Source: Candidatus Nanosynbacter lyticus (GTDB lineage Bacteria > Patescibacteriota > Saccharimonadia > Saccharimonadales > Saccharimonadaceae). From it: DNA of 32,000 nt. Positions 1-32,000 of this stretch are shown in pieces (within the stretch, counting starts at the first letter, position 1; every line of letters starts with the position of its first letter). The notes beneath the pieces were generated by a model, which saw only the letters and a list, made by a program, of their open reading frames with translations, was not told the DNA's origin and did not search any database. Position numbers and translations under genes: made by a program. Where the stretch lies: positions 630,001 through 662,000 of the forward strand of contig NZ_CP007496.1 of NCBI RefSeq assembly GCF_000803625.1, in the 5' to 3' direction.

Positions 1-857
1 GTAATTACTGGATATGCCCAAGGCTCCCCCTGAAACGGCAAGGCAATATTCATTCCATACATACCATAAAAGACATTCGGAATTGCCAGCAAAATAGTAA
101 TAGCTGTTAAAACTTTCATCCGCTGATTCAAAGTATTATTAGCCACGGTCGAATAGGCATTTTGAATACTTGATATGGTGTGTGCACTGGAGCTAATTGC
201 TACTAAAATCTGCTTGATATGTAAATCAATATCCGCCAGCGCTTCTAAATCTCGTGTTTTAAACAAATGACGGCGATTCTCCATCAGTTGCGCAATAACA
301 TGAGATATTCCCTCCAGGCTGCTTTGATACTCATTAAGTGTATCTTCAATTGCTACAAATTTAATAAAATCAGCATTCTCCACCTCGCGACGACTTAGAC
401 GCCGCCGAGCATCAGCAATCTTCTCCGTTAACAAATGCACACGTTGTTCGTATTGAGCAATAATATATGCTAGATTTGCAGCAAAAATTCCCGCTGGCCG
501 CTCAGTGGTGCTAAATAAATAATCACTAATTTCTAGAGGCGAGAATTTAGCATACGGCGATATTGTAATATAATGACCGCCCGAAATCGCAATTAAAAAT
601 GGCACCGTTTTGCCAGAATCAGTTCTCCCAAACGGCATGCGCGTAAAGACATATTCAACACCATCAGAGAATTCTGCTCGAGGAAGTTCATGAATATCAA
701 GCACATCACGCACTACATTCGTAGACAGCGATAAAGCCTTAGATACACGAACAGCATCAAAACTACCGCCCAAGTGAATCCAGCCATTTTTATGCATTCG
801 ATTAACTTGCGTCAGCTTCTCGGTCAGTGATCTGCGCTCAAAATAACCCACCACCAT
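1..857 (-). CDS. corA: CorA-family Mg2+/Co2+ transporter; C-terminus cut by the window edge
   Basis: My own translation of the minus strand from ATG 857 gives MVVGYFERRSLTEKLTQVNRMHKNGWIHLGG... It stays open to base 1 and ends ...VFYGMYGMNIALPFQGEPWAYPVI, which carries the YGMN CorA signature loop. It is missing from the ORF track because it has no stop inside the window. TATAAT (864-869, minus) lies 6 nt upstream of the ATG. Confidence 0.8.
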   Translation of the reverse strand, partial: MVVGYFERRSLTEKLTQVNRMHKNGWIHLGGSFDAVRVSKALSLSTNVVRDVLDIHELPRAEFSDGVEYVFTRMPFGRTDSGKTVPFLIAISGGHYITISPYAKFSPLEISDYLFSTTERPAGIFAANLAYIIAQYEQRVHLLTEKIADARRRLSRREVENADFIKFVAIEDTLNEYQSSLEGISHVIAQLMENRRHLFKTRDLEALADIDLHIKQILVAISSSAHTISSIQNAYSTVANNTLNQRMKVLTAITILLAIPNVFYGMYGMNIALPFQGEPWAYPVI

Positions 858-863
858 GAAAAA

Positions 864-869
864 ATTATA
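864..869 (-). promoter_or_regulatory. -10 box (TATAAT) 6 nt upstream of the corA-1 ATG; probable leaderless promoter
   Basis: The minus strand reads GTATATTATAATTTTTTCATG. There is no SD-like purine run between the box and the ATG. Confidence 0.45.
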
Positions 870-916
870 ATATACATAAGCTATATTAGCAATTTAGACT
901 CGAGGTGACGCCCGCG

Positions 917-1831
917 CTACCTACGCCTTAAGAAATAATATCCCACAACAACAGCCAGAGCCATACTAATTGCGGCAATAATCCAAAACATCACTGGATT
1001 ATCAGCTCCTGGAACTGGCACGTTCATGCCGTATAAGCCAGCAATCATCATCGGGATAGTCAAAGCTACCGTAATTACCGTTAGAAGACGAATCGTCTCA
1101 TTAAGTCGCGTGTCCATCACTGCTCGGTAGCTATCGCGAACATTTGTAATAGTCCTCAATAAACTTTTACATCGCGCAATTACCTGCTCTAAATCAATCG
1201 AAATATCTTCAACATCTTCCTTATCATCTTCCTTCAGACGCAGTTTTTGGGTTGCTAAAAGGCGCTCGATTGCCCAGTTCATCGGAATGAGAGCGTCTAA
1301 ATAATCGTTCAATTTGCGTTCATATTCAGCCAACGTCGCAATATCATTAACTCTCAATGTATGAATATTATCCGTAGCAGCACGCATTTGACGGTTAATC
1401 GTTGCCACCCGCCTCTGGTATTGAGTTGAAATTGCTTCAACCATAGTAACCAGAAGTTCAATTTGCCGATCAGTTCTAATTCGCGTCTTATCAATAAATG
1501 GCTGCCATAAACGCCCCAAGCTATCCCGCGATAATGTCACAAGATAATCTTTATTCAGACAAAATAATATTGGCGTGGTAAAATCATTAAAATCATCATC
1601 TGTATCTGGTAGACGGGCAATTAGATACGTCCAGTCATTATCAAATTCAATACGCGGCACCTCGTGTGGATCAAGCGCATCACTAATTAAATCCTCGTCC
1701 AGACCTAACGTCAATAGCTGAGCCACCTCCTCATCGCTCGGACGCTCACAGCGCACCCAAGAACCTGTACGCAATTTTTCTTGCGTACTAATCACCGAGT
1801 CGTTACTTGACGAGCGAAGATACTGTAACAT
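917..1831 (-). CDS. corA: CorA-family Mg2+/Co2+ transporter, second tandem paralog
   Basis: The C-terminus reads ...MMIAGLYGMNVPVPG..., with the GMN motif between two hydrophobic helices, and length is typical (~305 aa). I prefer ATG 1831 (MLQYLRSS...) over the track start at 1867, because the arcC terminator hairpin and a TATAAT box (1841-1846, minus) lie inside the 1832-1867 extension. Confidence 0.85.
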   Translation of the reverse strand: MLQYLRSSSNDSVISTQEKLRTGSWVRCERPSDEEVAQLLTLGLDEDLISDALDPHEVPRIEFDNDWTYLIARLPDTDDDFNDFTTPILFCLNKDYLVTLSRDSLGRLWQPFIDKTRIRTDRQIELLVTMVEAISTQYQRRVATINRQMRAATDNIHTLRVNDIATLAEYERKLNDYLDALIPMNWAIERLLATQKLRLKEDDKEDVEDISIDLEQVIARCKSLLRTITNVRDSYRAVMDTRLNETIRLLTVITVALTIPMMIAGLYGMNVPVPGADNPVMFWIIAAISMALAVVVGYYFLRRR

Positions 1832-1863
1832 AATTTCTATATTATAAAATAAAATATCTATAA

Positions 1864-1903
1864 ACACAAGAAAACCTGCCCTATCGACAGGAATTTCTTG
1901 TGT
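1864..1903 (-). terminator. Rho-independent terminator downstream of arcC (end of the ADI operon)
   Basis: Minus-strand RNA: ACACAAGAAAUUCCUG-UCGAUAGGG-CAGGUUUUCUUGUGU, followed by the U-rich tract UUUAUAGAUAUUUUAUUUU. The stem has 10 bp plus 4 bp around a small bulge, and it starts 7 nt after the arcC stop. Confidence 0.5.
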
Positions 1904-1909
1904 GCATTA

Positions 1910-2860
1910 TTACGATTTAATTATCGTTCCAGCTGAGCCGTTGATTGCTTCAGCAGTTTTATCTAACGAGGTAATAATTGACGTGCGGCCCGGCTTGCCA
2001 GCTAAGAACGCCAGCGCCGCCTGGACTTTTGGTAGCATTGAACCTGCCGCAAACTGACCGCCATCAATGTGTTTTTGAAGCTCGTCCACTGAGACCTCAC
2101 CCAGAGATTGTTCATCTGGCTTACCAAAATTAATCTTAGCGGCGTCAACCGAAGTCAGAATTAACAATGTATCAGCTTCTAAAAGATCGGCTAATTTTGC
2201 TGCTCCAAAATCCTTATCAATAACCGCTGCGACACCTTTTAATTGACCAGTTTCATCCTGCAAAACAGGAATACCACCGCCACCAGTTGATACTACCGTA
2301 ACTCCAGCATGGACTAGCGCTTTAATTACGTCGGCCTCAACAATCGTCTGAGGTTTTGGTGAAGGCACAACTCGTCGCCAACCACGACCAGCATCTTCTT
2401 TCACCGTATAGCCCCGCTCACTAGCGACAGTTTTAGCTTCCTCTTCCGAATAAAACGGACCAATTGGCTTAGTCGGATTTTGAAAAGCTGGATCGCTTAA
2501 GTCAACAATTGTCTGCGTCACCACGCTGATAGCGCGATTATTCATTTGATTAACCTTAAAGGCATCATGCAGAGCTTGCTGCAGCCAGAAACCAATCAAA
2601 CCCTGACTCATAGCGCCAGAATCCTCCAGAGGTAAGCTTGGCACGTCGGCCGTGTTAATCGCCTCTTCATGTAAGACGATATTGCCAACTTGCGGCCCAT
2701 TGCCATGGACAATCGCTACATTATGACCAGCTTGAATCAGTGGTAAAAGTTGGCGAACTGTCTCATCAGCCACACGCTGTTGCTGCTCAGACGCGGCTTC
2801 GCCCTGCCGTTGCAGGGCGTTACCACCGAGCGCTACTACAATAGTACGCTTCTTATCCAT
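1910..2860 (-). CDS. arcC: Carbamate kinase
   Basis: 316 aa. The N-terminus IVVALGGNAL and the VAIVHGNGPQVG motif mark the amino-acid kinase / carbamate kinase family. It is the last gene of the ADI cluster. Confidence 0.95.
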   Translation of the reverse strand: MDKKRTIVVALGGNALQRQGEAASEQQQRVADETVRQLLPLIQAGHNVAIVHGNGPQVGNIVLHEEAINTADVPSLPLEDSGAMSQGLIGFWLQQALHDAFKVNQMNNRAISVVTQTIVDLSDPAFQNPTKPIGPFYSEEEAKTVASERGYTVKEDAGRGWRRVVPSPKPQTIVEADVIKALVHAGVTVVSTGGGGIPVLQDETGQLKGVAAVIDKDFGAAKLADLLEADTLLILTSVDAAKINFGKPDEQSLGEVSVDELQKHIDGGQFAAGSMLPKVQAALAFLAGKPGRTSIITSLDKTAEAINGSAGTIIKS

Positions 2861-2863
2861 GTG

Positions 2864-4408
2864 TTACAGCGCTCCAAAGATTGCAATAACTACAAGGCTA
2901 ATGACGGCAAATACTGCCATGATTGGAGCTGACCGCTTAATCCAGTCGCGATATGAAACGCCAGCCAGTGCCAAACCGCCCATCAATGAAGCAATAGTTG
3001 GTGCCATCATATTGATGAGGCCTGATGCCGTAGCAAAAGCAGCGACCATGACCTCTTTGCTTGAGCCAACCAGGTCGGCAATTGGTGCAATAACCGGCAT
3101 GGTTGCTGCTGCCAAACCTGATGATGATGGTACGATGAATGACATTGGCAAGTAGAACAGATACGCCAACACACCAACAACGCCACCGCCAGCATCTTTC
3201 AGGAGCGATTCACCCCAGCTGATGATAGTATCTTGGATTTCACCGTTAGTCATCACAACAGAAACACCGGTTGCCACTGCAATAATCAAAGCAACTGGCA
3301 AGATATCTTTCACACCATCAATGAAGGTGTCAACTGGGAAAATACCCTCCTTCTTAAACTCTTTATAGTAAATTGCGGTTATTACAATAGTTGATATCAA
3401 GAACAGTGTAGTGATTTCGCCAAACAGCCATTCACCAAAGGCGGCACTATGGACCACACCGAGCGCTGCACCGATAACTGGTAAATCTGAAGCTCTCTTA
3501 AACACGTCGTCAAAGAAAGTAATTTCCCAGCTCCCCCAAGGAATCAGCGAAAGAACCATCAAGATAAATGTGATAGCGAATACGCCCATGACAACTTTTC
3601 GTGGGGTAGTTAGTTTTGGTATATTTTCCATATCTAGAGCAGCCGTAGCTGGCTTATAACGAACATCTTCCTTATATTTGCCAGCCTTCACTTTTGCAGC
3701 GTAGCGCATAGTGAAGATAATTGCCGCAATCAGACACAGTACTAAAATGATCGACATAATTGGAATTACATTACCTAGCTTTATGTCTGCTGTTGCGGCT
3801 GCAGCGCCAGTAGAGAATGGGTTAATGGTTGAACCGAGCACACCCGTACCGGCGCCAAGCACAATCACCATCACGCCAGTCATTGCATTGTAGCCAGCAG
3901 CAATCATCATCGGTATAACTAGTGCGTAAAACGCCACAGTTTCTTCCTGCATACCGTAAGTTGTACCACCGATAGCAAACAGCGTCATTAAAATTGGAAT
4001 GAGCCACTTTTCCTTGCCCTTCATCTTACGAAGGAGCGCACCGAGTGAAGCATCCAGGGCGCCAGTCTTCATAGTAACACCCAAGAATCCACCAAGCACC
4101 ATGACGAAAACTATCACATCAAGCTTATTCGTCATACCTTTAATCGGCGCGGTGAAGACGTCCCACAAACCTTGTCGGTCATGCTTATCGACTTCAGTCT
4201 CTTTACCATCCTTCTTTTCCTTGACGGTGCGGTCTTTCTCAACCACATGATACGATCCCGCAACACGGCTACCATCGTTATCAGTCTTATAGACGCCTGA
4301 CGGAATAATCCATGTCAACGCTGCCATGATTGCGATCACGACAAATAAAATCGTAAAAGCCGACGGCGATCGAAGCTTCTGCTTTGCTTTTTTAATTTTT
4401 TCTACCAT
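2864..4408 (-). CDS. YfcC / DcuC-like (C4-dicarboxylate anaerobic carrier family) membrane transporter; putative arginine/ornithine antiporter of the ADI operon
   Basis: 514 aa and polytopic. The N-terminus PSAFTILFVVIAIMAALTWIIPSGVY is typical of YfcC-family proteins. It sits between arcB and arcC. Tandem AAGGAGG SD motifs lie upstream at 4419-4434. Confidence 0.8.
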   Translation of the reverse strand: MVEKIKKAKQKLRSPSAFTILFVVIAIMAALTWIIPSGVYKTDNDGSRVAGSYHVVEKDRTVKEKKDGKETEVDKHDRQGLWDVFTAPIKGMTNKLDVIVFVMVLGGFLGVTMKTGALDASLGALLRKMKGKEKWLIPILMTLFAIGGTTYGMQEETVAFYALVIPMMIAAGYNAMTGVMVIVLGAGTGVLGSTINPFSTGAAAATADIKLGNVIPIMSIILVLCLIAAIIFTMRYAAKVKAGKYKEDVRYKPATAALDMENIPKLTTPRKVVMGVFAITFILMVLSLIPWGSWEITFFDDVFKRASDLPVIGAALGVVHSAAFGEWLFGEITTLFLISTIVITAIYYKEFKKEGIFPVDTFIDGVKDILPVALIIAVATGVSVVMTNGEIQDTIISWGESLLKDAGGGVVGVLAYLFYLPMSFIVPSSSGLAAATMPVIAPIADLVGSSKEVMVAAFATASGLINMMAPTIASLMGGLALAGVSYRDWIKRSAPIMAVFAVISLVVIAIFGAL

Positions 4409-4447
4409 TGCCTCGGAGCCTCCTTAACCTCCTTATTACGACAACAA

Positions 4448-5437
4448 CTACAATGTTAAAGCCATAACAGCTTTAATTGTATGCATACGATTTTCCGCTT
4501 GATCAAATACTATCGAATGCGGCGAGCGGAACACCTCATCCGTAACTTCCATAGAATCTAGACCAAAATCTTCCTGAACCTTCTTGCCGGTAATCGTCAA
4601 TGCGTCGTGGAATGCTGGCAAACAGTGCATGAACTTAACTTCAGGATTTCCCGTCAGGTTAATCATGTCACGATTGACCTGGAAGTGGCGCAATTGATTG
4701 ATACGCTCAGCAAACTTATCCTCCTCGCCCATTGAAACCCAAACATCGGTGTAAATCACGTCAGCACCACGCAAGGCTTCTTCGAAGTTGTCGGTAATGG
4801 TAATACGCGCATGACTTGACCTGGCGAAGTGGCGAGCCTTGTCAACAAGAGCTTGCTCCGGATGTAGTTCACGAGGCGCCAAAATACGGAAATCAAGACC
4901 CATAATTGCCGATCCAATCATCAGGGAATTTGCCATATTATTACGGCCATCACCCACAAACACTAATTTGGTGCCTTTGAGCTTACCAACATGCTCCTCA
5001 ATAGTCATGAAATCAGCCAAAATCTGTGTTGGATGGAATTTATCGGTCAAGCCGTTCCATACCGGCACGCCTGCATGCTTCGCCAAATCTTCCACCGTTT
5101 TATGATCAAAACCGCGAAACTCAATACCGTCAAACATCCGACCCAGTACCTTAGCCGTATCTTCGACTGTTTCTTTTTTACCGAGCTGAATGTCATCTTT
5201 ACCAAGATATTCTGGCGCAATGCCCAAATCATTAGCCGCCACCGTAAAAGCGCAGCGTGTCCTGGTCGAGGTTTTTTCAAATAGCAATGCCACATTTTTG
5301 CCTTCGTGAATTCGATGTGATACACCAGCATACTTTAATCGACGATACTCACGCGCCGTATCTAAAAGTAGGCGGATTTCTTCTGCTGTATAGTCACCTA
5401 AGGTTAAAAGTGACCGACCTTTCAAACTCTGAGCCAT
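4448..5437 (-). CDS. arcB: Ornithine carbamoyltransferase (catabolic, by its ADI context)
   Basis: 329 aa. It has the STRTR carbamoyl-phosphate motif ([12 protein letters not shown]), HPTQ, and HCLPAFH. Its start overlaps the arcA stop (TAATG). Confidence 0.93.
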
Positions 5438-6675
5438 TAAAATACATCCTCTCTCACTAGCGGCATACTCATACAGCGTGGACCGCCACGACCACGACCA
5501 AGCTCAGCACCAGCAACTTCAATAACTTGAATGCCCTGCTCGCGCAACTTTTGGTTAGTAACGTAGTTGCGATCATACGTTACCACCACTCCCGGTGCAA
5601 TTGCCAAAGTGTTGGAGCCGTCATTCCACTGCTCACGAGCAGCCGCGATTGGATCACCACCGCCACATTCAATTAACGTAACGCTCGGCAGACCCAACGC
5701 TACTCGCAAAACATGCTCAAGGTCTGTCTCATGTGTAATGCGCGGGAACGGCTGACCTTCAACCTTCTCCAAAACGAAGCAGTTCATCTTACCACCACGG
5801 TCGCGAATTTCTGGGTGAATTGTAAACTTGTCTCGATCAATCATCGTAAATACCGTATCCAAGTGCATGAAGGCGTGCGACTTCGGAATTTCCATAGCAA
5901 TGACCTTCTTAAAGTTAGAGCCAGCAAACAGCTTGGTTGCCATTTTTTCGATTGCTTCAGCCGTAGTACGCTCTGACACACCGATCGCCATTACCTTGTC
6001 ACTCAGCACCAACTCATCACCACCTTCAATTGAGAATTTCTCGGTGCGGTTATACCAAACTGGCACGCGATTCGCGAAGCGTGGATGATGGTCGATGATA
6101 TAACGCATAAACAGCGATTCACGACGACGAGCCGTCCAGTGCATCTTGTTGACTGTCAGACCATTACCAATAGCGGCAGCTGGGTCACGCGTAAAGTACA
6201 AATTTGGCATTGGGTCAAGATAAAACGGATAATGGTTCTTCTCAATCATATTATGAAGCTGCTGATGCTGATCTGGAGGAAGAGTAATTTCATCCTTACG
6301 CACACCAGCCATAATCTTGCGGATCATCGCGTGAGTTGGCAGGTCCAGCAAGAATTGACGCAAAGTTTGAGTTACGCGGCGTGAATCCTGCTTAGAAGCA
6401 GCCAGCATTTCATCGACAAATTGTTCGCGCAATTGATCCGTACTGAGAGCTTCTGCTACCAATTGATCTAGATATAGCACTTCAACTCCATGATTTCTCA
6501 ACACTTCCGCAAAAGCATCATGCTCAGCTTGTGCCACCTTCAGATATGGAATATCGTCAAATAAAAGATCGGTCAGATAATCTGGCGTCAAATTCTCCAG
6601 CTCTTCACCTGGCCTATGCAACAAAACGGTCTTAAGTTTTCCTATTTCAGACGTGATGTGAATTGGTTCGTCCAT
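5437..6675 (-). CDS. arcA: Arginine deiminase
   Basis: About 412 aa with family-typical length. The C-terminus [15 protein letters not shown] holds the catalytic Cys region. The ATG at 6675 has GGGGAGGG about 6 nt upstream; the track begins one codon earlier at a GTG. Confidence 0.95.
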
Positions 6676-6722
6676 CACAACCCTCCCCTGTTTATATTAC
6701 TAATGTTTTAATTGTAACACGT

Positions 6723-7355
6723 TTATGTTTTTGGGCAAGAGTAGATAATTGCCAGACTGGCTTCAATTCTTATCGTAAATTGTTGGTTATTTTTTAGCCA
6801 CTCATCAACCGCTCGTGCGGCGCCCGGCAACGCTTCATTGGCATAGTCGTCAACCACAATCGTTGCTTTTTTATGAAACTTACCGTCGCACATGCGGAAT
6901 GAATCGGCAATTGACTCATAAAAATCACCGTCAAAAAATGCAAAAATAATATCTTCCGGCACGTCATTAGGAGAAAAATCAGCAAACCAACCTTTGTGAA
7001 TGATTGGCAGTTTCAAGCCAGCCTTTTTGAAATTCTGAATGAAGGTTTTGCGTGGCGCGAGCAGCTCGCCGGCTTTGAACTGCTCACCCGCAGCGCTGGC
7101 GTCGGCTTGGGTTTTTTCTGGCAAGCCCATAAACGAATCGTAAACATGAAACTCACCCTTAAAATCATAAGCGTCCAGCAGCCGCCGCATGAACAAACTC
7201 GTCGTGCCGACATAACAGCCAAACTCGACGATGTTACCAGTCACACCGCTTTGCAACAACTTTTCCAGTTCTCGCAGCAAGGTGCCAAGCTCTTTGGCGT
7301 CAACTTGGTCGGAGATAATGGGGTATTTGGCGAGGAGATAGTTGGTGATATTCAT
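6723..7355 (-). CDS. Class I SAM-dependent methyltransferase, TylF/MycF (macrocin-O-methyltransferase)-like
   Basis: It contains NIVEFGCYVGTTSLFM (SAM-binding loop) and FFDGDFYES, both typical of the TylF family. I prefer the start at ATG 7355 (MNITNYLL...) because TATAAT (7362-7367, minus) lies exactly 6 nt upstream and inside the longer ORF. Confidence 0.7.
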   Translation of the reverse strand: MNITNYLLAKYPIISDQVDAKELGTLLRELEKLLQSGVTGNIVEFGCYVGTTSLFMRRLLDAYDFKGEFHVYDSFMGLPEKTQADASAAGEQFKAGELLAPRKTFIQNFKKAGLKLPIIHKGWFADFSPNDVPEDIIFAFFDGDFYESIADSFRMCDGKFHKKATIVVDDYANEALPGAARAVDEWLKNNQQFTIRIEASLAIIYSCPKT

Positions 7356-7361
7356 AAAAAT

Positions 7362-7367
7362 ATTATA
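7362..7367 (-). promoter_or_regulatory. -10 box 6 nt upstream of the methyltransferase ATG; probable leaderless promoter
   Basis: The minus strand reads TGCTTATAATATTTTTATG. Confidence 0.4.
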
Positions 7368-7452
7368 AGCAGACCACAAACTATCAGCAAATCATAGACG
7401 CTATGCTCTTGTGTATTTATGATTTCATCAGGTAAACTCTCAAATAGCATAT

Positions 7453-8193
7453 ATGAACAATCACGACATTATCAAAACATTTTTACCGAAACAATTAGAC
7501 ATAAAGCACCTCGATCTCCTGCAGCCCGCCCTACAAAAGTCAAACCTAATTGTTTATGGCGAAATTCACGGTATTAAAGAAAATGCCGATATCGTCTATA
7601 CCTTGGTTAAAAAAACTTGCATACAACGATTGGCCATTGAAGCTAGCCCTACTGTGTTTGACTTCATCAATTCAGTAAAGATCAATTCTTATGATTTTTC
7701 CTTAGTTGATGAAGACCTTTTTGACTCAAGCATTCTATCTCTTGAAATGATAAAAGCAATAGCAATTCTTCTACAGCAAAATCAACTTAAAGAGCTCGTT
7801 TTTATTGATACATTTTTTGACAATTTAGATGAGGACGCCGTCATACCACCAAGCCCGCAGGAACGAGAAAAACAACTAGCTAAAAATATCCTCGGAATTG
7901 ACGACTCTCTATCAACATTATGTATTATGGGACAATGGCATACGCAGCCCAAAGTTGTTACAGATGACGAAACACGACATGAATCAGCGTTATATCGCTT
8001 GAGAAAAACAAAACCAAATGTACAGTTTATTCACAATATCTATCGACAAGGGCAACTATTTAATGATGGAAAGATAATTGAATTACCAGATAATCAAGCC
8101 ATACCGTCTTGTTACGAAATTGTCCAGAAAACTGATATTGATTTTGAGCTACACATACCAGAAGCTACGAGAATATCGCTATGCAAAAAATAG
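7453..8193 (+). CDS. Hypothetical protein; weak resemblance to the ChaN / erythromycin-esterase / Tiki superfamily
   Basis: A 246-aa ORF in a visibly AT-rich stretch. It has VYGEIHGIKEN near the N-terminus and a later MGQWHT, which resemble the GExH...H motifs of that superfamily. No search was possible. Confidence 0.5.
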   Translation: MNNHDIIKTFLPKQLDIKHLDLLQPALQKSNLIVYGEIHGIKENADIVYTLVKKTCIQRLAIEASPTVFDFINSVKINSYDFSLVDEDLFDSSILSLEMIKAIAILLQQNQLKELVFIDTFFDNLDEDAVIPPSPQEREKQLAKNILGIDDSLSTLCIMGQWHTQPKVVTDDETRHESALYRLRKTKPNVQFIHNIYRQGQLFNDGKIIELPDNQAIPSCYEIVQKTDIDFELHIPEATRISLCKK

Positions 8194-8200
8194 CGAACGT

Positions 8201-10198
8201 CTACTCAGCAAACTGGCTATTATACAGCTCAGCATAAAAGCCGTTTTGCTGTAGCAGTTCGTCGTGCTTGCCTTGCTCGATGATGTTGCCGTCGCGGACG
8301 ACCAAGATTAGATCAGCGTCGCGGATAGTGCTCAGGCGGTGGGCGATGACGAAGCTGGTTTTGCCCTGCATCAACTTGTCCATGGCTTTTTGGATGAGTA
8401 CTTCAGTGCGGGTGTCGACCGAACTAGTGGCTTCGTCCAAAATCAGCATCGGCGTGCGCGCCAACATCGCCCGAGCGATCGTCAGCAGCTGCTTTTCGCC
8501 CTGCGAGATGTTCGTGGCTTCCTCGCCCAGCACCATATCGTAGCCGCCCGGCAGCGACCGCACGAAATGGTCAACGTGCGCTTCCTTGGCGGTGGCGACC
8601 ATCTCTTCTTCGCTGGCTGTTGGGTTGCCGTAGAGCAAATTTTGGCGAATCGTGCCGTTAAACAACCAGGTGTCCTGCAACACCATGCCAAACAGTTGCC
8701 GCACGTCGCTGCGCTTCATGTCCGCGATATTAACACCGTCAATTTTGATAGCACCGCTGTTAATTTCATAAAATCGCATCAGTAAATTGACCAAGGTAGT
8801 TTTGCCCGCGCCCGTCGGGCCGACGATCGCCACACGCTGGCCTGGCTTGATGTGCGCTGATAATCCTTTGATGATAGTCTGGTCAGGCTTGTAGCCAAAG
8901 ACCACGTTGTCGAATTCGACTTCGCCCTTGACGTGCGCCAATTTCACCAAATCCTTACCTTCCGCCTTTTCTTCTGGCTCGTCCAAAAATTCAAACACGC
9001 GCTCGGCGGCAGCGGCGGTCGATTGCAGCACATTGGCAATGTTAGCAACTTGCACCAGCGGCTGATTGAATTGGTCGATATACTGGATGAACGCCTGAAT
9101 GTCACCAATTTTCAGCCGGCCGTTAATCGCCAGCCAACCGCCCAAAATCGCCATGACGACGTAACCGATATTGCCGATGAAATTCATGATCGGATAAATT
9201 AAACCCGACAAAAATTGAGCTTTCCAGGCGCTTTCCTGCAGCTGATCGTTAATCCGCGAAAACTTAGCCAGCGACTTTTTCTGGCCGTTGAACACGCGCA
9301 TCACCTGATGGCCGCCGTACATTTCTTCGATGTGGCCGTTTAGTTCACCCAGCTGCGTCTGTTGGCGGAGGAACTGCTTTTGCGAGCTTTTGGCGATCAG
9401 CGTGATTACGCCGCCAGCCAACGGCAGCACCAGCAGCGCCACCAGCGACATCTGCCAGCTGATGGAAAACATCATCACCAAAATCCCCAGCACCATCACC
9501 GTCGAGGAGACGATTTGCGACAGGCTTTGGTTGAGCGTCTGGCTGATGGTATCGACATCGTTGGTGACGCGGCTGAGGACTTCGCCGTAGGTTTGCTTGT
9601 CAAAATAACTCAGCGGCAGGCGATTGATTTTCTCGGACAATTGCCGGCGCATTCTGAAGGTAACCGTTTGCGTCACTTGGGTCATCAGCCAGGTTTGGAT
9701 GTAGCGGAAAATGGCGCTGAGCACATACAAACCAATTAGCAAACTAACGACCCGCCAAATTGCCTCAAAGTGAAATTCTGGGCGCTGGCTGAGATCCAGT
9801 TTTTTGATGGTATCAAGCTGGTTGGATGGAATTTGGCTTTCAATTTCCGACTTGTTCGGTAGCCGCTTCAGAACATCAGCACCGGTCGTGCCAGCTGGCA
9901 ACGAAGCACCATTCGGCAGCTTGCTAGTGATGGTTTCATACGCCTTAATGCTGACATAATCTTCGACGATTTGGTTGGTGGCGCCGCCCAAAATCTTCGG
10001 GCTGACAATCGCAAACGCGGTGCTGCCGACTGCAAAAATCGCCACCATTAGCATTTGCCAGCGGAATTCTGCCAAATATTTAGCTAACTTCTTGACCGTG
10101 CCTTTGAAATCTTTGGCTTTTTCGCCCGCGCCCATACCGCCGCCCATTGGACCGCCCATCTTCACTGGCTGGCGTTTTTTCATGCTTTGCTGAGCCAT
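8201..10198 (-). CDS. ABC exporter, fused permease/ATPase subunit with a canonical NBD (YheH/LmrD/EfrD-like)
   Basis: 665 aa. It has a Gly/Met-rich N-terminus with EKAKDFKGT, a six-helix TMD, Walker A GPTGAGKTT, signature SQGEKQ, and Walker B LILDEATSSVD. Its start overlaps the stop of the upstream partner (TAATG). Confidence 0.9.
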   Translation of the reverse strand: MAQQSMKKRQPVKMGGPMGGGMGAGEKAKDFKGTVKKLAKYLAEFRWQMLMVAIFAVGSTAFAIVSPKILGGATNQIVEDYVSIKAYETITSKLPNGASLPAGTTGADVLKRLPNKSEIESQIPSNQLDTIKKLDLSQRPEFHFEAIWRVVSLLIGLYVLSAIFRYIQTWLMTQVTQTVTFRMRRQLSEKINRLPLSYFDKQTYGEVLSRVTNDVDTISQTLNQSLSQIVSSTVMVLGILVMMFSISWQMSLVALLVLPLAGGVITLIAKSSQKQFLRQQTQLGELNGHIEEMYGGHQVMRVFNGQKKSLAKFSRINDQLQESAWKAQFLSGLIYPIMNFIGNIGYVVMAILGGWLAINGRLKIGDIQAFIQYIDQFNQPLVQVANIANVLQSTAAAAERVFEFLDEPEEKAEGKDLVKLAHVKGEVEFDNVVFGYKPDQTIIKGLSAHIKPGQRVAIVGPTGAGKTTLVNLLMRFYEINSGAIKIDGVNIADMKRSDVRQLFGMVLQDTWLFNGTIRQNLLYGNPTASEEEMVATAKEAHVDHFVRSLPGGYDMVLGEEATNISQGEKQLLTIARAMLARTPMLILDEATSSVDTRTEVLIQKAMDKLMQGKTSFVIAHRLSTIRDADLILVVRDGNIIEQGKHDELLQQNGFYAELYNSQFAE

Positions 10199-11961
10199 TA
10201 CGCCGCTCCTTTCGCGGTCGTCGCCGACATTTTCTGCAGGTCATCTTCCGAAAGCTGGGAGGCGGCAATTTCTTGATAGACTTGGCAATTTTTCATCAAT
10301 TCCTGGTGCGTGCCTTGGCCAACAATTTTGCCCTCATCCAGCACGATGATTTTGTCAGCGTTTGTGATGGTGTTAATGCGCTGACCGACGATGAGTACGG
10401 TTTTGTGCTTGGTTTCTTTAGCCAGTGCCGAGCGTAATGTGGCGTCAGTTTTGAAATCCAGCGCCGAGAACGAATCATCAAAAATGTAGACATTCGGCTC
10501 CACAGCAATCGCCCGAGCAATCGACAAACGCTGCCGCTGACCGCCGGAAACATTGCTGCCGCCTTGAGCGATGTCATTTTTGTAACCGTTTTTTAGCTCG
10601 CCAATGAACTCGGTGGCTTGCGCGATTTTAGCGGATTTTTCGACCAATTTTTTACTAGCTTTGGCGTTGCCGTACTTGATATTGCTGGCAATCGTCCCGC
10701 TAAACAACACGCCTTTTTGCGGTACGTAGCCGATTTGATCGTACAAATCTTCCAGTTTAAGCTGGCGAATATCCACGCCGTCCAGCAAAATCTGCCCCGC
10801 TGACACATCGTAAAAGCGCGGGATCAAATTGATCAACGTTGATTTGCCGGAGCCAGTGCTGCCAATGAACGCTGTGGTTTGCCCTGGTTCGGCGGTGAAA
10901 TTGATACTTGAGAGTACCGGCAGATCAGCATCTGGATAAGTAAAGGTCACGTCTTTAAATTCGATTTTACCCGTAGCGTCATGCGGCAATTGCTGCGGCG
11001 ACGGCGGATCAACAATTGACGGCAGCGTGTCGAGCACCTCGCCCACCCGCTTTACCGATACGGCCGCCCGCGGCACCATGATAAACACCATCGACAACAG
11101 CAAGAACGAAATAATCACCTGCATAGCGTACTCCAAAAACGCCATCATATTACCAATTTGCAGATTGCCGCTACTGATCAAATGCGCGCCGAACCAGACA
11201 ATCGCCACGCTAGAAAAGTTCATCACCAGCGTCATGATTGGGTCAAGCAGCATCATAAGCCGATTGACAAATAAATTCATTTTATTCAGCTCGGTGTTGG
11301 CTTGCTGGAACTTTTTCTGCTCAATCTTTTCATTGTGAAAGGCACGAATGACTTTCAAACCCACCAGGTTTTCGCGCGTCACCAAATTGAGCTTATCCAC
11401 CAGCGTTTGCAATTTTTTGAACCGCGGCACGGCAATCACGAACAGCACGGCAATGACGACCAGCAGCACCGACACTGCCAGCGCAATAATCCAACTCAAA
11501 TCTGGCGCGTTGTGAACGGCTTTTTGCAGACCGCCAATTGCCATGATTGGCGCCATCAAGGCCAGGCGCAGTAGCAAGATTGACGTCATCTGAATTTGCT
11601 GAATATCGTTGGTCGAGCGAGTGATCAGCGAGGCGGTGGAAAATTTATTGAAATCCGCCAGCGCGAAACTCTCGACTCGCTCAAACAATTCTGTTCGTAA
11701 TTTTTGCGCCATACCAGTGGCAATCCGAGACGCCAAAAATCCAATGACAATTGAGCACAGTCCGCCCGCCGCCGTCACCAAAATCATCACTAGTCCGTTA
11801 TGCCAAATCGCTGGCATGTCTTGTTTGATGATGCCGTTATTAACGATTTCCGACATCTTGTCAGGCAGCCACAAATTTGCCATCACCATGGCGTAGGTAA
11901 AACAGACCAAGATGATAAACATCAGCCAATAGCCGCTAAAAATTCGTAAAATATGTTTCAT
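10198..11961 (-). CDS. ABC exporter, fused permease/ATPase subunit with a degenerate catalytic site (YheI/LmrC/EfrC-like)
   Basis: 587 aa. Walker A is GSTGSGKST and the signature is VSGGQRQR. Walker B reads YIFDDSFSALD, so Ser replaces the catalytic Glu. AAAGGA SD and TGGTAAAAT lie upstream. Confidence 0.9.
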   Translation of the reverse strand: MKHILRIFSGYWLMFIILVCFTYAMVMANLWLPDKMSEIVNNGIIKQDMPAIWHNGLVMILVTAAGGLCSIVIGFLASRIATGMAQKLRTELFERVESFALADFNKFSTASLITRSTNDIQQIQMTSILLLRLALMAPIMAIGGLQKAVHNAPDLSWIIALAVSVLLVVIAVLFVIAVPRFKKLQTLVDKLNLVTRENLVGLKVIRAFHNEKIEQKKFQQANTELNKMNLFVNRLMMLLDPIMTLVMNFSSVAIVWFGAHLISSGNLQIGNMMAFLEYAMQVIISFLLLSMVFIMVPRAAVSVKRVGEVLDTLPSIVDPPSPQQLPHDATGKIEFKDVTFTYPDADLPVLSSINFTAEPGQTTAFIGSTGSGKSTLINLIPRFYDVSAGQILLDGVDIRQLKLEDLYDQIGYVPQKGVLFSGTIASNIKYGNAKASKKLVEKSAKIAQATEFIGELKNGYKNDIAQGGSNVSGGQRQRLSIARAIAVEPNVYIFDDSFSALDFKTDATLRSALAKETKHKTVLIVGQRINTITNADKIIVLDEGKIVGQGTHQELMKNCQVYQEIAASQLSEDDLQKMSATTAKGAA

Positions 11962-12032
11962 AATTGTCCTTTTAGTACCTCAAATCCAGTCTCTATTTTA
12001 CCATAATACGCGACATCCGTCGCAGAGACTCA

Positions 12033-12062
12033 TTGGACAAAAGTATCAGCTGGACGTATACT
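12033..12062 (+). promoter_or_regulatory. Candidate sigma70-type promoter for tRNA-Pro
   Basis: TTGGAC (12033-12038), an 18-nt spacer, then TATACT (12057-12062). The tRNA 5' end lies 11 nt further downstream. Confidence 0.35.
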
Positions 12063-12073
12063 GTTTTTAGCGT

Positions 12074-12150
12074 CGGGGTGTGGCGCAGCTTGGTAGCGCG
12101 CACCGTTCGGGACGGTGAGGTCGTCCGTTCAAATCGGATCACCCCGACCA
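12074..12150 (+). tRNA. tRNA-Pro (anticodon CGG), with encoded CCA
   Basis: Manual cloverleaf fold. The acceptor stem CGGGGTG/CACCCCG has 7 perfect pairs. The D arm is GCGC-AGCTTGGTA-GCGC. The anticodon arm is CACCG-TTCGGGA-CGGTG, giving anticodon CGG. The T arm is GTCCG-TTCAAAT-CGGAT, followed by a 3' ACCA. Confidence 0.9.
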
Positions 12151-12218
12151 TGGAAATTATTTGAAGCGCACGTTCACTAACTAGAACCTCTGGCTATAAG
12201 CAAAATAAAGGAGGTTTT

Positions 12219-12686
12219 ATGCAGCGGCGAGTTAATGTACGCGGAATTATTATTAACAACAAGGGTGAAATTTTTTGTCAAAAATTGACTGCAAATAACA
12301 GCAAAGGGCGTAATTTTTGGTGCACGCCAGGCGGCGGCTTGGAAATGGGCGAAAGCTTGCTCGACGGTCTACGCCGAGAAATGATTGAAGAAACGGGTAT
12401 CAAACCAGAAATCGGTAAGTTGTTATTTATACAACAATTCGCCGAATCGGGTGAGCAATCAGCGCATAGCCCGAACGAGCAATTGGAATTTTTCTTCCTT
12501 ATCACCAATTGGCAAGATTACCAGCACATTAACCTGGAGCAAACATCGCACGGCGTCGAGGAAGTGGCGGAATGCGGCTTTGTCGATCCGAAAACGACGC
12601 GAATTTTACCGAGTTATCTGACAGAGGTTGACCTGGACCAGCTAGTTAACAAATTGACAGAAGTTCCAGTTCTAAGCGAATTATAG
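12219..12686 (+). CDS. NUDIX hydrolase
   Basis: The Nudix box GGGLEMGESLLDGLRREMIEETGI matches GX5EX7REUXEEXGU. An AAGGAGG SD lies 5 nt upstream of the ATG. Confidence 0.85.
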   Translation: MQRRVNVRGIIINNKGEIFCQKLTANNSKGRNFWCTPGGGLEMGESLLDGLRREMIEETGIKPEIGKLLFIQQFAESGEQSAHSPNEQLEFFFLITNWQDYQHINLEQTSHGVEEVAECGFVDPKTTRILPSYLTEVDLDQLVNKLTEVPVLSEL

Positions 12687-12700
12687 CGAGGTCACTCGGG

Positions 12701-13423
12701 CTATTTGGCGAAGAATTTTTTAGCGCGCTCGGTTTTCGGATGATCCATTACCTGGGCTGGCGTACCGTTTTCGATTATTTCGCCCTTGTCCAGAAAAATC
12801 ATCCGCGTGCCGACCTCGCGGGCAAATTTCATCTCGTGCGTCACGATCACCATCGTCATGCCTTTTTCAGCAACTTTGCGAATCACATCCAGAACTTCGC
12901 CAATCATTTCTGGATCCAGCGCTGAAGTTGGCTCGTCAAACAGCATAATTTTTGGCTCCATCGCCAGTGCTCGAGCGATGGCTACCCGCTGTTTTTGGCC
13001 GCCCGATAAACTACTTGGCAAAGCATCTGCCTTATCGAGCAGCCCGACATCATCCAGCAAACTTCGCGCTAATTTTGTAGATTTTTGATCAGAAAACTTA
13101 CGTAGTTTTTTAGGTGCTAATTTAATATTCTCAATCACGCTCAGATTCGGGAATAAATTAAATTGCTGAAAAACCATACCGATAGTTTGGCGCAAAGCAT
13201 TCAAATTGACATGCCGATCGGTAATCTTAACACCATCAACAACAATTTCGCCGGATGTCGGCTCTTCCAGTAGATTCAAGCAGCGTAAAAACGTCGACTT
13301 GCCGGAGCCGCTGGAGCCAACCACCACGACAATTTCACCCTCGTCAATTTCCACGTCAATATCGCGCAGCACGCGGTTGGTACCAAATGTTTTCTTCAAA
13401 TTCTTAACGCTGATTATCGTCAT
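12701..13423 (-). CDS. Polar amino-acid ABC transporter, ATP-binding protein (GlnQ/HisP-like)
   Basis: 240 aa. Walker A is GSSGSGKST, the signature is LSGGQKQR, and Walker B is [11 protein letters not shown]. Confidence 0.9.
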
Positions 13424-14114
13424 GCTTCAACTTCCTTTCTACTCGTGCCATTACTCGTGTAAAAATCGCCGTCAAAATTAAATACATTGCCGCAGCAGCA
13501 AATAACGATTGAAAAGCTGTCGCTGTCTGGAAGCGAATATTGTCAGCGCCACGCATAATATCATTCAAGCCAATCCAGCCAACCACCGACGTTTCCTTTA
13601 ATAAAGCAATAAATTCGCTAATCAATGCTGGTAACGAATTTCTCATCGCTTGCGGTAAAATAACCAGCCGCATAGCTTGCCAATTGCTCAGACCCAGCGA
13701 CCGCGCTGCCTCCATTTGCCCCTTATCAATACTCTGGATACCACCACGAATAATCTCAGCAATGTACGCACCGCTGTTAATACCGAACGCCACCGCTGCC
13801 ACAAAAATCTTCGGCATAAATTGATACGAGCCAAACACCACGTAATACATAATTAACAATTGCACTAACAATGGCGTGCCGCGAATAATATCAACGTAAA
13901 GTTTCCCCAAGCCAGCCAGTGGATTAAATTTGGCAAGCTTCCCCGATTTCATCCTGCCAAATGGATGAAAATTCGACGTACACATCAGGGCGATAATTAT
14001 GCCAATTATTGAACCCAAAATAAGCGCTAAAACGGTTAAAACCAACGTTACTTCCAGACCGTGCCATAAAAACAACCAACGATCACCACCAAAAATTACC
14101 TCCCAAAAGTTCAC
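13404..14114 (-). CDS. Polar amino-acid ABC transporter permease (HisM/GlnP-like)
   Basis: 236 aa, with about 5 TM helices and an EAA-type loop ([22 protein letters not shown]). The GTG start overlaps the stop of the binding-protein gene (GTGA). Confidence 0.9.
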
Positions 14115-14902
14115 GACTTTACCTCCTCGCCAAAATATTTGCGAATTAATTTGTCGTAACGGCCGTCTTGTTTCATCTTAACAATTTCTTTATTAACCTT
14201 CTCTAGCAAATCCGTATTGTCTTTTTTAATGGCAATGGCATAGCTTTCGTTGCTAAGCGCGCCCGGCAAAATTTCCAAATCAGGAAAACCAGCCGTGTAC
14301 TGCTTGGCGGGAGCATCGTCCAGAATGACCGCCTCGATTTTCCCAGCACTTAGCTCCTGCAAAACGCTAGGCGCAGTCTGAAATTGAGTAACCGAGGCGC
14401 CAGCAATTTTTGATGCCAATGTGTCGCCAGTCGTACCCAGCTGCACACCTATTTTCCGCCCCGAAAGCTGATGCTTATTACGAATCGGACTACCCTTCTT
14501 AACAATTATGCGCTGCGACGCCGAATAATACGGCTCGGAAAATAATGCGTTTTTCGCCCGCTCCGGCGTTACCGTCATACCTGCTGCCACCATGTCAATT
14601 TGCCCACTGTCTAACGCCGGCAATAGCCCGTCAAATGACATGTCTTCAATTTTCAACTCTTTGCCCATACTTTTGGCAATTTCCCGCGCCAAATCAACAT
14701 CAAAGCCAACAATTTCATTATTATCAATATACTCAAACGGCTTAAAGCCAGCATTCGTCCCCATCACCAGCACATCAGTTTTCGAGCCAATCACGCCGTC
14801 GCGCTGCAAAATATCGCCCAGCATCAAGCAGATCATTCCAGCAAATAAAGCCAGTCCAATCCACCAACTAATCCCAAATGTACGCGCTTTATTCTTGCTC
14901 AT
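14111..14902 (-). CDS. Amino-acid ABC transporter substrate-binding protein (PBP type 3)
   Basis: It has an N-terminal signal/anchor helix, then KPFEYIDNNEIVGFDVDLAREIAK, typical of polar amino-acid binding proteins. I prefer the start at ATG 14902 (MSKNKART...): TATAAT sits 6 nt upstream, and the longer ORF would overlap the divergent gene. Confidence 0.85.
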   Translation of the reverse strand: MSKNKARTFGISWWIGLALFAGMICLMLGDILQRDGVIGSKTDVLVMGTNAGFKPFEYIDNNEIVGFDVDLAREIAKSMGKELKIEDMSFDGLLPALDSGQIDMVAAGMTVTPERAKNALFSEPYYSASQRIIVKKGSPIRNKHQLSGRKIGVQLGTTGDTLASKIAGASVTQFQTAPSVLQELSAGKIEAVILDDAPAKQYTAGFPDLEILPGALSNESYAIAIKKDNTDLLEKVNKEIVKMKQDGRYDKLIRKYFGEEVKS

Positions 14903-14908
14903 GCTTTT

Positions 14909-14914
14909 ATTATA
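14909..14914 (-). promoter_or_regulatory. -10 box 6 nt upstream of the binding-protein ATG; probable leaderless promoter
   Basis: The minus strand reads AAGGGTTATAATAAAAGCATG. Confidence 0.45.
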
Positions 14915-14942
14915 ACCCTTTCTCCCTAAAAAACGTAAGTGA

Positions 14943-14948
14943 TATAAT
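14943..14948 (+). promoter_or_regulatory. -10 box 6 nt upstream of the GTG start of the LtaS-like gene; probable leaderless promoter
   Basis: The plus strand reads GATATAATGTAGCAGTG. It is divergent from the box at 14909-14914, which lies 28 bp away. Confidence 0.45.
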
Positions 14949-14954
14949 GTAGCA

Positions 14955-16520
14955 GTGAAAAGAATTAAATTTACCAAGCGCTTCTGGGCGAAATTGATAT
15001 CAATTACCTTACTCTTTTTGGCAGCATTCTTCTTAATTGCGGCACGTTATAAATCGGTTGTCTTTAAAGACTCGCAGATTGATGAGATAATTTTCTATTT
15101 TGTCAACGGACTAGCCGGCGGTAAATCTGACAATTTATGGTCGGCCGTCCTGCAAAACCTACCCCTAGTTTTCTTACTATTCGGCATACTTCTCATCCCA
15201 GTTTCAAAAAAAACCGTTACCTACCTTAATCATGGAATTACATTTTGCCTTGATAAAATTAAATCATCAAGAAAAATCATCCTGCCATTTTTGAGATTAA
15301 AATACGCTTTAATTTATTCACTAACTATGTTTTTAATCTCACTCACACTACTCATTCAAAGCTTCGGTATTCCTGGCTATATTTACGCTCTAACTCAATC
15401 AACCAAACTATACGAAGAAAATTATGTTAACCCAAAAACCGCCAAATTAACCTTTCCTGATGAAAAACGCAATTTGATATATATCTATCTGGAATCGATG
15501 GAAAACACCCTAGCCTCAAAAGCCAATGGCGGCAGCGCTGACGTCTCTGTTATTCCGGAGCTAGAAGAATTGGCTCTGAAAAATACCTCATTTTCAAATA
15601 AGGCTTCTGGTCTAGGCGGTGCCTTACCAGCAACAAACACTGGCTGGACTGTCGCGGGCATGGCCGCCCAATCAGCTGGCGTTCCTCTAAAAGAAACTTT
15701 AGTTGGCGGACGCGACCATAACTCGCTAGGTGAGTTTAAGAAGTTTCTGCCGGGCGCCTATAGCCTAGGCGAAATCCTCCAAAAACAAGGTTATAATCAA
15801 ACATTTATCATGGGATCTGAGGCAAGTTTCGGCGGACGCGATAAACTACTCACACAACACGGTAATTTTACTATTCAGGATTATAATTACGCCAAACAGC
15901 ATGGTCAAATTACTGGCGATTATAAAGTTTGGTGGGGTTATGAGGATAAAAAATTATTCCAGTTTGCCCGCGAAGAAGCCTCACGTCTGGCTTCGTCAGA
16001 CAAGCCCTTTAATTTACAGCTGCTGACTGCTGACACGCATTTTACCGACGGCTATCTGGACGAAAATTGTGCTAAAAATTTTAATAATCAATACGATAAC
16101 GTCCACGCCTGCTCGTCCAAACAAGTGGCAGAATTCGTCAAATGGGTACAGTCTCAGCCTTTTTATAAAAATACTACAATTATAATTTCTGGCGACCACT
16201 TGGGTATGCAAACATCGTACTACGACGAAAAAACCGCCGGCACCAATTATCAGCGAACAATTTATAATGCGTTTATCAATCCAGCTACAACCACTGATCG
16301 TACAAGAAACCGCCGCTTTACGACCTTTGACATGTACCCATCAACCTTGGCGGCACTGGGTGTAAAAGTTGACGGCGAACGATTGGGACTGGGCACAAAT
16401 TTATTCTCTATTAAAGAAACTCTGGCCGAGCAATACGGTGGAATTGAAAATCTGAACGCCGAGCTCGCCAAACGTTCAGATTATTACGAAAAGAAGATTT
16501 TTACCAAATCTGGCAATTAA
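14955..16520 (+). CDS. LTA synthase / sulfatase (alkaline-phosphatase superfamily) membrane enzyme, LtaS/MdoB-like
   Basis: 521 aa. N-terminal TM helices are followed by an extracytoplasmic domain with YIYLESMEN, TADTHF and SGDHLG motifs typical of LtaS-family phosphoglycerol transferases. Confidence 0.8.
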   Translation: MKRIKFTKRFWAKLISITLLFLAAFFLIAARYKSVVFKDSQIDEIIFYFVNGLAGGKSDNLWSAVLQNLPLVFLLFGILLIPVSKKTVTYLNHGITFCLDKIKSSRKIILPFLRLKYALIYSLTMFLISLTLLIQSFGIPGYIYALTQSTKLYEENYVNPKTAKLTFPDEKRNLIYIYLESMENTLASKANGGSADVSVIPELEELALKNTSFSNKASGLGGALPATNTGWTVAGMAAQSAGVPLKETLVGGRDHNSLGEFKKFLPGAYSLGEILQKQGYNQTFIMGSEASFGGRDKLLTQHGNFTIQDYNYAKQHGQITGDYKVWWGYEDKKLFQFAREEASRLASSDKPFNLQLLTADTHFTDGYLDENCAKNFNNQYDNVHACSSKQVAEFVKWVQSQPFYKNTTIIISGDHLGMQTSYYDEKTAGTNYQRTIYNAFINPATTTDRTRNRRFTTFDMYPSTLAALGVKVDGERLGLGTNLFSIKETLAEQYGGIENLNAELAKRSDYYEKKIFTKSGN

Positions 16521-17530
16521 CTATTGTAGCCGCTCGGGTTGTTGCTCTGCCAATTCCAGGCATCCCGACAAGCTTCTTCGATAGTTAATTCCGCTCGCCA
16601 ACCTAGATCTTTTTCTGCCAAACTTGGATCAGCATAACATGCAGCGATGTCGCCCGGCCGGCGCGGCGTGATTTGGTATGGGACTTCCCGGCCCGACGCT
16701 GTTTCAAACGCTTTTACCAATTCCAACACTGACGTACCGCGGCCAGTGCCGATGTTATAAACCTTATATTCATCCGGCTCGCCCAAACGTTCCAGCGCCG
16801 CCACATGTGCCCGCGCCAAATCAACCACGTGAATATAATCACGCACACCCGTGCCATCCGGCGTATCATAATCATCGCCAAATACACTCAAGTGGTCGCG
16901 CTTGCCGACTGCCACCTGCGACACAAACGGCAGCAAATTATTCGGAATGCCCGACGGATCTTCGCCGATACGGCCGCTCAGATGAGCGCCAACGGGATTG
17001 AAATAGCGTAGTGAGGTAAACTGCCAGCCCTGCTTGGTCGCCGCCACGTCGCGCAGAATTTGCTCAATCATCAGCTTGGTTTGTCCGTACGGATTAGTCG
17101 CCGACAGCGGCATATCCTCGGTAATCGGCAGCCGCGCTGGGTCGCCGTACACCGTTGCTGAGCTGGAAAAGACCAACTTTTTCACATCAAATTCCTGCAT
17201 GACATCCAGTAGTGTCAATGTGCTCTCTAGGTTATTCTGGTAGTAGAGCAGCGCTTTTTCCACCGACTCACCGACAGCTTTCAGGCCCGCAAAATGAATC
17301 GCTGCGTCAATCGTCTCAGACTTAAATAACTCCACCAGCCGCGCTCGATCACAGAGATCAAACTCATAAAACGGTACAGACTGGCCGGTAATTTTCTCAA
17401 CCCGACGCAGGCTCTCAGCCGATGAATTTGATAAATTGTCGACCACCACCACGCCGTGTCCCGAGGCCAGCAGTTCAATGATAGTGTGGCTGCCGATATA
17501 CCCAGCACCGCCAGTAACGAGAATATTCAT
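16517..17530 (-). CDS. galE: UDP-glucose 4-epimerase
   Basis: 337 aa. It has the GGAGYIGSH Rossmann motif, the YGQTK catalytic YxxxK, and similarity to GalE along its whole length. An AAGGGG SD lies upstream. Confidence 0.92.
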   Translation of the reverse strand: MNILVTGGAGYIGSHTIIELLASGHGVVVVDNLSNSSAESLRRVEKITGQSVPFYEFDLCDRARLVELFKSETIDAAIHFAGLKAVGESVEKALLYYQNNLESTLTLLDVMQEFDVKKLVFSSSATVYGDPARLPITEDMPLSATNPYGQTKLMIEQILRDVAATKQGWQFTSLRYFNPVGAHLSGRIGEDPSGIPNNLLPFVSQVAVGKRDHLSVFGDDYDTPDGTGVRDYIHVVDLARAHVAALERLGEPDEYKVYNIGTGRGTSVLELVKAFETASGREVPYQITPRRPGDIAACYADPSLAEKDLGWRAELTIEEACRDAWNWQSNNPSGYNS

Positions 17531-17562
17531 GAAGTACCCCTTTCACTGTGATTCTAGTTAGT

Positions 17563-17571
17563 ATTATATCA
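17563..17571 (-). promoter_or_regulatory. Extended -10 (TGATATAAT) candidate promoter for galE
   Basis: The minus strand reads TCTGATATAATACTAAC, about 32 nt upstream of the galE ATG, which has its own SD. Confidence 0.35.
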
Positions 17572-17605
17572 GATATAACCTTCATCAATAGGCAAATTTT
17601 TCCAT

Positions 17606-17632
17606 TTAGCACTCTTGCGCTGAGAGTGCTAA
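17606..17632 (+). promoter_or_regulatory. CIRCE operator (HrcA binding site), a perfect match to the consensus
   Basis: TTAGCACTC-TTGCGCTGA-GAGTGCTAA equals the consensus TTAGCACTC-N9-GAGTGCTAA. It overlaps a candidate promoter: TTGCGC at 17615-17620, a 17-nt spacer, and TATGAT at 17638-17643. It lies 94 nt upstream of the clpB ATG. Confidence 0.88.
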
Positions 17633-17725
17633 TTTGCTATGATAGTTATATCAATTATCCCCGCTCTGATTCTCGTCGTGGCGTAATAATTTAGGCAATG
17701 AACAGCCAAAGAAAAAGGAGGACCT

Positions 17726-19870
17726 ATGCCACCAAATATGCAAGAAGAATTACAGCAGCCACTGGAAAAATTCGGCACCGATATTACGGCGCTCGCCAAG
17801 GAAAATAAACTTGATCCGGTCATCGGCCGGGATGAGGAAATTCGCCGCACTATGCAAATCCTCAGCCGGCGCACCAAAAATAATCCAGTCCTCATCGGCG
17901 AACCAGGCGTTGGTAAAACCGCCATCGTCGAGGCCCTGGCGCAACGCATTGTCAAAGGTAACGTACCGGCGTCGCTAAAAGACAAGCGGCTGATTTCCTT
18001 GGAAATTTCTAGTTTATTGGCTGGAGCGAGCTTTCGCGGTCAATTTGAAGAGCGCTTAAAAGCAATTTTGAAAGAAGTTGAAGAAGCCGCCGGCGAAATT
18101 ATTTTGTTTGTTGATGAAATTCACACCATGGTCGGCGCCGGCAAAACCGAAGGCAGCATGGACGCCGGCAATATGCTCAAACCCGCCCTAGCGCGCGGTA
18201 AGCTACACATGATTGGCGCGACAACCTTGGCGGAGTATCGCCAGCATGTCGAGAAAGACGCGGCCCTAGAGCGGCGCTTCCAGCCGGTCTATGTCGGCGA
18301 GCCAAGTTTTGACGACACCGTGGCAATTTTGCGCGGCTTGAAAGAAAAATACGAGGTGCATCACGGCGTTAAAATCTCTGACGATGCCATCGTGGCGGCG
18401 GCGCGGCTGTCCACTCGCTACCTGCCCGACCGCTTTTTACCTGACAAGGCCGTTGACCTCCTGGATGAAGCCACCAGCGCTCTGAAGATGCAGCTGGAGA
18501 GCGTGCCAATTGCCCTGGACCGGCTGAATAACCGCCGCTTGCAGCTGGAGATTGAAGAAGCGGCGCTGAAAAAAGACAAATCCGACCACGCCAAGGCCCG
18601 CACAGAGGAAATTAAGCAACAAATCGCCGACCTTCGGGCTCAGGCCGAGGTGATTGACAATAAATGGCAGCACGAAAAAGACATTCTCCAGATCGTCAAT
18701 ACCGCCACTGAAAAAATGGATAGTCTACGCTCACAACTGGAAATCGCCGAACGCGACGCGGATCTCGCCACCGCTAGCCGCATCAAATACGGCGACCTAC
18801 CAGAGCTGGAGAAAAAGCTGGCTGCCGCTCGCCAGGAACTAGCGGCCATCCCACCGACCGACCGCCTACTGCGCGAAGAAGTCACCCCTGACGACATTGC
18901 CAGCGTGGTGGCGCGCTGGACGGGCATCCCCGTGGAGCGGCTGATTGAGACCGAATCCAGCAAATTGACTAAACTAGAGGAGCATATTAGCACCCAAGTA
19001 ATTGGTCAAGACAAGGCTATCGCCGCCGTGGCCAGTGCCATTCGCCGTTCACGTGCTGGCCTCAGTGATACCAACCGACCAATCGGCTCCTTCCTCTTCC
19101 TCGGCCCCACCGGTGTGGGTAAAACAGAGGTGGCCCGCAGCCTGTGCCGTGAATTATTTGACGACGAACACGCCATGATTCGCATCGATATGAGTGAATA
19201 TATGGAGCGGCACGCCGTGGCCCGCCTGATTGGCTCGCCGCCAGGCTACGTGGGCTACGACCAAGGCGGCCAACTCACCGAAGCCGTCCGTCGCCGCCCC
19301 TACAGCGTGGTGCTGTTTGATGAAATCGAAAAGGCCCATGCCGACGTCTTCAATGTACTCCTTCAGGTGCTCGACGATGGCCGCCTGACTGATGGCCAGG
19401 GACGAACAGTCGATTTTTCCAACACAGTCATCATCATGACCAGCAATATCGGCTCGCAGGCGATTATGGACTTTGCTGGCGACGATTTGTCAGCGCTGGA
19501 TAATCAAATGCTTGATGTCCTCAGACAACATTTCCGCCCAGAATTCCTCAACCGCATCGACGATATCGTGATTTTTGACCGCATTCGACCAGAGGCCATG
19601 CGAGCAATTGTCGATGTCCAGCTGAAACGCGTCGCCCGCCAAGTCAAAGACAGCCGCGACATTATGCTCGAGTTTGACGATAGCGTCCGCGAGATGCTAG
19701 CACGCAACGGTTACGACCCGGCCTTTGGCGCCCGCCCGCTCAAGCGCTTGATACAAAAACGGGTGCTTGATCCGCTAGCACTGGAACTGATTGACGGACG
19801 AATTCACGATGGCGAGACTGTAAGAGTTGATGTTGTTGATGGTCGAATCACTTTTACAAATAGCGTATAA
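17726..19870 (+). CDS. clpB: ClpB disaggregase (AAA+ chaperone), naturally lacking the N-terminal domain
   Basis: 714 aa. Two AAA modules carry GEPGVGKT and GPTGVGKT, with a long coiled-coil M-domain between them. It aligns with E. coli ClpB from about residue 150 ([15 protein letters not shown]...). An AAGGAGGA SD lies upstream. Confidence 0.93.
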
Positions 19871-19871
19871 T
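19866..19871 (+). promoter_or_regulatory. -10 box 6 nt upstream of the ATG of the CxxC membrane protein; probable leaderless promoter
   Basis: The plus strand reads GCGTATAATACATACATG. The box overlaps the clpB stop codon. Confidence 0.4.
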
Positions 19872-19877
19872 ACATAC

Positions 19878-20480
19878 ATGGATCAACTCCACTACAAGCA
19901 GGAACAGATTAAATCAGCGTCTTTTGGGATTAGCAGATTACTTCTTATACCCCAATATTTCCTACTAGCAGCTGTTACTTCGCTGATCTTTGCGCTAGTA
20001 ATTTTCTTTGCTATTAACGCTAATTTTTACGGACCGCTCATGATGTCGCAACTACCGTTTTTAGATAAAATAGCCTTGCTAGGTGATATGCTATCCGACA
20101 TCTTCACGCAGGGTTTTACTTCAATAAACGGTGCCTTACTAATCGTCGTTTCAGTCCTTCAAGGAATATCAATTGCTGCTGTAATTTTTACAGCAAAAAA
20201 GAATAAAGTTGAGGAAAAAACCGTTACCCGCCAAGTCGGACTCAGCGGCATTGCGTCAGTTGCTGCCGCAATCGGTCTGGGCTGCGTCCCCTGTGGCACG
20301 TCCATTATTCTGCCAATTATTGCAATATTTTTTTCGGGAGCCGCCGCAGCTACCGCCGCCAATATTGCTAGTACGATAGTTTTGACATTAGCTCTTTTGT
20401 TGAGCGTATTCTCATTATATAAATCTGGAAAAATTGTTTTTATGTACACAGAATTAGCTAAACAGGAGAAAGAGTCATGA
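19878..20480 (+). CDS. Polytopic membrane protein with a single intramembrane CxxC (GLGCVPCGTS); unknown family
   Basis: About 200 aa from MDQLHYKQEQ, with 4-5 hydrophobic helices. Its only two cysteines form CVPC inside a helix. Its stop overlaps the start of the DsbA-like gene (ATGA). Confidence 0.6.
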   Translation: MDQLHYKQEQIKSASFGISRLLLIPQYFLLAAVTSLIFALVIFFAINANFYGPLMMSQLPFLDKIALLGDMLSDIFTQGFTSINGALLIVVSVLQGISIAAVIFTAKKNKVEEKTVTRQVGLSGIASVAAAIGLGCVPCGTSIILPIIAIFFSGAAAATAANIASTIVLTLALLLSVFSLYKSGKIVFMYTELAKQEKES

Positions 20481-21193
20481 ATCATCAACAAGAACGTGGG
20501 ATTGCCCCAATTTGGATAATCTTATCAATTATCGTAGCAGGAATAGTTGCGCTATTTATCTATGGCGTTATTAATCGCCCACCAAATCGCCATATTGGCG
20601 ACGGTAAAGCGTGGAATGAAAAAATGTCACAAGGCTCTGCTGACGCGAAGAACGTATTTGTCGACTACACTGACTATTTCTGCTCATTCTGCGCTGAAGT
20701 TGAAGCAGCCACCAACGCCGATTTCTTCAAAAATGAGTACGTTAAATCAGGCAAGGTTCGCTATGAACACCGCGTAGTTACCCTCTTAAAGGAAGTTACT
20801 AACAATACAGAAACTGGCGCTCACGCAGCATTTTGTGCCGCCGACCAGGACAAATATTGGCAATATACGCACGACATCGTGCCGCGCATTAAGCGTGATT
20901 ATTTTGACAAAGGAATCGGCGTGAAAAACGTTGCTGTGCCACAAAAAATTCCAACATTACCACTAGAATACTTCCTTACTTCTGCTAAGAATATTGGCTT
21001 AGATGAGAGTAAATTCTCTGACTGCATGACTAAAAAGCCGCACCAAAAAGAGATTGATGACAATACCCAAAAAGCTCTTTCTCTTGGCGTAAGCGGCTTG
21101 CCTTACATGGTTATCAATGACTATCAAACCAGCGGTTTTGGTGGCGGCGAGAATGGATTAAGGGCAATTTTGAAGGCTGGCGGTGTTAAATAA
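20477..21193 (+). CDS. DsbA-family thiol:disulfide oxidoreductase (Thioredoxin_4-like), membrane-anchored
   Basis: 238 aa. It has an N-terminal TM anchor and a DYTDYFCSFCAE CxxC active site in the usual DsbA position. An AGGAGAAAGAG SD lies upstream. Confidence 0.8.
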   Translation: MNHQQERGIAPIWIILSIIVAGIVALFIYGVINRPPNRHIGDGKAWNEKMSQGSADAKNVFVDYTDYFCSFCAEVEAATNADFFKNEYVKSGKVRYEHRVVTLLKEVTNNTETGAHAAFCAADQDKYWQYTHDIVPRIKRDYFDKGIGVKNVAVPQKIPTLPLEYFLTSAKNIGLDESKFSDCMTKKPHQKEIDDNTQKALSLGVSGLPYMVINDYQTSGFGGGENGLRAILKAGGVK

Positions 21194-21199
21194 TTAGCA

Positions 21200-21790
21200 C
21201 TATTTCAGTTGACTCATAAATCCACGTAGTTGAGATAAGGCCCGCTCTATTCTCTCATTCGTCCAGTATTTATCCGGCGTAATATTATCGTCGCCAGTTG
21301 ATTCTTCCTTGTAGCGACCGATGATTTTACCGTTCTTGATAATCGATACATCAGGCACAAATATTCGAGGATTGCCATTTTTATCTTTTTCCAAATACGG
21401 TTCTAATTTCTTGACCAGCTTCTGATAGACTTCACTGTTGTTGGTGCGGGCTTCACGAATATTCAAATAATATATCTTATCAATACCTTCAGCCCGAGCT
21501 GCCCGATCAACGTGTTCGCTCAAATGCTGGCACCACGGACATTACGGAAAACCCAAGAATACCACGCCGCTGCCGTTATCAAAGATATCGAGAACTTCTT
21601 TGTCGCTAGCATAAACAAAGCGATTATCTGACGCTACTCGCGGATATTCTGACTTGAATCTGGCGGCATCGGAGATGTTCGACGTTGGAGTTTTTGGCTG
21701 TTCACTACTACGTTTGTTATACCATAGTCCAAATATAGCCCCAACCAAAATGATTATCCCAAGAATAATCGCAACGACTTTTTTGTTCAT
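21200..21790 (-). pseudogene. Membrane-anchored thioredoxin-like protein interrupted by an in-frame TAA immediately before its CPWC active site
   Basis: The two track ORFs (21542-21823 and 21200-21523) share one frame. The minus strand reads ...GVVFLGFP-TAA-CPWCQHLSEHVDRAA..., with the stop at 21542-21544. A strong SD (AAAAAGGAGGG) lies 5 nt upstream of ATG 21790 (MNKKVVAIILG...). Confidence 0.6.
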
Positions 21791-21841
21791 ATCCGCCCTC
21801 CTTTTTGTAGCATTATTTTCCAAAGATAGAAGATATTAAAA

Positions 21842-22960
21842 TTACTCCCACCTAAAAAGCTTAATTGCGGCAATGTAAATAACGACAATCCAAACAGCAA
21901 TAGTACCGATTTGCGGCAAAACATCAACCAAGCCAGCGTGCTCAGTCATAACCAAACGAAACCCTTCAGTAATTGGCGTCATTGGAATAAAATTAGTTGC
22001 ACCCCGAAGCCATTCCGGGAATAAGTAAATCGGGAAAAACGCACCAGACAAGAACATCATCGGAAAGGAGATTAGATTGCTCAGCGGTGCTGATTGATTT
22101 TCATTCTTCGCCCAACCGCCGATCAACAGGCCCAGACCCACCATCATAAAGGCCGCCAGCACCGCCATAAGGACAAATATCCCCCAGTCGCCGCGCATAT
22201 TAAACTGGAACAATAGCATACCGACAACAATCATCATCGTCAAACTGAGCAGCGAAATAATCGTGTAGTGAATCGCCATAGAAATAATCAGCTGGCCCGA
22301 GGTAAACGGCGCCGCACGCAGACGGCGGTACGAGCCGCGCTGCTTTTCAGCCGGCATTTGGTTCGCCAAACCGAAGATGCCCATGCTCATCAAGCTAAAC
22401 GCCAGCAGCCCGGTAAAGGTATAATCAAACGACTTCAGCTGCTCGTCGCCAACAGCTTTGCCAGCGGCTTTCAGCGGCGCTTCTGGCTGGCCCATGTGCA
22501 TATTAATTTTATTGGCAATCTGGTTCATCACTGCTGTTAAGGCGCTACCAGTTTGCTCGGAACCTTTGGCGTATAGCACGTTAATTGTACCAGTCGGGCG
22601 AGCATCTCTGCCTTCTCCCTTTACTTTGCCAAAATCGCTAGGCAGTTCAATGATGCCGTTCAGTTCCGAACGCTTCATCTTCTCACGCGCCTCATCCATA
22701 TCCTTGACGTCTTTAATTTTAAGAATCGAGTCTTTGGCGTTATCTTTGGCGCCTTTAACGAAGCTTTTGGCAAATTCCGTCTGCGAATTATTGATAATCG
22801 CGATGTCAAAGCTGGTCGATTGATTATTAAAAATCGAACCGAACACCAACAAGAAGATAAGCGGAAACAGGAAGGTAAAGAACAGCGACATTTTATCGCG
22901 GATGAAGCGTTTTTGTTGGGCGCGCACTTGCCCAAATACACCAGTCCAATATTTTTTCAT
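21842..22960 (-). CDS. ABC-2 type transporter permease
   Basis: 372 aa. It has one N-terminal TM helix, a large extracytoplasmic loop, and a C-terminal bundle of 5 TM helices, which is the typical ABC-2 / YhhJ-like architecture. It lies directly downstream of its ATPase. Confidence 0.85.
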   Translation of the reverse strand: MKKYWTGVFGQVRAQQKRFIRDKMSLFFTFLFPLIFLLVFGSIFNNQSTSFDIAIINNSQTEFAKSFVKGAKDNAKDSILKIKDVKDMDEAREKMKRSELNGIIELPSDFGKVKGEGRDARPTGTINVLYAKGSEQTGSALTAVMNQIANKINMHMGQPEAPLKAAGKAVGDEQLKSFDYTFTGLLAFSLMSMGIFGLANQMPAEKQRGSYRRLRAAPFTSGQLIISMAIHYTIISLLSLTMMIVVGMLLFQFNMRGDWGIFVLMAVLAAFMMVGLGLLIGGWAKNENQSAPLSNLISFPMMFLSGAFFPIYLFPEWLRGATNFIPMTPITEGFRLVMTEHAGLVDVLPQIGTIAVWIVVIYIAAIKLFRWE

Positions 22961-22961
22961 A

Positions 22962-23726
22962 CTAATCCCGAATCGCCTTTCCTGTTAAGTCAATAAATAC
23001 ATCCTCCAAATTGGCCTGCTCGACAACTTGCTTTTTCTTGAAGCCGCGCGCCAGTAGTTGCTGGATCAGATTATGCGGCGTATCAATGGTGATGATTTTA
23101 CCGTTGTCCATAATCGCCAAGCGGTCGCACAGCAGTTCGGCCTCGTCCATGTAATGAGTTGTCAGCACAATAGTGATACCTTCATCGCGAATCTCTTTGA
23201 TTAAATCCCAGAGATTACGACGAGCCTGCGGATCCAGACCAGTGGTCGGCTCATCGAGAAATAGGACCGTCGGGTTGTTAACCAGCGTCGACGCGATGGC
23301 GAAGCGTTGCTTTTGTCCGCCCGAGAGCTGCTCGACGTAGCTTTTGGCTTTGTCGGTCAATTGCACCTTGGCCAGCAGCGCGTCGGCGTCGACCGTTTGT
23401 CCGTACAGACTAGCAAACATTTTTAATTGTTCGCGCAAGGTTAGTTTGTCGTAAAACGTTGTCGATTGCAGCTGGATACCTATGATATTCTTGATATGTC
23501 TCGGCGCGCTGGCAACATCAATTCCGTCGATAGTCACTGTGCCACCATCAATCGTTCTTAAAGCCTCCAGCATCTCTAGCGTCGTCGTCTTACCAGCGCC
23601 GTTGGGGCCGAGAATACCAAAAATCTCGCCTTTCTTGACCTCAAATGATATACCATCAACTACATTCTTGCCATCATAAGTTTTAACAAGTTGGTCAACC
23701 GTTATGATAGGCTTAAGATTCGCCAT
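22962..23726 (-). CDS. ABC transporter ATP-binding protein (DrrA/CcmA-like, partner of the ABC-2 permease)
   Basis: Walker A is GPNGAGKTT, the signature is LSGGQKQR, and Walker B is LFLDEPTTGLD. I prefer the start at ATG 23726 (MANLKPIITVDQL...) with AAGGAAAGGAA upstream. The track's 44-aa extension has no homology signal and overlaps the divergent gene. Confidence 0.9.
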   Translation of the reverse strand: MANLKPIITVDQLVKTYDGKNVVDGISFEVKKGEIFGILGPNGAGKTTTLEMLEALRTIDGGTVTIDGIDVASAPRHIKNIIGIQLQSTTFYDKLTLREQLKMFASLYGQTVDADALLAKVQLTDKAKSYVEQLSGGQKQRFAIASTLVNNPTVLFLDEPTTGLDPQARRNLWDLIKEIRDEGITIVLTTHYMDEAELLCDRLAIMDNGKIITIDTPHNLIQQLLARGFKKKQVVEQANLEDVFIDLTGKAIRD

Positions 23727-23821
23727 TATTAAATTCCTTTCCTTATAGCAGTTTAAGTAATTTTGCCAACTAACCTTGCTATAGTTAATTGTAACAAAAC
23801 TAATGCTATACTTAATATAGT

Positions 23822-25243
23822 ATGAGAATTCACAGAAAAAAAGAAAAAGCTCAATCAAAAAAAATATTCATCATACTTACTCTAGTAACTACACTTATAG
23901 TAACTATTTCTGGTGGAATATATTACCTTAGCCAATCACATTCACAAAAAATAACCGCCCCAACTGATGAAAAATATTATTTCACCGATTCGCGCTATTC
24001 TGGAGTTCGCTCAAAATTCGTGACCAGAAATAATAAACGAGAAAAGGTGTCGATTGAATACCCAATTACTGAAAATAAAAAAATCAACCACACCGTTGCT
24101 GAGGCGATTGATAAAATTGATCGTGATTTTCGCAGCACGGTCCTTTTATCTACAGCATTTGACCAGCCAATGACAGAGACTATCAGCTACCAAGTCATGC
24201 ATAATAATTCGGTAGCTCTGTCGATTATCACTAATATCAAGCAAGATATGCACGGCGCGCATCCGGTGTCGTTGACGCATTTTTGGACTTTTAATAAAAA
24301 ATCTGGCGAGATTATTAGCCTGAACGATTTGACCGATCAATCAAATGAGGCTATCGAAGCAATTATAAAATCCGCCAAAGATAATATTGCGGAGACAATT
24401 AAGAAGCGCGATAAACCAGAACTTGATCTTAATGGAATAATCACCAAAGAGACTCTATCTAATTTTGTTATTACTGACAATGGCAATAGTCTGGCTTGGC
24501 CACTTGGCCAGGCATCGCTACTACCGTCATCTTATGGCGAGATGACCATCACTGTGCCAATTTCTTCAGTCAGCAAATACCTACAAAATCCAACAGCTCG
24601 GAAACTAGCCAATATTCCCAAGCCACCCGAGCCAAAGCCAGAACCAGCGCCAGTACCCGCTGCGCCAACACCTGCACCAACCACTGGCAATAAAGTGATT
24701 GCCTTGACGTTTGATGATGGACCAGGTCCATACACCGCGCACCTACTGGACATCTTGGATCAGTATGGTGCGAAAGCGACATTTTTCTTGATTGGTAGCA
24801 AAGTTTCTGGGCAATCTAGCGTCGTACGCAGCATACAGGCGCGTGGTCATCAACTGGGTAATCACTCGTGGTCACATCCAGAACTACCTAAGCTATCGGT
24901 TGACCAAATTGCTGGCGAAATTGACCGTACTAACGAGGCCATCAGACAAGCCACTGGCGTCAAGCCGAGCATCTTGCGCCCGCCTTATGGTGCTGTCAAT
25001 GGTGTTGTCCTGGAACAGCTTCGCCTGCACGGTATGTCATCAATCTTGTGGTCGGTCGACACGCGGGATTGGGCTGATCGCAATAGCCAGATTGTCTGTT
25101 CACGTGCCGTCGCTGGCGCTCGTCCTGGAGCCGTCATCTTGATGCACGACATCCACCAAACTTCCGTCAATGCCGTGCCGTGCATCCTAAGCTCACTGAA
25201 GCAGCAGGGATATTCGTTCGTGACGATACAGCGACTACATTAG
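23822..25243 (+). CDS. Membrane-anchored polysaccharide/peptidoglycan deacetylase, PdaC-like (TM, DUF3298/RsiV-like domain, Pro-rich linker, NodB domain)
   Basis: 473 aa. The NodB motifs are ALTFDDGPGPYT and GNHSWSHP. The linker is PKPPEPKPEPAPVPAAPTPAPT. The N-terminal TM anchor and middle domain are arranged as in B. subtilis PdaC. Confidence 0.85.
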   Translation: MRIHRKKEKAQSKKIFIILTLVTTLIVTISGGIYYLSQSHSQKITAPTDEKYYFTDSRYSGVRSKFVTRNNKREKVSIEYPITENKKINHTVAEAIDKIDRDFRSTVLLSTAFDQPMTETISYQVMHNNSVALSIITNIKQDMHGAHPVSLTHFWTFNKKSGEIISLNDLTDQSNEAIEAIIKSAKDNIAETIKKRDKPELDLNGIITKETLSNFVITDNGNSLAWPLGQASLLPSSYGEMTITVPISSVSKYLQNPTARKLANIPKPPEPKPEPAPVPAAPTPAPTTGNKVIALTFDDGPGPYTAHLLDILDQYGAKATFFLIGSKVSGQSSVVRSIQARGHQLGNHSWSHPELPKLSVDQIAGEIDRTNEAIRQATGVKPSILRPPYGAVNGVVLEQLRLHGMSSILWSVDTRDWADRNSQIVCSRAVAGARPGAVILMHDIHQTSVNAVPCILSSLKQQGYSFVTIQRLH

Positions 25244-25470
25244 TCCACCTGATCAATCTCAAATATCTTGTATTTCGAAGATGGGCCGTGCAGCAATTTT
25301 ACCTTTGAGGGTGCCACGCCGAGATGTTTTGCTAGTAGTTTCGCCGCCGCTAGATTCGCTCGCCCTTCAATGGCTGGCGCCTTGGTGTAGATTGTCAGCG
25401 AACCATCATCGTTCGGGACGACTTCTTCGCGGTGGCGAGAGTTGGGTTTGAGATGGACGGAGATTTTCAT
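25240..25470 (-). CDS. DUF167 (YggU/UPF0235) family protein
   Basis: The sequence is MKISVHLKPNSRHREEVV...IYTKAPAIEGRANLAAAKLLAKHLGVAPSKVKLLHGPSSKYKIFEI. The KP...G.AN pattern is typical of YggU. The start at 25470 avoids overlap with hsdR. Confidence 0.75.
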   Translation of the reverse strand: MKISVHLKPNSRHREEVVPNDDGSLTIYTKAPAIEGRANLAAAKLLAKHLGVAPSKVKLLHGPSSKYKIFEIDQVD

Positions 25471-25480
25471 GATTATTTTA

Positions 25481-28400
25481 TCAATCCAGCAAACTCGCTC
25501 CGCCGCCAGCGTCATACGCTGCGCGTTTTTGGCTCCATTCGTTACTATAACGTTTGGCTTGTTCTAATACCATGTCAGTTGCCAACGCCTGCTGATCTGG
25601 CGGGTAGCCATATTTTGCCAGCGTCTTTTTGACGTTAACTTTCAGTTTTGCCTGAACATTCCTGCGCTCTGCCCAGTCAATCGTCGCATCACGACGCACC
25701 TGCTCTAACAATACTTTTGCGATATCACGTAGCTGTGCGTCACCCAGTACTTCACGAGCACTGCCATTTTCAACCAGCGCATCGTAAAAGATAATCTCAT
25801 CCTCGCTGAGGCCATCAACCACTCCGTTCTCAACAGTCTGGCGAATTTTCTGTCCAATGTTGATTAATTCCTCAATCACCTGCGCTGCCTCAATCGTGCC
25901 ATTTCTATACCGTGTCAAGGCTTGATCGAGCAAGTCAGAGAACTTGGTATCCTTGGCATAATTTCTCGAAAATCGTAGTTTAATTTCATCAGCCAGCAGT
26001 TTTTGCAAAGCCTCCACCGCCAAATTCTTGCGCTCCATGTTACGAATTTCCGCCAAAAACTCATCACTCAAAATTGACAGTTCCGGCTTTTCTAATCCTG
26101 CCGCCTCAAACACATCAACCACACCAACTGGCGCAATTGCTTTATCGACAATTTGTTTCAGCGCACTGCGATACTCAGCGTCAGTCACCACTGCCGAGCT
26201 GGACACTTTCTCCAGCCGAGCTTTCACCGCCTGGAACAGTGCCACTTCTTCGCGAATTTCCAGCGCCTCAGGCCTCGGCATCGCCAATGCAAATGCTTTA
26301 CTCAGTTCCAAAACATGCTGCTTCAACCGCTTCTCACCGTCTTCCAACCCTAAAATATATTCCTCGGCATCCAAAATAATTTGCAGTTGCTGGCTAGTTG
26401 GTGTGGTAAAATATCGCTGATAGTCAAAGTTACCAAACAAATCGCGCACCACTTCATAGCGCATCTGCATCTGTGCCACCGCCTCAGTAATATCAAGCTG
26501 CGGTGCGCCTTGACCACCACTTTGCGTATAGTCAGAAATAGCATCGCGCAGCGCCCCCGCTACACCCAGATAGTCAACCACCAAACCGCCAGTTTTTCCA
26601 GGGAACACTCGATTTACCCTGGCAATCGCTTGCATCAAATTATGCCCTTTGAGCGGTTTATCTAGATACATGGTGTGCATATTTGGCACATCAAATCCCG
26701 TCAGCCACATGTCGCACACAATCACCAATTCAAGCGGGTCATTTGGATCTTTGATACGCTTTTCGATTGCCTTTACTCGCTGTTTGTTACGAATGTGCGG
26801 TTGCAGGTAGTCGGGGTCGCTAGCACTACCGGTAATAATCACCTTTATCGCGCCGCGCGCGTCATCGTCACTGTGCCAATCCGGCCGATACGCCACAATT
26901 TTTTCATACAAATCAACCGCAATACCACGACTCATCGTCACGATCATACCTTTACCACTTAGGACACTTTGCCGGGTCTCAAAGTGCTCAATGATATCCA
27001 AAGCGATAGTATTCAGCCGCTCGCTATTACCGACAATGGCTTCTTTTTGTGCATACTCGGCCTTCAACGCATCCTGATGGCTCAGTTCTTCGCCCTCCAG
27101 CAAATCATCAACTTCCTTATCCAGCCACTGCCGCGTTGCCTCATCCATATTCAAATCAACCAGCCGGCTCTCATAATAAATCGGCACCGTTGCACCATCT
27201 TTCACCGCCTGCTCGACATCATAAATATCGATATAGTCGCCAAACACTACTGGCGTTGACTTATCGTCCGTTTCAATCGGCGTGCCCGTAAAGCCAATGT
27301 AGCTCGCACCCGGCAAGGCATCGCGCATATACTTGGCGTAACCATACACCAGCTGAGCATCACTAGCTCGGACATGCGCCTTCAAGCCATATTGACTGCG
27401 GTGCGCCTCATCTGCCATCACGATGACATTGCGTCGATCAGTCAGGACTGGCAAGCTATCCTCCTCGTCCTCGGGCGAGAACTTCTGGATTGTCGTAAAG
27501 ATAATTCCACCCGCCTGGCGCTGCAACAGTTTCCTCAGCTCACTGCGTGAATCGGCCTGCTTCGGGTCTTCTCCTAATAGCTCGCGACAGGCGCTAAACG
27601 TGCCAAATAACTGACCATCAAGATCATTACGATCCGTCACCACCACGATGGTTGGGTTATGCAAATCGCGCGATTTCATCAGTTTGCCAGTATAAAACAC
27701 CATACTCAAGCTCTTGCCCGACCCTTGCGTATGCCAAACCACACCAGCCCGCTGGTCGCCACGTTCACTACTGGCCGTTAATGTTCGATCAAGTGCCTTA
27801 TTCACTACCCAATATTGATGATAAGCGGCAACTTTTTTGATCAATTTATCGCCATCACCTCGCTCAAATACGATAAAATTCTGCACCACATCTAGCAAAC
27901 GTTCGGGCGTACACGCACCACGCAGCAATACCTCCAACATCGGCACATTGCCAGCTTCCTTTTCGCCGTCAATCGTTTTCCACGACATCATTCGCTCCAA
28001 CGGGCTGGTGATCGTGCCCATCTCTGCCTCTAGTCCATCGCTCGTCACGCACAATTCATTAAAGCGGAACAGATCACTAATCTCTCGCTTGTACGTCTGG
28101 ATTTGCTGATACGCTGCCACCAAATCGGCCTTCGTATCAGCCGCATTTTTTAGTTCAATCACCACTAGAGGCAACCCATTTACAAACAGCACGATGTCCG
28201 GCCGGCGATTATGGTCGCCTTGCAGAACCGTCAGCTGATTGACCGCCACAAAATCGTTGCTGTGTGACGAGGTAAAATCAACCACCCGCACAATATCGTG
28301 TTTCACTTCACCACTTGGTGCGCGATACTGTACTGGTACGCCCGCTATCAACAGCTGATGAAAATCATGATTATTCTCAATTAAACTTGGTTTACTAATC

Positions 28401-28615
28401 TGCGTCAACCGCCGCATCGCTTCATTCAAGGCTGGTTCTGGAATGTGCGGATTGAGCCGCGCCAAAGCACTATATAGACGCCCAGGCAATACCACCTGCC
28501 TGAGCTCACGCTCAGCTATAGCACCATCTGGACCAATATCTGGTCCATGCAGAATTTGCCAGCCGAGATTAGCTAGGATATCAAGCGCATATTGTTCGAT
28601 TTGAGATTCGGTCAT
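25481..28615 (-). CDS. hsdR: Type I restriction enzyme, R (restriction/translocase) subunit
   Basis: About 1044 aa from MTESQIEQYALDILANLGW. It has the nuclease motif PDIVLFVNGLPLVVIELK, helicase motif I HTQGSGKSLSM, DEAH box MADEAHRSQ, and a C-terminal helical domain. TATAAT (28625-28630, minus) lies 9 nt upstream of the ATG. Confidence 0.93.
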   Translation of the reverse strand: MTESQIEQYALDILANLGWQILHGPDIGPDGAIAERELRQVVLPGRLYSALARLNPHIPEPALNEAMRRLTQISKPSLIENNHDFHQLLIAGVPVQYRAPSGEVKHDIVRVVDFTSSHSNDFVAVNQLTVLQGDHNRRPDIVLFVNGLPLVVIELKNAADTKADLVAAYQQIQTYKREISDLFRFNELCVTSDGLEAEMGTITSPLERMMSWKTIDGEKEAGNVPMLEVLLRGACTPERLLDVVQNFIVFERGDGDKLIKKVAAYHQYWVVNKALDRTLTASSERGDQRAGVVWHTQGSGKSLSMVFYTGKLMKSRDLHNPTIVVVTDRNDLDGQLFGTFSACRELLGEDPKQADSRSELRKLLQRQAGGIIFTTIQKFSPEDEEDSLPVLTDRRNVIVMADEAHRSQYGLKAHVRASDAQLVYGYAKYMRDALPGASYIGFTGTPIETDDKSTPVVFGDYIDIYDVEQAVKDGATVPIYYESRLVDLNMDEATRQWLDKEVDDLLEGEELSHQDALKAEYAQKEAIVGNSERLNTIALDIIEHFETRQSVLSGKGMIVTMSRGIAVDLYEKIVAYRPDWHSDDDARGAIKVIITGSASDPDYLQPHIRNKQRVKAIEKRIKDPNDPLELVIVCDMWLTGFDVPNMHTMYLDKPLKGHNLMQAIARVNRVFPGKTGGLVVDYLGVAGALRDAISDYTQSGGQGAPQLDITEAVAQMQMRYEVVRDLFGNFDYQRYFTTPTSQQLQIILDAEEYILGLEDGEKRLKQHVLELSKAFALAMPRPEALEIREEVALFQAVKARLEKVSSSAVVTDAEYRSALKQIVDKAIAPVGVVDVFEAAGLEKPELSILSDEFLAEIRNMERKNLAVEALQKLLADEIKLRFSRNYAKDTKFSDLLDQALTRYRNGTIEAAQVIEELINIGQKIRQTVENGVVDGLSEDEIIFYDALVENGSAREVLGDAQLRDIAKVLLEQVRRDATIDWAERRNVQAKLKVNVKKTLAKYGYPPDQQALATDMVLEQAKRYSNEWSQKRAAYDAGGGASLLD

Positions 28616-28624
28616 ACTGCGACA

Positions 28625-28630
28625 ATTATA
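28625..28630 (-). promoter_or_regulatory. -10 box for hsdR (separate promoter; very short or no leader)
   Basis: The minus strand reads GGTGTATAATTGTCGCAGTATG. Confidence 0.4.
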
Positions 28631-28669
28631 CACCAGTTGTCTTGGATCCCAGAATTATAATGTTTGTTG

Positions 28670-28678
28670 TGCTATAAT
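28670..28678 (+). promoter_or_regulatory. Extended -10 (TGCTATAAT) candidate promoter for the plus-strand 270-aa/PIN gene pair
   Basis: The plus strand reads TTGTTGTGCTATAATAG, about 35 nt upstream of ATG 28713 and divergent from the hsdR promoter. Confidence 0.4.
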
Positions 28679-28712
28679 AGATATGTATTAATAAGTGGGT
28701 GGAACAGGTAAG

Positions 28713-29507
28713 ATGAGTAAGGGCGGTCTATATTTTTCGATTGACGATAAGCTAATGGATGAAAAGATTAGCTTAAACAACGTTTCTTTACCGATTTTAA
28801 AAGATTTCATTGAACAAGTATCTATTTTTATTCGTGGTAACGAGTCAGTTGACTTAAATGGAGTCAAAATTGCAATTAAACCTGGTTCGGTCGCAATAGT
28901 TGTAGAAGAAACACCACTAATCAAAACTGCCATTAGTGAATATCGCATCATAAAGTCAAGCGGCGACTTAGGAAAAATTAGTCCCGTTCGTGCAAAGGTC
29001 ATAGCAAATCTCCAAGAAAAAGTAAGGAAAAATCCCAGTAGGCTTTATACAATATCTGATAACATCGACTCTGCGTTTATAGACCAAAATTCAATTAAAA
29101 TATCTTTGGACTCGAGTTATAAGATTGTTCATGCCGATCAGTGGGTCGATACAGAGGCTTATTTGTATGGTAGAGTATTTAACATGGGAGGTAAAAGCAA
29201 GTCTAACGTTCACATTACTTTATCCAATGGCACCAACATAAAACTTGATACTAACGAAGACATTCTTGCCGATGACAATAAGAACCGGCTCTACAAAGAA
29301 CAACTCGTCCGAGTAAAGGCTCAACGAAATCTCCGCACAAAAGAGTTGCGGAACGAACGACTGGTTTCTTTTGAATATTATGAACCCCATTTTAATGAAG
29401 ACGAGTTTATCAAACAAGTCGCCAGAACTAAACTAGCTTGGAAAGATATACCTGACATAGTTAGCTGGGTGGAAGAAGTAAGAGGTAATCATGCTAAGAC
29501 AACCTAG
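28713..29507 (+). CDS. Hypothetical protein (~264 aa), upstream partner of the PIN-domain gene; no family recognised
   Basis: The ORF runs 28695-29507, and I prefer ATG 28713 (MSKGGLYFSIDD...). It is AT-rich. Its last 17 nt overlap the PIN ORF. I could not identify any diagnostic motif. Confidence 0.55.
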   Translation: MSKGGLYFSIDDKLMDEKISLNNVSLPILKDFIEQVSIFIRGNESVDLNGVKIAIKPGSVAIVVEETPLIKTAISEYRIIKSSGDLGKISPVRAKVIANLQEKVRKNPSRLYTISDNIDSAFIDQNSIKISLDSSYKIVHADQWVDTEAYLYGRVFNMGGKSKSNVHITLSNGTNIKLDTNEDILADDNKNRLYKEQLVRVKAQRNLRTKELRNERLVSFEYYEPHFNEDEFIKQVARTKLAWKDIPDIVSWVEEVRGNHAKTT

Positions 29508-29997
29508 ACAATCTGTACTAATAGACACTAGCTTTCTTATTACTCTTTTTGACAACTCGCGCCCTAATCATGAGGTAGCTAAGAAATATTATAAGTATTT
29601 CATTGATAATAATATAGATATGTATCTCTCTGCTATTGTTGCATCAGAGTATGAGTACAAAGACTCAATCGATCCTATACTAGATACTGGCAATTTTATA
29701 CCTCTTCCCTTTAATCTTGATGACTCAAAGCTAGCCGGTAGTTTCGCCAGCAGGCTGCATTCAGAATCTAGAGGCAAGCATACATCGCGAGATTCAGCAA
29801 AGGACGACGTAAAGTTACTTGCTCAATGTTCAAACCACAGTATAGATTTTGTTGCCACCGACGACACCTCGACCATGGCAAAATATTGTCGACGACTCAA
29901 TACTATGGATGAGTCGCGAACAAAAGTAATTACACTAGACTGTTTCGATGTAAGTGATTTTAACGGTGGTCAGACCGAGCTAGATATAAACTTTTAA
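29491..29997 (+). CDS. PIN-domain nuclease (VapC-like)
   Basis: 168 aa. The N-terminal SVLIDTSFLI supplies the first acidic residue, followed by ASEYEY, AKDDVKLLAQC and VATDDTS. This is the D...E...D...D spacing of PIN domains. An AAGAGGT SD lies 5 nt upstream. Confidence 0.6.
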   Translation: MLRQPRQSVLIDTSFLITLFDNSRPNHEVAKKYYKYFIDNNIDMYLSAIVASEYEYKDSIDPILDTGNFIPLPFNLDDSKLAGSFASRLHSESRGKHTSRDSAKDDVKLLAQCSNHSIDFVATDDTSTMAKYCRRLNTMDESRTKVITLDCFDVSDFNGGQTELDINF

Positions 29998-30005
29998 TAA
30001 CTATC

Positions 30006-31559
30006 CTAACTCGGTATATCTCTAAACAAATCAACCTCCTGGCGATCAATAGATATTTTATTCGTCTCCCTGATGCCTTGTAGTATATCGACGTCAACTA
30101 TACTTGTGTCTCTAACTGTTTTCATTATGTCGTCCTTTAGCCAATCAATACACCAGATAATAGAATTATCAATATATGCTCTTTCACTGACTGACCGGGT
30201 TAATAATTCATTAAATTGCAAGTCCGGATCAATAGAGTAAGATACTCGCTGCAACCAAATATCTAATAAGCCAGTGTTAGGTATAATCTTGAACTTATCA
30301 AGAATTTTTTGAACAAGGAGTCCCCTCCTTGACTCACCCGCCCCACGGATAGTTAGACTCGCAACCGCCATCGCCATATTGTAGTATTTAGGGTTTTTAA
30401 TTGCCATATTAACTACAATACTCAGCATAACTTCTGGTTTTTCATAATGACGTAAGCTTTTTCCTTGATCTAAGTAATCAAGAAGTTCCTCGTGAAACAT
30501 ATTTAGCTGGCGAGACACCATACCTGAATTAGGATATTTATAACTAGCTGCATAAATCTGCATTAACCATTTTGCAAAATTATCTTTTTCTTTCTTTATA
30601 TTCGGTATAAATAATTCTTCGATCTTATCCTTTTTAATAGAACTCAAGACTATATCGCTGCTCTTTTTGGTCTTCTGTGCATTTAATCTAAGACCAAGTA
30701 TTGCTAAAATTTCAGTTAACTCTTTCAGTATACGAGCTCCTAGATCTAGCCTATTGGTAAAAATTCGATAGTCATCCCTGTAGCGAACAATGGAATATTC
30801 TCTTTTATCAATATCTTTTATAGCTTGAGCTAAAAGATTATCAGCATATGCAAAGATAAGCTCAGCAATAAAATCAGAAAGAGTGTTTCCCTGAGGTATC
30901 CCATTTGTTTGTCGATGATTCATCATCTGAAAATGCTCATCAATTTTACCTCCCAAAGATTTTTTATCACGGTTAGCATAAGCCTCGTCTTTACCATGAA
31001 GAGCCCATGAAATAGAATGCGTATATATTGATCCATAACAGTTTGCAACATCAGTTTCTAAGACATATCGAAACTCAAGACCTTTAGCCGCACAGTTTTG
31101 CTCAAATTTCTCCCACCAAGCACGTATTTGCTCCGCTTTCGCGCTTTTCTTTTTTGAGGGTTGCACTGGAATACTAGCAACTTCAATATTACAACCCCTC
31201 CTTAACTCAGAAAATCGCTTTTTTATAACACTCCAATTATCCTCTTTAGTGATATAATGCACTAACCCTACATAAAGAACCGGATTTATTATCTCAAATG
31301 GCCTCCAGGCTAGTTCACCGTCTTTGTTGCCGTAAATCACTTTATTTACATCATGTCTATCTCGTGGGTCTTTCTTCTTACGGCCACCATCCTCTGGATC
31401 AAAAAAATAATTAACATCATAACCGCCCATCTTACTTGACACAGCTTGAAGTATTGGATCAAAGTTAAAATATTCAGGCAAATCAAAGTTTACATAACTT
31501 TTACCGTCCAGCAAAAAAGCACGAGCTTGCTTATGATCAAGTTCTAATATATTAGCCAT
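30006..31559 (-). CDS. Reverse transcriptase, UG/Abi (AbiA/AbiK/Abi-P2/DRT)-like, with a C-terminal alpha-helical domain
   Basis: 517 aa. RT motif A is YVLETDVANCYGSI (D170). Motif B is NGIPQGNTLSDFIAEL. Motif C is IVRYRDDYRIF, with YRDD at nt 30771-30782. Motif D/E is LGLRLNAQKT. The ~200-aa helical tail has no endonuclease or maturase motifs. Its ATG overlaps the hsdS stop (TAATG). Confidence 0.8.
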   Translation of the reverse strand: MANILELDHKQARAFLLDGKSYVNFDLPEYFNFDPILQAVSSKMGGYDVNYFFDPEDGGRKKKDPRDRHDVNKVIYGNKDGELAWRPFEIINPVLYVGLVHYITKEDNWSVIKKRFSELRRGCNIEVASIPVQPSKKKSAKAEQIRAWWEKFEQNCAAKGLEFRYVLETDVANCYGSIYTHSISWALHGKDEAYANRDKKSLGGKIDEHFQMMNHRQTNGIPQGNTLSDFIAELIFAYADNLLAQAIKDIDKREYSIVRYRDDYRIFTNRLDLGARILKELTEILAILGLRLNAQKTKKSSDIVLSSIKKDKIEELFIPNIKKEKDNFAKWLMQIYAASYKYPNSGMVSRQLNMFHEELLDYLDQGKSLRHYEKPEVMLSIVVNMAIKNPKYYNMAMAVASLTIRGAGESRRGLLVQKILDKFKIIPNTGLLDIWLQRVSYSIDPDLQFNELLTRSVSERAYIDNSIIWCIDWLKDDIMKTVRDTSIVDVDILQGIRETNKISIDRQEVDLFRDIPS

Positions 31560-32000
31560 TATATCTTAATCTCTCCGGAAATTAATTTTGGTAAAAGCAA
31601 ATCACGAATTTTGGACAAATAATCTATTTGCTTCTTGTTTTCATGTATCATATCAAACAATGGTCGCACCATCTGCTCGAAATCATCAAACTCGCAATCT
31701 GATAAATCAACAATTTCCAAAAGCTCTATGTGCTTTGGATAAATATGCGGCTGACCAGAGCCAGTTTGCATATCGTATATCTCTTTTTGCTTGTTCTTGA
31801 GGAATAAATAGTAGGTATAAACATATTTGGTAATTGTTGAGTCAATGTACGAAGAGTCTGCCGACCATACTGGTTCACCCCAAACAGACACAAAACCAGC
31901 ATTTGCTCCGGATGCACTTATCGTGATAACTGGCGCGGTCGTATTTGCTTCATTGTGAAATCCGGCTGGCTTCAGTCCACCGCTAATAACCGGTGTGTCA
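31559..32000 (-). CDS. hsdS: Type I restriction-modification specificity subunit; N-terminal part lies beyond the window
   Basis: The frame is open from base 32000: DTPVISGGLKPAGFHNEANTTAPVITISASGANAGFVSVWGEPVWSADSSY... This is typical of a target-recognition domain. It ends with the conserved HsdS tail QIDYLSKIRDLLLPKLISGEIKI. The track shows only the part after an internal GTG. Confidence 0.85.
   Translation of the reverse strand, partial: DTPVISGGLKPAGFHNEANTTAPVITISASGANAGFVSVWGEPVWSADSSYIDSTITKYVYTYYLFLKNKQKEIYDMQTGSGQPHIYPKHIELLEIVDLSDCEFDDFEQMVRPLFDMIHENKKQIDYLSKIRDLLLPKLISGEIKI

What the first reader, a model, noticed from the sequence alone, without database searches (positions are those of the whole stretch)
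25481..32000. Type I R-M locus split by a three-gene cargo (RT, PIN nuclease, unknown protein) at the hsdS/hsdR junction: candidate composite or guard-type defense system
Seen in the sequence, on the minus strand: hsdS (31559-32000, partial) is followed by a 517-aa reverse transcriptase whose ATG overlaps the hsdS stop. Next come two opposite-strand genes, an unknown ~270-aa protein and a PIN nuclease. Last is hsdR, with its own TATAAT promoter. So the S and R subunits of one restriction enzyme are separated by ~2.9 kb of cargo. By eye, that cargo is clearly more AT-rich than hsdR and most of the window. I saw no integrase, transposase or flanking repeats.

Established knowledge: in the EcoprrI locus (hsdM-hsdS-prrC-hsdR) the anticodon nuclease PrrC sits at exactly this junction. 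It is held latent by the R-M complex and released when phage T4 Stp inhibits restriction. UG/Abi reverse transcriptases and PIN nucleases are both recognised anti-phage components.

Inference: the RT, with or without the PIN pair, may be a second-line module physically or functionally coupled to the type I enzyme, for example triggered by anti-restriction proteins. I do not know of a described system with this RT + PIN + type I combination.
Basis: partly seen in the sequence, partly recalled or inferred. Interest (0 to 1): 0.88.

Follow-up and report, generated by a model that had tools for sequence, protein, structure and literature searches.

The report
Restriction operon carrying two independent defence inserts
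In the tiny oral epibiont TM7x, a type I restriction-modification operon has picked up a known anti-phage reverse transcriptase (AbiP2 family) and, separately, an uncharacterised two-gene PIN-nuclease cassette; this is a well-documented way for bacteria to stack defences, not a new composite system.

Summary
On the minus strand, hsdS is followed by a 517-aa RT (stop and start overlap, TAATG). Then come an opposite-strand pair (264/270-aa protein plus PIN) and an intact hsdR. The window is Ca. Nanosynbacter lyticus TM7x.

- The RT is a full-length AbiP2-family Abi polymerase (PADLOC E=4e-171; PDB 7R08 E=6e-72). YRDD and the priming tyrosine are conserved. It is a known single-gene system.
- The PIN pair is a separate module. 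It is a precise 1,365-bp indel, absent from sister genomes whose RT is 97% identical. Elsewhere it occurs without any RT.
- Embedding of defence genes in type I R-M operons is already described (Payne et al. 2024; PrrC; TgvAB).

Of 56 informative loci carrying this RT clade, 36 lie in hsdM-hsdS-RT-hsdR operons, across many phyla. Against specific coupling:
- 20 of the 56 loci have no hsd genes.
- RT divergence does not track Hsd divergence.
- A natural hsdR-deletion strain keeps an identical RT.

The U270-PIN cassette is also often found in the same slot and matches no defence model. It is the only possibly new element.

Verdict: layered but independent defences in an R-M embedding hotspot. 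Interest is moderate to low.

The parts
31559..32000 (-). hsdS, C-terminal 146 aa (gene continues beyond the window; 369 aa in the full locus)
   Evidence: PADLOC Specificity_I E=5e-37, positions 254-397 of 403. Full gene with Methylase_S seen in L002, which is 100% identical over the overlap. GC 0.39.
30006..31559 (-). AbiP2-family Abi polymerase (class 1 UG/Abi reverse transcriptase), 517 aa. ATG overlaps the hsdS stop by 1 nt.
   Evidence: PADLOC AbiP2 E=4e-171, 4-484 of 489. PDB 7R08 Abi-P2 E=6e-72, residues 2-493. YRDD at 260-263 and Y30 (aligned to priming Tyr61) are invariant in A1. 100% identical to TM7x_03560.
29491..29997 (+). PIN-domain nuclease, 168 aa, second gene of the U270-PIN cassette. 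Its stop lies 8 nt from the RT stop (convergent).
   Evidence: PF01850 E=3e-6. D12, E53, D106 and D125 invariant in 19 homologs. Directly downstream of U270 in 30 of 34 metagenome loci.
28714..29507 (+). U270: uncharacterised 264-aa protein (ORF opens at GTG 28695, likely start ATG 28714), first gene of the cassette. N-terminal alpha/beta domain plus a C-terminal OB-like beta-barrel.
   Evidence: No Pfam, NCBIfam or PADLOC hit. 643 family representatives by HMM. AF2 pLDDT 74. Weak but recurrent OB-fold matches. Start inferred from the alignment.
28640..30004 (.). 1,365-bp insertion relative to sister Saccharibacteria genomes. Contains only the U270-PIN cassette and its upstream region.
   Evidence: blastn against L009/L010: the RT block ends at window 30005 and the hsdR block starts at 28639. 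The two blocks are 1 nt apart in L009/L010.
28616..28713 (.). Divergent intergenic region. Extended -10-like TGcTATAAT (28670-28678, + strand) upstream of U270. TATAAT on the minus strand (28659-28654) upstream of hsdR. Both lie in the inserted segment.
   Evidence: Read directly from the sequence. Not scored by the consensus scan. Function not tested.
25481..28633 (-). hsdR, type I restriction subunit, intact (1050 aa from GTG 28633; likely start ATG 28615)
   Evidence: Pfam HSDR_N, SWI2_SNF2, T1R_D3-like, T1RH-like_C; TIGR00348 E=1e-180; PADLOC REase_I 1145 bits. DEAH and D..ExK motifs visible in the translation. GC 0.49.

Best explanation
This is a type I restriction-modification operon of Ca. 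Nanosynbacter lyticus TM7x. Its variable middle, between the conserved hsdM and hsdR genes, has accumulated independent anti-phage modules. This is an instance of the described 'embedding' of defence genes in R-M operons.

Module 1 is HsdM/HsdS/HsdR, which restricts unmethylated DNA.

Module 2 is an AbiP2-family Abi polymerase. I infer that it is co-transcribed and translationally coupled with hsdM-hsdS. By homology it forms trimers or hexamers and uses Tyr30 to prime template-independent ssDNA synthesis. It aborts infection after an unknown phage trigger and needs no Hsd proteins.

Module 3 is a separately acquired two-gene cassette, transcribed divergently from hsdR. A catalytically intact PIN RNase is the effector or toxin. 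I infer that the 264-aa OB-like partner is its antitoxin or sensor.

The modules act as parallel layers: restriction first, abortive modules as back-up.

I infer two reasons for the slot preference. Cassettes are exchanged by recombination between conserved hsdM/hsdR flanks, and cargo hitch-hikes on a constitutively expressed, hard-to-lose operon.

Shown: gene identities, catalytic residues, modularity, mosaicism and the context statistics. Inferred: transcription units, triggers, the toxin/antitoxin roles and the reason for the slot preference.
For: RT identity:
- PADLOC AbiP2 E=4e-171, full length.
- 7R08 Abi-P2 E=6e-72 over residues 2-493.
- YRDD and the priming tyrosine conserved.
- AbiP2 is described as a stand-alone multi-domain defence protein. 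It sits alone in a P2-prophage hotspot.

Modularity:
- L009/L010 have hsdS>RT>hsdR with a 97%-identical RT and no PIN pair. The pair is a clean 1,365-bp indel.
- U270-PIN occurs alone near integrases, next to a type II R-M, and in hsdM-hsdS-U270-PIN-...-hsdR operons without any RT. Once it sits beside an embedded CBASS.

Generic slot:
- Other cargo occupies the same junctions in other loci: RhuM, KAP NTPase, GmrSD, AbiH and CBASS.

Mosaicism:
- hsdM and hsdR GC are 0.48-0.49; everything between them is 0.36-0.42.
- Against L009, RT is 96% identical, hsdM and hsdR 90%, hsdS and KAP cannot be aligned, and flanking housekeeping genes are 76-81%.

No specific coupling:
- 36 embedded against 20 solo loci, interspersed in the RT tree.
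- Spearman RT vs HsdM/HsdR/HsdS = 0.15/0.03/0.05, not significant.
- L001 has a microhomology-mediated 1.1-kb hsdR deletion and an hsdM frameshift, yet its hsdS, RT, PIN and U270 are 100% identical.

Precedent:
- Payne et al. 2024, TgvAB and PrrC.
Against: - The embedding rate of this RT clade is very high: 36 of 56 informative loci. HsdS is the immediate upstream neighbour in 17 of 68, usually with overlapping or near-abutting stop and start. This spans many phyla and at least two HsdR families. For comparison, Payne et al. report one embedded instance against 1,273 non-embedded for DRT type III. A purely passive hotspot does not obviously predict such a family-specific preference.
- The sample is the 80 nearest relatives of an embedded query, so the rate may be inflated.
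- No experiment shows that this RT or the PIN cassette defends against any phage, or that they are independent of Hsd proteins.
- The U270 model is only moderate (pLDDT 74) and its fold matches are weak, so the antitoxin/sensor role is a guess.
Confidence: 0.7

Rival explanations
1. PrrC-like guard. This AbiP2 clade is functionally coupled to the type I enzyme. It is kept latent by, or senses the state of, HsdM/HsdS(/HsdR), and fires when a phage anti-restriction protein disables restriction.
For: - Position and orientation are the same as prrC: between hsdS and hsdR, with a stop/start overlap.
- 36 of 56 informative loci are embedded, across Saccharibacteria, Bacteroidota, Spirochaetota, Desulfobacterota, Proteobacteria, Melainabacteria and others.
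- Replicated in independent metagenome contigs with a different HsdR family.
- Guard systems for R-M exist: PrrC and PARIS.
Against: - 20 of 56 loci have no hsd gene within 10 kb.
- Family members sit alone in P2 prophages and on plasmids, and AbiP2 is reported as stand-alone.
- There is no co-divergence with HsdM/R/S. Partner Hsd proteins fall to 14-18% identity.
- hsdS next to a 96%-identical RT has been swapped for one that cannot be aligned.
- The L001 strain has lost hsdR and has a frameshifted hsdM, yet retains an identical RT.
- Unrelated cassettes use the same slot.
- The RT has no extra domain relative to Abi-P2.
Confidence: 0.13
2. Three-gene composite. The RT, the 264-aa protein and the PIN nuclease form one system, for example with the RT product activating the PIN effector.
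For: - The genes are adjacent in TM7x.
- The same arrangement occurs in one more divergent Saccharibacterium (L091: RT homolog 513 aa, U270 69% identical).
- Many UG/Abi RTs do work with nuclease partners.
Against: - The PIN pair is on the opposite strand and is a precise indel, absent from L009/L010.
- None of the other 77 genomic RT loci has PIN or U270.
- None of the 38 metagenome U270 loci has an RT.
- AbiP2 is a stand-alone class 1 RT.
Confidence: 0.03
3. U270-PIN is simply a toxin-antitoxin addiction module that stabilises the island or the mobile DNA it rides on. It has no anti-phage role of its own.
For: - Bicistronic, overlapping genes with a catalytically intact VapC-like PIN as the second gene.
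- Found near integrases, serine recombinases and an IS66 transposase in several contexts.
- No hit to any PADLOC defence model.
Against: - At least 11 of 38 metagenome loci (some redundant) place it inside type I R-M operons after hsdS, once beside an embedded CBASS. By the guilt-by-embedding logic this predicts defence with a high success rate.
- The upstream partner (264 aa, OB-like, no RHH/AbrB/PHD DNA-binding antitoxin domain) is unlike VapB.
- No close relatives were found in the viral contig collection.
Confidence: 0.25

Closest known systems
Abi-P2 (AbiP2) of P2-like prophages of E. coli: class 1 UG/Abi reverse transcriptase, PDB 7R08
   Same: Full-length homology covering the RT-like palm/fingers and the C-terminal helical domain. 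YRDD active site and a tyrosine aligned with priming Tyr61. AT-rich relative to the host. Single-gene architecture with no room for an ncRNA.
   Different: About 33% identity to the E. coli protein. Lies in a CPR/Saccharibacteria chromosome, inside a type I R-M operon, not in a prophage hotspot. Activity and phage target are untested.
PrrC / EcoprrI (hsdM-hsdS-prrC-hsdR)
   Same: An abortive-infection gene in the same junction and orientation within a type I R-M operon.
   Different: No sequence relationship (ABC-ATPase anticodon nuclease versus RT). PrrC is almost exclusively embedded, whereas this RT clade is embedded in about half to two-thirds of loci and works as a family outside R-M. No evidence of masking by Hsd proteins. 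A natural hsdR-deleted strain keeps the RT.
Defence systems genetically embedded in type I R-M/BREX/DISARM/Hma (Payne et al. 2024); TgvAB in V. cholerae VPI-2; Rlo genes of C. jejuni
   Same: Independent defence cassettes are inserted between hsd genes. [quoted passage not shown] Cargo is variable between related strains.
   Different: The cargo here is AbiP2 plus an unnamed U270-PIN pair, and both junctions (M/S and S/R) are occupied. The host is a 0.7-Mb CPR epibiont.
VapBC-type PIN toxin-antitoxin modules and HEC-03 (ABC ATPase + PIN)
   Same: Two overlapping genes with a VapC-like PIN carrying four conserved acidic residues as the downstream gene. HEC-03 shows that PIN pairs embedded in defence operons can be anti-phage.
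   Different: The upstream partner is neither a small VapB-type antitoxin nor an ABC ATPase. It is a 264-aa protein with no Pfam domain and an OB-like barrel. It matches no PADLOC model.

Membership tests
AbiP2 (class 1 UG/Abi RT) | Full-length match to the family profile, covering both the RT domain and the C-terminal helical (alpha-repeat) domain | tested here: met
   PADLOC PDLC03744 AbiP2 E=4.1e-171, protein 1-513 against profile 4-484 of 489. The next best model (RT_UG14) scores 1e-51. 7R08_A E=6e-72, residues 2-493.
AbiP2 (class 1 UG/Abi RT) | Y(R/V)DD polymerase active site | tested here: met
   YRDD at residues 260-263. R259, R261, D262, D263 and Y264 are invariant in 25 homologs.
AbiP2 (class 1 UG/Abi RT) | N-terminal tyrosine used for protein priming (Tyr61 in Abi-P2) | tested here: met
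   Window Y30 (LPEY) aligns with LPAY61 of 7R08. Y30 and P28 are invariant in A1. Tyr61's role is described.
AbiP2 (class 1 UG/Abi RT) | Trimer/hexamer assembly, template-independent protein-primed DNA synthesis, and an anti-phage phenotype as a single gene | not testable with these tools
   Needs biochemistry and plaque assays.
Type I restriction-modification system | HsdR with an N-terminal nuclease, an SF2 motor and a C-terminal domain | tested here: met
   HSDR_N, SWI2_SNF2/ResIII, T1R_D3-like and T1RH-like_C. TIGR00348 scores 603 bits against a cutoff of 285.
Type I restriction-modification system | HsdS and HsdM present in the same operon | tested here: met
   The hsdS C-terminus is in the window. 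Full hsdS (369 aa, Methylase_S) and hsdM (486-495 aa, HsdM_N + N6_Mtase) are on contigs identical to the window over 7 kb.
PrrC-like R-M guard (embedded latent Abi effector) | Gene located between hsdS and hsdR, co-oriented | tested here: met
PrrC-like R-M guard (embedded latent Abi effector) | Near-exclusive occurrence inside type I R-M loci | tested here: not met
   36 embedded against 20 solo among informative loci. 2 of 4 independent metagenome contigs are solo. P2 prophage and plasmid copies have no type I hsd genes.
PrrC-like R-M guard (embedded latent Abi effector) | Homology to PrrC/RloC (ABC ATPase plus anticodon nuclease) | tested here: not met
   None of the cargo proteins matches a PrrC/RloC model in PADLOC.
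PrrC-like R-M guard (embedded latent Abi effector) | Physical association with Hsd proteins and activation by anti-restriction factors | not testable with these tools
   Indirect evidence only: no RT-Hsd co-divergence, and the RT is retained in an hsdR-deleted strain.
VapBC-type PIN toxin-antitoxin | PIN domain with four conserved acidic catalytic residues | tested here: met
   D12, E53, D106 and D125 invariant in 19 sequences. PF01850 scores 28.2 bits against a cutoff of 23.6.
VapBC-type PIN toxin-antitoxin | Small upstream antitoxin with an RHH/AbrB/PHD-type DNA-binding domain | tested here: not met
   The upstream partner is 264 aa with no Pfam or NCBIfam domain. The model shows an alpha/beta domain plus an OB-like barrel.

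The most novel reading that the evidence does not exclude
Two readings remain open.

(a) This AbiP2 clade is not just cargo. It is functionally wired to type I enzymes in general, for example by sensing a conserved feature of inhibited or stalled HsdM2S(R2) complexes. That would explain why roughly half to two-thirds of its members sit directly after hsdS, across phyla and across R-M families.

(b) The U270-PIN pair is a previously unnamed anti-phage system: an OB-like nucleic-acid sensor plus a PIN RNase. Its natural home is the same hsdS/hsdR slot.

The probability given is for (a). For (b) I would put the probability at about 0.4 and the interest if true at about 0.5.
Probability: 0.13. Interest if true: 0.75.

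Novelty: new member of a known kind. Interest (0 to 1): 0.38.

Why it matters
The locus shows that even a 0.7-Mb CPR epibiont spends about 10 kb (about 1.5% of its genome) on a stacked defence operon. The stack exchanges horizontally faster than the surrounding genome: the R-M/RT blocks are 90-96% identical between species whose flanking genes are 76-81% identical.

Two leads could be followed up.
- The AbiP2 clade has an unusually high rate of embedding at the hsdS/hsdR junction. If this survives a phylogeny-aware census, it makes 'do Abi polymerases read the state of restriction enzymes?' directly testable.
- The U270-PIN cassette is an unannotated, recurrently R-M-embedded candidate defence system.

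TM7x now has a tractable phage (Xhp1, PMC13578794), so these modules could be tested in their native host.

None of this makes the locus a new kind of system.

Tried and rejected
- A look-up of the RT with its stop codon included found nothing. It succeeded once repeated with P0001.
- The hsdS/hsdR mentions in the AbiK/Abi-P2 and AbiA papers are only E. coli strain genotypes, not biology.
- I found no text reporting AbiP2 specifically embedded in type I R-M. Payne et al.'s main text and the held supplements do not mention AbiP2. Absence from the searchable library is not proof of novelty.
- Flanking direct or inverted repeats around the cargo: only chance-level short matches.
- ncRNA partner for the RT (as in DRT2 or retrons): no Rfam hit in the window, and there is no intergenic space.
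- The promoter/terminator consensus scan was not enriched over shuffles and gave nothing in the hsdR/U270 intergenic region.
- U270 relatives in viral contigs: none.
- RT-Hsd co-divergence was tested and not found.
- The idea that embedded RTs form one dedicated clade is rejected. They are scattered over almost all RT clusters, although nearest neighbours share a context in 39 of 55 cases, against about 54% expected by chance.

Full report
**Origin and anatomy**

The RT is 100% identical to TM7x_03560 of Candidatus Nanosynbacter lyticus TM7x, a Saccharibacteria/CPR epibiont. A metagenome contig (L002) is 100% identical to window 25000-32000.

- hsdR, 25481-28633 (-)
- a 270-aa ORF, 28695-29507 (+)
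- PIN, 29491-29997 (+)
- a 517-aa RT, 30006-31559 (-)
- the C-terminal 146 aa of hsdS, 31559-32000 (-)

The hsdS stop and the RT start overlap by one base (TAATG). The RT and PIN stop codons converge with 8 nt between them.

Contigs that extend beyond the window show the whole operon: RadC | hsdM - RhuM (truncated) - KAP NTPase - hsdS - RT | PIN<, U270< | hsdR - YggU. The R-M operon is therefore interrupted at both the M/S and the S/R junctions.

hsdM (GC 0.48) and hsdR (0.49) look like the host. Everything between them is AT-rich at 0.36-0.42, and that includes hsdS. There are no integrases, transposases or meaningful repeats nearby.

**What the RT is**

It is a full-length member of the AbiP2 family.
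- PADLOC AbiP2 scores E=4e-171 over 4-484 of 489 profile positions. The next best model is 120 orders of magnitude worse.
- It aligns over residues 2-493 with the solved Abi-P2 structure 7R08 (E=6e-72).
- The YRDD active site (260-263) is invariant across 25 homologs.
- Tyr30 aligns with Tyr61, the protein-priming residue of Abi-P2, and is also invariant.

Abi-P2 and AbiK are trimeric or hexameric polymerases that make untemplated ssDNA, using a tyrosine of their own as the primer (PMC9508834). AbiP2 is described as a stand-alone multi-domain defence protein. It is found in AT-rich hypervariable regions of P2 prophages and on plasmids. I saw that prophage context in an E. coli record myself.

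No ncRNA family matches anywhere in the window, and there is no intergenic room for one.

**Is the RT linked to type I R-M?**

Yes, statistically. An alignment-based scan of one genome per GTDB species returned 80 loci, the nearest relatives at 39-100% identity, from many phyla.

With my own ORF calls and iterated HMMs:
- 38 of 80 loci carry hsd genes.
- Among the 44 loci with at least 3 kb of upstream and 3.5 kb of downstream flank, 26 carry hsd genes.
- In 17 of those 44, hsdM/S lie upstream and hsdR downstream on the RT strand.

Independent Pfam counts agree. 17 of 68 immediate upstream neighbours are Methylase_S, and 10 of 74 immediate downstream neighbours are HSDR_N proteins. Most of the remaining neighbours are other defence genes: GmrSD, AbiH, Eco57I/MmeI-type enzymes, STALD, STAND NTPases and AbiEii-like ATPases.

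Where HsdS is the immediate upstream neighbour, its stop and the RT start mostly overlap or lie within about 50 nt.

Four extra metagenome contigs gave two more hsdM-hsdS-RT-hsdR operons, with a different HsdR family (EcoR124_C type), and two non-R-M defence islands.

For scale, Payne et al. report one embedded instance against 1,273 non-embedded for DRT type III, and call PrrC 'almost exclusively' embedded. This AbiP2 clade lies in between. One caveat applies: the sample consists of the nearest relatives of an embedded query.

**Is that linkage functional coupling?**

The evidence leans against a specific partnership.
- 20 of 56 informative loci have no hsd gene within 10 kb. Embedded and solo RTs are interspersed through nearly all RT clusters.
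- Pairwise RT identity does not track HsdM, HsdR or HsdS identity (Spearman 0.15, 0.03, 0.05; permutation tests not significant). Partner Hsd proteins fall to 14-18% identity, which means different type I families.
- Between TM7x and L009/L010 the RT is 95-96% identical. The adjacent hsdS cannot be aligned except for its last 50 nt or so, and the M/S-junction cargo differs.
- A natural TM7x-like strain (L001) has a 1,118-bp internal hsdR deletion at an 8-nt microhomology (GTGGTGGT) and a frameshifted hsdM. Its hsdS, RT, PIN and U270 are 100% identical to the window. So the RT is tolerated, and has so far been retained, without an intact restriction enzyme.
- The RT has no extra domain relative to Abi-P2.

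**The PIN pair is a separate module**

Relative to L009/L010, window 28640-30004 is a clean 1,365-bp insertion. It contains only the U270-PIN cassette and its upstream region. In those genomes the RT stop and the hsdR start are 8-26 nt apart.

Neither has been tested, and the consensus scan scored neither.

None of the other 77 genomic RT loci has PIN or U270.

Conversely, the cassette has a life of its own:
- U270 is followed directly by PIN in 30 of 34 metagenome loci.
- It occurs alone near integrases or recombinases, and next to a type II R-M.
- At least 11 of 38 metagenome loci (some redundant) show hsdM>hsdS>U270>PIN>...hsdR> without any RT.
- In one of those cases it sits beside an embedded patatin + SMODS CBASS.
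- One divergent Saccharibacterium (L091) has the same RT + PIN-pair arrangement as TM7x.

The four PIN catalytic acidic residues (D12, E53, D106, D125) are invariant.

U270 has no Pfam, NCBIfam, PADLOC or PDB relative. It nevertheless belongs to a real family, with 643 representatives at 50% identity and a uniform length of about 260 aa. A moderate AF2 model (pLDDT 74) shows an N-terminal alpha/beta domain and a C-terminal five-stranded barrel. That barrel weakly but repeatedly matches OB-fold proteins: IF1, CspA, the LysRS anticodon-binding domain, the DNA-ligase OB domain and SSB.

**Mechanism I commit to**

The hsdM...hsdR interval is an embedding hotspot that stacks independent defences.

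Restriction by HsdM2S1R2 is the first layer. The AbiP2 polymerase is probably co-transcribed and translationally coupled with hsdM-hsdS. It acts as a stand-alone abortive-infection module through Tyr30-primed untemplated DNA synthesis. Its trigger is unknown.

U270-PIN is a second back-up module. The PIN RNase is the effector. I infer that the OB-like partner is its antitoxin or sensor.

The slot preference probably has two causes: exchange of the variable middle by recombination between the conserved hsdM and hsdR flanks, and hitch-hiking on a constitutively expressed, hard-to-lose operon. The supporting observations are the AT-rich mosaic block and the R-M/RT blocks that are 90-96% identical between species whose flanking genes are only 76-81% identical.

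My confidence is about 0.7. A PrrC-like guard role for the RT stays possible (about 0.13). A three-gene composite is essentially excluded (about 0.03).

**Comparison with known systems and novelty**

Embedding of defence cassettes in type I R-M operons is established. The examples are PrrC/EcoprrI, the Rlo genes of C. jejuni, TgvAB in V. cholerae VPI-2 and the 'guilt-by-embedding' survey. AbiP2 is a known system.

The locus is therefore a new member of known kinds, in an unusual host. The two items I could not find described are:
- the high rate at which this AbiP2 clade is embedded at the hsdS/hsdR junction;
- the U270-PIN cassette as a recurrent R-M-embedded candidate system that is absent from PADLOC-DB v2.

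TM7x now has an experimentally tractable phage (PMC13578794), so both could be tested in the native host.

Interest: 0.38.

Noticed in passing
beyond the window; L002 7228-8895 (the same contig as the window): The hsdM/hsdS junction also carries cargo: a truncated RhuM (120 aa, against 340 aa in L009 and L091) and a 431-aa KAP-family NTPase. L009 and L010 carry unrelated 666-aa and 685-aa proteins in that position.
   Followed up: partly
L001 12927-14953 and 5774-7232: A natural TM7x-like strain has a 1,118-bp internal hsdR deletion at an 8-nt microhomology (GTGGTGGT) and a frameshifted hsdM. Its hsdS, RT, PIN and U270 are 100% identical to the window.
   Followed up: yes
L011 (Ca. Minimicrobia vallesae IHU2, NZ_CP076459) 10001-16563: In this complete genome the RT has a 1-nt frameshift, hsdR a 1-nt frameshift, and the middle about 450 nt of U270 is replaced by unrelated sequence. 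This could be decay of the island or sequencing error; I did not resolve which.
   Followed up: partly
L127/L128 (metagenome), genes between hsdS and hsdR: A patatin phospholipase plus a SMODS/AGS-C cyclase (CBASS-like) sit with U270-PIN inside one type I R-M operon. Several independent systems are stacked in the same slot.
   Followed up: partly
L099 4765-8542 and L102 7001-13916: In both non-R-M contexts looked up for RT homologs, a MazG-like protein plus an SLFN-g3-type helicase pair lies next to or near the RT. In L099 the helicase stop overlaps the RT start.
   Followed up: no
window 29997-30006: The RT and PIN genes converge with only 8 nt between their stop codons and no terminator-like structure. 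Their transcripts would overlap as antisense unless they terminate inside the neighbouring gene.
   Followed up: no
window 1910-6678 (-): A complete arginine deiminase operon: carbamate kinase (1910-2860), a DcuC-type carrier (2864-4408), ornithine carbamoyltransferase (4448-5437) and arginine deiminase (5437-6678).
   Followed up: no
window 25240-25515 (-): The YggU/DUF167 gene start overlaps the 3' end of hsdR by 35 nt. The R-M island therefore abuts housekeeping genes with no spacer.
   Followed up: no
window 28695-29507, residues 88-160 of U270: A weak PHROG hit to a family labelled 'major head protein' (phrog_29786, E=2.7e-5), and one to phrog_19868 (unknown function, E=1.8e-5). Two uncharacterised phage proteins, one of them DUF6575, are the best BFVD fold matches (E about 1e-5).
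   Followed up: partly
L009/L010 compared with L002: The R-M/RT blocks are 90-96% identical between Saccharibacteria species whose flanking housekeeping genes are only 76-81% identical. This suggests recent horizontal exchange of the island.
   Followed up: partly

Follow-up and report, generated by a model that had tools for sequence, protein, structure and literature searches.

Among the closest described systems, AbiK from Lactococcus, DRT4/UG15 and DRT6/UG12 are class 1 UG/Abi reverse transcriptases (RTs) that have a C-terminal helical domain in common with the protein analyzed here. These enzymes form hexamers and carry out protein-primed, template-independent synthesis of single-stranded DNA (ssDNA). 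The nearest relative is Abi-P2, encoded in P2-like prophages of Escherichia coli (ORF570 of P2-EC30; PDB 7R08). Purified Abi-P2 was free of nucleic acid, yet DNA was made; its Y61F mutant showed no DNA polymerization, and Tyr46 was dispensable (PMC9508834). An arginine at the second position of the YRDD motif is specific to the Abi-P2 group (PMC2602772), and fusion into operons with type I restriction-modification (R-M) genes has been published as a hallmark of UG/Abi RTs (PMC9226505 and its preprint). [quoted passage not shown]

Regarding gene position, PrrC of EcoprrI, TgvAB and the PDC-S05 and PDC-S20 candidates of Payne et al. resemble the RT gene analyzed here in being located between hsdS and hsdR of an otherwise canonical hsd operon. 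For PrrC, an anticodon nuclease, a physical and regulatory link to the R-M complex has been demonstrated, whereas for the present RT such a link is hypothetical; moreover, Abi-P2 homologues, unlike PrrC, are mostly found outside R-M operons.

The analyzed window, a stretch of 32,000 nucleotides, belongs to a Saccharibacterium (TM7x/Minimicrobia) with a genome of approximately 0.7 Mb, and the gene order of the host operon is hsdM-RhuM-KAP NTPase-hsdS-RT-(PIN, unknown)-hsdR. The RT gene encodes an intact and very probably functional member of the Abi-P2 family, with a function assigned by homology. It resembles E. coli Abi-P2 in its full-length homology (35% identity), its bilobal fold with RT-like and helical parts (TM 0.83-0.88), a YRDD motif with the family-specific arginine, a predicted priming tyrosine within an LP-x-Y-x-NF motif, and its character of a single-gene, AT-rich, horizontally acquired unit. 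In contrast to Abi-P2, it comes from a Saccharibacterium of ultra-small genome size and not from an enterobacterium, it is fused to hsdS within a type I R-M operon instead of lying in a prophage hotspot, the sequences have diverged by 65%, and its activity is predicted by homology.

Motifs, fold and family of the RT

The features of the locus are as follows (window coordinates):

25481-28633, minus strand: hsdR, type I restriction subunit (NCBIfam TIGR00348, E 1e-180)
28713-29997, plus strand: two-gene cassette, a 264-aa uncharacterized protein (28713-29507) and a PIN protein (29491-29997), from Pfam and orthologue comparison
29998-30005, no strand: 8-nt spacer between the end of the RT stop (30006) and the end of the convergent PIN stop (29997)
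30006-31559, minus strand: gene for the RT-like DNA polymerase of the Abi-P2 family (ORF, AbiP2 profile, 7R08, AlphaFold/Foldseek, dN/dS)
30033-30578, minus strand: predicted C-terminal all-helical domain, approximately residues 328-509, counterpart of the helical/alpha-repeat lobe of Abi-P2 (DSSP of the AlphaFold model)
30669-30692, minus strand: LRLNAQKT, residues 290-297, conserved palm motif past motif C (K296 and T297 invariant in 81/81)
30771-30782, minus strand: YRDD of motif C, residues 260-263 (counterpart in 7R08: Y282-R-D-D285)
30888-30899, minus strand: motif B, IPQG, residues 221-224 (P222, Q223 and G224 invariant in 81/81)
31050-31052, minus strand: codon of D170, motif A catalytic aspartate (aligns with D192 of 7R08)
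31470-31472, minus strand: codon of Y30, predicted priming tyrosine for DNA 5'-end attachment (Tyr61 alignment)
31557-31561, minus strand: TAATG, in which the stop codon of hsdS and the start codon of the RT overlap by a single base, 31559
31559-32000, minus strand: hsdS, 3' portion only, encoding the type I R-M specificity subunit (the gene runs past the window end)

The RT gene starts with ATG and encodes 517 aa followed by a stop codon. A preliminary description of the locus had placed the ORF and its motifs without giving the strand, and the stated positions were all confirmed. The motif A aspartate lies within DVANCY (31035-31052). Y30, D170, D262 and D263 were invariant in all 81 homologues compared, and the arginine of YRDD was kept in 79 of them. 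The only Pfam domain detected in the protein was RVT_1 (residues 145-301); a maturase or endonuclease domain was searched for by Pfam and not found, in agreement with that description.

Sequence profiles pointed to a single family. The PADLOC AbiP2 profile matched with an E-value of 4e-171, aligning residues 1-513 to profile positions 4-484 of 489, while the second-best profile was UG14 (E 3e-51), and UG14, Drt6, Drt4, Drt3b and AbiK were all at least 10^120-fold weaker. Profiles of other RT groups scored far under their cut-offs: retron St85 reached 31.6 bits against 235, group II TIGR04416 56 bits against 300, covering only the palm, and Drt2 24.9 bits against 390. The closest solved structure, both by sequence and by predicted fold, was 7R08 (E 6e-72, query residues 2-493, 35% identity over 474 aligned residues).

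The same relationship was observed at the structural level. In a Foldseek search with the AlphaFold monomer model (pLDDT 87.9, pTM 0.89), the six chains of 7R08 ranked first (TM 0.81-0.88; top match 0.83/0.88), and the superposition spanned the whole chain, including the C-terminal helical lobe. They were followed by DRT4/UG15, DRT6, AbiK and AbiA. AbiK, DRT4/UG15 and DRT6/UG12, with TM values of 0.55-0.63, differed from the RT in their helical domains and in the local context of the priming tyrosine, and only the palm region could be aligned to them by sequence (E 1e-8 to 1e-17). For group II, retron, DGR, DRT2 and DRT9 RTs the likeness was confined to palm and fingers, with TM values of only about 0.3 (approximately 0.32 for DGR structures). 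The model predicts a bilobal protein with an RT-like fingers/palm lobe and a C-terminal helical lobe, and with no thumb. According to DSSP, helices of the model occupy residues 328-341, 346-364, 375-388, 390-406, 409-424, 430-440, 476-484 and 490-498, so that the proposal of an all-helical region of approximately 200 aa at the C-terminus holds for the predicted structure. The likeness to class 1 UG/Abi RTs of the AbiK and Abi-P2 type, also proposed beforehand, was confirmed and narrowed to Abi-P2.

Regarding the N-terminus, the preliminary description had called the first 160 aa or so rich in tyrosine, citing residues 21-33 (SYVNFDLPEYFNF) and 45-53 (GGYDVNYFF), and had suggested that they could hold a priming residue. 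The former did not stand, as tyrosine accounted for 7 of the first 160 residues (4.4%) and for 24 of 517 in the whole protein (4.6%). The latter gained support: Tyr61 of Abi-P2 aligned with Y30, inside the motif DLPEYFNF, while the position of Tyr46 was occupied by F15. Judging from this alignment, Y30 is the predicted priming tyrosine. Since identity to the E. coli enzyme is only 35%, the RT may depart from it in product length, oligomeric state and trigger.

The gene is under purifying selection, with a dN/dS of about 0.1 (0.07-0.12 with respect to 97%-identical orthologues). This value bears on the reading of the RT as a decaying, non-functional passenger, which would be in line with a foreign low-GC gene in a very small genome and with a frameshifted RT in one NCBI genome copy (L009). 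However, the ORF was intact in the window and in the 22 contigs read, and its catalytic and priming residues were all in place, while the L009 copy was also broken in hsdR and in the 264-aa gene, suggesting assembly errors. Decay is thus regarded as extremely unlikely.

Flanks of the gene and the question of a template RNA

The RT gene is tightly packed, with an intergenic space of -1 nt on its upstream side and of 8 nt on its downstream side. At the upstream junction, which reads ...AAGATATAATGGCT on the minus strand, the TAA of hsdS and the ATG of the RT share base 31559; both this overlap and the distance to the convergent PIN stop had been noticed previously and were verified. The RT is probably expressed through read-through and translational coupling from hsdS, as suggested by the gene spacing, which leaves no room for a separate promoter.

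The preliminary description had proposed a stand-alone RT, with no space left for a template RNA by this packing. The additional searches agreed with that proposal. In contrast with retrons, group II introns, DGRs and DRT2/DRT9, the locus lacked, respectively, msr/msd, intron domains, a TR/VR repeat pair and an ncRNA upstream. No Rfam match, including those to retron ncRNA and intron RNA, was obtained within 25000-32000 at E<=1. The search for a DGR-type repeat pair within 20000-32000 returned just chance matches of 31-34 nt with 71-74% identity, consistent with the earlier failure to see such a pair. The absence of a flanking ncRNA and the tight gene packing are expected, because polymerization by Abi-P2 is template-free.

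A different possibility is that the RT depends on a template, as DRT2, DRT9, DRT10 and retrons do, and that its ncRNA is hidden in the adjoining coding sequence, for example in the 3'-terminal part of hsdS or on the strand opposite PIN. Some UG/Abi RTs do require an ncRNA (PMC9226505), and the 3' UTR of the RT would be antisense to PIN, where a scan of folding-energy z-scores over 28600-32000 on both strands gave its single outlier, one 150-nt window with z = -3.4 (29850-29999, minus strand). The outlier was not reproduced when a slightly shifted window was refolded (z = -2.2), with 6 of 200 shuffles folding equally well. Furthermore, the PIN cassette was missing from 97%-identical orthologues, in which hsdR comes directly next, and the reference enzyme of the family needs no nucleic acid cofactor (PMC9508834). 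Together with the lack of Rfam matches, the low retron, group II and Drt2 profile scores and the weak structural likeness to ncRNA-using RTs, these results make a hidden ncRNA very improbable.

The homologues offered one further candidate. In one subclade, the 140-215 nt just 3' of the RT stop were conserved and contained a long stem in which 10/10 pairs covaried. This element was rejected as a template or ncRNA: like elements trailed every co-oriented ORF of contig L028 (8 copies), thus following non-RT genes as well, their AAC...GTT end cores and bulged stems resembled integron attC sites, and they had no Rfam match. Judging from these sequence traits, the 3' elements are probable attC-type recombination sites of integrons, and being the sole conserved structured element found 3' of the homologues, they also argue against the hidden ncRNA. 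The nearest recombinase (L082) was Xer-like and scored under the integron-integrase cut-off. A home-made attC counter was dropped as non-specific, given its 32 of 77 positives in a control drawn from within the ORF.

Operon neighbours and contexts of homologues

The upstream and downstream genes were as previously proposed. The complete hsdS, obtained from identical contigs (L002, 8892-10001), encodes 369 aa and matched Methylase_S of Pfam (1e-38) and Specificity_I of PADLOC (1e-88), while the downstream neighbour matched Pfam PIN with 3e-6, above the gathering score. Based on the comparison of start regions with contigs L007 and L008, the true start of hsdR is likely the ATG at 28615. RhuM (PDC-S05) and the KAP NTPase (PDC-S20) lie between hsdM and hsdS. 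The RT gene is an AT-rich, horizontally acquired cargo that closes the hsdM-hsdS transcription unit on its 3' side, its foreign origin being indicated by a GC content of 36%, with respect to 48-49% in hsdM and hsdR.

The proximity of the cassette (8 nt), its similar AT richness (36-38.5% GC across the three genes) and its location inside the same hsd operon could suggest that the RT and the two cassette proteins constitute one multi-gene defence system. However, the RT and PIN genes are convergent and not co-oriented, and in L007 and L008, where the RT is 97% identical, the pair is missing and hsdR comes directly after the RT. PIN genes were absent from the 61 genes located downstream of homologues (the window's own excluded), an HMM search found the pair beside an RT only in copies of this locus, and elsewhere the pair was kept next to other R-M genes without an RT. 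PADLOC gave no match for either the 264-aa or the PIN protein. A single three-gene system is therefore highly unlikely, and these sequence comparisons indicate that the cassette was acquired separately and lies outside the RT system.

A scan of genome contigs with the single protein as query returned only near-identical Saccharibacteria loci. Among the broader set of RT homologues, hsdS was located immediately upstream in 15/54 (Pfam) or 13/51 (custom HMM), and 9 of 13 homologous hsdS-RT junctions had an overlap of -1 or -4. It was the only recurrent upstream neighbour, other families accounting for at most 2/54 and none exceeding 28%. The arrangement was dispersed across many branches of the RT tree and recurred in the closest non-identical clade; it is not unusual among the Abi-P2 family. 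Yet only about 25-30% of the homologues were embedded in an hsd operon, and approximately 70% had no nearby hsd gene; homologues also followed SLFN-type helicase genes or sat in integron-like cassette arrays, and every context type sampled scored AbiP2 at E 1e-190 to 1e-209.

These contexts bear on a possible functional tie between the RT and the type I restriction complex, like that of PrrC with EcoprrI. According to this explanation, HsdM/HsdS would silence the RT, an anti-restriction protein of a phage would trigger it by disabling the complex, and hsdS-RT coupling would ensure stoichiometric co-production. The location in the prrC slot, the recurrence of hsdS upstream, the overlapping junctions and the spread of the arrangement over the RT tree all speak in its favour, as does the fact that embedded genes are a recognized class of type I R-M, PrrC being almost exclusively embedded (Payne et al. 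preprint). Nevertheless, most homologues lack an hsd neighbour, homologues are also coupled to unrelated upstream genes such as that of a SLFN-type helicase or sit in integron-like cassette arrays, E. coli Abi-P2 acts from a P2 prophage and polymerizes alone in vitro, and one metagenomic contig (L001) has an intact RT together with split hsdM and hsdR genes. Moreover, in nine complete operons with saturated distances, RT identity did not track that of HsdM or HsdR (Spearman rho 0.02 and 0.14, respectively), whereas HsdM and HsdR identities were strongly correlated in the same operons (rho 0.95). In this small sample, this may suggest that divergence of the RT is not matched by that of the Hsd proteins. 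PrrC-like wiring is accordingly considered unlikely. The claim that hsdS-fused Abi-P2 represents a distinct subtype, silenced by the Hsd complex until phage anti-restriction attack, is similarly doubtful; if true, it would constitute a PrrC-like second defence line acting through untemplated DNA synthesis in an obligate epibiont whose genome measures 0.7 Mb.

The preferred reading is that the RT is a self-contained, promoterless defence cargo gene, its defence function being assigned from its relatives and context. Abi-P2 stands alone: its neighbours vary, and no obligate partner gene or ncRNA is evident.

Proposed mechanism and significance

By homology with E. coli Abi-P2, the RT would form a trimer or a dimer of trimers, in which the hydroxyl of its own Tyr30 would serve as primer. 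D170, D262 and D263 in the palm would then polymerize ssDNA of no defined sequence, with no RNA or DNA template, and the C-terminal helical lobe would hold the nascent strand where other RTs hold the template. The most likely role is an abortive-infection-type phage defence backing up restriction. An anti-phage phenotype is suggested by genomic context, namely a type I R-M operon carrying the PDC-S05 and PDC-S20 candidates. For this protein, enzymatic activity and oligomeric state are predictions, as are co-transcription, the defence function and its trigger. The nearest mechanistic models for such a role would be DRT4 and DRT6, which are more distant relatives than E. coli Abi-P2; in these systems the ssDNA product is stabilized by a phage factor, and its build-up is believed to be lethal to the cell (PMC12783706).

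No specific prior account of the TM7x RT, of Abi-P2 with type I restriction, or of Abi-P2 with an ncRNA was found in the literature searched. The known workings of the Abi-P2 family are unchanged by these results. In TM7x and its relatives, a gene labelled "hypothetical protein / reverse transcriptase" can now be named as an Abi-P2-type protein-primed polymerase, with Y30 as its predicted primer. An ultra-small, host-dependent genome retains a restriction operon of approximately 10 kb that also houses three or more additional defence modules or candidates for such modules, which bears on phage pressure on episymbionts and on attempts at their genetic transformation. For the family, Abi-P2 genes travel as promoterless single-gene cargo, behind hsdS in about one quarter of the sampled homologues, behind helicase genes, or in integron-like arrays, and this single-gene mobility is consistent with an enzyme independent of any RNA or protein partner.

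Sequence, fold and catalytic residues of the reverse transcriptase

The open reading frame of the reverse transcriptase (RT) proved to be real, and every motif that the preliminary description had cited was found in its place:

30006-31559, minus strand: RT open reading frame, 517 aa, ATG start
Residues 21-33, minus strand: N-terminal string SYVNFDLPEYFNF
Residues 45-53, minus strand: N-terminal string GGYDVNYFF
D170, minus strand: motif A aspartate
Residues 221-224, minus strand: IPQG
Residues 260-263 (30771-30782), minus strand: YRDD
Residues 290-297, minus strand: LRLNAQKT

The hsdS-RT junction reads AAGATATAATGGCT on the minus strand, base 31559 being common to the upstream TAA stop and the RT ATG, and 8 nt lie between the RT stop and that of the convergent PIN gene; both features, already described, were confirmed on the sequence. 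The upstream gene encodes a type I specificity subunit, whose 369-aa full product (from identical contigs) matches Methylase_S and the PADLOC profile Specificity_I, and the downstream neighbour scored above the Pfam PIN threshold. The supposed Tyr-richness of the N-terminus was not borne out (Tyr 4.4% in the first 160 aa vs. 4.6% overall).

The RT is a further member of the known Abi-P2 family, in a genomic setting of a recognised type. Over its whole length it matched the PADLOC profile AbiP2 (E 4e-171), the remaining UG/Abi/DRT profiles being far weaker, while NCBIfam Drt2-5, retron and group II RT/maturase profiles matched the palm region only, far under their cut-offs. In the PDB, the crystal structure of Abi-P2, 7R08, matched best (E 6e-72 over query residues 2-493; 35% identity across 474 aligned residues). 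Modelled by AlphaFold from 32 homologues, the protein gave a confident structure (pLDDT 87.9, pTM 0.89), with a predicted alpha/beta RT lobe and, from ~328 to 509, helices. In a Foldseek search against the PDB, the six 7R08 chains came on top (TM 0.81-0.88), followed by UG15/DRT4, DRT6, AbiK and AbiA, all template-independent, protein-priming polymerases; group II, retron, DGR, DRT2, DRT9, telomerase and LINE RTs reached only TM ~0.3. Profiles and structure agree with the earlier proposal of a class 1 UG/Abi RT of the AbiK/Abi-P2 type, and that account was essentially right in both observation and interpretation.

Abi-P2 is a trimer with hexamer potential that came nucleic-acid-free through purification and performs template-free DNA synthesis, which is abolished by Y61F but not by Y46F (Figiel et al., PMC9508834). 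In the HMMER alignment, Tyr61 of Abi-P2 (LPAYINF) corresponds to Y30 of the RT (LPEYFNF), and Tyr46 to F15. Y30, D170, D262 and D263 were invariant among 81 non-redundant homologues, and the YRDD arginine, a hallmark of the Abi-P2 group (PMC2602772), was present in 79 of them. The dN/dS values of 0.07-0.12 against 97%-identical orthologues show that selection maintains the gene, which is unlikely to be dead.

Search for an RNA and attC-like elements

No Rfam match was obtained at positions 25000-32000 at E ≤ 1, no TR/VR-like repeat was found near the RT, and the single outlier of a folding z-score scan, just 3' of the RT stop, was not reproduced on refolding. The absence of template RNA features previously reported was upheld, and use of a hidden ncRNA by the RT is unlikely. 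Local hairpins at 29850-29999 (minus strand), in the RT 3' UTR and antisense to the PIN 3' end (z -3.4 in the scan, -2.2 refolded), may be a terminator for convergent transcripts, or chance.

In a subclade of non-embedded homologues, the 140-215 nt immediately following the RT stop form a conserved, structured element, with covariation in 10/10 stem pairs. A role as template RNA can almost certainly be dismissed, as the same type of element also occurs behind non-RT genes and has attC-like features:

L028 (locus with an RT homologue), 5602-15621: array with an element behind each of eight co-oriented ORFs, non-RT genes among them
L021, L023, L024, L027, L039, L042, L062, L067 and L073 (further RT loci): element directly 3' of the RT stop

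The elements are imperfect hairpins of ~110-200 nt (~110-180 nt in L028) with covarying stems, and all copies have AAC...GTT cores at their ends and bulges in their stems, as integron attC sites typically do, so that the co-oriented arrays are probable integron cassettes. No canonical integron integrase (IntI) was found in the loci examined; in one locus (L082) a divergent recombinase of Xer-like type lies upstream.

Operon structure and variable cargo

A 100%-identical protein is TM7x_03560 of Candidatus Nanosynbacter lyticus, and matching DNA also occurs in Ca. Minimicrobia vallesae and Saccharibacteria MAGs. The remaining window content (arginine deiminase operon, ClpB, ABC exporters) is consistent with a Saccharibacterium. 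The arginine deiminase pathway cluster (1910-6678, minus strand) comprises arginine deiminase, ornithine carbamoyltransferase, a carbamate-kinase-like kinase and a DcuC-type carrier, in keeping with a Saccharibacterium that has few other catabolic routes.

On identical contigs the full operon reads RadC / hsdM - RhuM - KAP NTPase - hsdS - RT - (PIN + 264-aa gene, opposite strand) - hsdR, with two sets of embedded genes besides the RT:

28713-29997, plus strand: 264-aa gene and PIN-domain gene, 17-nt overlap
L002 (identical contig) 7228-8895, just past the window's right end: RhuM and KAP NTPase genes, between hsdM and hsdS

The RhuM-family gene and the KAP P-loop NTPase correspond to the PADLOC phage-defence candidates PDC-S05 and PDC-S20, respectively. 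Related strains have different genes in this slot (proteins of 324-685 aa), so the operon has two variable cargo slots. GC content (48-49% in core hsdM and hsdR, 36-42% in all embedded genes) indicates foreign cargo in both.

Two other Saccharibacteria loci (L007/L008), with an RT 97% identical, lack the PIN/264-aa pair, hsdR coming straight after the RT. The pair was therefore inserted separately and later, and is no RT partner; a three-gene system joining them is unlikely. Pfam, PADLOC and NCBIfam gave no match for the 264-aa protein, and the PDB no convincing one. With its partner this protein forms a family of its own (~50 clusters in Saccharibacteria, Coriobacteriia and Actinomycetota); a PIN-like protein (171-184 aa) recurred beside it in two of three divergent contexts sampled, with MmeI-type or type IIG R-M and Mrr genes as neighbours. 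The pair is a candidate uncharacterised toxin-antitoxin or defence pair.

The hsdS of L007/L008 is just 33-34% identical, and the gene in their M-S slot differs. Between L002 and L007, dS was 0.13 for the RT (L002 10001-11554) and 0.49 for the adjacent hsdR (12927-16079 in L002, 11563-14712 in L007); the RT segment may have been swapped between strains more recently than its flank. One metagenomic contig (L001) has an intact RT, with hsdM (5774-7232) and hsdR (12927-14953) each split in two ORFs; in a deposited Ca. Minimicrobia vallesae genome (L009) the RT (10001-11553), 264-aa gene and hsdR are all broken, which could reflect assembly errors or decay.

At 28615-28633 (minus strand), the GTG listed as the start of hsdR lies over a perfect TATAAT, which is kept in L007/L008; a conserved ATG 18 nt further on (MTESQ...) makes the more likely start. 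Because of this, hsdR may be transcribed from a promoter of its own with a very short leader, which would make the RT the last gene of the hsdMS transcription unit.

Genomic contexts of homologues and proposed function

A degenerate-pattern scan of metagenomes yielded at least 570 RT relatives, and 80 loci were kept. Methylase_S proteins were the upstream neighbour in 15 of 54 homologues scanned (other families ≤ 2 each), and HsdR the downstream one in 8/61. With our own iterated HMMs, 13 of the 51 loci that have at least 1 kb of upstream flank showed a co-oriented hsdS right before the RT; in nine of these 13 its stop overlaps the RT start by 1 or 4 nt. An hsd gene lay within four genes in 23/82 loci. 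These hsd-associated loci are scattered over the RT tree, and the closest non-identical clade (68% identity) again shows hsdM-x-x-hsdS-RT-x-hsdR. Other homologues occur in mixed defence islands, in arrays of co-oriented short ORFs, or behind an SLFN-type helicase with a 4-nt overlap. Representatives of every context type matched AbiP2 (PADLOC, E 1e-190 to 1e-209). In L097 (4124-7542), L017, L025 and L066 the homologue is joined (0-8 nt gaps or overlaps) behind a gene of 626-728 aa, a second recurrent upstream partner; in L097 it is an SLFN-g3/DUF2075-type helicase with a MazG-like gene before it, and L096 (3392-7560) has the same genes, but RadC separates helicase from RT.

The position of the RT and the overlap at the hsdS-RT junction would suit a functional link between RT and Hsd complex, as with PrrC. 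Such a link has a low probability and is weakened by two observations: across nine complete operons RT identity was tracked by neither HsdM (rho 0.02) nor HsdR (rho 0.14), whereas HsdM and HsdR tracked each other (rho 0.95), and many homologues are not embedded. The picture is that of a modular, promoterless single-gene cargo landing repeatedly between hsdS and hsdR (the S-R slot) in type I operons, a slot already known for PrrC, TgvAB and many candidates (among them those of the Payne et al. preprint). Fusion to type I R-M operons is a recorded defence signature for UG/Abi RTs, among which AbiP2 is classed as a stand-alone system (Mestre et al., PMC9226505).

The best explanation, drawn by homology with E. 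coli Abi-P2, is that an Abi-P2-type oligomer, expressed from the hsdMS transcription unit, would synthesise untemplated ssDNA, protein-primed at Y30, and would back up restriction through abortive infection. In DRT4 and DRT6, two related systems, random ssDNA is shielded from host exonuclease by a phage DNA-binding protein, and the accumulated ssDNA is thought to be toxic (PMC12783706). The most notable aspects are the ultra-small episymbiont genome as host and the frequency of the hsdS fusion.
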